A stretch of 64,000 nucleotides of DNA, from assembly GCA_963664825.1 (NCBI GenBank), contig OY761614.1, positions 2,080,001 through 2,144,000 of the forward strand, given 5' to 3'. Source of the stretch: an uncultured Holophaga sp. (lineage in GTDB: Bacteria > Acidobacteriota > Holophagae > Holophagales > Holophagaceae). Below the pieces are notes generated by a model. It worked only from the letters and a program-made list of their open reading frames with translations, did not search any database and had not been told where the DNA came from. The translations under genes were made by a program, and so were the position numbers. Numbering within the stretch: the first letter of the stretch is position 1; each line of letters opens with the position of its first letter. This document shows, one piece after another, positions 1 through 64,000 of this stretch.

Positions 1-1962
1 TGCATCGCGGCGCCCTGCCAGGAGGCCTGTCCCACCCACCAGAATATTCCCGACTACCTCTGGCTGGTGGCCCACGGGAAGCCTCGGGAGGCCATGGAGG
101 TCATCCTGCGCACCAATCCCCTGCCGGGGGTGACGGGCAATATCTGCGATCACATCTGCACGGATCGCTGCGTGCGGAATTTCTTCGATGCGCCCCTGGG
201 CATCCGGGAGATCAAGCGCTTCGCCTTCGAGCAATGCTCGCTGCTTGAAAAGGGCCATGCACCCCTGGAACAGGCGGGCACTCCCAAGGGCGTGAAGGTG
301 GCCATCGTGGGGGCAGGTCCCGCGGGTATGTCGGCGGCCTACTACCTGGCGAAGATGGGCTTCGAGGCCGAGATCTTCGAGGCCAAGCCCCAGGTGGGCG
401 GCATGGTGGGCGGCGCCGTGCCGCGCTACCGGCTGGAGGACAAGACTCTCGAACTCGATCTCGAAAGGCTGCGCCAGCTGGGCGTGAAGATCCATCTGGG
501 GAAGGCCCTGGGCAGGGATATCTCCCTCGAGGCCCTGCGCAAGGAACACGCCTATCTCTTCCTGGGAGTCGGCGCCCAGAAGGGCAAGCGCCTGGGCATC
601 CCAGGGGAAGAGGCCGAGGGTGTGCTGGACGCCCTTGAATTCCTGGACAAGGTTCGAAACGAGCAGCGCCTGGATCTGGGTCGGAACATCCTCGTGGTGG
701 GCGGCGGCAATTCGGCCATGGACGCGGCGCGCTCCGCCCGGCGGATGGCCAAGAATGCTCAGGTCTCCCTGGTCTATCGCCGCACGCGCTCGGAGATGCC
801 CGCCGATCCTGAAGAAGTGCGGGATTGTCTCCTGGAGGGCATCGCTCTGAAAGCTCTCTTCGCGCCAAGCCGGGTGGTGGTGGAGAAGGGCAGGGTGGTG
901 GGCCTGGCCTGCACGCCCATGACCCTGGGTGAGCCGGACGCCTCGGGACGCCCGAAGCCCGTGCCTTCGGGAGAGCCCGAGGTGATCCTCCCCGCAGACA
1001 CGATCATTCCCGCCATCGGCCAGGAGACCGCGCTGGATTTCCTGGTGGGCCTGGGTGTGCAGCAGCATCGGAATGGCACGCTGGTGGTGGACCCCGAGAG
1101 CCGGGAGACGAGCGTCCCCGGCGTCTTCGCCGGGGGGGATGTGGCCCGAGGGCCGGCCTCGGTCATCAAGGCCATCGCCGATGGGCGGGCCGCCGCCGAG
1201 GCCATCGGCCGCAGGCATGGCGTCTTGCCGCTCCCGGAACCCGCGCTCGCCAAGGGCCTGGGGCCGGTGGCGATGCTGGAGAAGAAATCCCGCAAGGTCG
1301 CGGCCCAGACCGTGCCCGTCCTGCCCGTGGGGCAGCGCGGCGGTTTCGATCAGGTTCTCCACGGCCTTGCTTCCGAGGCCGCCGTGGCAGAGGCCAGCCG
1401 CTGCCTGGACTGCGACGAGATGTGCAGCCTCTGCGTCACCGTCTGTCCCAATCGCGCCAATCGCGCCTATGAGATGGCTCCCCTCTCCCTGGAATTGCCC
1501 GAGCTGGTGGTGCGGGGGGGGCAGGCGGTCCCGGAGGGCCTGCGGCCCTTCAGGGTCGAACAGGGCATCCAGACCCTCAATATCGGCGACTTCTGCAATG
1601 AGTGCGGCAACTGTGCCACCTTCTGTCCAACTGTCGGGGCTCCCTACCGGGATAAGCCGCGCTTCTGGATCGATGCCGAAGGCTTCGCGGAGGCCACTGG
1701 CGATGCCTTCCGGTGGGATTCGACAGATTCCAGTCGGGTCCTGGAGGCGCGGCTGGAGGGTCGTACCCACCGCCTGGAAGTCCGGGGCAGCGTTGCGGAA
1801 TATCGCTCCGATCTCCTCTGTGCCCGCTTCGAGGCCGACACCTGGCGCTTCCTCGGCGCTCAAGTCCTGGGGAAGGCCGCCGAGGGTCAGGTTCTGGATC
1901 TCTCCCCCTGCGCCACCCTGATCGCCCTCCTGAGCGCCCGGGAGGCCGTCCCCTCCGCCTGA
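1..1962 (+). CDS. ygfK: YgfK-like Fe-S flavoprotein oxidoreductase (putative selenate reductase subunit family), 5'-truncated by the window edge
   Basis: Frame is open from base 1 (CIAAPCQEACPTHQNIPDY). Has NPLPGVTGNICDHIC, GAGPAG and GGGNSAMD dinucleotide motifs and C-terminal Fe-S motifs CLDCDEMCSLCVTVCPNRAN and CNECGNCATFCP. Neighbours ygeY/ygeW/ssnA. Confidence 0.85.
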   Translation, partial: CIAAPCQEACPTHQNIPDYLWLVAHGKPREAMEVILRTNPLPGVTGNICDHICTDRCVRNFFDAPLGIREIKRFAFEQCSLLEKGHAPLEQAGTPKGVKVAIVGAGPAGMSAAYYLAKMGFEAEIFEAKPQVGGMVGGAVPRYRLEDKTLELDLERLRQLGVKIHLGKALGRDISLEALRKEHAYLFLGVGAQKGKRLGIPGEEAEGVLDALEFLDKVRNEQRLDLGRNILVVGGGNSAMDAARSARRMAKNAQVSLVYRRTRSEMPADPEEVRDCLLEGIALKALFAPSRVVVEKGRVVGLACTPMTLGEPDASGRPKPVPSGEPEVILPADTIIPAIGQETALDFLVGLGVQQHRNGTLVVDPESRETSVPGVFAGGDVARGPASVIKAIADGRAAAEAIGRRHGVLPLPEPALAKGLGPVAMLEKKSRKVAAQTVPVLPVGQRGGFDQVLHGLASEAAVAEASRCLDCDEMCSLCVTVCPNRANRAYEMAPLSLELPELVVRGGQAVPEGLRPFRVEQGIQTLNIGDFCNECGNCATFCPTVGAPYRDKPRFWIDAEGFAEATGDAFRWDSTDSSRVLEARLEGRTHRLEVRGSVAEYRSDLLCARFEADTWRFLGAQVLGKAAEGQVLDLSPCATLIALLSAREAVPSA

Positions 1963-2167
1963 AGGGGTATAAACAAAAATAAGACCGCTGTGATCAATTT
2001 TTTTACTTGATCCCCCGGCGCACCCTTCCACACTGTATCTATCCGAACGTTCCTCCCGGCGCACGGGGGGACCGTTGGGAAGAAGTGGCTAGAAACGAGT
2101 CTTCCGCTCCTCTTTCCGATATTTCCATCGAACCCCTCCGTCAGATGACCTTTCCTGGAGTCCTCCC

Positions 2168-3382
2168 ATGACCACCCTCTACGAAAAGATCGCCCAGCGC
2201 GCCAAGCAGCTCGAAGGCGAAACCACGGCCTTCCTCATGGACATGGTCCGCGTGCCCTCCTTCAGCGGGAAGGAAAAGGACGTCATCCAGGTCATCAAGG
2301 CCGAGATGGAGAAGGTGGGCTTCGACGAAGTGCGCATCGACGGCCTGGGCAACGTCATCGGCCGCATCGGCTCAGGCCCCCGAGTCATCGCCTTCGACGC
2401 CCACATCGATACGGTCTATCCCGGCGACATGAGCCTCTGGGACTTCGATCCCTTCACCCCCAAGGTCGAGGATGGCCAGGTCTGGGGCCGGGGCACCGTG
2501 GACCAGGAGGGCGGCATGGCCTCCATGGTGACGGCCGGGAAGATCATCAAGGAGATGGGCCTGAACGACCAGTTCACCCTGCTCTTCACGGGCACCGTGA
2601 TGGAGGAGGACTGCGACGGCCTCTGCTGGACCTACCTCATCAAGGAGGAGAAGATCCGGCCTGAGCTGGTGGTCATCACCGAACCCACCAATATGAACAT
2701 CTACCGCGGCCACCGGGGCCGCATGGAGATGCAGGTCCAGGTCAAGGGCCTCAGCTGCCACGGCAGCGCGCCTGAGCGGGGCGATAACGCCATCTACAAG
2801 ATCAGCCGCGTGGCCCTCGAGATCGAGAAGCTCCACCAGCGTCTGGCCGTGGATCCCTTCCTAGGCAAGGGCAGCGTCTGCGTCTCCCAGGTCTTCTTCA
2901 CGGGCCCCAGCCAGTGCGCCGTGCCCGATAGCGCGACCCTCAGCCTGGACCGCCGCCTCACCGCAGGCGAGACCAAGGAGAGCGCCGTGGCCGAAGTGAA
3001 GGACGCCGCCGCCCGGGCCGGATATGCCGATGCCGAGGTGACGATCCTGGAATACCGCGAGCCCGCCTACACGGGCCTGGTCTACCCCATGGAGAAGTAC
3101 TACCCCACCTGGGTGCTCGCCGAGGACAGCCCCTGGCTCAAGGACGCCACCGCCGCCTACACCCAGGCCCTGGGCAAGGCGCCCTTCGTGGACAAGTGGA
3201 CCTTCAGCACCAATGGCATCGCCATTGCCGGGCTGGAAGGCATCCCCTGCCTCGGTCTCGGGCCCGGCAACGAAGTGCTGGCCCACTTCCCCAACGAGCA
3301 CTGCCCCCTGGAACACCTCTCGGGCGCCTCGGCCTTCTATGCGGCCCTCGTGGCCAAGCTCAACGGGAAGGCCGATCTATGA
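2168..3382 (+). CDS. ygeY: YgeY-family M20 metallohydrolase
   Basis: FDAHIDTV, GRGTVDQEGG, VMEEDCDG, ITEPT, GHRGRME, KWTFSTNG motifs; GGAG RBS. Confidence 0.9.
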   Translation: MTTLYEKIAQRAKQLEGETTAFLMDMVRVPSFSGKEKDVIQVIKAEMEKVGFDEVRIDGLGNVIGRIGSGPRVIAFDAHIDTVYPGDMSLWDFDPFTPKVEDGQVWGRGTVDQEGGMASMVTAGKIIKEMGLNDQFTLLFTGTVMEEDCDGLCWTYLIKEEKIRPELVVITEPTNMNIYRGHRGRMEMQVQVKGLSCHGSAPERGDNAIYKISRVALEIEKLHQRLAVDPFLGKGSVCVSQVFFTGPSQCAVPDSATLSLDRRLTAGETKESAVAEVKDAAARAGYADAEVTILEYREPAYTGLVYPMEKYYPTWVLAEDSPWLKDATAAYTQALGKAPFVDKWTFSTNGIAIAGLEGIPCLGLGPGNEVLAHFPNEHCPLEHLSGASAFYAALVAKLNGKADL

Positions 3383-4593
3383 CCCCTTTCCTCTACCGCT
3401 GCACCGAATGTGGACGCGAATACACCCGGGAGCTTGTACGCTACCTCTGCCCGGAGTGCGGTCAGGCCTACCATCCGGGCATGCCCCTCAAGGGCGTGCT
3501 GGAGGTGGTCTTCGACTACAAGGCCATCGGTTCCAAGTTCGACAAGAACTGTCCGGACTGGAACCTCTTCTGCGCGGTGGAGCCTGAATTCCATCCTCCC
3601 CTGGCTGTGGGCAATACGCCCCTGACCCGGGCCGATCAGTTCGGAGCCGAACTGGGCCTTGAGAATCTCTGGGTGAAAAATGATGGCTTGAACCCCAGCG
3701 GCAGCCTCAAGGATCGCGCCTCCTTCCTGGTAGTGGCCGAGGCCCGACGCCTGGGCGAGAAGCGCATCGTGACGGCATCTACGGGCAACGCGGCCTCGGC
3801 CCTGGCTGCGGTCTGCGCCAGCACCGATCGGGAGGCCCTGATCTTCGTGCCCGAGAAGGCCCCCAAGGCCAAGCTCGTGCAGATGGTGCTCTACGGCGCC
3901 AGGGTCATCCCCGTGAAGGGCACCTACGACGATGCCTTCCGGCTCTCCCTGGAATTTACCGAAAAGCGCGGGGGCCTCAACCGCAATACCGCCTACCATC
4001 CGCTCACCATCGAAGGCAAGAAGACCGTGGGCCTGGAGATCTGGGCCCAGCTCGGTTTCCAGGTGCCGGACGCGATCCTGGTCTCCGTGGGGGATGGCGT
4101 CATCCTGGCGGGCCTGCACAAGGCCTTCCTGGATCTTCAGCGTGCGGGCCTGATCGCGCAGTTCCCCAGGCTCATCTGCGTCCAGGCGGAAACCTCCGAC
4201 GCCATCCACAACTACATCCAGACCGGTCAATACGCGGATGCCTCGAACCCCACCACCCGGGCCGATTCCATTTCAGTGTCCTGCCCCAGCAACGCCCACT
4301 GGGCCCGGCGCGCAGTGCTGGAGAGCGGAGGCTGCTCACTGCTGGTCAGTGACGCCGAGATCCTGGAGGCTCAGGCCCAGATGGCCCGCACCACGGGCAT
4401 CTTCGGGGAGCCCGCCGCCGCCACAGCCGCCGCAGGGCTCGTGAAACTCCAGGCCGGTCCTTCGCGCCTGGAAGCCGGACCCCGCATCGTCATCCTGGCC
4501 ACGGGGCACGGCCTGAAGGATGTGGAGGCCCCCCTCTCCCGCATCTCCATCCCCCAAGCCATCGAGCCCCGTCTGGACGCGGTTCAAGCATGA
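3379..4593 (+). CDS. Threonine synthase-like PLP enzyme (fold type II) with N-terminal Zn ribbon
   Basis: ATG at 3379 overlaps the ygeY stop (ATGA). CTEC..CPEC, NPSGSLKDR (PLP Lys), ASTGNAA, VGDG, GEPAAA, ATGHGLKD. Confidence 0.85.
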   Translation: MTPFLYRCTECGREYTRELVRYLCPECGQAYHPGMPLKGVLEVVFDYKAIGSKFDKNCPDWNLFCAVEPEFHPPLAVGNTPLTRADQFGAELGLENLWVKNDGLNPSGSLKDRASFLVVAEARRLGEKRIVTASTGNAASALAAVCASTDREALIFVPEKAPKAKLVQMVLYGARVIPVKGTYDDAFRLSLEFTEKRGGLNRNTAYHPLTIEGKKTVGLEIWAQLGFQVPDAILVSVGDGVILAGLHKAFLDLQRAGLIAQFPRLICVQAETSDAIHNYIQTGQYADASNPTTRADSISVSCPSNAHWARRAVLESGGCSLLVSDAEILEAQAQMARTTGIFGEPAAATAAAGLVKLQAGPSRLEAGPRIVILATGHGLKDVEAPLSRISIPQAIEPRLDAVQA

Positions 4594-5942
4594 AGACGCG
4601 GGTCCGGAATGGTCGCCTTGTGCTCGAGGATCGCATCGAGCCCCTGGATATCCTGGTGGAAGACGGGCGCATCCTGGCCCTATTGCCTCCGGGGAGCGAG
4701 GCGGCTGCCGACCGCGTGATCGACGCCGCAGGGGGCTATGTCCTGCCGGGCTTCATCGATTTTCATGTGCACCTGGATGACCGCATCGGGCCCTTCTACC
4801 TGGCCGATACCTATGAGAGCGGCTCCCGGGTGGCCCTCCAAAATGGCATCACCACCCTCTGCAGCTTCGTCACCCAGGGGCCCGGGGAGACGCTGATCCA
4901 GGCCCTGAAGACGGCTCGGGCCAAGGCCGAGGGCCGAAGCCACGCCGATATATGCTGGCACCTCACGCCCACGCGCTTCGAGACGGAAGACTGGACGGAT
5001 CTCGAAGGCCTGGTGGCCGCGGGCTACGGGACGCTCAAGTTCTATACGACCTACAGGCCCGCGGGACTCTTCGCCTCCCGGGCGCGCCTGGACGAACTCT
5101 TCAGGCGTTTGGGCCCCCTGGGGGCGCGCTTCCTGGTGCATTGCGAGGACGACGCTTGGATGGCGGCGGTGGATGCCGGGGGCCTGGATCTCTCCAAACC
5201 CAGCTCCCACGGATCCCTCCGCCCTGAGCGGGCCGAACTCCTGGCCGTCGAGGCCCTGTTGGGTCTGGCCGCGGCCTCTCAAACCCCCCTCCATGTCGTC
5301 CATGTTTCGACCCTCGCCGCGGCCGAAGCGCTGCTGCGCGTCCGGGGCAAGCTCGATGTCACCTGCGAGACCTGTCCCCAGTATCTCTGGCTGGACGAGA
5401 CCTGGCTGGATCGCCCGGACGGCCATCGCTGGCTCTGTTCGCCGCCCCTGCGGGGAGACCGGGCGCGCTTTCGCGCCATGGCCCGGGCCGGAGCCTTCGA
5501 TTTCTTGGCCACGGATCACTGCGCCTTCCTCCGCCAGGATAAGGACGCTTGGGATCACCGGGATGTCCGCACGGCCGCCAACGGCCTCGGGGGCTTGGGC
5601 GCGCTGCCCCATCTCGCGTGGAAGCTCTGGGAGGACGACCCAGATCGCGCCGCCCTGGAATTGGCGAGGCGCTTGAGCCGCAACCCAGCTCGTTGCGCCG
5701 GACTGGAGGATCGCAAGGGTGCGATCCGTCCCGGCTGGGATGCCGATCTGGTGGTGCTGGATCCGGAGGGTCCCGAAAGGCCCCTGGTTTCTTCCCTGTC
5801 CGATGTCCACGAGACCTATCCGGGCTTCACCTCTCGGCTGGCCTTCCGCCATGTGCTGCTCCGGGGGGAGCCGGTCGTGGCCGACGGCAGGCTGCTTCAT
5901 CCCGAATCTCCAGCTGGGATCCTTCTCCAGCCTCAACCCTGA
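4590..5942 (+). CDS. Cyclic amidohydrolase (dihydropyrimidinase/hydantoinase-like, HyuA-type)
   Basis: PGFIDFHVH, LKFY (carboxylated Lys position), VHCED, VHVS, CETCPQY, SPPLR, ATDH, GWDADLV; ATGA overlap with upstream gene. Confidence 0.85.
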   Translation: MKTRVRNGRLVLEDRIEPLDILVEDGRILALLPPGSEAAADRVIDAAGGYVLPGFIDFHVHLDDRIGPFYLADTYESGSRVALQNGITTLCSFVTQGPGETLIQALKTARAKAEGRSHADICWHLTPTRFETEDWTDLEGLVAAGYGTLKFYTTYRPAGLFASRARLDELFRRLGPLGARFLVHCEDDAWMAAVDAGGLDLSKPSSHGSLRPERAELLAVEALLGLAAASQTPLHVVHVSTLAAAEALLRVRGKLDVTCETCPQYLWLDETWLDRPDGHRWLCSPPLRGDRARFRAMARAGAFDFLATDHCAFLRQDKDAWDHRDVRTAANGLGGLGALPHLAWKLWEDDPDRAALELARRLSRNPARCAGLEDRKGAIRPGWDADLVVLDPEGPERPLVSSLSDVHETYPGFTSRLAFRHVLLRGEPVVADGRLLHPESPAGILLQPQP

Positions 5943-5977
5943 ACCCAGAACCTCAACCCACACTCCAGGAGTCATAC

Positions 5978-7162
5978 GTGTCCATCCGCGAACAGCTTGC
6001 CGCCTTCCAATCCCTGAAGACGGATCTCTTCCAAAAGGATTTCCTGCTCACCTGGGAGCATTCCACCGAGGAACTCTCGGCCATCCTCACCCTGGCCGAG
6101 ACCCTCAAGCAGATCCACCAGGCGGGCCAATCCTACCGCGCCTTCGATACGGGCCTGGCCATCTCCATCTTCCGGGACAATTCCACCCGCACGCGCTTCT
6201 CCTTCGCCTCGGCGGCCAGCGCCATGGGCTTCACGCTCTCGGAACTCGATGAGCAGAAGAGCCAAGTGGCCCACGGCGAGACCGTGCGGGAGACCGCCAA
6301 CATGATCAGCTTCCTGGCCGAAGTCATCGGCATCCGGGACGACATGTTCCTGGGCGAGGGCCACACCTACATGCAGGAGGTGGGCGACGCCCTCACGGAC
6401 GGCGCGAAGCAGGGCGTGCTCCACCGCCGCCCCAGCCTCATCAACCTCCAGTGCGATATCGATCATCCCACCCAGGTCCTGGCCGATCTGGCCTGGCTCA
6501 AGAAGCACTTCGGCAGTCTCGAGAACCTGAAGGGCAAGAAGATCGCCATGACCTGGGCCTATAGCCCCAGCTACGGCAAGCCCCTCTCCGTGCCCCAGGG
6601 CGTCATCGGCCTGATGACGCGCTTCGGCATGAACGTGAGCCTGGCCCATCCCGAGGGCTACGATCTCATCCCCAAGGTCGTGGAGATGGCCGGCAAGCAG
6701 GCCAAGGCCAGCGGCGGCAGCTTCGAAACCGTCAATAGCATGGAAGCGGCCTTCGAGGGCGCCCACATCGTCTACCCCAAGTCCTGGGCTCCCTTCCAGG
6801 TCATGCAGCAGCGCACCCAGCTCCTGAAGCAGTCCGACAAGGCAGGCCTCCAGGACCTGGAACAGGCCTGTCTGGCCAATAACGCCAAATTCCAGAACTG
6901 GGAATGCGACCGCGCCAAGATGAACCTCACCCACGACAAGAAGGCCCTCTACATGCACTGCCTGCCCGCCGATATCACCGACGTGAGCTGCAAGGCCGGC
7001 GAAGTGAGCAAGGAGGTCTTCGAACAATACCGCATTCCCACCTACGCTGAAGCCAGCTACAAGCCCTTCGTCATCAGCGCCCTCATGTTCCTCACGCGGC
7101 TCCAGAACCCCGGCGCCAAGCTCGAAGAGATCGTGAACCGCGCGAAGACACTCAGCATCTAG
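5978..7162 (+). CDS. ygeW: Knotted carbamoyltransferase YgeW
   Basis: GTG start after AGGAG. FRDNSTRTRFSF, NLQCDIDHPTQ, WAYSPSYGKPLSVPQG, YMHCLPAD. Confidence 0.92.
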   Translation: MSIREQLAAFQSLKTDLFQKDFLLTWEHSTEELSAILTLAETLKQIHQAGQSYRAFDTGLAISIFRDNSTRTRFSFASAASAMGFTLSELDEQKSQVAHGETVRETANMISFLAEVIGIRDDMFLGEGHTYMQEVGDALTDGAKQGVLHRRPSLINLQCDIDHPTQVLADLAWLKKHFGSLENLKGKKIAMTWAYSPSYGKPLSVPQGVIGLMTRFGMNVSLAHPEGYDLIPKVVEMAGKQAKASGGSFETVNSMEAAFEGAHIVYPKSWAPFQVMQQRTQLLKQSDKAGLQDLEQACLANNAKFQNWECDRAKMNLTHDKKALYMHCLPADITDVSCKAGEVSKEVFEQYRIPTYAEASYKPFVISALMFLTRLQNPGAKLEEIVNRAKTLSI

Positions 7163-7183
7163 CACAGCCCCAGGAGCCCGCCC

Positions 7184-8638
7184 ATGTCTCGAATCGTGAA
7201 ATCCTCCAACCCCGAAGTCGTCAAGCGGACGGCCAAGCGCTGCCGTGAGCGGGGCATCGTCATTCCGACCTTCGCGCAGATGCGCAACCCCGCGAGCATC
7301 CCGGCCGCCCAGAAGGCCAAGCTCAAGGGCGTGGGCCTCTGGGATGTGAACCCCGCCAACCTCTTCCGCATCACCTGGAAGAATGATCCGGAGACGGGCC
7401 TCTTCGCGGGTCCCAACTTCCTGGAGATCCCTCGGGAGATCACGGGCATCAAGGCCCGGGTCATCGGGCTGGTGGGCAAGTACTTTCCCACCGGCGCCCA
7501 CAAGGTCGGCGCGGCCTTCGCCTGCCTGGTGCCCCGCCTCGTGAGCGGCGAGTTCGATCCCGATAAGCACAAGGCCGTCTGGCCCAGCACCGGGAACTAC
7601 TGCCGGGGCGGCGCCTTCGATTCGGCCATCCTGGGTTGCACGGCCGTGGCCATCCTGCCGGAGAACATGTCCAAGGAGCGCTTCACCTGGCTGGCGGAGA
7701 TCGGCGCCGAAGTGATCGCCACCAAGGGCTGCGAATCCAACGTGAAGGAGATCTACGACAAGTGCTGGGAGCTGAAGAACGATCCCATCCACATGGTCTT
7801 CAACCAGTTCGAGGAATTCGGAAACCCCATCTGGCACTACAACGTGACCGGTCCTGCCATGGAAGAGGTCTTCAATGGCCTGAAAAACGAGAAGACTCGT
7901 TTTTCAGCGTATGTCAGTGCCACCGGGAGCGCTGGGACCATTGGGGCGGGGGATTATCTGAAGAAGCAGTTCCCCGGCCTGAAGATCGTGGCCACCGAGG
8001 CCCAGCAGTGCCCGACGCTCCTGAACAACGGCTTCGGCGATCACCGCATCGAGGGCATCGGCGATAAGCATGTGCCCTGGGTCCACAATGTCCGCAATAC
8101 CGACGCCGTGGCCGCCATCGATGACGAGGATTGCATGCGCCTCCTGCGGCTCTTCAACGAGCCCGAGGGACAGAAGTTCCTCGCGGCCTCAGGTGTGGAC
8201 GCAGGGACCATCCAGAAACTCGGCCTGCTGGGCATCAGCGGCATCTGCAACATGCTGGCCGCCATCAAGGCCGCCAAGTATTGGGAGCTGGACGAGAACG
8301 ACGTGGTCTTCACCATCTTCACCGATAGCGTGGAGATGTATCGTTCGCGCCTGGAGGAGCTCACAGCCGAGCGCGGCGCCTTCACCGCCGTGGACGCCGC
8401 CCGAACCCAGACCGGCAGCCTCGAGCGCCAGGCCGTGGATCACTTCAAGGAACTCTCCTTCACCGACCGCAAGGCCATCCACAACCTGAAGTACTACACC
8501 TGGGTCGAGCAGCAGGGGAAGACCTTCGAGGAGATCAACGCTCAGTGGAACCCCGAGTATTGGCGCGAGATGTTTGAAGAGGAGGTCGTCCACTTCGACC
8601 AGCTCATCACCGACTTCAATCGGGAAGTCGGACTGTAA
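7184..8638 (+). CDS. PLP-dependent enzyme, fold type II (long cysteine-synthase-like family)
   Basis: FPTGAHKVGA (PLP Lys), WPSTGNYCRGG, ATGSAGT, HRIEGIGDKH; AGGAG RBS. Confidence 0.85.
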   Translation: MSRIVKSSNPEVVKRTAKRCRERGIVIPTFAQMRNPASIPAAQKAKLKGVGLWDVNPANLFRITWKNDPETGLFAGPNFLEIPREITGIKARVIGLVGKYFPTGAHKVGAAFACLVPRLVSGEFDPDKHKAVWPSTGNYCRGGAFDSAILGCTAVAILPENMSKERFTWLAEIGAEVIATKGCESNVKEIYDKCWELKNDPIHMVFNQFEEFGNPIWHYNVTGPAMEEVFNGLKNEKTRFSAYVSATGSAGTIGAGDYLKKQFPGLKIVATEAQQCPTLLNNGFGDHRIEGIGDKHVPWVHNVRNTDAVAAIDDEDCMRLLRLFNEPEGQKFLAASGVDAGTIQKLGLLGISGICNMLAAIKAAKYWELDENDVVFTIFTDSVEMYRSRLEELTAERGAFTAVDAARTQTGSLERQAVDHFKELSFTDRKAIHNLKYYTWVEQQGKTFEEINAQWNPEYWREMFEEEVVHFDQLITDFNREVGL

Positions 8639-8640
8639 GG

Positions 8641-8740
8641 CACCACGGAGGCACGGAGGGCGCGGAGAACTGAACACGGAGAAAGAGGATCCTATTCTTC
8701 CTCCCTGTCTTTACTCTGTGTCCTCCGTGCCTCCGTGGTG
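8641..8740. repeat. REP/MITE-like long inverted repeat
   Basis: Perfect 19-bp IR caccacggaggcacggagg (8641-8659) / cctccgtgcctccgtggtg (8722-8740), extendable by 8 bp with G-T pairs. Confidence 0.85.
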
Positions 8741-8765
8741 AATTGTTTTTTTGAAAGCTGATTCC

Positions 8766-10085
8766 ATGCGCATCCTCATCCAGAACGGCACCCTCATCAC
8801 CTTCGGCTCGCCCTGCCGCGTGCTGGAGGGCCATTCCATGCTCCTGGAGGATGGGCTGATCGCGAAGGTCGCCCCGCACATCGAGGGCCCCTTCGACCGG
8901 GTGCTGGATGCCAAGGGCCAGGTGGTGATGCCGGGCCTCGTGAACGCCCACATGCACTTCTACTCGACGCTGGTGCGGGGCCTGGGCAAGGCCGAACCCA
9001 GCGCCAGCTTCCAGGAGGTGCTGGACCATCTGTGGTGGCGCCTGGACCGAAAGCTGAGCCTGGACGACGTGGAGATGAGCGCCCGGATCATGCTGGTGGA
9101 GGCCATCCGCAAGGGCACCACCACCCTTGTGGATCATCACGCCAGCCCCGGCTCCGTGCGGGGTTCCTTGGATCGCATCGCCCTGGCCGTGAAGGAAATG
9201 GGTCTGCGCGCCTGCCTCTGCTACGAACTCTCGGACCGCGATGGGGAGGCCATCCTCGAGGAGGGCCTGGAGGAGAACGCCGCCTTCGCCAAGCGCTGCG
9301 CCCGGGAAGAAGATCCGCAGCTGCGGGCCCTCTTCGGCCTCCATGCGGCCTTCACCCTTTCGGATTCTTCCCTGGACCGAGCCTCGGTCCTGGGCCATGA
9401 CCTCGGCACCGGCTTCCATGTGCATGTGGCGGAAGCCGCTTCCGACGTGGCCTTCAACCGCGAGCACCATGGCCTCAGCTCCGTGGCCCGTCTCGACGCC
9501 CATGGCCTGCTGGGGCCGAAGAGCCTCGCCGGCCATGCCGTGCACGTGGACGAGGCCGATATGGAGATCCTTGCCCGCACGGGCACCTTCGTGGCCCACA
9601 ATCCCCAGTCCAATCTCAACAATGCCGTGGGCATCGCCAACGTGGTGGAACTGGTCAAGCGCGGCGTGCGCGTGGGGTTGGGCACGGACGCCATGACCGT
9701 CAATATGCTGGAGGAAGTGCGGGTGGGCCTCTTCGCCCAGCATCTCCGCCAGGAGAATCCCAGCTGCGGCTTCATGGAACTCACCAATGCGCTCTTCCTG
9801 CGCAACCCCGAATTGGCCAGTCGGCTCTGGGGCTTTCCCATCGGGCGTCTGGAAGAGGGCGCTGTCGCCGATGTCATCCTGATGGATTACCACGCCCCCA
9901 CGCCCCTGGATGACAGCACCGTCCTGGGTCATCTCGTCTTCGGCATCTCCCAGGGAACCGTGGACACCACCATCTGCGGCGGCCGCATCCTCATGGAGGG
10001 CAAGCGCCTGAAGATCGACGTGGACGAGGCCGAACTCGCCGCCCGCAGCCGGGTCCTGGCCAAGGACCTCTGGGAGAGGTTCTAG
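8766..10085 (+). CDS. ssnA: Putative aminohydrolase SsnA
   Basis: MPGLVNAHMHFYS, WWRLD, DHHASP, CYELSDRDG, GLHAAFT, HVHVAE, HNPQSNLNNAVG, LGTD. Confidence 0.9.
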   Translation: MRILIQNGTLITFGSPCRVLEGHSMLLEDGLIAKVAPHIEGPFDRVLDAKGQVVMPGLVNAHMHFYSTLVRGLGKAEPSASFQEVLDHLWWRLDRKLSLDDVEMSARIMLVEAIRKGTTTLVDHHASPGSVRGSLDRIALAVKEMGLRACLCYELSDRDGEAILEEGLEENAAFAKRCAREEDPQLRALFGLHAAFTLSDSSLDRASVLGHDLGTGFHVHVAEAASDVAFNREHHGLSSVARLDAHGLLGPKSLAGHAVHVDEADMEILARTGTFVAHNPQSNLNNAVGIANVVELVKRGVRVGLGTDAMTVNMLEEVRVGLFAQHLRQENPSCGFMELTNALFLRNPELASRLWGFPIGRLEEGAVADVILMDYHAPTPLDDSTVLGHLVFGISQGTVDTTICGGRILMEGKRLKIDVDEAELAARSRVLAKDLWERF

Positions 10086-10103
10086 CCGGATCGCGTCGAG
10101 GGT

Positions 10104-11000
10104 CTAGGGCTTCAGGACCGGTTTTCGCATGGCTCCGGGATGGATCGGCAGCCAGTGATCCACGAAGAGGGGCTGGGCGACCTTGTCGGCGGCCTTCAGG
10201 CGCTTGAGGGTGCCGGACTGGTCCCGGGCCGCCAGGACGATGGCGAAGGCATGGGAGAGGGCCGCGAAGGAGGTGAGGCTGAAGCTGAAGAGCAGATCCT
10301 CGCTGGGCACGGGGATGAGGATATCGGCGTAGGGCGCCAGGGGGGAGGCCTTCTGGTCGGAGAAGGCGAGCACGGGGACGCCATTCTGCTTGGCGAAGAT
10401 GGCCGCGTCCACCGTCTCCCGGCTGTAGGGCGCGAAGCTGATTACCACCAGCAGGTCCTTGGGCCTCAGATTGGCGACCTGGTTGGAGAAGTCCGAAGGC
10501 AGGGCCGCGATGCAGGGCACACCGGCCTGGGTGAGGTAGAAGGCGAAGATCTGGCCCATGACGTGTCCCACGCCTCGGCCCAGGATCACGCGATGATTGG
10601 CCTGCACCAGCACCTGGGTGGCAGATTCCAACAGGGTGTGATCCACGGCCTGGATCATCCGCGTGAGGTGTTCCCCGTCCCGCCGCACCACTTCACCCAG
10701 GGTGCCGAACATATCGGTGGGGACTTCCAACTGCTCCAGCTCCGCCTCTCCGGAACGGGCCGTGCAGGCCTCCCGAAGGGCATCCCTGAATTCACTGAAG
10801 CCCTTGTAGCCCAGGCGCTTGGCGAAGCGCATCACCGAACCGACGCTCACCTGCGCCCGCTCGGCCATGGACTCGATGCCCCAGAGGGCGCCCAGGAGCG
10901 GATCTCCCATCAGGAGATCGGCGATGGTGCGCTGGGCCTCCGGCAGATCACGGTAGGCTTCCGCGAGGCGGACCTGGATATCGGGGGTGTCGGATGGCAT
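10104..11000 (-). CDS. MurR/RpiR family transcriptional regulator (HTH + SIS)
   Basis: HTH SVGSVMRFAKRLGYKGFSEF; SIS domain ISFAPYSRET..SDQKASPL. Start uncertain (11000 or 11006). Confidence 0.88.
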   Translation of the reverse strand: MPSDTPDIQVRLAEAYRDLPEAQRTIADLLMGDPLLGALWGIESMAERAQVSVGSVMRFAKRLGYKGFSEFRDALREACTARSGEAELEQLEVPTDMFGTLGEVVRRDGEHLTRMIQAVDHTLLESATQVLVQANHRVILGRGVGHVMGQIFAFYLTQAGVPCIAALPSDFSNQVANLRPKDLLVVISFAPYSRETVDAAIFAKQNGVPVLAFSDQKASPLAPYADILIPVPSEDLLFSFSLTSFAALSHAFAIVLAARDQSGTLKRLKAADKVAQPLFVDHWLPIHPGAMRKPVLKP

Positions 11001-11010
11001 GTTCATGGTC

Positions 11011-11042
11011 TTGAAATAGTTTACCATGATAAAAATATTCCA
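11011..11042. promoter_or_regulatory. AT-rich divergent promoter / possible RpiR operator
   Basis: ttgaaatagtttaccatgataaaaatattcca stands out from GC-rich flanks between divergent rpiR and the ROK gene. Confidence 0.3.
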
Positions 11043-11142
11043 GATCATTCCGGGGTTGTCATCCCTTCGTTGCCAATGCCCTCCCGGCAGGGGATGCGAT
11101 GGGGTTCCAGCTGCCTAGGATGGAGCCAGGAGTGGACGCGCC

Positions 11143-12108
11143 ATGGGACATACGGGACTCGTGCTGGGAGTCGATATCGGCGGGACCAATACGTCCCTGG
11201 GGCTGGTGGACCAAGAGGGGCGGTGCCACGCCTCGGATTCCATGCCCACCCGCGGCGATCAGGCGCCCCAGCTCTTCTTCCAGCGCCTGCATGCCCGGGC
11301 CCAGGGTCTGCTGGAGGGCCTGGGGGAGGGCTTCGAACTTCTGGGGATCGGCATGGGGGCGCCCAATGCCAACTACGCCCGGGGAACCATTGAGAACCCT
11401 CCCAATCTCAGCTGGGGCCGTGTGGATCTGCGCTTGGAATGGTCCCCGTACTTCCAGGTGCCCGTGGTGGCCACCAATGACGCCAATGCCGCGGCCCTGG
11501 GTGAAATGCATTTCGGGGCGGCCCGGGGCATGCGGGACTTCATGGTCATTACCCTGGGGACGGGGCTTGGCAGCGGCATCGTGGTGGATGGCAGGCTGGT
11601 CTATGGTTCCACGGGCTTCGCCGGCGAAGTGGGTCATGTGATCGTGGATCCCCAAGGCCGCCTCTGTGGCTGCGGACGCCGGGGCTGCCTGGAGACCTTC
11701 GCCTCGGCCACGGGCATCCGGCGCACGGTCCTGGAGCTGCTGGAGGCCGGGTCCCTGGCCACGGAGCTGCGGGAGGTGCCTCCTCCCGAACTCAGCTCCC
11801 GGAGGATCTTCGAGGCCGCCCAGGGGGGCGATGCCCTGGCCCTGGAAGCCTTCCGGATCACCGGCGATATCCTGGGCCGAAAGCTGGCGGATGCCGTGGT
11901 CTTCACTAGCCCCGAGGCCATCATCCTGTTCGGAGGCCTGGCCGGAGCCGGAGCCCTGCTCTTCGATCCCACCCGGCGAGCCTTGGAGGAAAACCTCTTC
12001 CCCATCTTCAGGAACACGGTGAAGCTCCTGCCCTCGGGCATCCAGGGCGGCCAGGCCGCGATCCTGGGCGCGAGCGCCCTGGGTTGGGACGCGCTCACCA
12101 AGGGCTAA
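11143..12108 (+). CDS. ROK family sugar kinase (glucokinase-like)
   Basis: GVDIGGT, NDANAAALGE, TLGTGLGSG, AGEVGH, CGCGRRGCLE. Confidence 0.92.
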   Translation: MGHTGLVLGVDIGGTNTSLGLVDQEGRCHASDSMPTRGDQAPQLFFQRLHARAQGLLEGLGEGFELLGIGMGAPNANYARGTIENPPNLSWGRVDLRLEWSPYFQVPVVATNDANAAALGEMHFGAARGMRDFMVITLGTGLGSGIVVDGRLVYGSTGFAGEVGHVIVDPQGRLCGCGRRGCLETFASATGIRRTVLELLEAGSLATELREVPPPELSSRRIFEAAQGGDALALEAFRITGDILGRKLADAVVFTSPEAIILFGGLAGAGALLFDPTRRALEENLFPIFRNTVKLLPSGIQGGQAAILGASALGWDALTKG

Positions 12109-12145
12109 GATACTTCGACTCCCCCCACAACCTTCCGGTGTGCCC

Positions 12146-13609
12146 ATGATTCCTGCCCTTTTCAGACGCACGTTCCTGGCGCTTGCGATCCTCCTGCCCT
12201 GTGGGGGGGCGCAGTCGGCTCCCGTCCTCGAGACCCTGCCTCCCGGCCAGCGATGGCTGGATCACTTCCGGGAGGATCTCCTGCCCTTCTGGAATCTGCC
12301 GGACGCCTGGGGAAGCCCCAAAGGGAACTTCCCCACCTTCCGCTGCAATGATGGCCATCGGGCCTCCAGCACTCAGCCTTGCCCCGAGATCACCTGGGCC
12401 CCGGGGTGGATCAAGGAGGGGCTCGGCTGCGAATTCGTGCGCATGAAATCGCGACAGACCTACTTCTACGGGGTGGCCTACCACCTCACGGGGGATCCGA
12501 AGCTGCTCGCCCTGGCCCGGGATGGCGTGCAGTATCTCCGGCAGCATGCCCTGGAAAAGGAGAGCGGCAGCGCCATCTCCTACTGGGAGAAGGGCGTGGC
12601 CGGGCCTCCGCTCCTGCAGCGCACGAGCCAGGATCTGGCCTACGCCCAGCTCGGCATGGCGATGTACTACTACCTCACCCGGGACAAGGCAGTGCTGGCC
12701 GATATCCTGCGCCTGAAGGCGCACATCTTCAGCCAGTATTGGAATCCGGATTGGGGCATGCTTCGATGGGCGGTCCAGGACGAGAAGGGCGCGGAGGATA
12801 AGCGCCAGGAACTGGTGGCCCAGCTCGATCAGATCAACGCCTACATGCTGCTGCTCACGCCCATCCTGCCGGAGCCCTATCGCGCCCAGTGGAAGCGGGA
12901 TCTGGTGAGGCTCGCCCGGGTGATGATCGAACAGTATTTCGCTCCGGAGCGCCACCTCTTCTGGGGCACGATCCAGGATGCCCGCGGCAAGACCCTGGGT
13001 GCGCGGCACACGGACTTCGGTCACACGGCCAAGGCCCTGTGGATGATCGAACGCATCGGGCGCCTCACGGGGGAAAGGGCCCTGGTGGACTTCGCCAGCC
13101 GGGAAGGGCGGGAGGTCCTTGCCCAGGCCTATCTGGCCGATTCAGGCTCCTGGGCCTCCCGTCCCCAGGCCGATGGCAGCCTGGATATGGGCAAGGAATG
13201 GTGGATCTACGCCGAGCTCGACCAGCTCGCCGCGACCCTGGCTCTGACTGATCCTGCCCAGGGACGCTACCTGGCGAAGACCTACGATTACTGGCTGCGC
13301 TTCATGGTGGACCACGCCCAGCACGAGATTTATGCCTGGGTGGATGGGCGCGATAACAAGGGCAGTCCGGGGCTCAAGATCCACGCCTGGAAGAGTGGCT
13401 ACCACTCTTCCGAACACGCGCTGGTGAGCTACATAACCTCCCAGGCGCTGCACGGAAGGCCCGTCACGCTCTTCTACGCCTTCGCGTCCCCGGATCCCGG
13501 GGTGCGCCCCTATTTCTTCTCTGCCAGGCCCGTGCAGACACGAGTCACGGCCCTGGCAGGCTTTCCGGGCCTGCGGAAGATCCGCGTCCGTTTTGCGGGC
13601 CTGCGCTAA
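12146..13609 (+). CDS. AGE-family (N-acylglucosamine/cellobiose 2-epimerase-like) protein with predicted signal peptide
   Basis: N-terminal RRTFLALAILLPCGGAQSA; LLPFW, SRQTY, DFGHTAK, KEWWIYAE, KSGYHSSEH resemble AGE-superfamily motifs. Confidence 0.7.
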   Translation: MIPALFRRTFLALAILLPCGGAQSAPVLETLPPGQRWLDHFREDLLPFWNLPDAWGSPKGNFPTFRCNDGHRASSTQPCPEITWAPGWIKEGLGCEFVRMKSRQTYFYGVAYHLTGDPKLLALARDGVQYLRQHALEKESGSAISYWEKGVAGPPLLQRTSQDLAYAQLGMAMYYYLTRDKAVLADILRLKAHIFSQYWNPDWGMLRWAVQDEKGAEDKRQELVAQLDQINAYMLLLTPILPEPYRAQWKRDLVRLARVMIEQYFAPERHLFWGTIQDARGKTLGARHTDFGHTAKALWMIERIGRLTGERALVDFASREGREVLAQAYLADSGSWASRPQADGSLDMGKEWWIYAELDQLAATLALTDPAQGRYLAKTYDYWLRFMVDHAQHEIYAWVDGRDNKGSPGLKIHAWKSGYHSSEHALVSYITSQALHGRPVTLFYAFASPDPGVRPYFFSARPVQTRVTALAGFPGLRKIRVRFAGLR

Positions 13610-13613
13610 ATCG

Positions 13614-15938
13614 CTATCGCCTGTAGATCACCGATGTGAGCGGGGCCAGGGTCACCGTCTTTCCGTCCGTGCTGAGTGTGACGCCGGTGGGAGAGGGGAT
13701 GGCCGTGAGGCCTGCGGAGGCGCCATCGGTCAGGAGCTGGCCCGCGCTCAAATCGGCATCCACGGGGAAGTCGTGAGCGACGGAATCGGCGTTGTGGAGC
13801 ACGTACCAGGTGCCCGTGCTATCCGTGGAAATGGCCTTGTACCCGAAGGCCAGTGTGCTCGTTCCCGCGCCGCTGGCGGGGATGGACGTCACGTTGGCAG
13901 GGATGGACGCATCGGGCAGGCGGAAGGCGTTGGTGGCCTTCCTGATCGCGATCAGGCCCTGGGTGTATTTGTAGAGCTTGTAGCCGTTCTGGGCGGTGTC
14001 GTAGTTGGCGAAGCCGCCGGAGACCGGATCGCCGGAATAGACCGTGGACCACTTCACCATGTTGATGGCATCGGAGGCGTTGTAGGAGTTGTCGACGAAG
14101 GTGCGGGTGCCGTTGCTCTTGGTGTTGCTGGCGGTGCTGGAGGCCGTGGTCTCCTTGGTGCGGAACATCTCGTCGCCCGCATGGAGGAAGGCTGCCCCCT
14201 GGGAGCTCAGCAGGATGGCGTAGGCGATGCGGGCGCGCTTGAGGACGGTGGCGTCATCGGCCTTCGTGGCGCTGGTGGCCAGGGAAAGGACGTCATATAG
14301 ACAGAGATTGTCATGGCAGGTGAGGTAGTTGATGACGTTATTGGTGGAACCCGGTACGAAGCCATTGCTGGGAAGTCCCGAGATATTCGAAAGGAGCGCG
14401 CTGACCGTCTGGGCTGTGCCCGTCAGGAAGGCCTTGCCTCCATCGTTGGGATAGCCGTTCTTGAAGATCTGGCGGTAGCTATCCGAGAACATGGCCACGT
14501 TCATTCCGGCGAATTTCGAAGCATTGCCCTGATCGGCGCCGGAGGTGGCGTCCCCGTTGTAGTCCGTGCCTGGGCCCGTGTAGTAGCCGGTCCAGCCCTC
14601 ACCCAGGAAGAGGGTGTGCGGATTATGGGCCAGGGCGGCACCGTAGGCGGCCTTGATGGTCTCCGTATCCAGGACGCCCATGAGATCGAAGCGGAAGCCA
14701 TCCACGTGATAGGCCTCCACCCAATGGCCGATGGAATCGACGATGAGCTTGCGCACCATCTTGGATTCGGATTTCACGTCCCGGCTGCCGGCGCCGTTAT
14801 TGCTGCTGGAGCGGTAGTAGTAGCCAGGGATCAGGGATTCCCCCAGGACATTGTTGTTGGCCGTGTGGTTGTAGACCACATCGAGGATCACGCCCATGCC
14901 CTGCCTGTGGATCTCGTTGATGAGGGTCTTGAGCTCCTGGATCCGGGCGCCTGGGTTGCTGGGATTGGCCGAATACATCCCCGTGGGTGTGAAGTAATTC
15001 TGGGGATCGTAGCCCCAGTTGTAGTTCGCGCCGGAGGTCTGTGCTGCGTCCAGCTCCCGGGTGCCGATCTTGGTCTGTTCGTAGGTGTAGTTGGCGAGGG
15101 GGCAGAGCAGCTGGACATGGGTGACGCCCAGCTTCTGGACATGGGGGAGCATGTCCACCAGGGCCTTGAATGTGCCCCAGGTGTGACCCGACGCCGTAAA
15201 GGTGAGTGTTGGGTCCACCGTGAGGTCCCGCACACCGGCCTCGTAGATGATCGCATCCCGGTTGGAGGTGAAGGTGTAGGGGGCGGCCGTTGAACCATCG
15301 ACGCCCTTCATCTTCGAACCATCGAAGTAGGCGGTTGTGTTGTAGGGCGCCCAGCCCCCATCGGGGGCCTGGGCAGCAGGGTCCAGGATGGCGCCCTTGC
15401 CGATGGAATCTCCAGGGATGCTGCTGGAGGTGGTGTGCATCCACTGGGCCATGGATTTGGCGTAGGGGTCCAGCAGATACGTGGCGCCGACGTTGTAGGC
15501 GTAGTAGTTCTGGGTCGGCAGAGGCACGGATCCGCTGGACCAGACGCCTCCGGCGCCCTTGGTCAGGCTGAGGGTGGCAGCGGGGGATGCGAGTGCATCG
15601 TTCCAATGTGCGTACAGGTTCACGCTCACCGCACTAGCCACGGGATTCCAGTAGTTGAAGGTCACGTTGGCGCCACTGACCACCGCGCCTAAGGGGGTGC
15701 TGGGCACGCCGAAGTAGGCCGTGTCCACCGTGGGGGTGGCGTTGGGGTCGGCGTCATAGTTGGTGGAGGGCGTCGTGGATGCGGAGGATCCACTCCCACC
15801 GCCGCAGCCCAGGAATCCCAGAGAAAGGGCGAGCCCACAGGCCGCCAAGGCGCGGATCGGGCGGGGCCGCGGGGAGGGGAATCCCGGCCTATGAAACCGG
15901 TTCCAAATTGTGGCGAAGGTCTTTTCACCTTTGGTCAT
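13614..15938 (-). CDS. Type I pullulanase-like GH13 lipoprotein (CBM48 + catalytic domain)
   Basis: GGAGG RBS before ATG 15938; lipobox FLGC; YNWGYDP, DVVYNH, DGFRFDLMG, LGEGW, CHDN. Confidence 0.88.
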   Translation of the reverse strand: MTKGEKTFATIWNRFHRPGFPSPRPRPIRALAACGLALSLGFLGCGGGSGSSASTTPSTNYDADPNATPTVDTAYFGVPSTPLGAVVSGANVTFNYWNPVASAVSVNLYAHWNDALASPAATLSLTKGAGGVWSSGSVPLPTQNYYAYNVGATYLLDPYAKSMAQWMHTTSSSIPGDSIGKGAILDPAAQAPDGGWAPYNTTAYFDGSKMKGVDGSTAAPYTFTSNRDAIIYEAGVRDLTVDPTLTFTASGHTWGTFKALVDMLPHVQKLGVTHVQLLCPLANYTYEQTKIGTRELDAAQTSGANYNWGYDPQNYFTPTGMYSANPSNPGARIQELKTLINEIHRQGMGVILDVVYNHTANNNVLGESLIPGYYYRSSSNNGAGSRDVKSESKMVRKLIVDSIGHWVEAYHVDGFRFDLMGVLDTETIKAAYGAALAHNPHTLFLGEGWTGYYTGPGTDYNGDATSGADQGNASKFAGMNVAMFSDSYRQIFKNGYPNDGGKAFLTGTAQTVSALLSNISGLPSNGFVPGSTNNVINYLTCHDNLCLYDVLSLATSATKADDATVLKRARIAYAILLSSQGAAFLHAGDEMFRTKETTASSTASNTKSNGTRTFVDNSYNASDAINMVKWSTVYSGDPVSGGFANYDTAQNGYKLYKYTQGLIAIRKATNAFRLPDASIPANVTSIPASGAGTSTLAFGYKAISTDSTGTWYVLHNADSVAHDFPVDADLSAGQLLTDGASAGLTAIPSPTGVTLSTDGKTVTLAPLTSVIYRR
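15891..15905. promoter_or_regulatory. LacI-type operator inside the pullulanase 5' coding region
   Basis: atgaaaccggttcca matches the palindrome at 17295-17310. Confidence 0.55.
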
Positions 15939-16014
15939 GAGGGCCTCCAGGGTGAGGAGATTCAAGGGGGACGATCTTCAGGCGGCTTTAAGATCGGCGT
16001 GAAGACTCAGGATG

Positions 16015-16977
16015 TCAACGGGGGGCGGGGCCCAGGGTGGCGCCTTCCACGAGGCTCACCGGCACGACTTTCTGGCGCACGGCGTTCTTCTCGATGGCGG
16101 CCAGGGCCAGGGAGACCGCCATGTGGGCGATGGCAGGGATGTCCTGAGCCACGGAGGCCAGGCCTGGGTAGAGTTCCGTCAGGCCATCGAAGCCTAGGAC
16201 CGAGACATCCTTGGGCACATCAATGCCCAGATCCTCCAGGGCGCCCAGGGCGCCGATGGCCATTTCGTCGGTGGCACAGAAGACAGCGGTGGGGCGGCGG
16301 CCCTGCTTCCAGGCATCGCGCATCAGCCGGTAGCCGCCCAGGACGGAACCATCACCCCGCACCGTCGCCGTCTCCAAGTTCTTCAGTCCCGAGGCCGATA
16401 GTCCAGCCTCGAAGCCGTTGGCGCGCTCCCGGGCCCACTGGAGATCATCCCCCACGCTGAGGTGCAGCAACCGCCGGTGTCCCAGGGCCAGCATCCTTTC
16501 GGCGGCCAGGTATCCGCCGCCCAGATCATCCGGGGTCACGGTGGAGATCCCGGGGTAGTGCCCGATCAAGACGGCGGGGGTGCGGCGGGCCGCCAGCGCC
16601 GCCAGGCGCGTGTCGATATCGGCGCAGTGGAACATCAGCACGGCATCGAAATGGCGCCGCACATGGGTGATATCCAGGGGCAGTTCGATGACCTGGGTGG
16701 CGCGCATCTGCATTTCATGCAGGAGCGCCCGCCAGATCAGGTTGAAGTAAGGGGAGAGGCGATTGGCCCCGGCTCCCACCCAGATGCCCAGCGTGTGTTT
16801 GGTGCGCATGGAGAGTTCGCGAGCCACGGGATCCGGCACATAGTCGAGCCGTTTCATGACCTCCAGCACGTTCTGGCGGGTCCTCGTGGCCACCGTGGAC
16901 TTGGCGTTGATGACCCGGCTCACCGTGCCCTTGGACACAGCCGCTTGGCGGGCGATTTCGCCGATGGTGATCTTCAT
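16015..16977 (-). CDS. LacI family transcriptional regulator (maltose/maltodextrin locus)
   Basis: TIGEIARQAAVSKGTVSRVIN HTH; PTAVFCATDEMAIG, VSVLGFDG. Confidence 0.93.
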   Translation of the reverse strand: MKITIGEIARQAAVSKGTVSRVINAKSTVATRTRQNVLEVMKRLDYVPDPVARELSMRTKHTLGIWVGAGANRLSPYFNLIWRALLHEMQMRATQVIELPLDITHVRRHFDAVLMFHCADIDTRLAALAARRTPAVLIGHYPGISTVTPDDLGGGYLAAERMLALGHRRLLHLSVGDDLQWARERANGFEAGLSASGLKNLETATVRGDGSVLGGYRLMRDAWKQGRRPTAVFCATDEMAIGALGALEDLGIDVPKDVSVLGFDGLTELYPGLASVAQDIPAIAHMAVSLALAAIEKNAVRQKVVPVSLVEGATLGPAPR

Positions 16978-17090
16978 GGGTATCGCTTTCCGGATTCAGC
17001 GTGGACACTACGTATGGTTTATTTGGGGATGACCTGACTGGACTCTTCATCAATAGCCATCCAGGGCCCCATATGTCAATGCGTCTTGAT

Positions 17091-17310
17091 TGTAATCGGT
17101 TCCAAAAATTTTATGGCCTGACCTGGTTGAGACGAGTTATGAAAAACAAGGCAATAAAAAAAACTGGTTGACAAGGTTCCCGCCAGGGACAAATATTTCC
17201 AGGCTCATTGCAACCGGTTTCATTTCTCAGGCACGAGTTCCCCCTATCGCCATCAGGCGGCTTTCGGTCGGGCCTGTTTTCTTCCTCGATGTGTATGAAA
17301 CCGGTTTCAT
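17091..17310. promoter_or_regulatory. Three LacI-type operators (TGxAACCGGTTxCA) in the divergent promoter
   Basis: tgtaatcggttcca 17091-17104, ttgcaaccggtttcat 17208-17223, perfect palindrome atgaaaccggtttcat 17295-17310. Confidence 0.8.
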
Positions 17311-17407
17311 GAAAATGGTAAATTTAAAGATGTCAACAAAACTAGCACGGCAATGTCCAAGTCCGCTCGATACCTCGGAAAGCCCCATCGGAAAGGAACG
17401 ACAGTCC

Positions 17408-19057
17408 ATGAACGTGCTGCGGCATGGCCCTGACCGATCGACCCAGGCTGAATGGTGGCGGGGTGCCGCCATCTACCAGATCTACCCCCGCAGCTTCCAG
17501 GACACCAATGGCGATGGCATCGGGGACCTGCCTGGCATCACGGCCCGTCTGTCCTACATCGCCGATCTGGGGGTGGATGCCATCTGGATCTCCCCCTTCT
17601 TCACCTCGCCCATGATGGACTTCGGCTATGACGTCTCGGATTACCGGGGCGTGGACCCAATCTTCGGCACCCTGGCCGATTTCGACCGGCTGGTGGCCGA
17701 GGCTCACCGCCTGGGGTTGAAGGTGCTCATCGACCAGGTGCTCAACCACACGTCTGACCAGCACGCCTGGTTCCGGGAGAGCCACCTCGACCGGGACAAC
17801 CCGAAGGCCGACTGGTACGTGTGGGCCGATCCTCGGCTCGACGGCACGCCGCCCAACAACTGGCTATCCGTCTTCGGCGGTTCGGCCTGGACTTGGGATC
17901 CCCGCCGTCGCCAGTACTACCTGCACAATTTCCTGGCCTCCCAGCCGGACCTGAACTTCCACCACGGGCCCGTGCGGGACCAGCTCCTGGAAGAATGCCG
18001 CTTCTGGCTGGAGCGAGGGGTGGATGGCTTCCGCTTCGACGCTTGCAACTTCCATTTCCACGACCAGCGGCTGCGGAACAATCCGCCCGCCGGGGCCAAT
18101 GCGCCGGAACTCTCTTCTGTGCGGCCCGGGAATCCCTATGGTTTCCAGATCCACAAATACGACAAGAGCCAGAAGGAGAACCTGGCCTTCCTGAAGCGCC
18201 TGCGGAAGCTCCTGGATGGCTATGGCGCCATGAGCGTGGGTGAGGTGGGTGAAGAGGAATCCCAAGCGACCATGGCTCAGTACACGGGCGATGGCGACAA
18301 GCTGCACATGGCCTACGGGTTCAGCCTGCTCACCGACGAGTTCAGCGCCAGCCGCATCCGCGAAACGGTCGAAGGCTTGGAAAAGCGCATCAAGCCCGTG
18401 GGCGGCTGGTGTTGCTGGTCCTTCTCCAACCACGATTGCGTCCGGGTCGTCACCCGGTGGGGACAGGGGGCCGGCAGTCCGGAGTTTGCCAAGCTGCTCC
18501 TGGCGGTGCTGGGCTCCCTGCGGGGTTCCTTCTGCATCTACCAGGGGGAGGAGCTGGGCCTCACGGAGGCCGAAGTGCCCTTCGACCGTCTCACCGATCC
18601 CTACGGCATCACCTTCTGGCCGGATTTCAAGGGCCGGGACGGTTGCCGCACGCCGATCCCCTGGACCAGCGAAGCCCCTCACGGGGGATTCTCGAAGGGG
18701 GAACCCTGGCTGCCCGTGGCCCCCGAGCACCTGCCCAAATCCGTTTCCGCCCAGTCCCAGGAACCGGATTCCGTGCTGGGTTTCTATCGGACCTTCCTGG
18801 CCTGGCGCAAGGGTTTCCCGGCCCTGCGGCAGGGGAACCTGCGCTTCCTGAAGTCCGAGCCCCAGGTGCTGGCCATCCGGCGGGAACTGGAGGCCCAGCG
18901 GGTCCTCGCCGTCTTCAATCTGGGCCCTGAACCCGCAGACTTCGCCCTGCCCCTGGGGACACGGGCCCTCCATGGCCATGGTCTTCATGAAGTCGAAGCG
19001 GAGGGTCGGAACCTGCACCTTCCGCCCTGGGGTGGCTTTTTCGGCACCACCAACTGA
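17408..19057 (+). CDS. Alpha-glucosidase, GH13
   Basis: AAAGGA RBS; WWRGAAIYQIYPRSF, DFGYDVSDY, LNHTSDQH, DGFRFDA, VGE, SNHD, GRDGCRTP. Confidence 0.92.
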   Translation: MNVLRHGPDRSTQAEWWRGAAIYQIYPRSFQDTNGDGIGDLPGITARLSYIADLGVDAIWISPFFTSPMMDFGYDVSDYRGVDPIFGTLADFDRLVAEAHRLGLKVLIDQVLNHTSDQHAWFRESHLDRDNPKADWYVWADPRLDGTPPNNWLSVFGGSAWTWDPRRRQYYLHNFLASQPDLNFHHGPVRDQLLEECRFWLERGVDGFRFDACNFHFHDQRLRNNPPAGANAPELSSVRPGNPYGFQIHKYDKSQKENLAFLKRLRKLLDGYGAMSVGEVGEEESQATMAQYTGDGDKLHMAYGFSLLTDEFSASRIRETVEGLEKRIKPVGGWCCWSFSNHDCVRVVTRWGQGAGSPEFAKLLLAVLGSLRGSFCIYQGEELGLTEAEVPFDRLTDPYGITFWPDFKGRDGCRTPIPWTSEAPHGGFSKGEPWLPVAPEHLPKSVSAQSQEPDSVLGFYRTFLAWRKGFPALRQGNLRFLKSEPQVLAIRRELEAQRVLAVFNLGPEPADFALPLGTRALHGHGLHEVEAEGRNLHLPPWGGFFGTTN

Positions 19058-19152
19058 ATCGCTCTCTCCCAAGGCCCTCCGAGTCCGGAGTGGCCCATCT
19101 TCAACGCAGTTCACCACAGCCGCTCTCGCGGCATTATTCAGGAGGCAACACC

Positions 19153-20526
19153 ATGAAGCGCAATCGTCTTCTCCTTGCCGCTCTGCCCATGGCGCTGGCG
19201 TGCGGGCCCATGTTCGCCCAGGACGTCTTCGAACTTCACGGCTACATGCGCGCAGGGGTCGGCCGCTCCTCCAATGGCGGTGAGCTTGCCAGCTTCTATA
19301 TGCCCGGCACCGTGGGCAATCCCTCGGGGGGCCCCGGATACCGCCTCGGCAACGAGGAGGATAACTACCTGGAACTGGCCATGGATGTGCGCGCCTACGA
19401 GAAGGGCTCCACGAGCTTCAAGCTCCACTTCCGTCCCACCTTCCGCCAATACAATGACGCTCGGGATGCCAGTACGGATGCCGGTGGGAACGTCGACAGC
19501 TCCCACTCCGCCACCCAGAACCAGATGGTCTACCTCCGGGAGGCCTGGGGCGAAGTGAACGGCATGCTCGGCAGCTCCGATATGCTCAAGGACGCCACCC
19601 TCTGGGCCGGGCGCCGTTTCTACCAGCGCCACGATTCCCATATGCTGGACTTCTACTACTGGAATAACAGCGGCGATGGCGTGGGCCTCGAGAACGTCAA
19701 CGTGGGTCTCGGGAAGTTTAGCTATGCCTACATCCAGGCCGACCGTAACAACGTGGATACCGGGTGGGGGACGGGCAACTTCCCGGGCAAGACTCAGACC
19801 GATGTATTCAACTACAACGGCAAGGTGCTCGTGGGCTCCCACGATCTCCGCTGGTCGGGCCTCTCCCCCTGGCAGGGTGCCTCCTTCACCCTGGGCTTCC
19901 AGTACAACGAACCCAGCAGGCGGAAGGGAACGGATACGCTCGTCTACAACAACATCGGTCGCCGCTTCCACATCGAGTATCAGCAGTCCAATATTCTCGG
20001 GGGCGACAACAAGCTCTACATCACCAAGGGCGATGGCTCCACCTTCTGGAACTGGTACAACCCCGAGTTGAACACCCATAACAACTGGTGGATGGTGATG
20101 GATAACCTCTTCCTCCAGCCCACGAAGCAGTTCGGGGTGGGAGTGGTGGCTGTGCATCGGGTCCAGAACGAGGACGATCGCCAGCCTGGCCATCGGGACA
20201 TGACCTGGAATTCCATCGGTGCCCGTCCCACCTGGTTCTTCAACGATCACATCAGCTTGGCTGCTGAGATTGGCTACGACCAGTTCAAGGTGAAGGGCGA
20301 CGGTTCCGGGGCCGATGGCCAGAACCGCAGCATGCTCAAGAAGACCCTGGCCCTCCAGTTCAGCCCCCAGGCGAGCTGGTGGTCCCGGCCCGTGCTGCGC
20401 CTCTTCGTCACTCGGGCCAATTGGAACAATTACGCCACGGCCTGGGGCACGCCCAGTGCCCTCGGCGTATTCAGTGGCTGCCAGGCCGGCACGACCGTTG
20501 GTGCTCAGGTCGAGGCCTGGTGGTAG
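19153..20526 (+). CDS. lamB: Maltoporin (LamB-family carbohydrate porin)
   Basis: GGAGG RBS, signal peptide; HGYMRAGVG, YRLGNE, LWAGRRFYQRHD, RPVLRLF, C-terminal GAQVEAWW. Confidence 0.9.
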   Translation: MKRNRLLLAALPMALACGPMFAQDVFELHGYMRAGVGRSSNGGELASFYMPGTVGNPSGGPGYRLGNEEDNYLELAMDVRAYEKGSTSFKLHFRPTFRQYNDARDASTDAGGNVDSSHSATQNQMVYLREAWGEVNGMLGSSDMLKDATLWAGRRFYQRHDSHMLDFYYWNNSGDGVGLENVNVGLGKFSYAYIQADRNNVDTGWGTGNFPGKTQTDVFNYNGKVLVGSHDLRWSGLSPWQGASFTLGFQYNEPSRRKGTDTLVYNNIGRRFHIEYQQSNILGGDNKLYITKGDGSTFWNWYNPELNTHNNWWMVMDNLFLQPTKQFGVGVVAVHRVQNEDDRQPGHRDMTWNSIGARPTWFFNDHISLAAEIGYDQFKVKGDGSGADGQNRSMLKKTLALQFSPQASWWSRPVLRLFVTRANWNNYATAWGTPSALGVFSGCQAGTTVGAQVEAWW

Positions 20527-20539
20527 TTCGCAGTTGAAT

Positions 20540-20570
20540 CCAGGCGCCCGAAGCCTCTTCGGGTGCCTGG
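20540..20570 (+). other. Intergenic stem-loop without U-tract after lamB
   Basis: ccaggcgcccgaag-cct-cttcgggtgcctgg. Confidence 0.6.
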
Positions 20571-20652
20571 GCTGTTGACCTTTGCGATTGGCGCTCGCCC
20601 GGGTACCCAATCCGTTCCGGGCGCTGGTCGCGAAATTCCAGCAGGAGCTTGA

Positions 20653-22320
20653 ATGAAGAAACAGGCAGTCATCTTCTCCTTTGCCATGTTGCTTGGCGGG
20701 ATGGGCTGTCTCAGCAATGGCGCCGCGAAGTATCAGCCCGATACTTCCACCCTCGCCCCCGGCCAGCAGATGGAGAACGGGGCGAACTGGTACAACGACG
20801 CGGTGATCTATCAGGTCTGGGTCAAGGCCTTCAGCGATGGCATCAAGGACGATGGCATCGGCGATCTGCCCGGGCTCAAGGGGCGTCTGGATTACCTCCA
20901 GACCCTCGGCATCAATACCATCTGGCTCTCCCCCATTTTCGAGTGCAGCTACAAGGGGGAGAACATGCATGGCTACGATACGGTGGACTACTACGCCATC
21001 AACGACCGCTTCGGCGGAAAGGCCGATCTCAAGAGCCTGCTCGACGACGCCCATGCCCGGGGCATGCGCGTCATCTTCGATTTCGTCCCCAACCATACCT
21101 CCACGGCCCACCCCTGGTTCACGGGGGCCTCGACCCGCGGCACATGGTATCTCTGGCAGCCTTCCATACCGTCCGGATGGGGCTATCCCTGGGGCGGTGG
21201 CTCCCCCAGCGATGTCTGGAAGAGCGGCGCCAATGGGTACTTCTACACCTCCTTCGGTGTGGATTCCATGGCGGACCTGAACTACTTTGAGCCCGCCGTT
21301 GTCTCCGAGATGCAGAACGTCCAGCGCTATTGGCTGGATCGCGGCTTCGATGGCATAAGGGTCGACGCCGTGCGCTACCTCTGTGAGACGGGTCCCGGTC
21401 AGGCCGCGGACCAGCCCGATACCCACGCCCGCCTGAAGGCCTTCCGCTCCGTGCTTGATGAATACGCCACCGGGAATGCCCATCCCCATCCTGGCGATGA
21501 CCCCGCCAAACACAGCGTGAAGATGATGATCGCCGAGGCCTGGACCGATAGTGCCTCCGGCATCACGCCCTACTATGGGAACGGCTCCGACGAATTCAAT
21601 ATGTGCCTGGATTTCAGTCATCCCTGGGCCGTCTACAACGCCATCAACACCCCCGACGCCACCCAGCTCACCAACCTGTGGGACTTCGAAAAATTGCACT
21701 ATCCCGCGGGCTACCGTTCCGCCACCTTCGATTCGAATCACGACAACCTGATCTCCCGCCCCGGCACCCAGTACGGAGGGGATGCCCGGCGCATCATCCT
21801 GGCTGAGGCCCTGAATGTGCTCTCGCCCGGCACACCGATCCTCTACTACGGCAACGAGATCGGGATGACGGGAACCAGCGGCACAGACCTGAATCTGCGG
21901 CAGCCCATGGACTGGAATGCCGTGGCCACCCAGTCCGCCCAGCCCGAATCGATCCTCAATTGGTGCCGCTATCTCATCCAGGCGCGCAACGCCTATCCGG
22001 CCCTCCGGGGCGCCTACAGCGTTCTGCAGACCGATCTTGGAACCGGCAAGGTGCTGGCCTACCTGCGGAGTTCTGGCAACGAGCGCATCATCGTCATCGC
22101 CAATCTCACGGCCTCCACCCAGTCCGCTGTCATCACGGGCCTGGACGCCGCTGGGATTCCGGCCGACGGCCCCGTTGGGGCCGTGATCGGAGACCCGAAG
22201 GGCGTCACGTCCCTGAGCGGCACCTCCTATTCCGTCCTCGATCTGCCCCCCTACGGTCTCCGCGTGCTCTACGCCACAGGCGGGGCCTTCAGGGGCACGC
22301 TCCACGGGGATCGCCCCTAG
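20653..22320 (+). CDS. Alpha-amylase family GH13 lipoprotein
   Basis: AGGAG RBS; lipobox-like GMGC; HGYDTVDY, VPNHTS, DGIRVDAV, IAEAW, SNHD, YYGNEIGM. Confidence 0.88.
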   Translation: MKKQAVIFSFAMLLGGMGCLSNGAAKYQPDTSTLAPGQQMENGANWYNDAVIYQVWVKAFSDGIKDDGIGDLPGLKGRLDYLQTLGINTIWLSPIFECSYKGENMHGYDTVDYYAINDRFGGKADLKSLLDDAHARGMRVIFDFVPNHTSTAHPWFTGASTRGTWYLWQPSIPSGWGYPWGGGSPSDVWKSGANGYFYTSFGVDSMADLNYFEPAVVSEMQNVQRYWLDRGFDGIRVDAVRYLCETGPGQAADQPDTHARLKAFRSVLDEYATGNAHPHPGDDPAKHSVKMMIAEAWTDSASGITPYYGNGSDEFNMCLDFSHPWAVYNAINTPDATQLTNLWDFEKLHYPAGYRSATFDSNHDNLISRPGTQYGGDARRIILAEALNVLSPGTPILYYGNEIGMTGTSGTDLNLRQPMDWNAVATQSAQPESILNWCRYLIQARNAYPALRGAYSVLQTDLGTGKVLAYLRSSGNERIIVIANLTASTQSAVITGLDAAGIPADGPVGAVIGDPKGVTSLSGTSYSVLDLPPYGLRVLYATGGAFRGTLHGDRP

Positions 22321-22420
22321 CATCCCATCAGCACCCAACCCATATTGAAGGCCCTTCCCGTTCCTCCCACCTGAAACTCGATTCCCGTTTTCCTTCATCG
22401 TTCTGCTCGGACCCACTCCC

Positions 22421-23524
22421 ATGGCCAACCTCCAATTCAAGGCACTGCGCAAATCCTTCGGCGAGGTCGAGATCCTCCACGGGATCGACCTGGAGATCCA
22501 GGATGGCGAGTTCATCGTGTTCGTGGGGCCCTCGGGCTGTGGCAAGTCCACGCTGCTGCGCTGCATCGCAGGGCTGGAGGAGATCACCGATGGCGAACTC
22601 CGCATCGGCGGGAAGGTGGTCAACGATGTGCCCCCTTCCAAGCGCGGCATCGCCATGGTGTTCCAGAGCTACGCGCTCTATCCGCACATGACGGTGAGCG
22701 ACAACATGGCCTTTGGCCTCAAGCTGGCCGGGCTGCCCAAGGAGAAGGTCGCCGCCGCAGTGGCGAGGGCCGCCCAGATCCTCCAGATCGAATCCCTCCT
22801 GGACCGCAAGCCCAAGGCCCTCTCCGGAGGCCAGCGCCAGCGCGTGGCCATCGGGCGGGCCATCGTCCGCAAGCCGGGCGTCTTCCTCTTCGACGAGCCC
22901 CTTTCGAACCTGGATGCCGCCCTGCGGGTCCAGATGCGGGTGGAGCTGGCTAGGCTCCACAACGAACTCAAGACCACCATGGTCTATGTCACCCACGATC
23001 AGGTGGAGGCTATGACCCTGGCCAATCGCATCGTGGTCATCAACCAGGGGCGCATCGAGCAGGTGGGCTCCCCCCTGGAGCTCTACCACCACCCGGCCAA
23101 TCTCTTCGTGGCGGGCTTCCTGGGATCTCCCAAGATGAACTTCCTGGAATGTGTCCTGGTTTCGGCCGATGAACGGGGAACCCTCGTGCGCCTTCCGGAC
23201 GGCAGCGAGATCTCGGTGTTGGCCGATGCGCGGGGCCTCAACGCGGGGGATCCCCTGAGTCTAGGCATCCGCCCCGAGCATATCCTCGCCGATGGGTCCG
23301 AAGCCGACCACGTGGTGCGCGGCCATGTGCAGGTGGCGGAGCATCTGGGCGACACCACCTTCCTCTATGTCCGGGTGGCCGGGGCCGAGGAGAACCTCAC
23401 CGTGAAGGCCAGCCCCGATAACACCCTGGGCATGGACGATATCGCCCAGCTCCACTTCCCCCCGCATCGCAGCTTCCTCTTCGATTGTCAGGGTCGGACC
23501 CTTCCGGCCATTCAACCCGTCTGA
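22421..23524 (+). CDS. malK: Sugar ABC transporter ATP-binding protein
   Basis: GPSGCGKS, LSGGQRQR, FLFDEPLSNLDAALR, YVTHDQ, C-terminal TOBE region. Confidence 0.92.
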   Translation: MANLQFKALRKSFGEVEILHGIDLEIQDGEFIVFVGPSGCGKSTLLRCIAGLEEITDGELRIGGKVVNDVPPSKRGIAMVFQSYALYPHMTVSDNMAFGLKLAGLPKEKVAAAVARAAQILQIESLLDRKPKALSGGQRQRVAIGRAIVRKPGVFLFDEPLSNLDAALRVQMRVELARLHNELKTTMVYVTHDQVEAMTLANRIVVINQGRIEQVGSPLELYHHPANLFVAGFLGSPKMNFLECVLVSADERGTLVRLPDGSEISVLADARGLNAGDPLSLGIRPEHILADGSEADHVVRGHVQVAEHLGDTTFLYVRVAGAEENLTVKASPDNTLGMDDIAQLHFPPHRSFLFDCQGRTLPAIQPV

Positions 23525-23588
23525 GGCGTCCCCTGGACTCCCTCTCGAAACCCCCGTCTGGCCCCGCGGCCCGAAAAAGGAGAAACCC

Positions 23589-24794
23589 ATGAAGTTCCCC
23601 GCTCGAATCACGAAGGTGCTCGGCACCACAGCCCTGGCCCTGGCCGCGGGTTTGGCCTTCACCGCCCGTGCCGGAGAGCCCGGCAAGCTGCTCATCTGGA
23701 TCAACGGTGACAAGGGCTACCACGGTCTCCAGAAGGTGGGCAACGAGTTCACCAAGAAGACCGGCGTGAAGGTGGTGGTGGAGCATCCCGAGGATGCTCC
23801 CGGCAAGTTCCAGGCCGCCGCCGAAGAGGGCAAGGGGCCCGATATCTGGATCTGGGCTCACGACCGGGTGGGCGAGTGGGCCGATAGTGGCGTCATCAAC
23901 GCCCTGAACCCCGGCAAGAAGATCAAGGCCGATATCGATCCCAAGGCCTGGCAGGCCTTCACCATCAAGGGCAAGGTCTGGGCCTACCCCGTGGCCATCG
24001 AGGCCGTCTCCCTGATCTACAACAAGGCCCTCCTGCCCACGCCGCCCAAGACCTTCGAGGAGATCTTCGCCCTGGACAAGAAACTGATGGCCAGGGGCAA
24101 GAAGGCCATCCTGTGGGACTACACCAACACCTACTTCACCATGCCCATGCTGGCGGCCAATGGCGGCTACGCCTTCAGGATGAAGGCCGATGGCACCTAT
24201 AACCCGAAGGATACGGGCGTGAACAATGCCGGGGCCCTCAAGGGCGCCGAGCTGCTCACCCGCATGGTGCGGGAGGGCGTGATGCCCAAGGGCGCCACCT
24301 ACGCCGATATGGAAGCCGGCATGGCCCAGGGCAAGCTGGCCATGATGATCAGCGGCCCCTGGGCCTGGGATAATCTCAAGAAGGCCAAGATCAACTTCGG
24401 CATCGCCAAGCTCCCCACCGTGGGCGGCAGGCCTGCGGCTCCCTTCGTCGGCTACATGGGCGCCATGATCACCAAGGCCGCCTCCAACGCCCACAACGTC
24501 GATATCGCCCGGGAGTTCATCGAGAACCACATGCTGACCCTGAAGGGCCTCGAGACCATCAATGCAGACGTGGCCATCGGCACTCCCGCCAGCAAGCTCG
24601 CCTTCGCCAAGATGAAGTCCGATCCCCTGGTCCAGATCTCCATGGCCAGTGTTCGGGATGGCGTGGTGATGCCCAATAACCCGCAGATGGGGCGCTTCTG
24701 GGCCGCCATGGTTTCTGCCCTCAATAACATGACCGAAGGCCGTCAGACGCCCAAGGAAGCCCTGGATGCCGCTGCCAAGCGGATCCTGAAGTAG
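23589..24794 (+). CDS. malE: Maltose/maltodextrin ABC substrate-binding protein
   Basis: GKLLIWINGDKGY, VEHP, GPDI..WAHDR, MISGPWAW, MPNNPQM: MalE signature segments. Confidence 0.95.
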   Translation: MKFPARITKVLGTTALALAAGLAFTARAGEPGKLLIWINGDKGYHGLQKVGNEFTKKTGVKVVVEHPEDAPGKFQAAAEEGKGPDIWIWAHDRVGEWADSGVINALNPGKKIKADIDPKAWQAFTIKGKVWAYPVAIEAVSLIYNKALLPTPPKTFEEIFALDKKLMARGKKAILWDYTNTYFTMPMLAANGGYAFRMKADGTYNPKDTGVNNAGALKGAELLTRMVREGVMPKGATYADMEAGMAQGKLAMMISGPWAWDNLKKAKINFGIAKLPTVGGRPAAPFVGYMGAMITKAASNAHNVDIAREFIENHMLTLKGLETINADVAIGTPASKLAFAKMKSDPLVQISMASVRDGVVMPNNPQMGRFWAAMVSALNNMTEGRQTPKEALDAAAKRILK

Positions 24795-24802
24795 AATCCC
24801 CG

Positions 24803-24835
24803 GCCTGGATCCGGAGCCCTCGCTCCGGATCCGGC
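24803..24835 (+). other. Stem-loop between malE and malF
   Basis: ggatccggagc-cctc-gctccggatcc perfect stem, no U-tract. Confidence 0.6.
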
Positions 24836-24874
24836 TAGGGCCCTGCTTGCGCTTCACACTTTGGAATACCGCCC

Positions 24875-26407
24875 ATGAGCATCCCTCCAGCCATCAAGCG
24901 CTTTCTGTACCCCATCCTCATGTTTCTCCTGGGATTGGTGGGGCTCTATTTCGTCGTGGTGGTCTACAGCACCGGCGAAAGCCTCCTGGCCGCCACGATG
25001 CTGGTGGCGCTGGCGGCCTTCATCTGGATCTATACCTGGCCCAAGGCCTACGCCTACCGCTATCTCTTTCCAGGCATCGGCGCGGCCCTGATCTTCGTGG
25101 TATTCCCCATGCTCTACACTGTGAGCCTGGGTTTCACCAACTACAGTTCCAAGAACCTCCTGAACTTCCAGCGCGCCACCCAGTATCTGATGGAGGAGAC
25201 CTACCAGGGGGAGGGCGCCACCTACAACTTCGAGCTCCATCCCGCGGGTGGGCGCGTCGTGGCCCGGCTGGAGAATGCCGATTCGGGTGCGGTCTTCGTG
25301 ACGCCGCCCTTCGCCCTGGGGCAGGAGGCGCATCCCCTGACGCTGGTGGCCGCGCCGGCGGCCCAACCCCTGGCCAGCGAACCCATGAGCATCCGGGAGC
25401 TGATTCCCCGCCAGGACTTCCTGAACAGCCTCACCATCGTCATGCCGGACAAGACCCATGTGCGGATGACGGGCTTGAGCGAGTTCTCCCCCGCTCGCCC
25501 CCTCTTCACCCGCAATGGGGACGGGAGCCTGACCAATAACCAGGACCAGAGCGTCCTCCGGCCCAACTTCAAGACGGGCTTCTACGAGACCGCCGAAGGC
25601 GAAGCCGTGACGCCAGGCTTCCAGGTCAATATCCGGTGGAAGCACTACATCCAGATCTTCACCGACGCCAGCATGAGGGAACCCTTCCTCCAGATCTTCC
25701 TCTGGACGGTCCTCTTCGCGGGGCTGACGGTCTTTTTCGCCACCAGCCTCGGCATGGTGCTGGCGGTCCTGCTGAGCTGGGATTCCCTGCGCTTCAAGGG
25801 GTTCTATCGCCTGCTGCTCTTCCTGCCCTACGCGATCCCATCCTTCCTCTCCATCCTGGTGTTCAAGGGGCTCTTCAATAACAACCTGGGGGAGATCAAT
25901 CTCATCCTCGGTAGCCTGTTCGGGATCAAGCCGGCCTGGTTCTCGGATCCCTTCCTGGCGAAGGCCATGATCCTCATCGTCAATACCTGGCTGGGCTTTC
26001 CCTACATGATGGTGGTCTGCGCGGGCCTCATCAAGGCCATCCCCCAGGATCTCTACGAGGCTTCCGCGGTGGCGGGTGCGGGGCCCCTCACCAATTTCTT
26101 CAAGATCACGGTGCCCCTGATCCGGCGGCCCCTGACGCCCCTCCTGATCGCCTCTTTCGCCTTTAACTTCAACAACTTCGTGCTCATCAGCCTCCTCACC
26201 GGTGGGCGTCCCGACATCCTCAATACCAGCCTCCCGGCGGGCACCACCGACATCCTGGCCACCTACACCTACCGGATCGCCTTCGAAGATTCCGGCCAGC
26301 AGTTCGGTCTCGCGGCGGCCATCTCCACCGTGATCTTCCTGATGGTGGCGGCCATCTCCATCGTGCAGATCCGCTCCTCGAAGATCACGGATGACGAAAA
26401 GAGCTGA
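24875..26407 (+). CDS. malF: Maltose ABC transporter permease
   Basis: AYRYLFPG, FTNYSSKN, large periplasmic P2 loop, LYEASAVAGA, FAFNFNNF, GTTDIL. Confidence 0.93.
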   Translation: MSIPPAIKRFLYPILMFLLGLVGLYFVVVVYSTGESLLAATMLVALAAFIWIYTWPKAYAYRYLFPGIGAALIFVVFPMLYTVSLGFTNYSSKNLLNFQRATQYLMEETYQGEGATYNFELHPAGGRVVARLENADSGAVFVTPPFALGQEAHPLTLVAAPAAQPLASEPMSIRELIPRQDFLNSLTIVMPDKTHVRMTGLSEFSPARPLFTRNGDGSLTNNQDQSVLRPNFKTGFYETAEGEAVTPGFQVNIRWKHYIQIFTDASMREPFLQIFLWTVLFAGLTVFFATSLGMVLAVLLSWDSLRFKGFYRLLLFLPYAIPSFLSILVFKGLFNNNLGEINLILGSLFGIKPAWFSDPFLAKAMILIVNTWLGFPYMMVVCAGLIKAIPQDLYEASAVAGAGPLTNFFKITVPLIRRPLTPLLIASFAFNFNNFVLISLLTGGRPDILNTSLPAGTTDILATYTYRIAFEDSGQQFGLAAAISTVIFLMVAAISIVQIRSSKITDDEKS

Positions 26408-26431
26408 ACAGATCCAGGGAGAAATGGAACC

Positions 26432-27322
26432 ATGGCGATCGTCATCGATAAATCCCAGCGCTGGCGCGTGTTTGCCGCCCACGCCTGCATCATTGGCCTC
26501 TGCGCCCTCGTGATCTTCCCCCTCCTGATGGTGGTGTCGATTTCGCTGCGCCCAGGAAATTTCGCCACCGGTAGCCTGATCCCGCAAACCATCAGCCTGG
26601 AACACTGGCGCTTCGCGCTGGGGATGCCCTATCCAGGCTCCGACGGCCAGATGATTACGCCGGATCTGCCCGTGCTGCGCTGGCTCTGGAATTCCATTAA
26701 GATCGCCACGATTTCAGCCGCAGTCGCGCTCTTCCTCTCGACCACCGCTGCCTATGCCTTCGCGCGCATGAGGTTCGCCGGGAAGAAGGTCGCGCTCCTG
26801 GGCCTGATGCTGATGCAGATGTTTCCCACCGTGCTGGCTCTGGTGGCCATCCACGCCATCTTCTCCCGTATCGGCCATCCCTTCCCCGCCCTGGGCGTCG
26901 ATAGTCACTGGGCCCTGATCCTGGCCTACTCCGGTGGCGTGGCCATGCACATCTGGATCATCCGGGGCTTCTTCGAGACTATCCCGGGTGAGATCGAGGA
27001 GGCCGCCACCGTCGATGGCGCCACCCCTTGGCAGGCCTTCTGGCGCGTGCTCCTGCCCATGGCCATCCCCATCCTGGTGGTGGTCTTCCTGCTGGCCTTC
27101 ATCGGCGCCATCAACGAATATCCCCAGGCCTCCATCCTCCTCCGGACCCAGCCCAATCTCACGATGGCCGTGGGAGCCAAGCAGTTCCTCTACGCCCAGA
27201 AATACCTGTGGGGGGATTTCGCCGCCGCGGCGATCCTCTCGGGCCTTCCCGTTTCCGTGGTCTTTATCCTGGCCCAGCGATGGATGGTCTCCGGCCTCAC
27301 GGCCGGGGCCAATAAGGGCTGA
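26432..27322 (+). CDS. malG: Maltose ABC transporter permease
   Basis: SLRPGNFATGSLIP, WLWNSIK, EEAATVDGA, YLWGDFAAAAILSGLP, GLTAGANKG. Confidence 0.93.
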   Translation: MAIVIDKSQRWRVFAAHACIIGLCALVIFPLLMVVSISLRPGNFATGSLIPQTISLEHWRFALGMPYPGSDGQMITPDLPVLRWLWNSIKIATISAAVALFLSTTAAYAFARMRFAGKKVALLGLMLMQMFPTVLALVAIHAIFSRIGHPFPALGVDSHWALILAYSGGVAMHIWIIRGFFETIPGEIEEAATVDGATPWQAFWRVLLPMAIPILVVVFLLAFIGAINEYPQASILLRTQPNLTMAVGAKQFLYAQKYLWGDFAAAAILSGLPVSVVFILAQRWMVSGLTAGANKG

Positions 27323-27378
27323 ACCCTTCACCAACCTCCGAGGGCCAAGGCCCTCCCAACCTCAAGAAGGAGAACCGC

Positions 27379-27810
27379 ATGAGCCTCAGCTCCACACTCC
27401 TCAAGACGATCGCCGGGCTTGCCCTGGCCGTGACCCCAATGCTGGCCACGCCGCCCGAGGGCATGATCGAGATCAACTACCACCGCTGTGATGCCAAGTA
27501 CGAGCGCTGGGGCGTGCATCTCTGGAAGAGCCCCAACATGCCGTTGCCCGACATCGAATGGCCCAACCCCATGATGCCCACCGGCAAGAACGACTTCGGC
27601 GTCTTCTGGCACGCGAAGCTCGACGAGTTCTCCACGGGCTCCAAGGCCCAGGTCAACTACATCATCCACAAGGGCGATATCAAGGAGCAGGGCGGCAAGG
27701 ACATGGCCTTCGATGGCAATGCCCACAAGGCGATCTGGGTCATCAACAATGACCGCGGTATCTACTTCTCCCAGGAAGAGGCCATGAAGGGCCACGTCTG
27801 CAAGAAGTAG
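27379..27810 (+). CDS. Secreted stand-alone pullulanase-associated (CBM41-like) domain protein
   Basis: AAGGAG RBS, signal peptide; INYHRCDAKYERWGVHLW, DFGVFW, NYIIHKGD..KE. Confidence 0.75.
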   Translation: MSLSSTLLKTIAGLALAVTPMLATPPEGMIEINYHRCDAKYERWGVHLWKSPNMPLPDIEWPNPMMPTGKNDFGVFWHAKLDEFSTGSKAQVNYIIHKGDIKEQGGKDMAFDGNAHKAIWVINNDRGIYFSQEEAMKGHVCKK

Positions 27811-27829
27811 CCTGCATGAACTAGCTAGC

Positions 27830-27858
27830 CGCCCCCGGGTATCCGAAACCCGGGGGCG
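27830..27858 (+). other. Stem-loop after the CBM41 gene
   Basis: cgcccccgggt-atccgaa-acccgggggcg. Confidence 0.55.
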
Positions 27859-27894
27859 CCTTGTCCCGATTCCCGAACGCTGCAAGAGGCTTCC

Positions 27895-29559
27895 ATGATC
27901 CCGGTCTCCCCATTGTCCTCCGCTCTTCTTGCGGCCTCCTGCTTGTTCACGGCTTCCTTGAGCCTGGAGGCCGGGGCGCCCCCTTCCTTCGCCGATAATC
28001 CGATCGTCTACTTCGTGATGACCGATCGTTTCCAGAACGGGAACCCGGCCAACGACCATAGCTACGGGCGCCAGCGCGGCACCACCCCCAAGGAGGATGT
28101 GGGCACCTTCCACGGCGGCGATCTGAAGGGCCTCACCCAGAAGCTCCAGGCCGGCTATTTCAAACAGCTCGGCGTGAACGCCCTCTGGATCACGGCGCCC
28201 TACGAGCAGATCCACGGATGGGTGCAGGGCGGGAACAAGGAGTTCAAGCACTACGCCTACCATGGCTACTACGCCCTCGACTACACGGTGCTTGACCAGA
28301 ACATGGGCACCCCCGAGGAACTGCGGGAGATGGTCGATACCGCCCACACCCAGGGCATCCGCATCCTCTTCGATGTGGTGATGAACCACCCCGGCTATCT
28401 GGATCTCCAGACCGCCTCCGATCTCAAGATCGATGTGTTGTGGAAGGGCTGGGAGAAGGATGGGAATCTCCTGCGGAACTACCACAACTTCATCGACTAC
28501 AACAGCGACAACTGGGACGGGTGGTGGGGCCGTCCCTGGGTGCGCGCGGGCCTGCCGGGCTACATCGACGGGGGCCGCAACGACCAGACCATGCAGCTGG
28601 CCTTCCTGCCCGATTTCAGGACCGAGAGCAAGGAGGCCGTCCAGGTCCCCAAGTTCCTGCGGGAGAAGGTCGGCACGCGGGCCGTGGACCTGCCCGGCAC
28701 CACCGTCCGGGGCTACCTGGTGAAGTGGCTCACGGACTGGGTGCGGGAGTACGGCATTGACGGCTTCCGCTGCGATACGGTCAAGCACGTGGAGCCCGAG
28801 GCCTGGATGACCCTGAAGGGGGAGGGCCTGAAGGCGCTGGCGGAGTGGAAGGCTAAGAATCCCGCCAAGAAGATCGATGATGCCGCCTTTTGGATGGTCG
28901 GCGAATACTGGGGCGCGGGCCCCGAACCCCACAAGATGCTGGGTTCGGGCTTCGACGCCATGATCAATTTCGATTTCCAGGAGCGAGGCAAGTCCTTCGC
29001 CAAGCCTGATGGGCTGTTCAGCGAGTACGCCAAGGCCCAGGCTGGGAAAGCGCCCCATATGCTGAACTACATCTCCTCGCACGATACCAAGCTCTTCGAC
29101 CGGGAGAAGCTCCTGGAAGGGGGCGCGGCCCTGCTCCTGGCCCCCGGCGGCGTCCAGATCTTCTACGGAGACGAAAGCGGTCGGCCCCTGGGTTATACGC
29201 CCAACACGGATCCTCAGCAGGGCACGCGTTCGGACATGAACTGGAATGCCATCGACGAGAAGCTGCTGGCGCACTGGCGCAAGCTGGGTACCTTCCGGGC
29301 CGTCCACCCGGCCCTGGCTCGGGGAGAACATAAGCAGCTGAGCGCGTCTCCCTACGTCTTCAGCCGCATCGACGCTTTCCACGATGACCGCGTGGTGGTG
29401 GCCATGGATGTGAATGGCGAAGTGACACTGAATGTCGCGGGCGTCTTCACCGACGGCCAGGCCCTGCGGGATGCCTACACGGGCCGCAGCGCCGTCGTGG
29501 AGAAGGGGCTCGTGAAACTCCAGGCCGAGCGCTACGTGCTGCTCGAGCGCGCCCGCTGA
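27895..29559 (+). CDS. Periplasmic alpha-amylase (MalS-like catalytic domain, GH13)
   Basis: Signal peptide; VYFVMTDRF, FHGGDLKG, YAYHGYY, VMNHPGY, DGFRCDTVKHVE, VGEYW, SSHDT. Confidence 0.88.
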   Translation: MIPVSPLSSALLAASCLFTASLSLEAGAPPSFADNPIVYFVMTDRFQNGNPANDHSYGRQRGTTPKEDVGTFHGGDLKGLTQKLQAGYFKQLGVNALWITAPYEQIHGWVQGGNKEFKHYAYHGYYALDYTVLDQNMGTPEELREMVDTAHTQGIRILFDVVMNHPGYLDLQTASDLKIDVLWKGWEKDGNLLRNYHNFIDYNSDNWDGWWGRPWVRAGLPGYIDGGRNDQTMQLAFLPDFRTESKEAVQVPKFLREKVGTRAVDLPGTTVRGYLVKWLTDWVREYGIDGFRCDTVKHVEPEAWMTLKGEGLKALAEWKAKNPAKKIDDAAFWMVGEYWGAGPEPHKMLGSGFDAMINFDFQERGKSFAKPDGLFSEYAKAQAGKAPHMLNYISSHDTKLFDREKLLEGGAALLLAPGGVQIFYGDESGRPLGYTPNTDPQQGTRSDMNWNAIDEKLLAHWRKLGTFRAVHPALARGEHKQLSASPYVFSRIDAFHDDRVVVAMDVNGEVTLNVAGVFTDGQALRDAYTGRSAVVEKGLVKLQAERYVLLERAR

Positions 29560-29586
29560 TTAAGCCACCCAACCCGGAGATTACCC

Positions 29587-31224
29587 ATGAGCACCAAGAG
29601 ACTTCCCCAGGTCGCCTACTTCTGCATGGAATACGCCCTTGAAAGCAGCTTCAAGATCTACGCCGGCGGCCTGGGCATCCTCGCCGGGGACTACCTGAAG
29701 GGCGTGAAGGACTATGGCTTCCCCATGGTGGGCATCGGCATCCGCTGGAAGCAGGGCTACGGGGAGCAGTTCATCGAACCCGCCACGGGCAAGGCCTTCG
29801 ATGCCTACAAGAACCAGGCCCATGAATTCCTGGAAGATACAGGCGTCGTGGTGAAGGTGCCCATCAAGGGACGCGATGTGCATGTGAAGGTCTGGCGGGT
29901 GAATTCCCATGGTGTGGATTCCCTCTACCTGCTCGATACCGATATCGAAGAGAACGACGGCGAGGCTCGCTGGATCACGGGCCAGCTCTACGGCTGGTTC
30001 GGCGAGGAGCGGGTGGCCCAGGAGATGGTGCTGGGCATCGGCGGCGTGCGGGCCCTGAAGGCCCTGAAGATCAAGCCCGAGGTCTTTCACTTCAACGAGG
30101 GCCATGCCCTCTTTGCCGGGTTTGAACGGATCCGTGAGCGCATGGCCAGGGGGGCCAGCTTCGAGAGCGCCTGGGCCAAGACCCGGGAGGAGGTGGTCTT
30201 CACCACCCATACGCCCATCGTGCAGGGCAACGAATCCCATCCCATCGAGCGCTTCATCTACATGGGCGCCAATCTGGGGCTCACCCGCACCCAGCTCAAG
30301 CAGCTGGGGGGAAGCCCCTTCAATATGACCGTCGGCGCTCTGCGACTTTCCCGCATCTCCAATGCGGTGGCCGATCTGCACCGGGTGACCGCCAATACGA
30401 TGTGGGCCGGGATCAAGGGGCGCTGCGAGATCATCGGCATCACCAACGCCATCCATACCGGCACCTGGGTGGACCCTCGGATGCTCGAATTGGCCGATGG
30501 CGGCAAGGCCCGCAAGGAGGCCCTCTGGAAGCGCCACCTGGAGAACAAGCGCAAGCTCATCGGTTTCGTGAAGGAACGCACGGGCGTCACCCTGGACCCC
30601 AAGGTGCTCCTCATCGGGTTCTCCCGTCGGGCCGCGCCCTACAAGCGTTCGAACTTCATCTTCACCGAGCGGGCCTTCATCGAGCCCCTCCTGAAGAGCG
30701 GCAAGCTCCAGATCGTCTTCTCCGGGAAGTCCCATCCCCTCGACGATAACGGCAAGGTGATCGTGGAGGACATCGTGGCCATGACCCGGAAGTATCCAGG
30801 CAAGGTGGTCTTCCTGGAGAACTACGATATGGAGATCGGCGCCATGCTCACCCGGGGCTCGGATGTGTGGCTGAACAATCCGCGCCGTCCCAAGGAAGCC
30901 TCGGGCACCTCGGGCATGAAGGCCGCCATGAATGGCGTCCTGAACCTGTCCATTCTGGACGGCTGGTGGCCGGAGGCCTGCCAGCATGGCGTGAACGGAT
31001 GGCAGTTCGGCGATGGCTACGAAAACGCGAAGGAAACCCTGCTGGACAAGCACGACTTCAAGGCCTTCAAGAAGGTCCTCGCCGAAGAGGTCCTGCCCAC
31101 CTACTACGAGCATCCCGGCAGGTGGATCGACATGATGCTGGAATCCATCCGCAGCACCCGGGAAGCCTTTGGCGTCAAGCGCATGCTGGACGAGTACTAC
31201 GGCCGGATGTACATCCGGCAATAG
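29587..31224 (+). CDS. glgP: Alpha-glucan phosphorylase (compact form)
   Basis: AYFCMEY, YAGGLGILAGD, HFNEGH, FTTHTP, ITNAIH, YKR, EASGTSGMK (PLP Lys), LDGWW. Confidence 0.9.
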   Translation: MSTKRLPQVAYFCMEYALESSFKIYAGGLGILAGDYLKGVKDYGFPMVGIGIRWKQGYGEQFIEPATGKAFDAYKNQAHEFLEDTGVVVKVPIKGRDVHVKVWRVNSHGVDSLYLLDTDIEENDGEARWITGQLYGWFGEERVAQEMVLGIGGVRALKALKIKPEVFHFNEGHALFAGFERIRERMARGASFESAWAKTREEVVFTTHTPIVQGNESHPIERFIYMGANLGLTRTQLKQLGGSPFNMTVGALRLSRISNAVADLHRVTANTMWAGIKGRCEIIGITNAIHTGTWVDPRMLELADGGKARKEALWKRHLENKRKLIGFVKERTGVTLDPKVLLIGFSRRAAPYKRSNFIFTERAFIEPLLKSGKLQIVFSGKSHPLDDNGKVIVEDIVAMTRKYPGKVVFLENYDMEIGAMLTRGSDVWLNNPRRPKEASGTSGMKAAMNGVLNLSILDGWWPEACQHGVNGWQFGDGYENAKETLLDKHDFKAFKKVLAEEVLPTYYEHPGRWIDMMLESIRSTREAFGVKRMLDEYYGRMYIRQ

Positions 31225-31229
31225 GATTC

Positions 31230-31447
31230 TCACCGCCAAGAACGCCAAGCATGGACAGTCCTCGACAGGGGGGATGGCACTCTCTTAGTGCGCTTCGAAG
31301 TGATCCCCTACATCCTCTTTCATCCTCGTTCAGGGCGTATTTGAACAGGGATGAGGGGGATGTGGTCTTCAGGGCCCGCGGCTTCTCCAGCAGGTTTTAT
31401 ATCCCTGTGAGCGTCACGCCTCCCGTCCCTTTGCGTTCTCAGCGTTC
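31230..31447. repeat. Mosaic of decayed REP-like inverted repeats
   Basis: Arm caccgccaagaacgccaag near 31231; hairpin catcctctttcatcctcgttca / tgaacagggatgagggggatg 31311-31362; partial arm cgtccctttgcgttctcagcgttc. Confidence 0.55.
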
Positions 31448-31560
31448 GCGTTCTTCTTTTTCCATCAGCGTCTGAGGCACCAGATATCTAGGGCGATGGC
31501 TGGGCCCATGAGGGTGACGAGGATGAAGAAGCCTCCGGTGAGGACGCGTTCCTTCATCTG
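31448..31560 (-). pseudogene. 113-bp degenerate duplicate of the rseP 3' end
   Basis: Matches 31669-31781 with 5 mismatches; reads QMKERVLTGGFFILVTLMGPAIALDIWCLRR* against QMKERILTGGFFILVTLMGLAIALDIWRLRR* in the gene. Confidence 0.9.
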
Positions 31561-31570
31561 ATCAGGAAAG

Positions 31571-31674
31571 GAACGAGCGCGAAGGCCGCGAAGGGGGCCG
31601 AGAGCGCGAAGAAATGAAGACAGCCAAGGCATTCCTGTTCGCGTCCCTTCGCTTCCTTAGCGCTCTTAGCGTTC
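31571..31674. repeat. REP-like imperfect inverted repeat between the two rseP 3' ends
   Basis: gaacgagcgcgaaggccgcgaaggg ... cccttcgcttccttagcgctcttagcgttc. Confidence 0.65.
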
Positions 31675-31685
31675 TTCTTTTTCCA

Positions 31686-32810
31686 TCAGCGTCTGAGGCG
31701 CCAGATATCCAGGGCGATGGCCAGGCCCATGAGGGTGACGAGGATGAAGAAGCCTCCGGTGAGGATGCGTTCCTTCATCTGGATGGAGAAGTCCTTCCGG
31801 CGCAGCTTCTCGGCGCAGAGGATGGCCATGTGTCCACCGTCCAGGACTGGGATGGGCAGGGCATTGAGCACCGCCAGGTTCACGGAGAGGAGGGCGCAGA
31901 GCAGGATGAAGCGCTCCCAGCCCGCCTTGGCCGCGTCGCTGCCCGCCCTGGCGATGGTGACGATGCCGCCCACCTGCTTGAAGCTGGTCCTGCAGGACAC
32001 CAGCTGCCAGAGGCCCTGGACCACCTGGATGCCCATGCTGCCGGTGACCAGTGCGCCTCCCAACGTGCCCCGGCCCAGATCCCGGAGGGTGATGGGGCGG
32101 CGTTCGAAGATCACCTTGGAAGGGCTGAAGGCGATGCCGATCCTGCCGACGCCATTCTCGTTCGCGGGAGTCACCGTCAGGTCGAGGAGCTTGCCGCCAC
32201 GGTCGATGCGGAGGGACAGGGGCTGTCCGGGATGCTTCTGGATGTAGGCCGTGGTTTCACTGGCCTCGCTGCCCGGGAAGCGCAGCTGGTCCATGGCCTG
32301 GATCTGGTCGCCGGACTGGAGGCCTGCCCGGGCCGCGGGGCTGCTGGGCATGACTTCGGCAACGGCCAGGGGGGAGGGCACGGGATGGACGGTGGCCCGG
32401 GATTGGTCCACCCCCAGGATGCAGAGGAGCACCAGGGCCGTGGCGATATTGGCCAGGATGCCCCCGGAGTAGAAGAGCATCCGCTTACCGAAGGGCTGCT
32501 GGAGGAAGCCGTGGGGGTCTTCGGCATCGGGCTCCTCGGGGTTGTAGCCCGCCAGCTTCACGTAGCCGCCCAGGGGCAGGATGGAGAGGCGCACATCGGT
32601 CTCCCGCCACCGGAAGCCCACCAGACGCTGGCCGAAACCCAGGGAAAAGACATCCACGGGCATGCCCATCCACTTGGCCATGAGGAAATGACCCAGCTCA
32701 TGCAGGAAGATCAGCCCGGCGATCATGATGATCGCGCCCAGGATCCCCACGGCCCTGGGGGATAGCGCGATAAGGGCGAGGGCCGGGGTGGCATAGAGAA
32801 AACGCTTCAT
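31686..32810 (-). CDS. rseP: RIP metalloprotease RseP (site-2 protease, M50, PDZ)
   Basis: AAGGA RBS before ATG 32810; HELGH, FSLGFG, LPLGGYV, PDZ (SPAARAGL), NALPIPVLDGGH. Confidence 0.93.
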   Translation of the reverse strand: MKRFLYATPALALIALSPRAVGILGAIIMIAGLIFLHELGHFLMAKWMGMPVDVFSLGFGQRLVGFRWRETDVRLSILPLGGYVKLAGYNPEEPDAEDPHGFLQQPFGKRMLFYSGGILANIATALVLLCILGVDQSRATVHPVPSPLAVAEVMPSSPAARAGLQSGDQIQAMDQLRFPGSEASETTAYIQKHPGQPLSLRIDRGGKLLDLTVTPANENGVGRIGIAFSPSKVIFERRPITLRDLGRGTLGGALVTGSMGIQVVQGLWQLVSCRTSFKQVGGIVTIARAGSDAAKAGWERFILLCALLSVNLAVLNALPIPVLDGGHMAILCAEKLRRKDFSIQMKERILTGGFFILVTLMGLAIALDIWRLRR

Positions 32811-32917
32811 GCGGGTCCTTGAAAACAAGAGGCCCACCGGAGCAGCGGCGGGCGATGGGACAAGGATATCAGGAGGGGGCGGCGTCTTTGGCCGGAAGAG
32901 TCCCAGGCCCCTTGGGG

Positions 32918-32950
32918 GACCGTTCAACCGGCCTGGGAGCCGTTCATCCG
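32918..32950 (+). promoter_or_regulatory. Putative LytTR-binding direct repeat
   Basis: ccgttcaaccg (32920) and ccgttcatccg (32940) upstream of the LytS kinase gene. Confidence 0.55.
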
Positions 32951-33024
32951 TGCGCCTCTCGCCCGGGGTCCAGGTTTCTTCCACGCTTGGACTTGCGCGG
33001 AATGCGCCCTAGCCTGGAGCAACC

Positions 33025-34056
33025 ATGACCTCGGATCCCTTCGCCTCGACCAGTGTCTCCCAGCGGGTGCGGTGGCTCACCCTCATGGCCCCCTTGATGG
33101 GAGTTCTCTGCGCGGTGGCCACGGGACAATTCGTGAGTACGGTGCTCGGCGACCACCACTGGGGAGCCCTCGGAAGACCCCGTTGGGCTGCTCATTCCGG
33201 AGCCGTCGGTTTGGTTGTGGCGCTAGGTCTGAGCCTTGTCGGCCTGGGGGCCGCACGCTTCACGTCCTGGTGGGTGGCTCGAGTCCCCACCATGGCCCGG
33301 GACCATTTCCGGGGCTGGTATTTCTGGAGCGCCCTGGTGGGCATCCCCGTGGGTTTGGCGCTGGGACATATGATGGTCTGGCTCACCCACGTCCAGCGCG
33401 TTCCGGCCTCGGCTGTGAACATGGCCCTGCTGGGCACCGTGGCCACGGTGATGACTTCCGGGATGATCGGCTACTACCGCCTGGAGAGCCTCGCCCGCAC
33501 CCAGCGAGGGCTTCTGCTCCAGAGCCAATTGGCCCCCCACTTCCTCTTCAATAGCCTCAGCACCCTGAAGGGGCAGATCGCCGACGAGCCCCTGGAGGCC
33601 CAGGTCACGGCGGATCGCCTCTCCCGTCTCTTCCGGGAACTCATGGATATGGGTGGCCAGGCCTTCATTCCGCTCTCCCGGGAACTGGCCTTCGTGGAGG
33701 CCTATCTCGGCCTGGAGAAGGCCCGGCTCGGAGACCGTCTCCAGGTGCGGATCGAAGTGCCGGAGGAACTGGAGAGCTTTCCCGTACCGCCCCTCAGCCT
33801 GCAGGTGCTGGTGGAGAATGCTGTTCGTCATGCCCTCGCACCCCGGATCGAGGGCGGTCTGCTCAGCATTCGCGCCAGCTTCGTGCCGGCCGGGCTGCAG
33901 CTGGTGGTGGGAGATCCGGGCACCGGCCAGTCGCCCAATCCAGGCACCGGCCGCGGCCTCCAGGTTCTGCGGGCGCGGCTGACACGGCCCTCGGATCTCA
34001 CCTTCGAGAGGCTTCCCGCGGGGCATCAAGCCACGCTGCTCTTGAGGAAGGCATGA
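33025..34056 (+). CDS. LytS/YehU-family sensor histidine kinase
   Basis: About 4 TM segments; QLAPHFLFNSL, ELAFVEAYLGLE, LQVLVENAVRH. Confidence 0.9.
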   Translation: MTSDPFASTSVSQRVRWLTLMAPLMGVLCAVATGQFVSTVLGDHHWGALGRPRWAAHSGAVGLVVALGLSLVGLGAARFTSWWVARVPTMARDHFRGWYFWSALVGIPVGLALGHMMVWLTHVQRVPASAVNMALLGTVATVMTSGMIGYYRLESLARTQRGLLLQSQLAPHFLFNSLSTLKGQIADEPLEAQVTADRLSRLFRELMDMGGQAFIPLSRELAFVEAYLGLEKARLGDRLQVRIEVPEELESFPVPPLSLQVLVENAVRHALAPRIEGGLLSIRASFVPAGLQLVVGDPGTGQSPNPGTGRGLQVLRARLTRPSDLTFERLPAGHQATLLLRKA

Positions 34057-34748
34057 TCCGCATCGTCGTAGCTGAAGACGAACCCGCCAGTCGCCGACTG
34101 CTGGTGGGCTACCTGCGGGAGCTGCCGGGCGTGGAGGTTATCGGCGAGGTGGGGCACGGCGCCGAGGCCCTTGATCTCGCGGCCAGGCTCCATCCGGATG
34201 CCCTCTTTCTGGATATCGAGATGCCGGGTCTTTCTGGGATGGCGCTGGCCGCGGCTCTCCCTGATCCGAAGCCGCGCCTAGTCTTCGTGACGGCCTATGC
34301 CCAGCACGCCGTGGAGGCCTTCCGCCTGGGGACCGCCCACTACCTGCTCAAACCCGTATCCCGAGTGGATGTGGCCCAGGCGATTGCGCGGCTCTATCCC
34401 CAGGAAGCCTCCGTGCGTGGCGAGTGGCTGCGCATTCCCGTCCGGGAGCGCCATGGACTGCGCATGCTCCTTCCTGAAGATGTGGAGGCGCTGATTGCGG
34501 ATTTGGGGGATTGCCAGGCTCTCACGCCGGAGGGGAAACTGCGGGTGGAAGGCACGCTGGCCCAGTGGGAGGAACGCCTCCAACCCGTCGGGTTCTTCCG
34601 CATCCACCGCAACGCCTTGGTGCGTCTGGGGGCCGTGAAGGCATTGACCGAAGGCGACGAGGTGATCCTGCCCTCGGGCACGCTCTCCCTCAGCCGCCGT
34701 CGGCGCGAATCCCTGGCGCGGGCCCTGGGCTTTCATCTTCAGCGATAG
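34053..34748 (+). CDS. LytTR family response regulator
   Basis: AEDEP, FLDIEMPG, FVTAY, YLLKP, FFRIHRNALV; ATGA overlap with the kinase. Confidence 0.92.
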   Translation: MIRIVVAEDEPASRRLLVGYLRELPGVEVIGEVGHGAEALDLAARLHPDALFLDIEMPGLSGMALAAALPDPKPRLVFVTAYAQHAVEAFRLGTAHYLLKPVSRVDVAQAIARLYPQEASVRGEWLRIPVRERHGLRMLLPEDVEALIADLGDCQALTPEGKLRVEGTLAQWEERLQPVGFFRIHRNALVRLGAVKALTEGDEVILPSGTLSLSRRRRESLARALGFHLQR

Positions 34749-34762
34749 ACGCCCTTCTCGGT

Positions 34763-35932
34763 TCAGGACGGGTGACGCCCCAACCACTCCCTCGCTACTT
34801 CCCTGGCCCTACCATCCACGTTCATCACCTGTTCCAGATTCTGGGCCTCCTCGCTGGGCAGGGTGGCCAGGGTCTCGGCATTGCAGGCCTGGATATCCCA
34901 GAAGCCGATGCGGCCCGCCAGGAAGGCCGCGACGGCCTCTTCGTTGGCGGCGTTGAGGATGGTGGGGGCCGTGCCGCCGATGCGAAGCGCCTCGTAGGCC
35001 AGGGCCAGGCAGGGGAAGCGATCCAGATCCGGGGCCTCGAAGGTCCAGGCTCGGCTGGTCTCCCAGTCGTAGGGGGGCACGGGGCCGGGCATGCGGTCGG
35101 GCCAGAGTAGGGCGTACTGGATGGGCAGCTTCATGTCATTGACGCACACCTGGAGCTGGTAGCTGCCGTCGGTGAAGCCCGCCATGGCGTGGACCTGGCT
35201 CTGGGGATGGACCGTCACCTGGATCTGGTCGGGGGTGAGTCCGAAGAGGACGGCGGCTTCGATGACCTCCAGCCCCTTGTTCATGAGGGTGGCGCTATCG
35301 ATGGTGATCTTGGGACCCATCTTCCAGGTGGGATGATTGAGGGCCTCCTCCACCGTGGCCGCCCGTATGCGCGCCAGGGGCCATTCCCGGAAGGGGCCTC
35401 CGCTGGCGGTGATGCGGATCTCCCGGATGGTACCTCCGGGCCGTCCCGCCAGGAGCTGATGCAGGGCCGCGTGTTCGGAATCGATGGGCAGGAGTTCGCC
35501 CTGGCCTTCCCGCAGGGCCTTCAGCATCAGGGCGCCGCCCACCACCAGCGACTCCTTGTTGGCCACGCAGGCGCGCTTGTCCGCCCTCAATGCCGCCTCG
35601 GTGCTGGCCAGGCCCGCCGCCCCCACCACGGCCGCCACCACCGTATCGGCCTCCGGGTGGAGGGCGCAGGCCATCAGGCCTTCGGCGCCGTAGTGGATCT
35701 CAGGCTTATAGTCCAGGCGGGAGCCCAGCCAGGCCGCATCCTTGGCGAGGGCCAGGGAGACGAGTTCGGGCCGGTAGCGCTCGCACTGTTTGAGCGCCAG
35801 TTCCCGATTGCGTCCTGCCGCCAGGGCCACCACGGCTAGGCGCTCGGGATGGGCGTCCACCACCTCCAGGGTGGAGGTGCCGATGGAGCCCGTGGCCCCA
35901 AGGATCGCCAGGCGCCGGGGCAGCTTCTCCAT
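34763..35932 (-). CDS. dxr: 1-deoxy-D-xylulose-5-phosphate reductoisomerase
   Basis: LGATGSIG, ANKESLV, PIDSEH, TASGGPF, HPTWKMGPKITIDSATLMNKGLE. Confidence 0.97.
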   Translation of the reverse strand: MEKLPRRLAILGATGSIGTSTLEVVDAHPERLAVVALAAGRNRELALKQCERYRPELVSLALAKDAAWLGSRLDYKPEIHYGAEGLMACALHPEADTVVAAVVGAAGLASTEAALRADKRACVANKESLVVGGALMLKALREGQGELLPIDSEHAALHQLLAGRPGGTIREIRITASGGPFREWPLARIRAATVEEALNHPTWKMGPKITIDSATLMNKGLEVIEAAVLFGLTPDQIQVTVHPQSQVHAMAGFTDGSYQLQVCVNDMKLPIQYALLWPDRMPGPVPPYDWETSRAWTFEAPDLDRFPCLALAYEALRIGGTAPTILNAANEEAVAAFLAGRIGFWDIQACNAETLATLPSEEAQNLEQVMNVDGRAREVAREWLGRHPS

Positions 35933-36834
35933 CAGTTCAGCCCATGGACGAAGTGCACGTAGGCGTAGAGGGCCGGGGCGGCGTAGACGAGGCTATCGAC
36001 CCGGTCCAGGATGCCGCCGTGGCCGGGGATGGAGATGCCGATATTGGAATCCTTCACCCCTGCGCTGCGCTTCCAGGTGCTCTCCACCAGATCCCCCAGC
36101 TGGCCCACGAGGCCCAGCAGCAGGGCGATGGCGAGGGTATCCACCAGGCTCCACTGGGTGCAGACCCAGGTCCGGATGATGAAGGCACCCCCCACATTGC
36201 CCAGCACATTGCCCAGGGCGCCCTCCCAGCTCTTCTTGGGGCTCACCTTGGGGGCCAGCTTGTGCTTGCCGCAGGCGCTGCCCAGGAAGTAGGCGCCGGT
36301 GTCGCCGAACCACACGATGAGGAAGAGGGCCAGGATGAGCCGCGCGCCGGTATTGGGCAGGGTGGTGTCGTTGTACATGAAGAGCTTCACCATGAAGCCC
36401 GTGCCCAGGCCCATGTAGAGGGCCGACATCCAGGTGATGGCCTGGCTGGAGAGGGCGTTTTCCAGCGGATCCTTGCTGAAGAGCAGGGCCCCGAAGTGGA
36501 TGAGGATGCCGCCTCCGGCCAGCACCAGCCAGAGGGGCAGGGGCTCCGCAGCCCTCAAGGCCTCTCCCCCGGAGAGGTAGAAGTGCAGCAGGAAGCCCAG
36601 TCCCACCAGCGTTCCGCCCAGGATGGAGGGATGGTGGCCCACCTTGCGGGCGATGAGGCACATCTCCCGGACCCCCATGAAGAGGGCCAGGGCCATGAAG
36701 AGCAGCCAAGTGAGCTTGGCCCAGGGGCGTTCGCCGAAATAGAGCAGGGAGAAAAATAGGACGCCGAAGATCGCGGCTGTGCCCACGCGGAGGGCCAAAT
36801 TGCCTTTGTCGAAGCGGTGCGGGGCAGTGCTCAT
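35932..36834 (-). CDS. cdsA: Phosphatidate cytidylyltransferase
   Basis: Multi-TM; DTGAY, SPKKSWEG, GDLVES..KR..GVKDS, IPGHGGILDRVDS. Confidence 0.93.
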   Translation of the reverse strand: MSTAPHRFDKGNLALRVGTAAIFGVLFFSLLYFGERPWAKLTWLLFMALALFMGVREMCLIARKVGHHPSILGGTLVGLGFLLHFYLSGGEALRAAEPLPLWLVLAGGGILIHFGALLFSKDPLENALSSQAITWMSALYMGLGTGFMVKLFMYNDTTLPNTGARLILALFLIVWFGDTGAYFLGSACGKHKLAPKVSPKKSWEGALGNVLGNVGGAFIIRTWVCTQWSLVDTLAIALLLGLVGQLGDLVESTWKRSAGVKDSNIGISIPGHGGILDRVDSLVYAAPALYAYVHFVHGLN

Positions 36835-36847
36835 GGGTCTCCTTGGT

Positions 36848-37534
36848 TCAGATCCCGCCGAAGCGGCGCTCGCGGACGGCATAGGCGGCCAGGGCCTCCC
36901 GCAGCTGGGGGCCGCGGAAGTCGGGCCAGAGGCATTCGGTGACGTAGAACTCGGCGTAGGCGGCCTGCCAGAGCAGGAAATTGGAGATGCGCATTTCCCC
37001 TGAGGTGCGGATGAGCAGGTCCACCTCGGGCGCATCCGCCGTCCAGAGGCGGGCCTGGAGGGCCTCCTCGGTCACTTCCTCGGCACGCAACCCGTCCTCG
37101 ATGCATCGTTGCGCCGCATGAGTGATCTCCAAGCGGCTGCCGTAATTGACCGCCAGGTGGAAGGTCATGCCCGTATGGGCGGCCGTGGAGGCTTCCAGCG
37201 CGCGGAGATCCCGCTGGATGCCTGCGGGCAGGCCTTCGAGGGCGCCCAGATGATGGAAGCGGATGTTCTTCTTTTGCAGCTTGGGCAGGAACATCCGGAG
37301 GTACATCCGCAGGAGGGCCATGAGTCCGGCCACCTCCAGGCTCGGCCGCTTCCAGTTCTCGGTGCTGAAGGCATAGAGTGACAGGTGCTGAATGCCCGCC
37401 TCCGCAGCGGCGTCCAACACCTCCTCCACGGCCCGCACGCCCTCCTTGTGCCCCTTGATTCGGGTCCAACCCCGCTGAGCCGCCCAGCGCCCGTTCCCGT
37501 CCATAATAATGGCTACGTGATTCGGCGCGCTCAT
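36848..37534 (-). CDS. uppS: Undecaprenyl diphosphate synthase
   Basis: PNHVAIIMDGNGRWA, YAFSTENWKR, VNYGSR, DLLIRTSGEMRISNFLLWQ, RERRFGG. Confidence 0.97.
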   Translation of the reverse strand: MSAPNHVAIIMDGNGRWAAQRGWTRIKGHKEGVRAVEEVLDAAAEAGIQHLSLYAFSTENWKRPSLEVAGLMALLRMYLRMFLPKLQKKNIRFHHLGALEGLPAGIQRDLRALEASTAAHTGMTFHLAVNYGSRLEITHAAQRCIEDGLRAEEVTEEALQARLWTADAPEVDLLIRTSGEMRISNFLLWQAAYAEFYVTECLWPDFRGPQLREALAAYAVRERRFGGI

Positions 37535-37801
37535 AGGGCCACCCCGCAGAAATCGCGCGTCCAAAGGCTTGGTGCTGAGGCTTCGCGTATGGCCGCAGGC
37601 CATACCGAAATAATGATGCCCACGTGGGCCGGAATACTCATCGCGGGATCCCTGCTCGTGGTTTAGAACCGCCCCGCGTGTAGGTCTCGGACATCCCCGC
37701 AGGGGATTCCGAGATAATGATGGAGACCTGATTCGGGACGCTCATCGCGGGCACCCCTCGGGGGGGCACCAGAAACTGGGCGATGTGGCCGGAAGGCTCA
37801 A
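37535..37801 (-). repeat. Tandem array of variant uppS 5'-end copies, each followed by a hairpin
   Basis: Copy at ATG 37641 reads MSIPAHVGII, copy at ATG 37745 reads MSVPNQVSII; decayed third copy near 37775-37801; 104-107 bp period. Confidence 0.8.
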
Positions 37802-37938
37802 GGGCAGGATCTCCGGGAAGCCCCTTTCAGGGGCCTGAGGGCTTGGACGAACGGGCGAATTCTAGCATGGGGGGCGGGGCCCCAGGGGGGGTGGGGAAAA
37901 TCCTGCTAGGCTGGAGAGATCACCCGGGACTTCCACCC

Positions 37939-40293
37939 ATGGTCCAATTCAACACGCGCGCTAACGAGATCCTGCTGAAACTGGTCTACTACGGCCCAGG
38001 GCTCTCGGGCAAGACGACCAACCTCCAGTCCCTGCACGCCATGTGCCAGGAAGTGCAGCGGGGCGAGCTGTTCTCCGTCAACACCCAGGAGGATCGCACC
38101 CTCTTCTTCGATCTGCTTCCCATCAATCTCGGCTACATCTACGGCAACGCCATCCACCTTCAGATCTACACGGTGCCCGGCCAGGTGCAGTACGACGCGA
38201 GTCGGCGGGTGGTGTTGGGCGGGGCCGACGGCGTGGTCTTCGTGGCCGATTCCAGCGAATCCAAGATGCAGGAGAATGTGGATTCCCTCTCGAATCTTTA
38301 CCACAACCTCAATGCGAACCGGCTGAACATCAAGCAGATCCCCTTCGTGCTGCAGTACAACAAACGGGATCTGGATGATGCCATGCCGGTGGGCGTGATG
38401 AACCGGCGGCTCAATTTCCGCTCGGTGCCCTTTTTCGAGGCCGTGGCGCCTCGGGGCACGGGCGTATTGGAGACCTTCCTGTCCATCACCAAGGACACGG
38501 TGGGCACCACCTTCAAGAAGTATCACCTGGACAAGAAGATCAAGGATTTCGACGAGATGCTCAATCTCATCGAGACCAATATCCGCTCCAGCATGCGGGA
38601 GCTCCCGGCTGCCGATCAGCTGCCCCTGCCTCGGCCCGAGAGCACCGTGCTGCGCCATAGCGATGTGAGCGTGGCCGATCTGACCCCCGGCAAGGTGGCC
38701 GATGCCCAGGAACTCCTGGAGGATGCCCTCAAGTCCAATATGGAGACGGCCCGTCTCTACAGCGAACTCAAGCAGACCAAGGAAGCCCTGGACAAGAAGG
38801 GCGAGGAGATGGCCACCCTCTTCAATCAGCTGGAGCGGGCCAACCAGGATAATCTCAAGACCCGTCGCTACCTGGAGGGGCTCATCCAGAGCGTAGGGGA
38901 AGCCATCATCTCCTTCAGCCACGATGGCCGGATCCTCACCTGGAATACGGCCGCCGAGCAGATCTTCGGGTATCCCCGCAGCGAGATCGTCGGCAGATCC
39001 TTCCAAATGCTCCTCCCTCCTTCCAAGGCCGGAGAACTGGAACAAGCCATCCTCCAGGTAGGCAAGGGGCAGGTCCTCCGGGATATCCCCAGCGTTCGTG
39101 TGCGCAAGGGAGGCCAGGAATTTCCGGCTTCGGTCACCTACGCACCCATCCGGGGCAGCGATGACCGGGTGCTGGCCTTCTCAGCCCTGGTGCGGGATGT
39201 GGGCGAACAACGGACGCTGGAACATAAGCTGGAACACGCCGAGACCAGTTCGAGCCTGGCCCGCATCATGCCGCCCCTCTTCAACGAACTGGCCAACCGC
39301 CTCGGCCCGGTCCTGCTCCAGAAGAGCCTGTTGCTGGAGATGACCCCGGATCCGGGCCAGCAACTCCGCATGTCCCGGCTCTTGCAGGGGGTGGACGCGT
39401 CCCAGAACCTGTTGCGCCCCCTCCTGATGGTGCTCTCGCCCTCCTCTCCCCGCCTCGAATCCACGAACGTGAATCTCCTGGTCCAGGAGGCTGCCAAGCG
39501 CGTGGAAGCCGAGGCCGCCGCCAGCGGTGTGGCCATGGATTTCACCATGGATCCCACGGTGCCGGATTGCGGATTGGATCCCGATATGGTTCGGGAGGCC
39601 CTGGTCAATCTCTTCCGCAGCGGGGTCTTCGCGGCGGCGAAATCCACCGTGAAGCGGGTTCGCGTGGGCACTCGGGTGGCTGGAAACATGATCCAGATCG
39701 TGAGCCAGGATACGGGCGATGCCATTCCCGAACCCGAACAGGGGCGGGTCTTCGATCTCTCCGCGGCTTTGGACATCGAGGCTCTGGGTCTCTGCACGGT
39801 GGCCACCGTGGTCCATGCCCACGGGGGTCGTGTCTCGGTGCGCAGTCAGGCCGGGGTCGGGAATGCCTTTCTCGTGGAGTTGCCCATGTCCGATGCCGCT
39901 CCAAAAACGAATGCCGAACCCTCCATGCAGGGGAAGAAGATCCTGGTGGTCGATGACGAAGCCTTCCTGCTGGAGTGTCTCGTCGATGCCATGGAGGCCT
40001 GGGGATGTGTCGTGACGCCCTGCGACCTGGCCGCCGAGGCCATCCAGAAGCTTCAGGTGGGTAGCTTCGATCTCATCGTCTCCGATATCCGGATGCCCGG
40101 CCTGAGCGGCATCCAACTCTTCCAGTGGATTGCCGAGTACCAGCCCGAGATGACCAAGAAGATCATCTTCACCACGGGGGATGCCTTCGATCCGGAGACC
40201 CGCACCTTCCTGGAGGAGGCCAAGCTGCCTCATCTGGGCAAGCCCTTCGATCTTAAGAAGATGAAACAGGCCATGGGGGACGTGCTCATTTAG
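37939..40293 (+). CDS. MglA-like small GTPase fused to coiled coil, PAS, degenerate histidine kinase and receiver domain
   Basis: KLVYYGPGLSGKTTN, DRTLFFD, YTVPGQV, QYNKRDL; PAS WNTAAEQIFGY; kinase-like FNELANRL / LVNL / DTG; REC VVDDE..SDIRMPG..KPF. Confidence 0.85.
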   Translation: MVQFNTRANEILLKLVYYGPGLSGKTTNLQSLHAMCQEVQRGELFSVNTQEDRTLFFDLLPINLGYIYGNAIHLQIYTVPGQVQYDASRRVVLGGADGVVFVADSSESKMQENVDSLSNLYHNLNANRLNIKQIPFVLQYNKRDLDDAMPVGVMNRRLNFRSVPFFEAVAPRGTGVLETFLSITKDTVGTTFKKYHLDKKIKDFDEMLNLIETNIRSSMRELPAADQLPLPRPESTVLRHSDVSVADLTPGKVADAQELLEDALKSNMETARLYSELKQTKEALDKKGEEMATLFNQLERANQDNLKTRRYLEGLIQSVGEAIISFSHDGRILTWNTAAEQIFGYPRSEIVGRSFQMLLPPSKAGELEQAILQVGKGQVLRDIPSVRVRKGGQEFPASVTYAPIRGSDDRVLAFSALVRDVGEQRTLEHKLEHAETSSSLARIMPPLFNELANRLGPVLLQKSLLLEMTPDPGQQLRMSRLLQGVDASQNLLRPLLMVLSPSSPRLESTNVNLLVQEAAKRVEAEAAASGVAMDFTMDPTVPDCGLDPDMVREALVNLFRSGVFAAAKSTVKRVRVGTRVAGNMIQIVSQDTGDAIPEPEQGRVFDLSAALDIEALGLCTVATVVHAHGGRVSVRSQAGVGNAFLVELPMSDAAPKTNAEPSMQGKKILVVDDEAFLLECLVDAMEAWGCVVTPCDLAAEAIQKLQVGSFDLIVSDIRMPGLSGIQLFQWIAEYQPEMTKKIIFTTGDAFDPETRTFLEEAKLPHLGKPFDLKKMKQAMGDVLI

Positions 40294-40317
40294 TCGGGGC
40301 GCCCAAGGAAACAACTG

Positions 40318-40376
40318 AACCACAGAGGGCGCTGAGGGAAGGAGTTCATTTCTCCCTCTTTGCGCTCTCTGCGATT
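40318..40376. repeat. REP-like inverted repeat between convergent genes
   Basis: aaccacagagggcgctgaggga ... tccctctttgcgctctctgcgatt; similar arm style to 8641-8740. Confidence 0.55.
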
Positions 40377-40409
40377 TTGCTTTTAGCTAGGTGGGTCCAG
40401 GATCCTGGT

Positions 40410-41036
40410 TCAGTTACCCGTGAACCCGTCCGCGAGATTCACCACCGTCATGGCTTCGTATTCCTGATGCGGGCCGGTGGCGGCCCCGGCCACGTGGATG
40501 TCTGGATTGAAAATGAGGCGGCGGTGGCCCCGGTCCGGGACCCCATCGTCGATGAGGAGCTGAAGGACCGTCATGCGCGGGGTTTCCGCGCCGTAGTTGA
40601 TGACTTCCCCGAAGGTGGAAAGGGGTAGGCCGTGCTTCAGGAGCCGCTGCTGCAGGGTGGAACCGGTGGTACCCCTGTGGCCTGTCTGCTGGGTGCGGCC
40701 CTGGTCGCGCACATGGTCCCGGGCGGCCCGGGACAGGCCCTCGTCCCAGCGCAGGGGGCCGATGGGGAGGGCCTTCTCGAGGTAAGCGATGGCCTCCTCC
40801 AGGGCGGCGGCACCTTCCTCCGTCAGGACCGTGATCTGGCCGGGCCGCTTCAGCCTCTTCCCCTCGAAAAAGGGGCGGAGTTCCCGCAGGAACCGGGCGT
40901 ATTCCCGAGGGGCCGTGCGGGCCCAGGAGAGTTCCTTCACCACAGCCACTTCCAGGGCTTCGGCCTTGGGGACCTCGGGCACCTCCGGCGCTGGGCAACC
41001 GAGGGCGGGGACGAGGAGGGCCAGTGCGGGATGCAT
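40410..41036 (-). CDS. CAP (SCP) domain exported protein
   Basis: Hydrophobic N-terminus; LRWDEGLSRAARDH, TGH, GEVI, LLIDDGVPDRGHR. Confidence 0.8.
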   Translation of the reverse strand: MHPALALLVPALGCPAPEVPEVPKAEALEVAVVKELSWARTAPREYARFLRELRPFFEGKRLKRPGQITVLTEEGAAALEEAIAYLEKALPIGPLRWDEGLSRAARDHVRDQGRTQQTGHRGTTGSTLQQRLLKHGLPLSTFGEVINYGAETPRMTVLQLLIDDGVPDRGHRRLIFNPDIHVAGAATGPHQEYEAMTVVNLADGFTGN

Positions 41037-41041
41037 GAACC

Positions 41042-41761
41042 CTACTCTTCGCCCTTCCGCTGCTTGCCCTCGGGATCGAAGGTGTAGCCCACGCTGCGCA
41101 TGGTATGGACCCAGCGGGGATGGTGGGCGTCGATCTCCATGGCGCGGCGGATGCGGACGATGAAGTTGTCCACGGTGCGGGTGGTGGGGTAGGTCTCTTC
41201 GCCCCAGACCTTGTCGAGAATCTCGGTGCGGCTCACCACCTGGCCCGGTTTCTCCATGAGGAGCTTGAGGATCATGCACTCCTTCACCCCCAGCTGGAAG
41301 GCGCCTCCGGGGCCTTCGCCGCAGAAGTTCTCGAAATCCACCCAGTGGGGGCCGAAGTTCTGGCGGCCGGCCAGGGTGCGATTCCGGTACCAGGCCTCCC
41401 GGCGCAGGATGGCGCGCACGCGCAAAAGCAGCTCCCGCACCTGGAAGGGCTTGCCCAGGTAATCGTCACCGCCTGTCTCGAAGCCGTGGACGCGATCATC
41501 CTCGGTATTCTTGGCGGTGAGAAAGAGGATGGGGGTGAAGTTCTTCGCATCCCGCACCCGCTCGCAGACGGAGAATCCGTCCATGCCCGGCAGCATCACG
41601 TCCAGGATCACCAGGTCGTAATCGTCATGGAGGATGCGCTTGAGGGCCTCGTCGCCCCGGGTGATCCACTCGCAGGGCAGGCCTTCCATTTCGAGATTGA
41701 GCTTGATGCCCTCGGCCAAGCTCAGTTCGTCTTCGACCAATAGGATCCGGGGTGCGGGCAT
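41042..41761 (-). CDS. OmpR/PhoB family response regulator
   Basis: LLVEDE, LDVMLPGMDG, DDYLGKPF, RTVDNFIVRIR, TMRSVGY. Confidence 0.93.
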   Translation of the reverse strand: MPAPRILLVEDELSLAEGIKLNLEMEGLPCEWITRGDEALKRILHDDYDLVILDVMLPGMDGFSVCERVRDAKNFTPILFLTAKNTEDDRVHGFETGGDDYLGKPFQVRELLLRVRAILRREAWYRNRTLAGRQNFGPHWVDFENFCGEGPGGAFQLGVKECMILKLLMEKPGQVVSRTEILDKVWGEETYPTTRTVDNFIVRIRRAMEIDAHHPRWVHTMRSVGYTFDPEGKQRKGEE

Positions 41762-41816
41762 GGAGACTCCAGGTTATAGAAATCCTAGCGCTAGAATGGA
41801 ATTTGGAGTCTAACCA

Positions 41817-42770
41817 ATGAACACCCCTTACGTGAGCATCGTGATTCCCATCTTCAACGAGGAGGAAAACATCCCCGTTCTCTGGGAGCGCCTTTCGCGC
41901 GTGCTCCTCGAACATTTTCCCGGCGGGGACCGGGATTGGGAGGTGGTCTTCACCGACGATGGCAGCCGGGATAACAGTCTGGAGCTGCTCAAGGCCATCG
42001 CCGAACAGGAACCCCGGGTCTCCGTGGTGGAGTTCAACCGCAACTACGGTCAGCACAGCGCCATCTTCGGAGCCTTCTCCATCGTGGCCGGCCAGGTCAT
42101 TGTCACCCTGGACGCCGATCTCCAGAACCCTCCGGAGGAAATTCCCAAGCTGGTGGCCAAGATAGATGAAGGCTTCGACGTGGTGGGGGGATGGCGCCAG
42201 GGTCGCATGAATAACGACAGCCTCTTTCGGACACTGCCCTCGAAAATCGTCAATGCGGTGACTCGGAGGACAACGGGGGTGAAGCTCAACGACTACGGGT
42301 GCATGCTGCGGGCCTATCGCCGGGAGATCGTGGATGCCATGCTCCAGTGCAAGGAACGCTCGAGCTTCATTCCCGCTCTGGCCAATTCCTTCGCCAAGCG
42401 CATCACCGAAGTGCCAGTGGCCCATGCGGAGCGCGCCGCCGGCGAGAGCAAGTACGGCCTCTGGAAGCTGATCAATCTGCAGTTCGATCTGCTCACCAGC
42501 TTCAGCCTCCTGCCGCTGCAGATGCTCAGTGTGCTGGGGGTCGTCGTGGCGTTCCTGGGCTTCCTCCTGTTCCTGGGTCTCGTGGCTTACCGCTTCCTGC
42601 ATCCGGAGGGAACAGCTGAAGGTGTCTTCACCCTCTTCGCGGTCCTCTTTTTCTTCGTGGGTTGCCAGTTCGTGGCCTTCGGACTCCTGGGTGAATACAT
42701 CGGCCGCATCTACCAGGAGGTCCGGGATCGCCCCCGCTTCGTGGTCAAGCGCATCCACAAGGAACTCTGA
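41817..42770 (+). CDS. GT2 polyprenol-phosphate glycosyltransferase (ArnC/GtrB-like)
   Basis: SIVIPIFNEE, DDGSRD, RNYGQH, LDADLQNPP, DYGCMLRAY, two C-terminal TMs, GEYIGRIY. Confidence 0.9.
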   Translation: MNTPYVSIVIPIFNEEENIPVLWERLSRVLLEHFPGGDRDWEVVFTDDGSRDNSLELLKAIAEQEPRVSVVEFNRNYGQHSAIFGAFSIVAGQVIVTLDADLQNPPEEIPKLVAKIDEGFDVVGGWRQGRMNNDSLFRTLPSKIVNAVTRRTTGVKLNDYGCMLRAYRREIVDAMLQCKERSSFIPALANSFAKRITEVPVAHAERAAGESKYGLWKLINLQFDLLTSFSLLPLQMLSVLGVVVAFLGFLLFLGLVAYRFLHPEGTAEGVFTLFAVLFFFVGCQFVAFGLLGEYIGRIYQEVRDRPRFVVKRIHKEL

Positions 42771-42843
42771 AATAGGAGCTGAACCCAGCTCCTGAATGAC
42801 CCACCATTCGTTTTCTGCGATCGGCCTTTTCCCTGGAGTCCCC

Positions 42844-44241
42844 ATGCGCATCTCCTTCCACGGCGCCGCCCAGGGCGTGACGGGCTCCTGTCATCTCCTG
42901 GACACGGGTTCGGCGCGGATCCTGGTGGATTGCGGGCTCTTCCAGGGCAGCCGCAAGCTGCGGGAGGAGAACGAGGCCCCCTTCGGTTTCGATCCGGCCT
43001 CTATCGATGTGGTGCTCCTCACCCATGCCCATCTGGATCACTGCGGCCGCATCCCGCTGCTGGTGAAGCAGGGATTCAAGGGGAAGGTGATCTGCACGGC
43101 GGCGACCCGGGAGCTGGCTCGCATGGTGCTGCTGGACACGGCCCACCTCCAGGAGGAGGAGGTCGCCAGGGCCCAGCGCCGCTTGGCCCGGGGCCAGCAC
43201 ATCCACGGCATGGCCGAAGAACCTCTCTACGATCATCTGGAGGTGGAAGCGGCCTATGAACTCTTCCAGGGCGTGGCGGAGTATGGGAAGGCCTTCGAGA
43301 TCGCGCCGAATCTCAAAGTCCTATTCCAGGACGCGGGGCATATCCTCGGTTCGGCCAGCATCCTGGTGGAAGCCAAGGAAAACGGGCATTCTCGGCGCAT
43401 CGTGTTCTCGGGGGATATCGGCAGCCCCGACCACCCCATCGTGAATGACCCTGTGCCAGCGCCCGAGGCCGATGCCGTGGTGATGGAGACCACGTACGGC
43501 GGGCATCACCATCGCGGCGTCCTGGAGACCGCGATGGAATTTTTCGATGCCATTTCGACGACCATTCAGGCCGGGGGCAATGTGCTGGTGCCCACCTTCG
43601 CCCTGGAGCGGGCCCAGGAAGTGGTCTATGGTCTGCGCGAAGGCCTCGAGCACAAGCGTCTGCCCTCGGGGCTCAAGGCCTTCGTGGATTCCCCCATGGC
43701 CGTCAGCGCCACGGATGTCTTCCGAGCCCACCCCGAGTGCTACGACAGCCAGGCGCTCCTGGTGCTGAAGGACCGGGATCCCTTTGCCTTCCCTGGCCTC
43801 AGCTACACCCGGGAGCGCAGCCAATCCAAGGCCATCAACGCGGTGCGATCCGGCGCGGTGATCCTGGCGGGGGCGGGCATGTGCACGGGGGGGCGTGTGC
43901 AGCACCATCTGGAACAACTCCTGCCCCGGCCCGAGTGCGCCGTGGTCTTCGTGGGCTATGCGGCCTTCGGGACTCCCGCCCGAGCCATCATCGACGGCGC
44001 TAAGACGCTTCGGCTCTTCGGTCAGGACGTGCCCGTGCGCGCCAAGATCCACACCATCAACGGGTTCTCCGGCCACGGCGACCACGGCACCCTGATGCAA
44101 TGGCACGGGGACCGGGCCAAGGCGGGCCTCACCTTCCTGGTGCACGGCGAAGCCGATCGCGCCCAGGCCCTGCGCCAGGACCTGGAAGGGCGGGGCTTCC
44201 CATGCGAGTACCCGGCGCCCCACCAGGGATTCGAGCTCTGA
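42844..44241 (+). CDS. MBL-fold beta-CASP ribonuclease
   Basis: GVTGSCH, THAHLDHCG, AGHILGS, FSGD, METTYG, FALERAQE, FSGHGD, LVHGE. Confidence 0.9.
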   Translation: MRISFHGAAQGVTGSCHLLDTGSARILVDCGLFQGSRKLREENEAPFGFDPASIDVVLLTHAHLDHCGRIPLLVKQGFKGKVICTAATRELARMVLLDTAHLQEEEVARAQRRLARGQHIHGMAEEPLYDHLEVEAAYELFQGVAEYGKAFEIAPNLKVLFQDAGHILGSASILVEAKENGHSRRIVFSGDIGSPDHPIVNDPVPAPEADAVVMETTYGGHHHRGVLETAMEFFDAISTTIQAGGNVLVPTFALERAQEVVYGLREGLEHKRLPSGLKAFVDSPMAVSATDVFRAHPECYDSQALLVLKDRDPFAFPGLSYTRERSQSKAINAVRSGAVILAGAGMCTGGRVQHHLEQLLPRPECAVVFVGYAAFGTPARAIIDGAKTLRLFGQDVPVRAKIHTINGFSGHGDHGTLMQWHGDRAKAGLTFLVHGEADRAQALRQDLEGRGFPCEYPAPHQGFEL

Positions 44242-44331
44242 GGTCGGACTCGAAGGAGGACCCCAAAGGGCATTCCGAGAAGCTGGTCGCGGATTTCGCC
44301 CTGGGGCGCGCACGCCAAGCCAGAGTAGCTC

Positions 44332-45957
44332 TCAATAGGATCTCGGCACCTTGATCACGTCCTTAGAGGGCAGCTTGAAGGCCTCGGGCCGCTCCTTCAC
44401 GACCTTCCGCAGCCACTCCTGGGAATAGCCCTGCTCCTGGGGATGGCCCTTGGCGTCCTTCACGTAGCCATCGTTGTATTTGGTGAAGAGGGTCTCCGCC
44501 AGCTGGATCCAGCGGCGGGTCACCTGTTCGCCACTGGACACGCAGTAGTCGGTGAGGAAGCGGGTGGCCCGTTCGGGATCGGCCTTCAGCATCTCCAGAG
44601 CTGTGGCCTCGATGGCGGGCTGGAGGGCGAAGAAGTTGCCTTCCAGCTCCTGCTGGACCTTCAGGATGTCCTTGGACATGTGCGAGAAGCGGAGCTGGGC
44701 GTAGTTGGCCACGAGATTGAAGACCCACCAGGCCGAATCCCAGGAGAACTTCTTCAGCTCCCCCCGGGCGAAGGAGGGTGGCACCGCGGAGATCCCCGCG
44801 TAGAGCGGGAAGTAGCAGCTGGTGTAGGTGTCATCCACGCCGTACCACAGGAGGCCTCCCACGGGATCGGGTAGGAAGGCCCGGGCCTGGGCCACGAAGG
44901 AGCAGCCGGTCTGCTGGGCGGAGATGGGCCGCTCCCAGGTGTACGAGGCGTCATCCACCTGGAAGCCCATGGGGCGGGCTCGCAGGGGCGAGCCGAAAGG
45001 CCCCGCGTCCAGGCCCTGGGTCATGTCCAGAGGGGTGCCTTCGTAGTGGTCGCGCATGAGGGCCATGACATCCTGGACCCCGAGCTTGCGGTCGGCCTTG
45101 ATCCACAGGGGATAGGGCTTCGCGCCCTGGATGCCGTGGCAATAATCCAGCGACAGGTCCAGGGAGGGAGCCGCCCGCCGGAAGATCGACCACACGCGGC
45201 TCTCGGTGTAGCGCAGCTCCTGGGCCGTGGCAGGGCAGTAGGCCTCGCAGAAGCGGAAGGGGCCATCGGTCTTGGGGTTGAAGTAGCCCTTCTGGGTGGC
45301 GAAGGCGATCACCTCAGGCGAGTAGAGGCAGTTCTCGGGATCGTTCAGGGGAAAGCCGCCGATGCGCGAGCGGTTGGCGTGGGCGGAGATCATGCCGTCG
45401 GGCACCCTCAGGGCCACCCAGTGCGCGCCCTTGCCGCCCTCGCCGGGGCCGATCATCTCCAGAATCCAGGCTTCCTTCGTGTCGGCGATGGAGAAGGATT
45501 CGCCCGTGGAGGCATAGCCGAACTCCGCCACCAGCGAGGTCATGACCCGGATCGCCTCCCGGGCCGTGCGGGCGCGTTGGAGGGCCAGATCCATCAGGTC
45601 CCAGTATTCCAGCCCGCCCTTGCCGTTCTGGAGCTCGGCGCGGCCATCGAAGGTGGTTTCGCCGATGGCGAGCTGGTGCTCGTTCATGATTCCGGAGAAG
45701 GCATAGGTGTGAGCGACCTGGGGAATCCGCAGGCGCACCACTCCATCCCAGCCCTTGAGCTCGCACGGCTCGCCAGGCTTGTGGTCTGCCGCAGGGGCAT
45801 GCTCCAGGCGCGGGTGGAATTCCCCGTCCACCGAATAGGCGATGATCACCGAGGCATCCTTGGAGGCTCCCTTGGTCACCAGGATATTGGTGCAGGCGAG
45901 GCCCTGGCGGAAGGGCGTCAACGCGAGCAGGAGCAGCAGGATGGCGCTTCGTCGCAT
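44332..45957 (-). CDS. C69 family dipeptidase (Ntn hydrolase), secreted
   Basis: Signal peptide followed by CTNILV; MNEHQLAIGETT, HANRSRI, MRDHYEGT, ERPIS. Confidence 0.85.
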   Translation of the reverse strand: MRRSAILLLLLALTPFRQGLACTNILVTKGASKDASVIIAYSVDGEFHPRLEHAPAADHKPGEPCELKGWDGVVRLRIPQVAHTYAFSGIMNEHQLAIGETTFDGRAELQNGKGGLEYWDLMDLALQRARTAREAIRVMTSLVAEFGYASTGESFSIADTKEAWILEMIGPGEGGKGAHWVALRVPDGMISAHANRSRIGGFPLNDPENCLYSPEVIAFATQKGYFNPKTDGPFRFCEAYCPATAQELRYTESRVWSIFRRAAPSLDLSLDYCHGIQGAKPYPLWIKADRKLGVQDVMALMRDHYEGTPLDMTQGLDAGPFGSPLRARPMGFQVDDASYTWERPISAQQTGCSFVAQARAFLPDPVGGLLWYGVDDTYTSCYFPLYAGISAVPPSFARGELKKFSWDSAWWVFNLVANYAQLRFSHMSKDILKVQQELEGNFFALQPAIEATALEMLKADPERATRFLTDYCVSSGEQVTRRWIQLAETLFTKYNDGYVKDAKGHPQEQGYSQEWLRKVVKERPEAFKLPSKDVIKVPRSY

Positions 45958-46069
45958 GGGAACTCCGGAGGCGAAAGATCGGTGGGCATCCGAATTCTAG
46001 CGCCTTGGGGATGCCTCCGGCCCTTTCGGAACGACTCGAACTCCCGGGCTTATTTTGTGTCGAGAGACC

Positions 46070-47116
46070 TCAGAGCCTCAGCTGCGCCTTCAGGCTGGCG
46101 GCCATGTCCATGAAGACCTTGCTCTGGGGGCTCTCCGGGTGGCCGATGACGAGGGGTGTGCCCTGGTCGCTGCCGAGGCGGATCTCCAGATCGATGGGGA
46201 TCTCGCCCAGGAAGGGCAGGTCCATGCGGAGGGCCGCGGCCTTCACGCCGCCGTGGCCGAAGATAGGAGTCTCGCCCTGGCAGTGGGGGCAAATGAAGCT
46301 CGACATGTTCTCGATGACCCCGAGAATGGGAGTCTCCACGGTCTTGAAGAGCCCAATGGCCTTCTTGGCATCCAGGAAGGCCACATCCTGAGGCGTGCTC
46401 ACCACGATGGCGCCGCCCTTGTCGATGGCGCCCTTGGCATTCTGCACGAGGGTGATCTGCACGTCGCCCGTGCCCGGGGGCAGATCGATGAAGAGGATGT
46501 CGAGATCTCCCCACAGCACATCCCCCAGGAACTGCTGGAGAGCCTTGTTGAGCATGGGCCCCCGCCAGAGGACGGGCCGGTCCTCGTCGATGAGGAAGCC
46601 CATGCTCATGAGCTTCAGGCCGAACTTCTCGATGGGCTTGATCTTGCCCTCGGGGGTGCCTTCGGGGCCGTCCTGGATGCCGAACATCATGGCCATGCTG
46701 GGGCCGTAGATATCGGAATCCAGTAATCCCACCCTCAGCCCCAGCTTCGCGGCCGCGCAGGCCAGATTGGCCGCCACGGTGCTCTTGCCCACGCCCCCCT
46801 TGCCGCTGCCAATGACCACGGCAGCCTTCACGGTGGGCAGCAGGTTCTTGAAATCCGCCTCGGGCGCGCGCTCCCAGGTGAAGGCCAGATCCACCTCTTC
46901 GACTCCATCCACCGCGCTGAACCTTTCGCGAAGGGCCTGGCCGATGAGTTCCTCCCGATCCTTATAGGCCTCCAGGAGTTGGAGGGTGAGCCGGACTTTG
47001 GCGCCCTCCAGGTCGATGCCCTTGACGGCCTTCAGGGCCACCAGGCTGGTCTGGACGCCGGGGACTTCCCAGGTATTGAGGATATCGAATAGGGCGGCGC
47101 GGCTGATCTGGGTCAC
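46070..47116 (-). CDS. apbC: Mrp/NBP35 Fe-S cluster carrier ATPase
   Basis: SGKGGVGKST, DIYGPS, WRGPM, DLPPGTGD, ENMS, CPHC. Confidence 0.9.
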   Translation of the reverse strand: MTQISRAALFDILNTWEVPGVQTSLVALKAVKGIDLEGAKVRLTLQLLEAYKDREELIGQALRERFSAVDGVEEVDLAFTWERAPEADFKNLLPTVKAAVVIGSGKGGVGKSTVAANLACAAAKLGLRVGLLDSDIYGPSMAMMFGIQDGPEGTPEGKIKPIEKFGLKLMSMGFLIDEDRPVLWRGPMLNKALQQFLGDVLWGDLDILFIDLPPGTGDVQITLVQNAKGAIDKGGAIVVSTPQDVAFLDAKKAIGLFKTVETPILGVIENMSSFICPHCQGETPIFGHGGVKAAALRMDLPFLGEIPIDLEIRLGSDQGTPLVIGHPESPQSKVFMDMAASLKAQLRL

Positions 47117-47291
47117 AGCATTCTCCTGCCTCTAGCCTGCCACGACTGGCCCGAGGGGTGGGGATCCCGGATTTCGCCTTGGGAATCAAGGCTTTTCCAG
47201 GTATCCTGACCCTTCGCCCGATTTCCGGGTACGGGCCGCCAGGCCTTAAACCAACGAGAGGGCTGGAAATACCAGCCGGGTAGGAGGATCC

Positions 47292-47963
47292 ATGAGCAAC
47301 ACTGAAACCATCATCGTGGCCTTGCGTGAAACGGTCGGCAAGGCCGCCTCCCGCGAACTTCGCAAGAGCGGTTTCATCCCCGCGACCATCTATGGCCTGG
47401 GTGAGGCCGTGGTTTCGGTCGCCATCAGCCCCAAGATCGTGGCCCGCATCCTGGCCAGCGATACCGGCATGAACTCCATGATCCATATGCAGCGCGAAGG
47501 CACCGATATCCAGCGCCACGCCATCATCAAGGACCTGCAGCGCGATCCCGTCACGGGCCGCCTCTCCCACGTGGATTTCATGCGCGTGGATCCCACCCAC
47601 AAGGTGAAGGTGCAGGTCCCCATCATTCTCAAGGGCATTCCTGCGGGCGTGAAGGAGGGCGGCATCCTTGACTTCGTCCATCGTTACATTGAGATTGAGT
47701 GCCTGCCCGCCCTCATTCCTGCCCATGTTGAAGTCAACGTGGACCGCTTGATGGTCGGCGATGTCATCCGCGTCGATCAGATCGAGCTGGATAGCCATCT
47801 GACGGTGCTGGGCGATCCCCGCAATGTGATCTGCTCTGTCCAGGGCGCCATGGCCGAGGAAGAGGTCGCTCCCGTCGTTGCTGCGGAAGCCCCCGCCGCT
47901 GAAGGTGCGGTCAAGGAAGCCGAAGCCGCTCCCGCCAAGGGCAAGAAGGACGACAAGAAGTAG
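47292..47963 (+). CDS. rplY: 50S ribosomal protein L25 (Ctc type)
   Basis: AGGAGG RBS; GKAASRELR..IPATIYG, HVDF, GVKEGG, acidic Ala-rich tail. Confidence 0.95.
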   Translation: MSNTETIIVALRETVGKAASRELRKSGFIPATIYGLGEAVVSVAISPKIVARILASDTGMNSMIHMQREGTDIQRHAIIKDLQRDPVTGRLSHVDFMRVDPTHKVKVQVPIILKGIPAGVKEGGILDFVHRYIEIECLPALIPAHVEVNVDRLMVGDVIRVDQIELDSHLTVLGDPRNVICSVQGAMAEEEVAPVVAAEAPAAEGAVKEAEAAPAKGKKDDKK

Positions 47964-47981
47964 TTCCTTTTTCCGAGAACC

Positions 47982-48013
47982 ACGAATGGCCGCCTGAGAG
48001 CGGCCATTCGTTT
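47982..48013 (+). terminator. Stem-loop / weak intrinsic terminator after rplY
   Basis: acgaatggccgc-ctgaga-gcggccattcgt then tt. Confidence 0.6.
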
Positions 48014-48027
48014 AGCGGGAGCCGACC

Positions 48028-48711
48028 GTGTGGGGTGTATTGCAGAAGCTCTTGGGCTCCCGGATGCAGACGGAGCCCCTGCCGGTGGGGCCCCACTGGA
48101 TCCTGCTGCCTCTGGGCAATCCCGGTGGAAAATACTCCGCCACCCGCCACAATCTGGGGCGTCTCGTCGTGCAGCGCTGGATGGAGCGCCACTGCCCGGA
48201 GCCCGAGACGCTGCATCGCTTTCAGACCGGCACGCTCTACGGCTTGAAGGAGCCCTTCCTGGCCCTCGTGCCCGGCACCTACATGAACCTCTCCGGCCAG
48301 GTGGTGGCCGAGGCCCTGGAGGCCGGGATGGATCCGGCCCGGATGATCGTGCTCTTCGATGACAAGGATCTGCCCCTGGGCATGGGGCGCTTCCGCCTGG
48401 AAGGGAGTGCCGGGGGCCACAATGGCCTTCAGAGCGTGATCGAGCATTTGGGCGGGCCGAAGGTGGCGCGACTGCGCCTGGGCATCGGCCCCTTCCAGCG
48501 TCCCCTGGCTGCCTTCGTCCTCCAGGATTGGAGCGAGGCGGAAAGGGCGCGCATCGAGGCCCTGGACGGGCCTTTCGCGCGATTCATGGAACTCCTGGGA
48601 GGCTGCGAGAATCTGGAGAGCCTCAGCGGGAGGGTGAATGGCGCGGCCTTCTGGGGGGAGGCTCCAGGCTCGGCCTCAGAAACTTCCCTTGAGCCTCAGG
48701 CCGAACCCTGA
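48028..48711 (+). CDS. pth: Peptidyl-tRNA hydrolase
   Basis: LGNPG..Y..TRHNLG, TYMNLSG, DDKDL, AGGHNG, RLRLGIG; rplY-pth synteny. Start may be 48064. Confidence 0.92.
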   Translation: MWGVLQKLLGSRMQTEPLPVGPHWILLPLGNPGGKYSATRHNLGRLVVQRWMERHCPEPETLHRFQTGTLYGLKEPFLALVPGTYMNLSGQVVAEALEAGMDPARMIVLFDDKDLPLGMGRFRLEGSAGGHNGLQSVIEHLGGPKVARLRLGIGPFQRPLAAFVLQDWSEAERARIEALDGPFARFMELLGGCENLESLSGRVNGAAFWGEAPGSASETSLEPQAEP

Positions 48712-48745
48712 GAAACTGTTCTTTCACGCTCCCCGCCGGGGAGCT

Positions 48746-48812
48746 CTCCTTGCTCTGGCCCACCATGATCGTCATGGCCGGGAATGAACCGGGGCTTCAC
48801 ATCCACAAGGAG
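48746..48812 (+). ncRNA. rpsF leader (S6:S18-binding autoregulatory RNA)
   Basis: ctccttg pairs with caaggag (covers the SD); inner stems gctctgg/ccggggc and ccatga/tcatgg followed by CCG. Confidence 0.65.
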
Positions 48813-48817
48813 GATGA

Positions 48818-49207
48818 ATGCGTCGTTACGAGACGATCTTTATCGCCTCCCCGACTTTGACCGACGAGCAGATTGACGAGCTCGTGCGTTATTTCGAGGG
48901 AATCGTTGTCGAGCAGGGTGGCGAGCTGCTCAGGACCGACAAGTGGGGCCGCAAGAAGCTGGCCTACGAAGTGCAGAAGTTCAGCGAGGGCTACTACACC
49001 CTGTTCGAAATGAACGCGGGTCCCAGCCTCATCGCCGAGCTCGAGCGCCGCTTCCGCAACCACGACTCCGTCATCAAGTTCATGTCAGTGCGCATGGACG
49101 AGCAGGCCAAGGCCGCTGAGCGTCAGAAGATCCGCTACGCCCGCGAGGCCAAGCGCAAGGCTCAGGCTGGCATCAAGGAGCGTTCCGCTGAAGAGGTGAT
49201 GGGATGA
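48818..49207 (+). CDS. rpsF: 30S ribosomal protein S6
   Basis: [17 protein letters not shown]. Confidence 0.97.
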
Positions 49208-49467
49208 AGAAGCGCGCAGCTGCAAAGGGCAAGCCCAAGAAGAAAAAGCAGTTTGGCGGACGGCGCAGCAAGTTCTGCAAATTCTGCGTCGAAAAGTCCA
49301 CGTTCGTTGATTACAAGGATGTGAAGACCCTCCAGGGCTTCACTCCCGAGCGCGGCAAGGTCCTGCCCCGCCGCACCAGCGGCGTGTGCGCCCTCCACCA
49401 GCGCATGCTCGTCGAAGCGATCAAGCGCTCGCGCAATATCGCGCTGCTGCCTTTCGCCACTGACTAG
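49204..49467 (+). CDS. rpsR: 30S ribosomal protein S18 (zinc-binding form)
   Basis: [35 protein letters not shown]. Confidence 0.97.
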
Positions 49468-49483
49468 GCTTTTCCGTTTTACG

Positions 49484-49519
49484 AAGCGGGCCGCCCCAGG
49501 GCGGCCCGCTTTGTAATTT
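49484..49519 (+). terminator. Intrinsic terminator after rpsR
   Basis: aagcgggccgcc-ccag-ggcggcccgctt followed by a T-rich tail. Confidence 0.75.
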
Positions 49520-49551
49520 CAAGAGCGGCCTTCAGCGGGTACCCTAGGGGC

Positions 49552-50067
49552 ATGCCCGAGACTGCCCCCCCCTCGCTCACCCTTCCCCTCCGCCGCATGA
49601 AGGCCCTCCAGGCCAGCTGGAAGCCCCTGCTGCTCAATTGGCTGGTACCCGGCCTGGGTTACTGGCGGATCGGAGAAAAACTGCGGGCCAAGGTGCTCTT
49701 CGGCGTGAGCCTCACCTTCTGTCTGCTGGCCTTCCTCCAACTCCACTTCGGTGCCGTGGACGGCATCACGGGCGGCGTGTTCGTCCCCAAGACTGATCCC
49801 TTCGAATGGATGCCCACCCTGGGCGCCCTGGGCACGGCGGGCGTGGGGCCTGTCTACACGCTCTACGCCTGGGCCTTTGGCGGCTCCGTGGCCGAACCCG
49901 TGCGCAACCTCACCCAGGAATACGGCGCCACCTACCTCATGGTGGCCGGCCTCCTCAACTGGCTCGCCTGCTTCGATCTCTTCGACCGCGTGACGGGGCG
50001 CTGGATCTATCGCCTGCCCAAGGACGAGCTGGATACCCTGACGAAGAAGGAAACGAAGGGGGAATAG
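49552..50067 (+). CDS. Membrane protein (DUF6677-like)
   Basis: WLVPGLGY, EYG..YL.VAGLLN..FD pattern; hydrophobic segments. Confidence 0.65.
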   Translation: MPETAPPSLTLPLRRMKALQASWKPLLLNWLVPGLGYWRIGEKLRAKVLFGVSLTFCLLAFLQLHFGAVDGITGGVFVPKTDPFEWMPTLGALGTAGVGPVYTLYAWAFGGSVAEPVRNLTQEYGATYLMVAGLLNWLACFDLFDRVTGRWIYRLPKDELDTLTKKETKGE

Positions 50068-50068
50068 G

Positions 50069-51781
50069 GTGCCGTCTCTCCCTGCTTGCATGGCCGCAAT
50101 CAGAGCCTTTCTTGCGGGGCCGTGGAGTCGTCGGAGCCGAAGTCTGGCGGAGTTTCGCAAGGCCTGGGGGCTGGAGATTCCTCGGGAGCGGAACATGGAC
50201 CTGATTGCCATGTTCCACGAACTCAGGCGCGGATCTCGCACGACAGGTGCGCTGTCCCGGGGGGGGCATCTCGAAGGTCGTGAGCAGGCTGTCCCCCCTG
50301 ACATCATTGACGAGAAGACCTGGCAGGACCTGGCCATGGACGAGGTCTTCGCCAAGCTTGACCGCACGGTCAGCATGCCGGGGCGGCAGGTGCTCTACGA
50401 CCAGATGCGGACCTGTGAGGCTGACGACCGCGTCCTGTTGGAACGGGCCCGCCAACATGCGTGCTTCCACGGGGACGCCAGGCTTCGGGAGGAGATCCAA
50501 CTGCTCCTGGCCCGCCTGGGCGACCCGAGGGCGGCCTGGATCTCTCCCCTGCTGCTCAAGGATCTGCCCGAGGTCCCCACGTGGGCGCCTCTGCTCTATC
50601 CGTGCAGTTTCCTGTCCCTGGCCTGCCTGGCGGGGGCCTTCTTCTGGAAACCGTTCATCCTGCCCTCCCTCGGGTTGATGCTGCTCAATCTCGTGGTGAA
50701 CGAGACCTACGGGCGGCGTATCACGCCATACTTTTCCGGGTTCAGCCAATTGGACGCCCTGTTGGGTTCCATCCTTGGGCTGGCCGGAATGGGGGAGGGC
50801 CGGGGCCTCCCTCAGGTGGATCTCATGCGAGAGGCCGTTCCCCTCGTGGTCCGCCTGCGTCGACGCTTCGGTTGGCTGGCCCGCGATCGGGCGACACTGC
50901 CCGAACCCATGCCCGCGCTCATTGGGTATCTGAACCTGCTGTTTCTTTTCGATGTGGTGATCTTCCTGCGTTCTGTGGCAAGCCTACGGAAGCATCGGTT
51001 GGTTCTCGTGGATCTGCTGGAGGCCGTGGGATCCCTGGACGCGGCCATTTCAGTGGCTTCCTATCAAACGGGCCTGTCCCACTGGACGGTGCCCGAGATC
51101 ACCCCGGAACGCCGAATCCAGGCCGAGGGGTTGTACCATCCCCTGCTTGCCGCGCCCGTGGCCAATCCGTTGCACCTAACCCAGCGTTCGGCCCTCATCA
51201 CGGGCTCCAATATGGCGGGCAAGACCACCTTCATCCGCACGGTTGGCATCAATGTGATCCTGGCTCGCACGCTGAACTTCTGTCTGGCGGAGCGGGCCAC
51301 CCTGCCCAAGGCCATGGTGAAATCCTCCATCCGTCGGGAGGACAAGCTCGCTGAAGGCCAGAGCTACTACTTCACGGAGTTGAAGCGCCTTCGGGAATTC
51401 CTGGATGCGGGGCCTCTTCATCTCTTCCTCATCGACGAGATCTTCCGGGGCACCAATACCGTGGAAAGGATTGCGGCTTCTTCGGCCGTGTTGCGCCAAC
51501 TGGCTCGGGATCACATGGTGCTCGTCACGACCCATGATCTGGAACTCCACGAATGGCTCGCCGAGGATTTCGATATGCACCATTTCAGCGAACAGGTGGT
51601 GGAAGGTCGCTGCGGGTTCGACTATCGCATCCAACCGGGCCCGGCCCGGTCCCGCAATGCCATCAGGCTCCTGGAACTCAACGGCTATCCCGCATCCATC
51701 ACAGGGGAAGCCAGGGAGCTGGCCGAGAAGATCGCGGCGGGTTTCGAGGGGGGCGGCCTCCCTTGCGTCTTGAAGTCTTAG
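50069..51781 (+). CDS. Membrane-anchored MutS domain V family ATPase
   Basis: TWQDLAMDEVF, TM segments, LYHP, ITGSNMAGKTT, LIDEIFRGTN, TTHD, RNAIRLL. Confidence 0.85.
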   Translation: MPSLPACMAAIRAFLAGPWSRRSRSLAEFRKAWGLEIPRERNMDLIAMFHELRRGSRTTGALSRGGHLEGREQAVPPDIIDEKTWQDLAMDEVFAKLDRTVSMPGRQVLYDQMRTCEADDRVLLERARQHACFHGDARLREEIQLLLARLGDPRAAWISPLLLKDLPEVPTWAPLLYPCSFLSLACLAGAFFWKPFILPSLGLMLLNLVVNETYGRRITPYFSGFSQLDALLGSILGLAGMGEGRGLPQVDLMREAVPLVVRLRRRFGWLARDRATLPEPMPALIGYLNLLFLFDVVIFLRSVASLRKHRLVLVDLLEAVGSLDAAISVASYQTGLSHWTVPEITPERRIQAEGLYHPLLAAPVANPLHLTQRSALITGSNMAGKTTFIRTVGINVILARTLNFCLAERATLPKAMVKSSIRREDKLAEGQSYYFTELKRLREFLDAGPLHLFLIDEIFRGTNTVERIAASSAVLRQLARDHMVLVTTHDLELHEWLAEDFDMHHFSEQVVEGRCGFDYRIQPGPARSRNAIRLLELNGYPASITGEARELAEKIAAGFEGGGLPCVLKS

Positions 51782-51854
51782 GACCTGACCTAAGCCCCGC
51801 TGGGTAGGCTGAGCCTCTGCTTAGCGGAACTGGGATGTGCGGCGCCATGTACTC

Positions 51855-52031
51855 GACTCATGTGGAGATGATGCTCGCTGGGCGGGTCCCCGCTCGTCGG
51901 GCTGCACTGCAGCCCGTCTCAGCACCGCAGCGTGTGCGGCGCGTCTCGCGACCCTGCCGTCTGTGTGACCCATGTGGAGATGATGCTCACTGAGCGGGTC
52001 CCCGCTCGTCGGGCTGCACTGCAGCCCGTCT
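51855..52031. repeat. Two 65-bp direct repeats, each with two hairpins
   Basis: 51855-51919 and 51967-52031, 3 mismatches, 47-bp spacer. Confidence 0.9.
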
Positions 52032-52041
52032 TGCGACCCGC

Positions 52042-52497
52042 TTACAGTTCGCCACCCTTTCTTACGCGGTCCATCTCGCGCTTGTGTTCGCGCTCCTTGA
52101 GGGCTTCCCGCTTATCGCCCAGGGTCTTGCCCTCGGCCAGGGCGATCTTTACCTTGATGAAGCCTCGGGGGGTCAGGTAGATGGCCAGGGGCACGATGGT
52201 GTAGCCCTTGCGGGTGGCCTTGGCGACGATCTTGGTGATCTCGGCGCGGTTCAGCAGCAGCTTGCGGGGCCTCAGGGGATCGTGATTGGCATCGGTGCCG
52301 AAATCATAGGGCGGGATGTGGGCCTGCTTGAGCCAGAGCTCGGTGCCTTGGATATCCACATAGGCGTCCTGCAACTGGCCCTTGCCCGTGCGCAGGGACT
52401 TCACCTCCGTGCCCACCAGGGCTACGCCCGCCTCCCAGGTCTCCAGGATGTGGTAGGTATGGAAGGCCTTGCGGTTGCGGGCGAGATCCTCGGACAT
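52042..52497 (-). CDS. smpB: SsrA-binding protein
   Basis: NRKAFHTY, EAGVALVGTEVKSLR, NHDPLRPRKLLL, DKRE. Confidence 0.97.
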   Translation of the reverse strand: MSEDLARNRKAFHTYHILETWEAGVALVGTEVKSLRTGKGQLQDAYVDIQGTELWLKQAHIPPYDFGTDANHDPLRPRKLLLNRAEITKIVAKATRKGYTIVPLAIYLTPRGFIKVKIALAEGKTLGDKREALKEREHKREMDRVRKGGEL

Positions 52498-52535
52498 GGC
52501 TCCAGTGTAGCGTGGGCCGAAAATGAGTCAGGGGG

Positions 52536-54611
52536 CTACTTGCCGAGGAGTTCCTTCAATAGGAAATCGGCGTCATAGAGTTTCCTCAGCGCCTCGGTCA
52601 TGCCGGAGGTGTGCACGGCCACGGCCCGGTTGGCCGTTGCATCGTAGACGACGTTGCCCACGAGGCTCTCGATATTGCCATCGAAGATCAGGCCCACCAG
52701 TTCGCCCGAGCGATTGATCACAGGCGAGCCGGAGTTGCCGCCGATGATGTCGCAGGTGCAGACGAAATCCAGGGGCGTCTCGAGCTCCAGCTTGGCCTTG
52801 CCCTGGACGTAGCGGGAGGGCAGGGCGTAGGGGCCCTGGAAGTCGAAGCTGGCGGCACGGTCATAGAGCCCATGGAAGGTCGTCTTGGAGGGAGCCTGGG
52901 TGCCGTTCAGGGGGTAGCCCTTCACGGTGCCGTAGGAAAGGCGCAGGGTGAAATTGGCGTCGGGGTTCACGGTCTTGCCGTAGACCGCGAACCGCGCCTG
53001 GCCGAGCTTCTCGCCTGCCAGGGTCACGGCGCTCTCCACGTGGTCCTCGTGCCACATGCGCAGTTCCCGCAGGAAGGGATCCAGCTTGCGGACCCAGACG
53101 ATCAGGGGATCCTGGGAGGAAGCCAGGGCCTTGGCGCCCCCCTCCAGGAGCTGCTTGCGCAGGGCGGGCTCCCCGATGCGGGTGCCGGAAATGAGCGCCT
53201 TGGCCACTTCGATGGGCTTTTGGCCATGGAGGGCCGCCTTGACGAAGGGGTCATCCGCTCCGAGTTCCTTCATGGACTGCTGGAGGCTATCGGCCAGCAG
53301 GGTTTCTTCCAGGGCTTTATAGTTTGGCGCCGGGGAAAGGAGGCTGAAGCGCAGGGATTCCAGCCCCGCCTCGTGGAATTCCTCCAGGCGCTCCCCATCG
53401 GGTTTGGCCACTTCGGTCACGTAGCGGAGGAGGGTGAGGGCCGTGCCCGGCAGCTCATAGCCTCCGATGCGCCGGAACATCCGGGGCTTGAGCTGCTCCA
53501 GGGAGAGCTGCTGCGCCTTGTCGATGGCCTCCCAGGCCGGGCCGTAGGCCTTCTGCCATTGGGGCTTGGCGGCCACGAGCCTGCGGAAGTCCTGCTCGTC
53601 CTGGGCCTTCTTGGCCATGAGGTGCCGGTCCTTGAGGCCGTCGTATTCGCCGCCTAGAGCCTTGAGGCTATTCTGCAGGCCGAAGACCAGGCTCCCGGCC
53701 TGCCGGGCTTCCTCCCTCCCCCGGGCCCCGTAGCCCTGGACCACATCCAGGAGGTGCTTGAGCCGGGCGAGGGTCAGCGGATAGAAATGATCGCGGTTGA
53801 ATTCGAGCTGGGCCAGGGTGCTCAGCCGCTCGGTGGAACCGGGATGGCCCGAGACGAAGACCAGTTCGTCCTGGCCAGCCCCCTTGGGATTCCACTTCAG
53901 GTAGGCGGGGCTCTTCACGGCCTGGCCGTTTTCGTAGACCCGGAACATGGCCATATCCAGGTCGTGGCGCGGGAAGGTGAAGTTATCGGAGTCGCCGCCG
54001 TAGAAGGCTATCTGCTGCTCCGGCGCGAAGACCAGGCGGATATCGGTGTATTTCTTGTATCGGTAGATCCAGTATTCGCCCCCCTGGTAGAGGGTCACGA
54101 TATCCGAGCGCAGCCCCGTGGCGTCCAGGCTCTCCTTCTCGAGCCGGGCCATGACGGCCTTGCGGGCTTCCATGGATTGTTTCTCGCTCATGCCGGGTTG
54201 GAGGGCGGCCTGGATCCGGGCCGTGACGTCCTCCATGGACATCAGCACATTGAGTTCGAGATCCGGACAGGGCAGCTCCTCGGCGGCATTCCGGGCGATG
54301 AAGCCGGTCTTGATGTAGTCCTGCTCCGGGGTGGAGACCTTCTGGAGCTGGCCCCGGGCCACATGGTGGTTGGTGAGCACCAGGCCCTCGGGGCTGATGA
54401 AGGAGCCCGAACCGCCGTCATTGAAGCGCACGGAGGCCATGCGCACATGGTCCAGCCAGGCCTTGTCGGGCTCGAAACCATAGCGGGCCTTGAGCTGCTT
54501 GAGGGGCGGGTTATCGAAGGTCCACATCCCCTCTTCGGCCCGCAGGGGCAGACTTCCGATGACGAGGGCGAGGGCGCAGCTGCCCAGGGCGAAGCGGGAG
54601 AGGATGGCCAT
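52536..54611 (-). CDS. S46 family dipeptidyl peptidase (DPP7-like)
   Basis: Signal peptide, EEGMW, GSGSF, TNHH, DIIGGNSGSP, FDGN (Gly at the S1 position). Confidence 0.92.
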   Translation of the reverse strand: MAILSRFALGSCALALVIGSLPLRAEEGMWTFDNPPLKQLKARYGFEPDKAWLDHVRMASVRFNDGGSGSFISPEGLVLTNHHVARGQLQKVSTPEQDYIKTGFIARNAAEELPCPDLELNVLMSMEDVTARIQAALQPGMSEKQSMEARKAVMARLEKESLDATGLRSDIVTLYQGGEYWIYRYKKYTDIRLVFAPEQQIAFYGGDSDNFTFPRHDLDMAMFRVYENGQAVKSPAYLKWNPKGAGQDELVFVSGHPGSTERLSTLAQLEFNRDHFYPLTLARLKHLLDVVQGYGARGREEARQAGSLVFGLQNSLKALGGEYDGLKDRHLMAKKAQDEQDFRRLVAAKPQWQKAYGPAWEAIDKAQQLSLEQLKPRMFRRIGGYELPGTALTLLRYVTEVAKPDGERLEEFHEAGLESLRFSLLSPAPNYKALEETLLADSLQQSMKELGADDPFVKAALHGQKPIEVAKALISGTRIGEPALRKQLLEGGAKALASSQDPLIVWVRKLDPFLRELRMWHEDHVESAVTLAGEKLGQARFAVYGKTVNPDANFTLRLSYGTVKGYPLNGTQAPSKTTFHGLYDRAASFDFQGPYALPSRYVQGKAKLELETPLDFVCTCDIIGGNSGSPVINRSGELVGLIFDGNIESLVGNVVYDATANRAVAVHTSGMTEALRKLYDADFLLKELLGK

Positions 54612-54763
54612 GGAGACCTCCGTGGAAGGGAACGGGATTCCTCAAGAGGATAGCTCGTCCCACGAATGCGTGCCTGCCGTCTGGGGGTTGAGGAGGAAAG
54701 CCCGCCCTTCCGCGATACGCTGGAGGATTGGCGTCCCGATCGGGTCGCCCCCCGGGAGGCCCC

Positions 54764-55417
54764 GTGTTGCAGAAGATTCTCGCTCCCATCGTCGCCTGCA
54801 TGGTGGCCATCATGGCGGCCATGGGCCCCCTGGGCGTCACGCTGCTCATGGCCATCGAGAGCGCCTGCATCCCCCTCCCCAGCGAGGTCATCATGCCCTT
54901 CGCGGGCTTCCTGGCCTTCAAGGGGCAGATGACCTTCCTGGGCCTGGGGGCGGGACACCCCGTGGCCCAGATCTGGATTGCGGCCATCTTCGGTGCCCTG
55001 GGCTGCAATCTGGGCTCCATCCCCGCCTTCGAGATCGGCGCCTGGGGCGGTCGGAAGGCCGTGGAGAAATACGGGAAGTACATCTGGCTGAACCTGGGCC
55101 ATCTGGACCAGGCCCATCGCTTCTTCGAGCGCTTCGGCACCTGGGCCATCCCTGCGGCCCGCATGTTGCCGGTGGTGCGCACCTTCATCGCCCTGCCCGC
55201 GGGCATCGCCAAGATGGACCGCACCCGCTTCCACATCCTGACCTTTTTGGGCAGCCTGCCCTGGTGCCTGGGACTGGCTTGGATCGGCTACAAATTGGGC
55301 GAGAAATGGCATACCCTCGGCGCCTACTTCCACAGACTGGACGCGGTGATCGGCATCCTGATCCTCGGGGGCCTGGCCTGGTTCATCTGGGACCATCTGC
55401 GGCAGCGAAGGGCCTGA
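54764..55417 (+). CDS. DedA family membrane protein
   Basis: GTG after GGAGG; ESACIPLPSEVIMPFAG, ARMLPVVRTFIALPAG. Confidence 0.92.
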   Translation: MLQKILAPIVACMVAIMAAMGPLGVTLLMAIESACIPLPSEVIMPFAGFLAFKGQMTFLGLGAGHPVAQIWIAAIFGALGCNLGSIPAFEIGAWGGRKAVEKYGKYIWLNLGHLDQAHRFFERFGTWAIPAARMLPVVRTFIALPAGIAKMDRTRFHILTFLGSLPWCLGLAWIGYKLGEKWHTLGAYFHRLDAVIGILILGGLAWFIWDHLRQRRA

Positions 55418-55478
55418 TAGGCGAATCCGGGCATCCGGCGATCCGAGGGACTACACTTCCCTGGCACTGGAGGCAGGC

Positions 55479-57752
55479 ATGTCATCGCCCATCCGTTCCC
55501 TGATATTGGCTTTTGGGCTCCTGCTTCCCTTCCTGGCCTGTGGGGGCGGCGGGAGCTCGCAAACGGTCACTCCGGCGCCCAGCGGCACGCCCGCATTGAG
55601 CGGCTTCAGCCCCGTCTCGGGCGTGGCCGGGGACATGATCACCCTCACGGGCAGCGGGTTGGGGAGCCTCACCTACGTGAAGCTGGGGGGCCTGGCCTGC
55701 ACGTTCACCCTCGTCTCCGGTACCCAGGTGAAGGCTGCTGTTCCTGTCGGCGCTGCCTCTGGCGCGGCTTACTTCGTGGCCGGGAATTCCGATCAGACGT
55801 TGGTGAGCCCTGCGGCCTTCACCGTGGCCCATCCTAGCGGCCCCGTGGTGACGGGTTTCAGCCCCTTGAGGGGGGTGGCGGGAGACACCGTGACCCTCTC
55901 GGGCTCCGGGTTCAGCGGCACATCGGTCGTGTACTTCGGAGGGCAGTTGGCGCTCTTCACCCAGAATGTGGATAACCAGATCACGGCCTATGTGCCCTCC
56001 CTGGCCCCCTCGGGGCCCATCTCCGTCACCGTGGGGGGCATCACTGCGGTCTCCTCCAAGAACTTCATCGTCTCCAGCGCCACGCCGACCCTGGATCTCA
56101 GCATCGACGGGCTCTACCTGACCCAGAGCGTGCAGTCGTACGAGGGCACGGTGCCCCTGGTGGCCAATCGGAAGGCGCTGCTGAGGGTCTTCGCCAAGGC
56201 CAACCAGGCCAATGCCGTCCCGGCCATGGTCCGCGTGAAGCTCCTCAAGGCTTCCACGGGGGCGGTGGTGGATGCCTGGGATCTGGTGGCAGGCAGTTCT
56301 GTGCCGACGACGGTGAGCGAAGGCACCCTGGGCGCCTCCTGGAACGTCCTGGTGCCGGGGGCGGAGATCCAGGCGGGCACCTATCTGGCCGCGGAAGTGG
56401 ACCCCTTGAATGCGGTGCTTGAGACCGACAAGAGCAATAACACCTTCCGCTTCCCCTCCTCAGGCGCCCTGGATACCAGGACCGTGAAGGCCTGGAAGGT
56501 CACCCTCGTCCCCGTCACCCAGCAGGGGCTCACGGGGAACGTGACCGATAGCACCAGGACGGCGGCCAGCTGGGTGGACCGGCTCCAGCGCATGTATCCC
56601 ATGGATAGCCTTGATGTGCAGGTGCGCGGCAGCGCCCTTGTCACGACGGGGAACCTCAATACGGGCCTGACCGGCACGGCCGATGACACGGGCTGGAAAC
56701 AGGCGCTCCAGGATCTGGCCAAGGCCCGTGCCGTCGAGGCTCCAGACCGCTACTACTTCGGAGCCATCAATGTGAACTACACAGGTGGCATCGCGGGGCT
56801 GGGCTACATCGGGTCTCCGTCGGCCATCGGATGGGATAAACGGGTCTCCAGCGCCAAGGACGGCTACAACTATCCGGAGGTGCTGGCCCACGAGGTGGGC
56901 CACAACTTTGGCCGCTACCACGCTCCCTGTGGCGTGACTGACGCCGATACCAATTGGCCCACGGCGGCCGCCTATGCCACCGCGCTCACAGGCGCATGGG
57001 GTTGGGACCCGGCCCTCGGTTTGGCCCAGGCCGCCCTCAAGGATCCCGCCTTATGCAAGGACATCATGTCCTACTGCGATGGCGATCTGTGGGTGAGCAA
57101 CTACACCTATGGGGATGTGACCACGGATCCGGTCTCCCCGGCCTCCAGCGGAGGCTCGGCCCTGGGCGGGATCCTGGCCTTCCGGGCCGCCAGCTCCCTG
57201 GGGGATGTGCAGGAGGCCGAGGACTGCCTGATGGTCTCGGGGCGCGTCCGGGATGGGCGGGTGGAGATCGAATCCAGCTACCAGGTCCATGCCCTTCCCA
57301 CCCCCGTCAGGGAGGGTTCCTATGCCCTCCTGTTGCAGGATGGGGCCGGGAAGGCACTGGGTGGCGCGTCCTTCGAGCCGGTGGCCCTGGCCGATACGAG
57401 GGGCTCCGAGGAGAGCCACTTCCTGGTGGTGGTTCCCCTGGGCGCGGTGGGCCAGGCCTCTCTCGCCGGGTTCCAGATCCGCCGTGGAGGGGCGCTGTTG
57501 GCCTCTCTCCGTTCTTCCCAACCTACCGCTGTGCGAGAGCCTGTCGCCATGTTCCTGAAGGCGGGTCAGGCCCATCTGAGCTGGGATTGCGAGGCCCATC
57601 GCCAGGTCATGGTGCGCGATAGCCGAACGGGGCAAGTCCTGGGTTTCCTGGAAGGCGGTTCGGCCCTGATCGATACCGATGCCAGGGAACTGGAATGCAC
57701 CTTCTCCGATGGCGTGCGCAGCCAGCGGAGGACGCTGAAGGTGCTGGAATAG
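55479..57752 (+). CDS. Lipoprotein with two IPT/TIG domains and a metzincin-type Zn protease domain
   Basis: Lipobox FLAC; repeated GFSP..GVAGD.[IV]TL.GSG; HEVGHNFGRYH and DIMSY Met-turn. Confidence 0.8.
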   Translation: MSSPIRSLILAFGLLLPFLACGGGGSSQTVTPAPSGTPALSGFSPVSGVAGDMITLTGSGLGSLTYVKLGGLACTFTLVSGTQVKAAVPVGAASGAAYFVAGNSDQTLVSPAAFTVAHPSGPVVTGFSPLRGVAGDTVTLSGSGFSGTSVVYFGGQLALFTQNVDNQITAYVPSLAPSGPISVTVGGITAVSSKNFIVSSATPTLDLSIDGLYLTQSVQSYEGTVPLVANRKALLRVFAKANQANAVPAMVRVKLLKASTGAVVDAWDLVAGSSVPTTVSEGTLGASWNVLVPGAEIQAGTYLAAEVDPLNAVLETDKSNNTFRFPSSGALDTRTVKAWKVTLVPVTQQGLTGNVTDSTRTAASWVDRLQRMYPMDSLDVQVRGSALVTTGNLNTGLTGTADDTGWKQALQDLAKARAVEAPDRYYFGAINVNYTGGIAGLGYIGSPSAIGWDKRVSSAKDGYNYPEVLAHEVGHNFGRYHAPCGVTDADTNWPTAAAYATALTGAWGWDPALGLAQAALKDPALCKDIMSYCDGDLWVSNYTYGDVTTDPVSPASSGGSALGGILAFRAASSLGDVQEAEDCLMVSGRVRDGRVEIESSYQVHALPTPVREGSYALLLQDGAGKALGGASFEPVALADTRGSEESHFLVVVPLGAVGQASLAGFQIRRGGALLASLRSSQPTAVREPVAMFLKAGQAHLSWDCEAHRQVMVRDSRTGQVLGFLEGGSALIDTDARELECTFSDGVRSQRRTLKVLE

Positions 57753-57777
57753 GGGTGCAGGCTACGGCGCGGTCCTC

Positions 57778-58749
57778 TCAGAACCCGGCGAACTTGTCCG
57801 TGGCGGCCACCAGGGCGCGGCTATTGGGGGCTTCCGTGGCGCTGTGGCCGCTGTCGGGGGTGATGATGAAATCGGCCTCCGGCCAGGCGCGGTGGAGGGC
57901 CCAGGCGCTCTCCATGGGGCAGACCACATCGTAGCGACCCTGCACGATTGTCCCCGGGATGTGGCGCAGCTTGTGGGCATCCCGCAGGAGCTGGTCATCG
58001 GTGTCGAAGAAGCCCTTGTGGGCGAAGTAGTGGCATTCGATGCGGGCGAAGGCTAGGGCGAATTCGTCCTCCTCGTAGTGGCCGATGGATTCCGCATCGG
58101 GAATCAGCTTGGAGGTGGCGCCTTCCCAGCCGCTCCAGATCTTGGCTGCCTCCAGGCGGATGGCCGGGGCCTTGCTCGTGAGGCGAGCATGGTAGGCCTT
58201 CAGGAGATCCCCGCGTTCGGCCTCGGGGATGTGGGCCAGGTAGGGCTCCCAGGCATCGGGGTAGAGGATCGAGGCGCCCCGCTGGTATAGCCAATCGACC
58301 TCCTGCTTGCGCAGCAGGAAGATGCCCCGCAGCACCAGTTCAGTCACGCGGTTGGGGAATTTTTCCGCATAGGCCAGGGCCAGCGTGGAACCCCAGCTCC
58401 CGCCGAAGACCTGCCAGCTGTCGAGGCTGAGGTGCTCCCGCAGGCGCTCGATATCGGCCACCAGATCCCAGGTCGTGTTGGCTTCGAGACCCGCGTAGGG
58501 CGTGCTCTTGCCGCATCCCCGCTGATCGAAGTTCACGATGCGGTATTTGTCCGGATGAAAGAAGCGCCGCTGCTTGGGATCCGAGCCGCCCCCGGGTCCC
58601 CCGTGCAGGAAGACCACGGGCTTGCCCTTGGGATTGCCGCTCTCCTCGAAGTAGAGTTCGTGGCCATCGGTCACCTTCAACATGCCTGTGCGGTAGGCCT
58701 CGATGGGTGGGTAGAGCCAGGTGAGGGGATCCTTGACGGGGTGGGACAT
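57778..58749 (-). CDS. pip: Proline iminopeptidase (S33)
   Basis: FLHGGPGGG, FDQRGCG, GGSWGS, LRGIF, GRYD, SGHS. Confidence 0.93.
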   Translation of the reverse strand: MSHPVKDPLTWLYPPIEAYRTGMLKVTDGHELYFEESGNPKGKPVVFLHGGPGGGSDPKQRRFFHPDKYRIVNFDQRGCGKSTPYAGLEANTTWDLVADIERLREHLSLDSWQVFGGSWGSTLALAYAEKFPNRVTELVLRGIFLLRKQEVDWLYQRGASILYPDAWEPYLAHIPEAERGDLLKAYHARLTSKAPAIRLEAAKIWSGWEGATSKLIPDAESIGHYEEDEFALAFARIECHYFAHKGFFDTDDQLLRDAHKLRHIPGTIVQGRYDVVCPMESAWALHRAWPEADFIITPDSGHSATEAPNSRALVAATDKFAGF

Positions 58750-58800
58750 GGGCGCCTCCAGATCCGATGATGCTGCGATGCCGCCCAAAAGCCTAGGGAT

Positions 58801-59484
58801 TCAGAGCCCCAGGGCCCGCCGGACATCCTCCATTCTCCTCCGGCTGATGGGGAGATGGCCCGTGGGGAGCCGCAGTTCGTCCTCGGTGCCGATCTCGCGC
58901 ACGGCCTCCAGGCGCACGAGGGCATTGCGGTGGACCCGCAGGAATCCATGCGAGCTGAGGCGTTCCTCCCAGTGGGCTAGGGTCCCATCCACAGGCATCC
59001 TGCCTTCTGCGGTCCAGGCGACACAGTCCCCCAGATCTGCCACCAGGGCTTCGATCTCGCTGGGTTTTAGAAGGCGCGTGCCGCTCTTCCGGCGCACGGG
59101 GATGCGCAGCCATTCCTTCTGCAGGGGGTCGCCCTGGGGGCGGATGCGCGAAAGGGCCTGGGCCACATGGACGCGGGAAATGGGTTTCAGCAGGTAGTGC
59201 ACGGCACCCCCCGCGAAGGCCTCGATGGCATGCTGGGGATAGGCCGTGACGAAGACTATGGAGGGCTTGGGCTCAGGGAACATGTGCATCAGCTCTGTGC
59301 CCTTGATACCGGGCATCTCGATATCGAGAAATACGGCATCGGGTTTGTGTTCGGCGATGGCTTGGAGTCCCAAGCGACCGTTGGCGACACTGGCGACCAC
59401 CTCCACGCCGGGCAGTTCCAAGAGCAGGTCCACCAGATGCTGGCGGGCCAGGGGTTCGTCCTCCACCACCACGATGCGGATCAC
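58801..59484 (-). CDS. LytTR family response regulator
   Basis: GTG overlapping the upstream stop; VEDEP, FLDIEMPG, YLLKP, FLRVHRNALV. Confidence 0.92.
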   Translation of the reverse strand: MIRIVVVEDEPLARQHLVDLLLELPGVEVVASVANGRLGLQAIAEHKPDAVFLDIEMPGIKGTELMHMFPEPKPSIVFVTAYPQHAIEAFAGGAVHYLLKPISRVHVAQALSRIRPQGDPLQKEWLRIPVRRKSGTRLLKPSEIEALVADLGDCVAWTAEGRMPVDGTLAHWEERLSSHGFLRVHRNALVRLEAVREIGTEDELRLPTGHLPISRRRMEDVRRALGL

Positions 59485-60284
59485 GGAAGAGCTTCCGCAA
59501 GCACTGGATGGCTCATGACCCGGTGCAGAGCCCCGATGGCTACCCCCACCAGGACTGCGCCCAGGACCCACATCCACAGGGGCTGGAGGCTTCCGCCGGA
59601 CAGGTAGGGCGCGTGGAATTTATCGCAGAGTACAGAACCGAGGTTGTTGAGGAAGTGGGCAAAGACGGCGGGCCACAGGGAACCCGTCCGGATCACCAGC
59701 CAGCCCAGGAAGAGTCCCGCCATGAGCGCCGTGGGAAACTGCCAGGGGTTCATGTGAATGAGGGCGAAGAGCAGGGCGGAATAGGCGATGGCCTTGCGGG
59801 GGCCGTAGCGCAGCAGGAATCCCCCCAGCAGCACGCCGCGGAGCAGGGGTTCTTCCGTGAGGGGAGCGCCGACCACGAGTCCGGGCCAGCCCATGTTCTC
59901 GAAGGCCTGGTTCAGCCAACTCGGCATCGGCAGCACCTTCTGCAATAGTCCGTCCATGCCATTGCTGAGCAGGATGAGGCCCAAGACTCCAAGGAGGACG
60001 AGGGGCCATACAGCGGGCGCCACGGCGTGGTGGGGGAAGTAGTCACGCCACTTCTGGTGTCCCATGGTTGTGCAGACACGGAGTGTGAGGGCCGTGCCGC
60101 CCAGTTGGCCCAGCAGGGCCATCCAGGGCAAGGTGCGCGAAAATCCGAGAGCCTTCAGGATGCCGGCCGGGATGCCTGCGAGCCCTGAGAAAAACAAAAA
60201 GAGGAATAGCACCAGCAGGGCCTGGGCGAAGCCTGGGAAAGGCTTGGAAGGGGCGGGCTGGGGTTGGATTGCCGAGTCATCCAT
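59481..60284 (-). CDS. CPBP/Abi family intramembrane glutamic endopeptidase
   Basis: Multi-TM; EEPLLRG, FALIH, HFLNN. Confidence 0.9.
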   Translation of the reverse strand: MDDSAIQPQPAPSKPFPGFAQALLVLFLFLFFSGLAGIPAGILKALGFSRTLPWMALLGQLGGTALTLRVCTTMGHQKWRDYFPHHAVAPAVWPLVLLGVLGLILLSNGMDGLLQKVLPMPSWLNQAFENMGWPGLVVGAPLTEEPLLRGVLLGGFLLRYGPRKAIAYSALLFALIHMNPWQFPTALMAGLFLGWLVIRTGSLWPAVFAHFLNNLGSVLCDKFHAPYLSGGSLQPLWMWVLGAVLVGVAIGALHRVMSHPVLAEALP

Positions 60285-60316
60285 GGAGAACCTCAAGTTC
60301 TTTCATCATGCCCCGT

Positions 60317-61507
60317 TCAAGGGAACTCCCACCAGCGTCGGGCGTTTCGTTGCCGGGGGATCTCCAGGTTGCCATCCGCGCGGATCGTGAAACGGAAGCC
60401 CCAGCGGGCTTCAAGGCTCTTCAGGGAGGTGGGCCCTCCTTGGGGCGGAAGCTCATCGCTCAGCCGTCCAGTGCCTACCTCCAGTCGGTGCCAGGAAAGG
60501 GCCGTGGGACCTTCGAGATCGTTGATCAGGCGACCCCGCTCCTCCTTCGAGAACATCAGTTGGCGCGCTAGGCGCATGGAAGGGGAGTCGCTGGGCCTGG
60601 GGAAGGGAGATAACGCAGTCCTTTTGACTCCTCGCAGCAGGGTCGAGGCCACGAGGATCCGTCCATTGGGGTCGGGTTCGGCATCCAGGACCGTGACGGC
60701 CCGGTCCTTGAGCGTGGGAATGCGACCCTCGCGCAGGTAATGGCCATTTCGGTTGTCCAGCACGAAGTACCATCCGCCCCGATGGATCAGCACGAGACCC
60801 TCCGGTGTCCGGGCCGTCAACCAGTCCTGCTTCTCGATCCCTTCGTAGCCGGGTCGGGCCTGGATGGCGTTCTGGCCTGGCCGGGGCGGATGCGGGACTG
60901 TGTCGTAGATGCCGTCCAAGCCCAGCTCCACGAGGTGTTCGAACATCAGGTGGCCACGGGCATCCACGCGGTAGCGCGCCACGGGGCTGACGCGATCCAG
61001 TTCCCAGAAGTCCCGGATCCCGAAGGCCAGGAAGGAGCCATCCTCCAGGGGGAGCATCCGCCGGATATGGCCGTGGCTGTCCTCTCCAGGGCGGTAGCGG
61101 GCCAGGAGCTTCCAGTGTTGGAAGTCCGTGGAGAGGTACAGATGCTGCTCAGAGCGCTGGTAGGCATCACTGAAGGCTTGAGGCGGAAATCCCCAGGCCC
61201 GCTTGCCGAGATCGGGGAAATGCCAGGCCGGATGGGTAGGGAATCCATAGGCGAAGGAGCGCCCATTCCAGTGGCTCAGGCTTGGCCAGCGCAGGGATCC
61301 TGGCAGGCGCAGTTCGCTGACGGCCTTGCCATGGCTATCCAAGGCGATGAGGGACTGGCGGCCACGAGCCAAGAACGGAAGCGGAGCCTCCAAGTCGAGG
61401 GTCGTGAGTACCCTGAGGCCCTTCTCCCAGATCTGGGGTCCGCGTTGGTTGGGGAAAGGCTGCGCCGCGAGGGCCATTGTGAAGAGAGGTGCGAGGAGGC
61501 TCTTCAT
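60317..61507 (-). CDS. Hypothetical exported protein (beta-rich)
   Basis: Signal-like MKSLLAPLFTMALAAQP; fills the gap in a same-strand operon; no family recognised. Confidence 0.65.
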   Translation of the reverse strand: MKSLLAPLFTMALAAQPFPNQRGPQIWEKGLRVLTTLDLEAPLPFLARGRQSLIALDSHGKAVSELRLPGSLRWPSLSHWNGRSFAYGFPTHPAWHFPDLGKRAWGFPPQAFSDAYQRSEQHLYLSTDFQHWKLLARYRPGEDSHGHIRRMLPLEDGSFLAFGIRDFWELDRVSPVARYRVDARGHLMFEHLVELGLDGIYDTVPHPPRPGQNAIQARPGYEGIEKQDWLTARTPEGLVLIHRGGWYFVLDNRNGHYLREGRIPTLKDRAVTVLDAEPDPNGRILVASTLLRGVKRTALSPFPRPSDSPSMRLARQLMFSKEERGRLINDLEGPTALSWHRLEVGTGRLSDELPPQGGPTSLKSLEARWGFRFTIRADGNLEIPRQRNARRWWEFP

Positions 61508-61515
61508 GGCGGGCC

Positions 61516-62640
61516 TCAAGGCTGGGGCCAGGCGAAGCTGACACGGTGGCCTGTCGCGAGGCGTTCCATGGTCAGGTCCTTGGGGCTTCTCAGGCGGCTG
61601 CGGAGATTGGCCAGGGCCGTGCCGCTGCCGCGGCCATCCGAGCTGAAGCCGTTGCCGGGATCCTCCACGGCCACCACCAAGCGACGGCCCTCCTGCCGGG
61701 CCGAGATGCGGAGCAAACCCCCCTCCTCCCGGGGCGCCACGCCGTGCTTGACGGCGTTTTCCACCAGCACCTGGAGGGCCAGGACTGGCATCTCACAGCT
61801 CAGCAGATTCTCGGGCACCTCGATCCTGACTCTCAGGCGCTCGCCCAGGCGAGCCTGCTCGATACCCAGGTAATCCTCCACGAAGGCCAGTTCCCGCCCC
61901 AGAGGAATCGTTGGCTCGCTCGTCACTTCCAACGCCTGACGGAAGAGCCCCGCCAGCCGTTCCGTGGTCGCTTGGGCGCGCCGAGGGTCCGCCTCGATCT
62001 GGGCGTGCAGGGTATTGAAGGCATTGAACAGGAAGTGGGGCGCCAGCTTCGAGCGCAGGGCTGTCTCCCGGGCTTCCCGAAGCCCCTTTTGTGCCTCCAG
62101 GCCCAGAAGGGCACCCTCGGTGGCCAACACCAGCAGGAACAGGATGACGGAGCGGGAGAACATTCCCCTACTGCCGAAGACACTGGTGTGGAGCCACCCC
62201 CCCCAGACCGGGTAACTGTTGCCAAAATAGTTTGTAAAATCTGGGAAGAAACGATCAATAATCCCGCGTGAAACCGCAAAGAATCCCAATAGGCTAGGCA
62301 ATAGGGCTACGAAGGCCCAGCCCGCGCCGAAGCGCCGCTGGACGCGGCGCCGCAGCAGGGCCACGGCGCACCAGAGCAATCCCAGAGCGAGGGCCAGACA
62401 GGCCAGGCGGCCCATGGTGCCTGGGATACTGGGCCACAGGGAGCGGTCCACCAGATTCCAGCCCTGAGCCTGGGCGGCCTGGACCAGGGCGGGATCCAGA
62501 TCCTCCAATCGGAAACTCACCGGCTCAAAGTGGTAATCCCAGGGGGCAAAGAGGGCCAGGGCGGCCAGGAGGCGCAGGACGAGGCCCTTCCAGGAGGTGC
62601 CATGGGCCTTGTGCAGCAGAATGGCGAGGTGGCGGATCAT
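61516..62640 (-). CDS. LytS/YehU-family sensor histidine kinase
   Basis: TM segments; KLAPHFLFNAFN, ELAFVEDYLGIE, LQVLVENAVKHG, EDPGNG. Confidence 0.9.
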   Translation of the reverse strand: MIRHLAILLHKAHGTSWKGLVLRLLAALALFAPWDYHFEPVSFRLEDLDPALVQAAQAQGWNLVDRSLWPSIPGTMGRLACLALALGLLWCAVALLRRRVQRRFGAGWAFVALLPSLLGFFAVSRGIIDRFFPDFTNYFGNSYPVWGGWLHTSVFGSRGMFSRSVILFLLVLATEGALLGLEAQKGLREARETALRSKLAPHFLFNAFNTLHAQIEADPRRAQATTERLAGLFRQALEVTSEPTIPLGRELAFVEDYLGIEQARLGERLRVRIEVPENLLSCEMPVLALQVLVENAVKHGVAPREEGGLLRISARQEGRRLVVAVEDPGNGFSSDGRGSGTALANLRSRLRSPKDLTMERLATGHRVSFAWPQP

Positions 62641-62722
62641 GAAGGCTCCAGAAAGAGATTCGGATAGGGCGGGTTCGTCCCCAGACTAGGGGACCCGCGG
62701 CTGAGCCCGGTCGTCCTTCCCG

Positions 62723-62774
62723 TAAGCGGTCGTGAGTTCCCCTCGAACGGTCGAAGGGCCGTCGCCATCGGTCA
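62723..62774 (-). promoter_or_regulatory. Putative LytTR-binding direct repeats, 21-bp period
   Basis: Minus strand: TGACCGATGG, CGACCGTTCG, CGACCGCTTA. Confidence 0.6.
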
Positions 62775-63917
62775 TACGAATGTCTGCAGCACCATGTTGC
62801 TCAGGAGCATGCCGCGGCTGGTGAAACGGATGATGGGGCCTTCCTGTTCCAGGAGACCATGGGTGAGGAAGGGTTTCAGGGCGCCTTCCCAGGCGTCCAC
62901 CAGGTGGGAGAGATCGAGCATGGCGGCGTGGGCCTGCAGCTCCTCCCAGTCCACGCCGCGATGCATGCGCAGGCCCAGCAGGGGAATCTCCGCCAGTTCG
63001 GCGATGGTGTCCAGTTCCTGGACTTCCGCCTTGCCGCGGCCCTCGACCCAGGCCTGGATGACGCCGCTTTCCGTCCAGCGCCAGCGGTCCAGGTGGCTGG
63101 CGGCGCTGGGGCCCAGGCCCAAGTAGGGGCGCCGCTCCCAGTAGCGCGTGTTGTGGATGGAGATCTCACCCTGCCGGGCGTAGTTGCTGATCTCGTAGGG
63201 AGCCAGGCCCAGCTCGGGGAGTTCGGCCTGGAGGGCCTCGAAGACATCGGCCACCTGGTCGTCGGAAGGCAGCTGGAGCTTGCCGGCCTCCACCCGGGCC
63301 TTGAGTGGACAGTTCTTGTCCAGATCCAGCATGTAGATGGAGAGATGGGTGGCTCCCGCCGCTACCAGTGTGCGGGCGTCCGAAAGCACCTGGCCCAGAT
63401 CCTGGCCTGGGATGCCCACCATGAGATCCGCGCTGATGCGGCGGAAGCCTGCCTCCTGGGCCATGAGGAGGGCGCCCAGGCCCGTCGCGCCATCGTGAAG
63501 GCGGCCCAGGTGTTCCAGCAGGCCATCGTCCAGGGTCTGGATGCCCAGGCTCAGTCGGTCGAAACCCAGCCGCCGCACGGCTCGCAGCCATTCCAGATCG
63601 ATGGTCCCGGGATTGGCCTCCAGCGTGGCTTCGCAAAGGGGGGCGAGATCGAAGGCCTCCTTGGCGGTACGCACCAGGGATCCCAGCTCCTCGACGCTGA
63701 GGATGGAGGGCGTGCCGCCCCCGAAGTAGAGGGTGTCGACTTCTGGGTGGCGAAGGGCCTCGCCCCATTCCTGCAGATCCCTATCCAGTCGTGCCAGGGC
63801 TGCGGGTTTCAGCCCCTCGTTGCGGGTGGCCACGAAGGAACAGTAGGTGCAGCAGTCCCTGCAAAATGGGATATGGATGTAGAGGCCCAGGGGCGCGATA
63901 TGGGCCGCGGTGCGCAT
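62772..63917 (-). CDS. hemW: Radical SAM heme chaperone HemW
   Basis: LYIHIPFCRDCCTYC, GGGTPS, EANP, YEISNY, HNTRYW. Start uncertain (63917 or 63950). Confidence 0.92.
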   Translation of the reverse strand: MRTAAHIAPLGLYIHIPFCRDCCTYCSFVATRNEGLKPAALARLDRDLQEWGEALRHPEVDTLYFGGGTPSILSVEELGSLVRTAKEAFDLAPLCEATLEANPGTIDLEWLRAVRRLGFDRLSLGIQTLDDGLLEHLGRLHDGATGLGALLMAQEAGFRRISADLMVGIPGQDLGQVLSDARTLVAAGATHLSIYMLDLDKNCPLKARVEAGKLQLPSDDQVADVFEALQAELPELGLAPYEISNYARQGEISIHNTRYWERRPYLGLGPSAASHLDRWRWTESGVIQAWVEGRGKAEVQELDTIAELAEIPLLGLRMHRGVDWEELQAHAAMLDLSHLVDAWEGALKPFLTHGLLEQEGPIIRFTSRGMLLSNMVLQTFV

Positions 63918-63956
63918 GCGGGGAAGATGGGGGGTGAGGGCGGGGACCATGGCCCC

Positions 63957-64000
63957 TCAGTCGATGTGGGCGTCGATGACTTCACACCAGAAGTGGTAGA
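63957..64000 (-). CDS. Possible 3' end of an upstream gene (..YHFWCEVIDAHID*)
   Basis: Short open frame ending in TGA just before hemW; too short to identify. Confidence 0.3.
   Translation of the reverse strand, partial: YHFWCEVIDAHID

Follow-up and report, generated by a model that had tools for sequence, protein, structure and literature searches.

Undecaprenyl diphosphate synthase (UppS) is an essential enzyme that produces the lipid carrier for cell-wall synthesis, and to our knowledge the control of its level is little understood. In a 64,000-nucleotide (64-kb) stretch of DNA from an uncultured Holophaga sp., the whole of which we call the window, the first codons of uppS recur several times upstream of the gene, each clear copy running into a hairpin. 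A reading of the window from its sequence alone had taken the repeated units for a mobile, non-autonomous element that inserts serially and displaces the start of the gene. The locus thus raises the question of what this array is, how it arose and whether it serves the gene that it precedes. The window makes up 1.8% of a 3.47-Mb genome, which is the scope, within that genome, of our searches for further copies and for recombinases, and a genome scan places it, on its sequence, in the Holophagaceae. The best 80 of 599 confirmed relatives from that scan were kept as uppS loci (745,566 bases). Two of them recur below: a Holophagaceae MAG (L001), whose UppS is 84% identical to that of the window, and a Holophaga MAG (L002), whose UppS is 76% identical.

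The operon has the order uppS-cdsA-dxr, with uppS as its first gene; the features of the region are collected in Table 1. The start of uppS at 37534 on the minus strand reads ATG AGC GCG CCG AAT CAC GTA GCC ATT ATT ATG, and exactly 10 residues, mostly with an M[ST]xPxHVA start, lie ahead of MDGNGRWA in 105 of 120 relatives among the matches listed. An in-frame ATG at 37603, inside hairpin B, gives a 251-aa ORF. We rejected it as the true start because it lacks an SD (the duplex is just -2.6 kcal/mol) and because of the 10 residues found before MDGNGRWA in those listed relatives. The gene on the far side of the intergenic region, which encodes the GTPase/PAS/HATPase/receiver protein, keeps its synteny in both L001 and L002. 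Identity is the same on the two sides of the array (84.6 and 84.2% to L001; 75.3 and 75.7% to L002), indicating that uppS itself was not imported, and recombination of a foreign uppS allele into the locus was rejected on this ground. The sequence-only reading had also called the GTA and ATT codons of the live start atypical. These codons are indeed rare in the genes of the window (ATT, 9% of Ile; GTA, 2% of Val), but they carry no weight as evidence, being enriched at codons 2-11 across the window genes in general (ATT, 7 of 40; GTA, 4 of 19). The first 33 nt of these genes have a GC content of 57%, versus 65% for the remainder, and the rare codons of the live start fit this general AT-rich bias at codons 2-11.

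Table 1. Features of the uppS region, in coordinates of the window
Feature	Position	Strand	Description
uppS CDS	36848..37534	minus	228 aa, undecaprenyl diphosphate synthase; Pfam Prenyltransf E = 9.7e-80
X_A, live 32-nt start module (start codon + 10 codons + AT)	37503..37534	minus	Reference copy, repeat family D1; SD-like GGGGTGG upstream, duplex dG -9.5
uORF B, 36 codons	37531..37641	minus	MSIPAHVGIIISVWPAAIREASAPSLWTRDFCGVAL; includes X_B; TGA overlaps uppS ATG (ATGA)
Hairpin B	37582..37609	minus	TTCGGTATGGCC-TGC-GGCCATACGCGAA; dG -17.2 kcal/mol, z = -4.1
uORF C, 35 codons	37638..37745	minus	MSVPNQVSIIISESPAGMSETYTRGGSKPRAGIPR; includes X_C; TGA overlaps uORF B ATG
Hairpin C	37686..37713	minus	CTCGGAATCCCC-TGC-GGGGATGTCCGAG; dG -20.2 kcal/mol, z = -5.0
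uORF D, 19 codons	37742..37801	minus	Decayed ancestral start TTG AGC CTT CCG...; TGA overlaps uORF C ATG
Putative uppS -10 box and 5' UTR	37802..37867	minus	Box TGCTAGAAT (37859-37867), conserved in window, L001 and L002; hairpin 37819-37835; GGAG 37811-37814
784-aa Ras/MglA-like GTPase + PAS + HATPase + receiver protein (Pfam)	37939..40293	plus	Divergent neighbor; bounds the intergenic region, outside the array

A repeat search of the window returned the live start as one member of a family, D1, of three 32-nt copies with spacings of 107 and 104. X_B (37610-37641, minus strand; start at 37641, MSIPAHVGII) is identical to the live copy at 22 of 32 positions and X_C (37714-37745, minus strand; start at 37745, MSVPNQVSII) at 26 of 32, and a decayed further copy, D, begins at TTG 37801 on the same strand. 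We compared these matches with the best ones in 5,000 dinucleotide-preserving shuffles of the 406-nt upstream region, which averaged 15.5 (standard deviation, 1.04; maximum, 22). A match of 26 occurred in none of the shuffles, a match of 22 in one, and the two together in none. When the starts of window ORFs of 150 aa or more (526 candidates) were treated in the same way, uppS was the sole true gene start with upstream copies; the other high scorers, at about 31716-31758 on the plus strand, belong to a spurious ORF over a duplicated rseP 3' end. Tandem Repeats Finder did not detect the array because its copies are too diverged. Each unit of 104 to 110 bp consists of a uppS-like start (an SD-like stretch, a start codon, 10 codons and the AU-rich ATCATTAT), a hairpin, a spacer and the next SD-like stretch. 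Immediately 5' of the hairpin, every copy retains the AU-rich, rare-codon ATCATTAT, and both X_B and X_C end at ATTAT, with the hairpin directly after.

Hairpins B and C are each 28 nt long with a stem of 12 to 13 bp, and none of 200 shuffles was equally stable. Hairpin C differs from hairpin B by compensatory GG/CC changes. When both were aligned with the two hairpins of L001 (GTATGtCCC-GCG-GGCATgC and GTATGCCC-TTCG-GGCATAC), 98% of the 51 pair cells were paired, and across these four DNA copies 3 of 13 pairs had changed on both sides and 4 compatibly on one side. This degree of covariation was reached by 8 of 500 shuffles, and slid controls were at most 61% paired. The lower stem is conserved, and the upper stem covaries. 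These data uphold much of what the sequence-only reading had described, namely, a uppS start that recurs at 37641 and 37745 with a decayed copy near 37801, units of about 105 bp, each with a ribosome-binding site (here, an SD-like stretch rich in purines), a start codon and the first 10 codons of uppS, and clear copies that are cut at the same base and followed by a covarying hairpin.

The hairpin does not belong to a known RNA family as far as Rfam 15 is concerned: nothing reaches a gathering score, the best match being whalefall-1 at 12.1 bits versus a gathering score of 37 (E = 6.1). A terminator scan of 37300-38100 returned no terminator-like site, and the hairpins are not followed by a U-tract, CGCGAAGCC-type sequence coming next. 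Folds of the whole leader (z = -1.45 and -0.83) showed no consistent structure beyond the hairpins. A helix proposed by RNAalifold, pairing uORF codons 2-4 with the next SD, had little covariation, and in the DNA of the four units there was no consistent alternative helix that hides the uppS SD. Since whole-leader folds and SD accessibility gave no consistent picture, they were dropped as an explanation.

The upstream copies can also be read as the beginnings of small ORFs. The start codon is kept in all five upstream copies of the window and L001 (TTG, ATG, ATG, TTG and GTG), and the five unit lengths (56, 104, 107, 110 and 107) are all 2 mod 3, so that each uORF stop overlaps the next start, as ATGA in the window and as TAGTG in L001. 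uORF D lacks the family hairpin and has a GC hairpin of its own at 37750-37771. An SD-like duplex of -5.2 to -10.5 kcal/mol precedes each start; these scores modestly beat those of random 24-mers, which average -4.9 and of which 35% reach -6 or lower. An SD-like stretch and start combined with a stop overlapping the downstream start, the arrangement expected of coupled uORFs, is present in five of five upstream copies of the window and L001. The open frames themselves are weak evidence, as shuffles remain open 40 to 72% of the time, and the stop-start rule is broken in some of the relatives found in protein databases (see below): P0122 runs in frame through two units, and P0125 has three in-frame units without start codons.

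Among the uppS loci, L001 carries two such units at the orthologous place (TTG at 4784, GTG at 4894 and the live GTG at 5001; units of 110 and 107 nt), and L002 carries none. The remaining 78 of the best 80 of 599 have no extra start copies. When the 80 loci were screened with their own starts for arrays in other phyla, L001 alone stood out (28/32); L037 (23/32) and L014 (21/32) were inspected as possible arrays and rejected, their matches being due to chance in GC-rich or coding DNA. Local alignment shows the spacers to be homologous from unit to unit and from species to species (z = 35, 20 and 37). The last spacer of the window is identical to that of L001 unit 2 at 62 of 75 positions (83%) without gaps, compared with 57 of 106 four-fold sites (54%) and 137 of 229 third codon positions (60%) in uppS and with 64%, with many gaps, in the 5' UTR. 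Judged by eye, the 13 differences between these two spacers are mostly nonsynonymous in each of the three frames, which points to constraint on the nucleic acid; protein-coding constraint was rejected, as no frame looks protein constrained by the same inspection. The units are also mosaic. Window unit C resembles L001 unit 2 in its start (27/32) and hairpin (23/30), the 3' spacer of window unit B is the orthologue of that of L001 (38/45), and the two 3' spacers of L001 are identical at 43 of 45 positions, a pattern that fits unequal crossing-over together with conversion. The array thus has head-to-tail homologous units in one phase, a number of units that varies among relatives, and homogenized paralogues, as tandem arrays do.

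Public protein sets were also searched for the small ORFs. A 43-aa uORF reading gave no match in a word-index search. An exhaustive profile search with four uORF peptides gave 13 proteins at E <= 0.001, and a profile from the enlarged alignment gave 26 at E <= 0.1 among 946 candidates. P0125 was set aside for its three in-frame units, as was P0121, a profile match of 1073 aa with 15 repeats of ~66 aa whose relation is doubtful and which stands outside all counts, leaving 27 database ORFs. These are protein sequences, and their DNA context is deduced from sequence. They read M[ST]xPxHVAII[IF]-S[VA][WCS]Pxx[IM]RE[AT], with tails variable beyond. With three units of the window and L001 added, they form a 30-sequence covariation set, from which L001 unit 1 was left out because an AAAAA insertion shifts its hairpin register.

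In this set, the residue pair encoded by the stem was C-G in 14 sequences, S-G in 8, W-A in 5, S-R in 2 and P-G in 1, and W-G or C-A in none of the 30. A second stem-coding pair was V-I in 21, A-M in 4, V-M (a wobble) in 2 and something else in 3. With third codon positions deduced, the pairs correspond to GUAUGGCC/GGCCAUAC, GUAUGCCC/GGGCAUAC, GUAUCCCC/GGGGAUAC and GCAU.../...AUGC. Radical replacements among W, C and S are therefore tolerated while the pairing holds, which places the constraint on the structure and not on the peptide. The uORFs are 32 (n = 9), 35 (n = 6) or 36 (n = 15) codons long despite their differing tails; 27 of 30 have Ile-Ile-Ile/Phe at codons 9-11, and in 18 of 30 the N-terminal 10-mer equals a real UppS N terminus among the 120 listed relatives. 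Four metagenomic ORFs begin with MLEFA, the translation of the -10 box (ATGCTAGAATTCGC), and read on into units, which ties them to the uppS promoter and places the array in the leader. Relatives with UppS down to ~74% identical carry the array, and its unit number varies among them, as the sequence-only reading would have it: none in L002, at least one in P0148, two in L001, at least two in P0122, P0142 and P0147, three in the window and at least three in P0125. A separate hint, and only that, concerns P0140 and the UppS entries P0071 and P0120, for which the longest contig has an equal length (2274) and which may share one contig.

A consensus promoter scan found nothing at the putative uppS promoter region and no sigma-70 promoters or terminators within the units. 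The TGCTAGAAT box, GGAG and TTGAGCC precede or begin the first copy in both the window and L001. In L002, which has no array, the real start, TTG AGC C..., sits ~50 nt after the TGCTAGAAT box. Since the box and GGAG that precede copy D are those that precede the start in use in L002, copy D is the ancestral start, stranded upstream. This agrees with the earlier proposal that older starts were displaced upstream, as TTGAGCC of copy D occupies the position of the real start of L002. The source of the rest of the unit is less evident. For the 72- to 78-nt spacer, no similarity could be detected to the uppS CDS or the 5' UTR (local alignment z between -0.7 and 0.8), nor to any other sequence searched, so that an origin from decayed uppS codons 11-35 or from a duplicated 5' UTR was rejected as undetectable and the first junction was not a simple duplication of sequence still present. 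A diversity-generating retroelement was likewise rejected, as the differences between copies are not confined to adenines and the window encodes no reverse transcriptase.

On balance, we think it probable, with considerable room for doubt, that the units form a locus-bound tandem array of variable copy number that now serves as a long cis-regulatory leader of uppS-cdsA-dxr, made up of coupled uORFs with a selected hairpin, and that it is not transposable. A single ancient junction would have put the spacer and a new start behind the ancestral TTG start, after which unequal homologous recombination between units would have altered their number and gene conversion from the protein-constrained live start would keep the upstream copies UppS-like. 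That the copies all end at the same base would follow from these three processes, and one junction followed by unequal crossing-over explains the shared cut point more simply than repeated site-specific insertion. Transcription would begin at the conserved TGCTAGAAT promoter, ribosomes would load both at the ancestral start, which is proximal to the promoter, and at the internal copies, and the short uORFs would be translated, their overlapping stops passing ribosomes to uppS by termination-reinitiation. The hairpin, selected as a structure and not for its peptide, could throttle or time this flow of ribosomes or stabilize the message. We put forward a more specific form of this idea only tentatively. 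The Holophagaceae might control uppS-cdsA-dxr by a previously undescribed leader of self-mimicking start modules, each a decoy ribosome-loading site with ten codons tied to a structure-selected hairpin; recombination would tune their number, and either ribosome traffic or a factor that recognizes the uppS start would set the amount of UppS.

Serial insertion of a non-autonomous, REP- or MITE-like mini-element, guided by its hairpin to one site in uppS and bringing a ribosome-binding site and 10 codons each time, would account for several of these observations. All units share one sharp junction, no local source was detected for the spacer, the lower stem is conserved while the upper stem covaries, relatives differ in unit number, and 6 kb away there is another duplicated gene end (the rseP 3' end). 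Searches for mobility nonetheless point the other way. In the 64-kb window, a covariance model of hairpin plus spacer found the two units already known (E = 1.9e-25 and 9.2e-18) and no further one, the next best hit (E = 0.056) being a 26-nt stretch inside a coding region. In the 80 uppS loci (best of 599; 745,566 bases) it found just the two L001 units, and nhmmer agreed, showing nothing but these units in the window and in the flanks of L001 and L002. A Pfam scan of 54 window proteins turned up no transposase, integrase or Y1 (RAYT/TnpA) domain, and plasmid blastn gave no match, for which reason a plasmid origin was rejected. The sequence-only reading had pointed to a GTAG before the hairpin, as in REPs; it adjoins one of the four hairpins only, that of window unit C. 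As expected from amplification, the spacers of the various units are copies of each other, and all 27 database relatives carry the UppS N terminus, four of them tied to the uppS promoter, with the caveat that the search profile included the UppS-like start, so that hairpins on other genes would score lower. The array is thus found at one locus, all related copies lying behind the same promoter of uppS, and neither the hairpin copies beyond uppS nor the RAYT/TnpA(Y1) or other recombinase gene that were expected of a mobile element appeared in the DNA and proteins searched. As this DNA covers 1.8% of the genome, a low-copy family elsewhere in it is conceivable. We regard such an element as very improbable.

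Three further explanations keep the array in place and give it another role, or none. It could be an mRNA processing or stability module, in which the AU-rich end is an endonuclease site, the hairpin becomes the protective 5' end of a processed uppS message that has an SD and a start of its own, and the uORFs are incidental. The AU-rich, rare-codon ATCATTAT directly 5' of the hairpin in all copies, the presence of a hairpin ahead of every start, the ancestral one included, and selection of the hairpin as a structure would all suit this role. It gives no reason, however, for the kept start codons, the 2-mod-3 unit lengths and the overlapping stops, and leaves the UppS-like first 25 nt of the start copy unaccounted for except by gene conversion, so that we consider it unlikely. 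An erm/cat-type attenuator, in which a ribosome pausing on ...HVAII[IF]S or on the Ile codons would melt the hairpin, change downstream pairing and switch uppS, matches the architecture of a leader ORF with a hairpin from codon 11-12, the Ile-Ile-Ile/Phe at codons 9-11 in 27 of 30 uORFs and the conserved N-terminal peptide. Yet no conserved alternative pairing of the 3' arm was found in the four units, the candidate helix with the next SD does not covary there, the hairpin lacks a U-tract and the terminator scan was empty, and the conservation of the peptide is explained by descent and conversion from uppS; stalling of this kind therefore seems to us quite unlikely. That the array is a functionless relic, an old tandem duplication drifting neutrally and tolerated as the last copy keeps a working start, would agree with the variable copy number and its absence in L002, with the decay of copy D, with the loss of starts or stops in P0122 and P0125 and with a whole-leader fold that is not unusual. 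Neutral drift is difficult to reconcile with a spacer that is 83% identical where neutral sites are 54% identical, with pairing kept through several compensatory states in 30 sequences, and with the presence of the array in relatives whose UppS is as low as ~74% identical, and we give it little credence.

By analogy, the uppS leader would be closest in its working to translationally coupled leader cistrons and, with less certainty, to the attenuation leaders of erm and cat. Coupled leader cistrons have a short upstream ORF with its own SD and a stop that overlaps the start of the gene, whose SD lies inside the upstream ORF. The uppS array likewise shows uORFs with their own SD, the ATGA overlap and the next SD inside the uORF. 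It differs in having two to three such cistrons in series, each with the gene's own 10 codons and a structure-conserved hairpin, and in a copy number that varies between species. In ermC and cat, which are controlled by leader-peptide translation attenuation, alternative pairing hides the SD of the regulated gene until a stalled ribosome releases it. Bicistronic design (PMC5995908) is an engineered form of coupled leader cistron, and Salmonella mgtCBR (PMC8092293) is a case of uORF control. With the ermC, cat and mgtCBR leaders the uppS array shares a short leader ORF that leads into a stable hairpin ahead of the regulated start codon; unlike them, it has a leader peptide that is a copy of the UppS N terminus and modules that are repeated, and no alternative hairpin hiding the SD could be shown.

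The likeness to mobile or site-specifically integrated sequences is more superficial. With REP/BIME sequences and their RAYTs and with IS200/IS605 mini-elements, the array has in common a short imperfect palindrome, a covarying stem and an intergenic array. Unlike REP/RAYT systems, it has no dispersed copies, conserved GTAG/GGAG foot or Y1 gene in the 64-kb window (1.8% of the genome), and unlike REP/BIME and IS200/IS605 sequences its units are uniform in orientation with a 105-bp period; in contrast to an IS200/IS605 mini-element, it has one hairpin per unit, no second end hairpin and one locus only. The attC sites of integrons are at least ~57 nt long, with R and L boxes and a GTTRRRY core, and are recombined by the IntI integrase. 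The uppS hairpin is 28 nt, its junction (ATTAT|YTCGG) lacks a GTT core, and no integrase domain is present among the 54 window proteins. Phages and islands that integrate in the 3' ends of tRNA genes or icd restore the gene end that they split. They resemble the uppS array in leaving displaced, diverged copies of a terminus beside the live one, all ending at one junction, and are unlike it in that the uppS insert is ~75 nt and gene-less, the units are copies of one another, no integrase is found and the 5' end is affected. Ordinary tandem repeats with concerted evolution come closer, being head to tail and variable in number as the uppS units are, with the L001 spacers identical at 43 of 45 positions in their 3' part; the uppS unit differs in spanning a translation start and in being under purifying selection. 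A full-text literature search gave no description of such a leader, as far as titles and the openings of abstracts tell.

The uppS array is a conserved, structured leader that is unmatched by Rfam, is built from copies of the gene's own start and occurs in many relatives, uncultured as well as cultured-family. With zero to at least three modules, it forms a natural series in which to ask how expression is set by termination and reinitiation in series and by a hairpin that lies within a uORF, and a case of how a tandem duplication across the start of an essential gene is tolerated and then recruited for function. It is also a caution for annotators, as the start of uppS is called at three differing positions in these genomes, giving proteins of 228 aa, of 218 aa (from Met11) and of ~251 aa (from the ATG within the hairpin). 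P0013, a UppS call of 253 aa, starts at the ATG equivalent to 37603, with the hairpin read in the uppS frame (MAFGHTRDF...).

Annotation of the uppS start varies among database entries in a way that appears to be related to the repeated gene start. Among the 120 listed proteins most closely related to UppS, 14 (P0011, P0040, P0058, P0069, P0072, P0079, P0085, P0087, P0088, P0093, P0094, P0102, P0117, and P0118) are annotated as starting at Met11, giving a 218-aa protein that begins MDGNGRWAA. Met11 is the exact codon at which the repeated copy of the uppS start ends, and a UppS begun there would lack its first beta-strand. The Met11 annotations in these relatives probably result from the way the array ahead of the gene affects gene calling. 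An alternative in-frame ATG lies in the 5' arm of hairpin B, the hairpin within the small upstream ORF directly preceding uppS; no Shine-Dalgarno-like sequence was found before it. The Holophagaceae genome L001, which carries two such units at uppS, likewise has an in-frame ATG within the hairpin 5' arm upstream of the gene, and the equivalent ATG is the called start of one database protein, P0013 (253 aa). The divergent neighbor of uppS, a GTPase/kinase fusion, is conserved, adjoining uppS in both L001 and L002, a Holophaga genome without the array.

Features of the window discussed here
Feature	Position	Strand	Remarks
1,172-aa ORF	19138-22656	minus	GC3 low, 0.60
Direct repeat, 116 nt	31445-31560 and 31666-31781		copies 95% identical, 221 nt apart
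55-aa ORF	31465-31632	minus	
rseP-like M50 protease gene	31686-32984	minus	
ATG in 5' arm of hairpin B	37603	minus	uppS frame, 251-aa ORF
784-aa fusion	37939-40293	plus	Ras/MglA-like GTPase, PAS, histidine-kinase ATPase, and receiver domains; divergent from uppS

Two database proteins are themselves repetitive. The P0125 ORF (165 aa) spans three near-identical 37-aa units containing ILSVSPAAIRETSG and lacking start codons, which suggests an in-frame array amplified recently in another genome. P0121 (1,073 aa) consists of 15 tandem repeats of ~66 aa that contain IAPHVTIIKN, and is a doubtful relative.

Elsewhere in the window, the direct repeat comprises the last ~32 codons of the rseP-like gene, its stop codon, and 20 nt, and the C-terminal 33 residues of the 55-aa ORF are the same as the end of the rseP-like protein. 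GCGAAG/CTTCGC inverted repeats are abundant in the spacer between the copies. Since ~25 nt following the second copy resemble the start of the spacer, the arrangement has the look of a partial tandem duplication that arose recently over the rseP-like 3' end, with ~80 nt of unmatched filler. The 1,172-aa ORF, for which no Pfam match was found, overlaps plus-strand LamB-porin and alpha-amylase genes; most likely it is no real gene but an antisense reading frame of a GC-rich genome. The region around it, at 13 to 31 kb, is a maltodextrin utilization cluster.

Follow-up and report, generated by a model that had tools for sequence, protein, structure and literature searches.

To our knowledge, every MglA-type GTPase studied so far is a small stand-alone switch whose regulators, MglB and RomR/RomX, act in trans, and we know of no PAS, kinase or receiver modules in SofG. 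From the window (the whole 64-kb stretch of DNA that was analysed), a preliminary description read a gene in which such a GTPase is joined in one chain to a PAS domain, a kinase-like region lacking its histidine and a receiver domain. It proposed that the pseudokinase is a scaffold through which the receiver or the PAS domain controls the GTPase, or the reverse, a mechanism that fits our data as an interpretation. The locus raises the question of whether such a protein is real, what its kinase-like part can do and in which direction a signal would run through it.

One gene at a conserved locus

The gene is a single ORF (Table 1), and the Pfam domains of its product fall in the order first described. 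The open frame, which spans 37783/37939-40293 on the plus strand, has a further in-frame ATG at 37783 that would add 52 aa. This extension is matched in no aligned homologue, and the sole longer aligned row (P0095) carries a different N-terminal extension of 21 aa. Because 27 of the 28 aligned homologues begin at MVQFN, the N-terminus encoded from 37939, we take the latter ATG as the likely start.

Table 1. Positions in the window of the gene, its domains and motifs, and the divergent neighbour
Feature	Position	Strand	Evidence
uppS, divergent upstream neighbour; syntenic-locus marker in other genera	36848-37603	-	Pfam; tblastn
Whole CDS, 784 aa + stop	37939-40293	+	ORF, neighbours, homologue N-termini
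MglA-type GTPase domain, aa 1-195	37939-38523	+	phmmer, Foldseek, motifs
P-loop GPGLSGKTT, aa 19-27	37993-38019	+	motif
Arg53, in DRTLFFD (aa 52-58)	38095-38097	+	motif
Gln82, in TVPGQ (aa 78-82)	38182-38184	+	motif
NKRD, aa 141-144	38359-38370	+	motif
Linker, aa 196-255	38524-38703	+	alignment, AF2 models
Long continuous helix, putative coiled coil, aa 256-317	38704-38889	+	AF2 models, alignment, heptad test
PAS domain, aa 318-425	38890-39213	+	Pfam, TIGR00229
DHp-like two-helix module, degenerate H-box, aa 426-505	39214-39453	+	alignment, AF2; no HisKA match
CA (HATPase_c-like) domain, aa 506-655	39454-39903	+	Pfam, alignments to ZraS/HK853/FixL, column counts
Receiver domain, aa 668-778	39940-40272	+	Pfam Response_reg; conserved residues

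The gene forms no operon-like pair with its neighbours: the one upstream is divergent and the one downstream convergent. By Pfam, the upstream flank holds uppS, cdsA and dxr and the downstream flank a CAP-domain gene and an OmpR-type regulator; as the preliminary description had stated, no mglB is adjacent, and a Pfam search found no mglB or other Roadblock gene within the window. The LytTR system at 33025-34748 was considered as a functional partner, and no link is claimed. The same holds for the OmpR-type regulator at 41042-41761, because it recurs as a neighbour in only some loci (L026 and L014, partially L009 and L025). Rfam gave no match on 37400-38000. A promoter and terminator scan of the intergenic region returned nothing resembling a promoter; its one terminator-like site, on the minus strand, is within chance. 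A repeat search of the upstream intergenic region returned short pairs alone, at chance level.

Across Holophagaceae, 115 of 121 genomes have a match to the gene, representing 15 of 16 genera. The uppS-cdsA locus is shared as well, with a tblastn match to uppS beside the orthologue in 19 of the 20 loci fetched. In other words, this is a conserved Holophagaceae orthologue and not a one-off. The gene might instead owe its form to faulty assembly or to a recent chance fusion, or be a pseudogene in decay; this idea could draw on two relatives whose frames are interrupted, by a TAG in L015 (genus g11) and by a frame change before the receiver in L016 (g12). Set against this are 77 genomes (a table count) in which one match runs from residue 1 to at least 778, and the 120 best database matches, which are 65-90% identical and mostly full length at about 780-800 aa. 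All domains have an omega of 0.03-0.14 (detailed below), and contigs that agree with the window, with an identical Asn codon at the H-site discussed below, come from four public runs in two studies. As far as sequence data go, this idea is refuted and retains next to no probability. That the locus encodes a real single-chain protein is nearly certain. As to the runs themselves, none of the 23 public runs found for the gene is listed as RNA, and the best-matching of the four may be the sample from which the genome was assembled.

The GTPase, the helix and the PAS domain

The N-terminal domain carries every MglA motif quoted in the preliminary description, including YYGPGLSGKTTN (aa 17-28) in the P-loop region. 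It is 49% identical to Myxococcus xanthus MglA (6h17; phmmer, E 1.7e-56), with DRTLFFD and TVPGQ matching residue by residue in that alignment, and scores 27.4 bits against Pfam Ras. The P-loop is invariant in 116 of 121 homologues and NKRD in all 121, and the switch-I Arg and the G3 Gln are each kept in 119. When modelled by AF2 on aa 1-330 from a 102-row alignment (pLDDT 88.7), the GTPase superposes on MglA-GTPgammaS (6h17) in Foldseek with a TMt of 0.96 and an rmsd of 1.1 over 191 columns. Among the Foldseek matches listed, the 12 rows from rank 1 to 13 are all MglA, followed by Arf and Ras at E 1e-10. In the full-length AF2 model, built from a 28-row alignment, the pLDDT of this domain is about 30 and the domain is not usable there, because that alignment is nearly invariant across it. 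Judged by its sequence, the domain belongs to the MglA type and is Group-1-like, with the intrinsic switch-I Arg finger and catalytic G3 Gln that the retrieved text of PMC4316618 describes for the MglA family.

The P-loop, Arg, TVPGQ Gln and NKRD are shared with the Group 1 MglA proteins of M. xanthus and Thermus thermophilus (PMC4316618, retrieved text), but these are stand-alone proteins of about 195 aa encoded beside the GAP gene mglB. In the window protein it heads a chain of 784 aa with five modules, as against the about 150-240 aa of the single-domain MglA family, and no Roadblock GAP gene lies at the locus. The search for mglB elsewhere in the genome, as suggested beforehand, found a canonical mglB-mglA operon about 0.4 Mb from the gene, and the only Roadblock gene over the cut-off adjoins this canonical mglA. 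A second Roadblock-like match in the genome is weak, at 20.1 bits and below the cut-off. In two g3 genomes (92-94% complete) that carry a GTPase-PAS orthologue, Robl_LC7 gave no match.

Besides these, the genome encodes another two MglA paralogues with extensions (388 and 292 aa), as well as three PilT-family ATPases and FliG. Extended MglA proteins are found far more widely. Of the best 150 database representatives of the G domain, 148 are at least 250 aa long, and MglA-type domains occur in 114 of 151 Acidobacteriota genomes, many of them in open frames of 400-850 aa. In Acidobacteriota, a C-terminal extension appears to be the norm for MglA proteins. Because the MglA-family census of Wuichet & Sogaard-Andersen 2015 (PMC4316618) excluded sequences >240 aa, according to its retrieved text, such fusions were left unclassified.

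Behind the GTPase, the linker begins with a conserved helix at about aa 199-218 and continues as a variable Pro-rich stretch, in which the short conserved motif STVLRHS is predicted to form a strand. The long helix that follows is predicted by AF2 to run unbroken over aa 256-317/324 (pLDDT 84-97), and its segment LLEDALKSNMETA is nearly invariant in the alignment. A coiled coil had been proposed here; a continuous helix is indeed predicted, but the heptad signal is modest only, the observed hydrophobic fraction at positions a and d being reached in 62 of 2000 shuffles. The PAS domain scores 59.9 bits with PAS_4, 58.4 bits with PAS and 74 bits with TIGR00229.

A degenerate kinase module beside an intact receiver

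The residue states claimed for the kinase-like region were borne out. The H-box reads LFNELANRL (aa 447-455), and HMMER aligns its Asn449 (codon AAC, 39283-39285) to the phospho-acceptor His of ZraS (9jfj); HisKA has no Pfam match at E <= 0.1 in the window protein. In the N-box, NLFRSG (aa 557-562), Ser561 (39619-39621) falls on the N-box Asn of ZraS, HK853 and FixL in HMMER alignments, a residue that holds Mg-ATP, as work on EnvZ and HK853 established. G1 is degenerate, with DTGDAI (aa 591-596) versus DxGxG, as is G2, with EALGL (ALGL, aa 615-618) versus GxGxG. HATPase_c scores 35.5 bits versus a cut-off of 26.4 in Pfam, which identifies a Bergerat-fold CA domain, and in the AF2 model this domain is folded at aa 507-649 with a pLDDT mostly of 77-94. 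The receiver is intact, as first described: it scores 65.1 bits with Response_reg and holds D672 and D673 in DDE (672-674), D716 (40084-40086), T746 and K768, a D/D/D/T/K set invariant in 119-121 of 121 homologues. Compared with a hybrid kinase, the CA fold and the receiver are present, but the His, the N-box Asn and canonical G1 and G2 boxes are not. With neither an acceptor His nor an N-box Asn, the window protein very probably cannot autophosphorylate in the canonical way, and its CA domain may still bind nucleotide because the G1 Asp (Asp591 here) is present in 106 of 121 homologues.

The kinase-like module is the least conserved part of the protein. Mean identity to the window protein is 0.915 in the GTPase, 0.77 in the linker, 0.71 in PAS, 0.65 in the receiver, 0.56 in DHp and 0.53 in CA. 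Every domain is nonetheless under purifying selection, with dN/dS in the genus of the window protein (six same-genus sequences, 15 pairs) at 0.033 for the GTPase, 0.089 for PAS, 0.086 for DHp, 0.134 for CA and 0.140 for the receiver. The protein shows the combination expected of a histidine pseudokinase, a histidine-kinase-like DHp-CA module that lacks the His yet is under purifying selection.

The claim of a His-less kinase holds for the window protein and not for its family. Across the alignment of 121 homologues the H-site is N in 71, H in 43, L in 3, S in 2, K in 1 and Y, the residue found at this site in DivL, in 1; genus g16 has Asp. One orthologue from the same genus shares 84% identity with the window protein and reads CAC where the window reads AAC, one base apart. 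The preliminary description had weighed homologues that keep the His and autophosphorylate against its own reading, and the first half of this is found in the 43. As 30 of these also keep the N-box Asn, the kinase-like module may be a working kinase in some genera. The orthologues of g5, a Geothrix-like genus, read LFHE(A/V)ANRL and NLLLNG. Among homologues, His-bearing ones included, the second Gly of G1 is Ala (107 of 121) and G2 reads E(A/S/T)LG. Parsimony on a quick, weakly resolved tree with 14 open forks places Asn and Ser at the Holophagaceae root.

The full architecture, which the preliminary description had proposed to seek in other genomes, is widespread in Holophagaceae, but some genera have lost parts of it at the same locus. 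The receiver is absent in g7 and g16 (649-663 aa), one g14 lineage lacks DHp-CA and keeps the receiver (560 aa), and g3 and another g14 lineage have GTPase-helix-PAS only. Because same-locus orthologues have lost the receiver, DHp-CA or both, the constant core is GTPase-helix-PAS and not the whole junction. And if a lineage can do without its C-terminal modules altogether, the regulation that they provide is dispensable and may be minor.

Direction of signalling and relation to known systems

We propose that this is a soluble signalling protein whose MglA-type switch GTPase is connected to the PAS, DHp/CA and receiver domains through a conserved helical linker, probably a dimeric coiled coil. 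By analogy with histidine kinases the protein would dimerise. A separate kinase would phosphorylate its receiver in trans, and the most likely role of the dead DHp/CA module would be that of a dimeric scaffold sensing the receiver's state. Through the helices, scaffold and PAS would then relay this state back to the GTPase, a flow comparable to the "reverse" signalling of DivL. Because the GTPase is the constant and most constrained part, we hypothesize that it is the business end, binding effectors according to its nucleotide state. We give even odds to a dead-kinase scaffold coupling PAS and receiver state to the GTPase, and the GTPase seems to us about equally likely to be output or input.

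If signals instead flowed from N- to C-terminus, the MglA domain would be the input, its nucleotide state, a GAP, a GEF or a polar landmark setting the conformation of PAS-DHp-CA-REC, and the output would be partner binding that depends on the receiver or the pseudokinase. The g5 orthologues, with their His and N-box Asn, would then be true G-protein-gated hybrid histidine kinases, and the window protein would descend from or be related to such a kinase but be kinase-dead. The domain order agrees with this, being that of ordinary sensor kinases, in which the N-terminal domain is the input, and so do the g5 H- and N-boxes. An N-to-C flow, at least ancestrally, is also suggested by MglA-GAF-HisKA-HATPase relatives with good HisKA matches: in a scan of 40 GTPase-domain relatives (from the top 150, all those of at least 500 aa plus the best few), nine have HATPase_c and four HisKA, for example P0136 (HisKA 82 bits, HATPase_c 109 bits). 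We nevertheless find this direction doubtful. In some lineages the same locus still carries orthologues that consist of GTPase-helix-PAS alone, constraint is by far the strongest on the GTPase, and in g5 itself CA is the least constrained domain (omega 0.365). The altered G1 and G2 boxes extend to His-bearing homologues, and the parsimony states at the family root point the same way. An active kinase with non-canonical chemistry, using another His or Asp acceptor, receiving phosphate in trans in heterodimers or relying on a different metal arrangement, is very improbable for the window protein. It would account for the retained CA fold and Asp591 and for purifying selection on the module, but has to contend with the missing acceptor His and N-box Asn, a degenerate G2, the lack of a HisKA model match and an H-site at which orthologues variously have N, S, L, Y, K or D.

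The proposed dead-kinase scaffold has its closest parallels among histidine pseudokinases with polarity roles, DivL and PsmA (PMC4211667, bioRxiv 10.1101/812529, PMC12963549, as far as their retrieved text goes). DivL of Caulobacter is, like the window protein, a PAS-DHp-CA protein with the phospho-acceptor His replaced, and its kinase core senses a phosphorylated receiver in reverse signalling (PMC4211667, bioRxiv 10.1101/812529); its structure 4q20 is a sequence match to the DHp-CA module of the window protein at E 4.4e-06. The response regulator that DivL binds is a separate protein and its target of control is another kinase, and the retrieved text of these sources describes neither a GTPase nor a fused receiver. 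PsmA of Streptomyces venezuelae is a polarity-linked, hybrid histidine-kinase-like pseudokinase without the critical His, but comes from another phylum, has DivIVA as its partner and, in the retrieved text of PMC12963549, no GTPase domain. The best partial matches to aa 281-784 are AtoS (131 bits), EspA (133 bits) and the ZraS structure 9jfj (E 1.3e-17); these scores are far below the family cut-offs (646-1400 bits) of NtrB/AtoS/ZraS-type PAS kinases and EspA/EspC hybrids, from which the window protein also differs in lacking the His and the N-box Asn.

On the GTPase side, SofG, which is named in PMC4316618 (retrieved text), and other extended MglA paralogues have an MglA-type G domain with extra sequence. 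In the actinobacterial conservons CvnA-D, an MglA-family GTPase is functionally tied to a histidine-kinase-like protein, but as part of four separate proteins that include a Roadblock protein, and with a Group 2 GTPase without the Arg finger (PMC4316618, PMC12236503, retrieved text); the window protein is one chain with a Group-1-like GTPase and no Roadblock domain. Full-text literature searches found no paper on an MglA-PAS-kinase-receiver fusion; the supplements of PMC4316618 may list long sequences that were left out of its census.

A broader reading, which we consider unlikely though worth stating, is that the family unites a Ras-superfamily switch with His-Asp signalling in a single chain, so that in g5 the GTPase would gate a hybrid kinase, and in the lineage of the window protein the flow would be reversed. 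In that case the dead core would read whether the fused receiver is phosphorylated and so set the GTPase without MglB. If true, a two-component signal would act on a bacterial polarity GTPase from within the same chain, much as a GAP or GEF does. The Holophagaceae locus offers a natural series of full hybrid kinase, His-less, receiver-less, kinase-less and bare GTPase-PAS forms, which permits a direct test of crosstalk between GTPase and phosphorelay in one polypeptide, and of why pseudokinases are retained. Cultured Geothrix, Holophaga and Mesoterricola strains carry the gene, and such tests are therefore feasible.

One locus across the Holophagaceae

The fusion gene is a single unbroken ORF encoding 784 aa, whose start we take to be at 37939 because 27 of 28 aligned homologues begin at the MVQFN encoded there; a second, in-frame ATG lies 5' of this site. 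The gene stands as a lone unit, with uppS-cdsA-dxr upstream and divergent, and a CAP-domain gene and an OmpR-type regulator downstream and convergent. The last two overlap by ~240 nt when the CAP-domain gene is drawn as a mechanical ORF, and its true start is probably further downstream. Neither a sigma-70-like promoter match nor an Rfam match was found in the intergenic region upstream of the fusion gene. The rest of the 64-kb window has housekeeping or catabolic contents and no motility genes, and we link neither the LytTR-type pair nor the BtsR-like regulator to the fusion gene. Four DNA runs from two studies have contigs covering the gene, with zero differences around the Asn449 codon in all of them; because the best read holder may be the source sample, this agreement mainly excludes a local assembly error.

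Coordinates of features in the window, in the window protein (aa) and elsewhere in the same genome (G000; L numbers are fetched loci)
Feature	Position	Strand	Remarks
Selenium-linked purine-catabolism-type cluster	67-10085		ygfK-like, ygeY, ygeW knotted carbamoyltransferase, ssnA
Maltodextrin utilisation island	13614-31224		pullulanase, LacI-type repressor, glucosidases, LamB-like maltoporin, MalK/E/F/G, alpha-amylase, alpha-glucan phosphorylase
LytTR-type two-component pair	33025-34748		His_kinase and LytTR regulator, 3 kb upstream of fusion gene
Intergenic region	37604-37938		335 nt, GC-rich; in-frame ATG at 37783
Fusion gene	37939-40293	+
Asn449 codon	39283-39285		AAC
CAP-domain gene	40410-41279	-	mechanical ORF
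OmpR-type regulator	41042-41761	-
Second regulator, BtsR-like	58801-59577
Ras/Arf-type GTPase			Pfam, weak, 27.4 bits
Conserved helix	aa 204-218		aa 1-330 model
Short strand	aa 236-238		aa 1-330 model
Long helix, ~65 residues	aa 256-324		aa 1-330 model
PAS	aa 312-425		Pfam, 58-60 bits
DHp helices	aa 422-460, 472-499		full-length AF2 model
CA domain, folded	aa 507-649		full-length AF2 model
HATPase_c	aa 549-651		Pfam, 35.5 bits, cut-off 26.4
Receiver	aa 667-783		full-length AF2 model
Response_reg	aa 668-778		Pfam, 65.1 bits
mglB-mglA operon	L001:727-1851 (G000:C1 ~2517135-2518259)	-	mglB directly upstream of mglA
MglA paralogue, 388 aa	L004:1501-2667 (G000:C1:2939525...)		Pro-rich linker, C-terminal extension
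MglA paralogue, 292 aa	L006:1501-2379 (G000:C1:239945...)		Pro-rich linker, C-terminal extension
Second Roadblock-like match	G000:C1:847215-847472		20 bits, below cut-off

A homologue is present in 115 of 121 family genomes and 15 of 16 genera; the remaining genus, in which none of 4 genomes matched, has genomes of ~1 Mb. By our own count, 77 genomes give a single match from residue 1 to at least 778. The best 120 database matches are 65-90% identical and mostly full length (~780-800 aa, a few cut at 648-767 aa), with Holophaga, Geothrix, Mesoterricola and 'Holophagaceae' as named sources. Of 20 loci retrieved, which represent every genus except g4 (15 of 16), uppS adjoins the gene in 19 and the twentieth stops at a contig edge. 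This shared neighbour indicates that the homologues are orthologues at one locus. Across 151 sampled phylum genomes, G-domain identity of at least 89% is confined to Holophagaceae, and the closest relative outside the family shares ~60% identity and lies within an open frame ~410 aa long.

An MglA-type GTPase joined to a kinase-like module

The N-terminal 200 residues match the MglA structures of M. xanthus (E 1.7e-56) and T. thermophilus (6.7e-50) in sequence search, followed by Rab and Arf at ~1e-5. Residues 5-186 align to 6h17 without gaps, with the P-loop, DRTLFFD (switch-I Arg), TVPGQ (catalytic Gln) and NKRD in register, so that the full MglA motif set of the preliminary description stands. 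A model of aa 1-330, built from a 102-row alignment (pLDDT 88.7, pTM 0.82), superposes on MglA-GTPgammaS 6h17 with a TMt of 0.96 and an rmsd of 1.1 A over 191 columns. The long helix it predicts beyond the GTPase has a modest heptad signal, the observed a/d hydrophobicity being equalled in 62 of 2000 shuffles.

No HisKA match was obtained from Pfam at E <= 0.1, and NCBIfam gave partial matches only, to hybrid/PAS kinases (EspA, 133 against a cut-off of 1400 bits; AtoS, 131 against 646). HMMER sets LARIMPPLFNELANRL of the window protein opposite ALGHLAAGVAHEIRNPL of ZraS, which places Asn449 on the phospho-acceptor His. Likewise, NLFRSG lies opposite NLYLNA (ZraS), NLLNNG (HK853) and NLFRNA (FixL), placing Ser561 on the N-box Asn, which in histidine kinases holds Mg-ATP. 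With G1 as DTGDA and G2 as EALGL, the earlier residue-level account of this region was correct throughout. Its wider label, a His-less pseudo-kinase, fits the window protein and not the family as a whole: 43 of 121 homologues carry His at this site (the others have Asn in 71, Leu in 3, Ser in 2, and Tyr and Lys in one each).

Constraint and loss, part by part

Averaged over the homologues, identity to the window protein is highest in the GTPase (0.915) and lower in turn in the linker (0.77), PAS (0.71), receiver (0.65), DHp (0.56) and CA (0.53). The GTPase motifs are invariant, as are D672, D673, D716, T746 and K768 of the receiver (119-121 of 121 homologues), which bears out its description as intact. 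At the N-box site Ser (57) and Asn (36) occur with various others, and Ala replaces the second Gly of G1 in 107 of 121. The commonest H-site/N-box pairs are N/S (48) and H/N (30), with N/N (6), H/S (5) and smaller classes. The large, Geothrix-like genus g5 typically has His and Asn (LFHE(A/V)ANRL and NLLLNG), genus g14 keeps His but lacks the N-box Asn, and g16 has Asp at the H-site; one orthologue from the window's own genus, 84% identical, reads CAC (His) where the window reads AAC. A quickly inferred IQ-TREE phylogeny of aa 1-440 (61 rows, 14 open forks) requires at least three His/non-His changes and at least five N-box changes. By simple Fitch parsimony the family root would carry Asn and Ser, a tentative polarity because the rooting hangs on long outgroup branches.

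Among 6 sequences of the window's genus (15 pairs), NG86 dN/dS is 0.033 for the GTPase, 0.151 for the linker, 0.089 for PAS, 0.086 for DHp, 0.134 for CA and 0.140 for the receiver; the corresponding values in g5 (7 sequences, 21 pairs) are 0.067, 0.215, 0.258, 0.137, 0.365 and 0.235. The kinase-like module is therefore not in neutral decay in either genus, and the CA domain is no more strongly constrained in His-bearing g5 than in the His-less window's genus.

Natural deletions also occur at this locus. Proteins of g7 and g16 (649-663 aa) end after the CA domain, the shorter match recurring in 5 of 5 and 8 of 9 genomes respectively, and no receiver-like sequence was found within ~1.5 kb downstream. 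PAS leads directly to the receiver in one g14 lineage (L019, 560 aa) and in the metagenomic protein P0124 (569 aa), and the protein ends after PAS in g3 (L008) and another g14 lineage (L024). All modules are present at L015 (genome G010, genus g11), with a TAG inside PAS, and at L016 (G011, g12), with the receiver in another frame; these interruptions could reflect either misassembly or recent pseudogene formation. GTPase-linker-helix-PAS is the constant core of the orthologues.

Relatives, MglB and the direction of signalling

Looking elsewhere in the genome for mglB, as the preliminary description had suggested, uncovered a canonical mglB-mglA operon ~0.4 Mb from the gene. It encodes a Roadblock protein of 175 aa (Robl_LC7, 55 bits), from the genome's only Roadblock gene above cut-off, and an MglA of 194 aa that is 49% identical to the window G domain. 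The genome has four MglA-type genes in total, and the extensions of the two paralogues matched no Pfam family. Roadblock genes occur in 55 of 61 family genomes. None was found in either of the two g3 genomes (92-94% complete) bearing a GTPase-PAS orthologue, which speaks against MglB being strictly required.

Searched without a profile against 1.84 billion representatives, the GTPase domain gave 6235 matches; of the best 150, 148 are at least 250 aa with the G domain N-terminal. Domain scans of 40 of these (those of at least 500 aa plus the best few) found HATPase_c in 9, HisKA in 4, PAS in 8, GAF in 8 and a receiver in 4 (one under cut-off), and about half have extensions without a Pfam match. 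A Thermoanaerobaculales MAG is the named source of one MglA-GAF-HisKA-HATPase cluster. MglA-type domains occur in 114 of the 151 sampled phylum genomes (three of them flagged unpublished); a genome frequently has 2-5 such domains, which often sit in open frames 400-850 aa long. All individual domains of the fusion are already known, and a full-text literature search found no description of the MglA-PAS-kinase-receiver combination. The census of prokaryotic small GTPases left out proteins >240 aa (PMC4316618).

Whether the signal runs from receiver and PAS to the GTPase or the reverse is, in our judgment, close to an even call. The main alternative to the former makes the GTPase an input to the kinase, as may be the case in g5, and both the domain order and the relatives with good HisKA matches speak for it. 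For the window organism, we hypothesize a flow towards the GTPase. Judging from kinase architecture, the protein would be a dimer, held together by its long helix and its DHp bundle. The DHp-CA module is predicted not to autophosphorylate because His and Asn are missing, and the receiver, being perfectly conserved, would be phosphorylated in trans by another kinase. The dead kinase core would then sense the receiver's state and, together with PAS, relay it to the GTPase. This may be likened to the Caulobacter histidine pseudokinase DivL, which is reported to read the state of DivK and transmit the signal (PMC4211667; bioRxiv 10.1101/812529). Because the GTPase is invariant and the most constrained part, it would be the effector-binding one, in a nucleotide-dependent manner. 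The genome encodes three PilT-family ATPases above cut-off as well as FliG, and thus pilus-based and flagellar motility are both available as possible targets.
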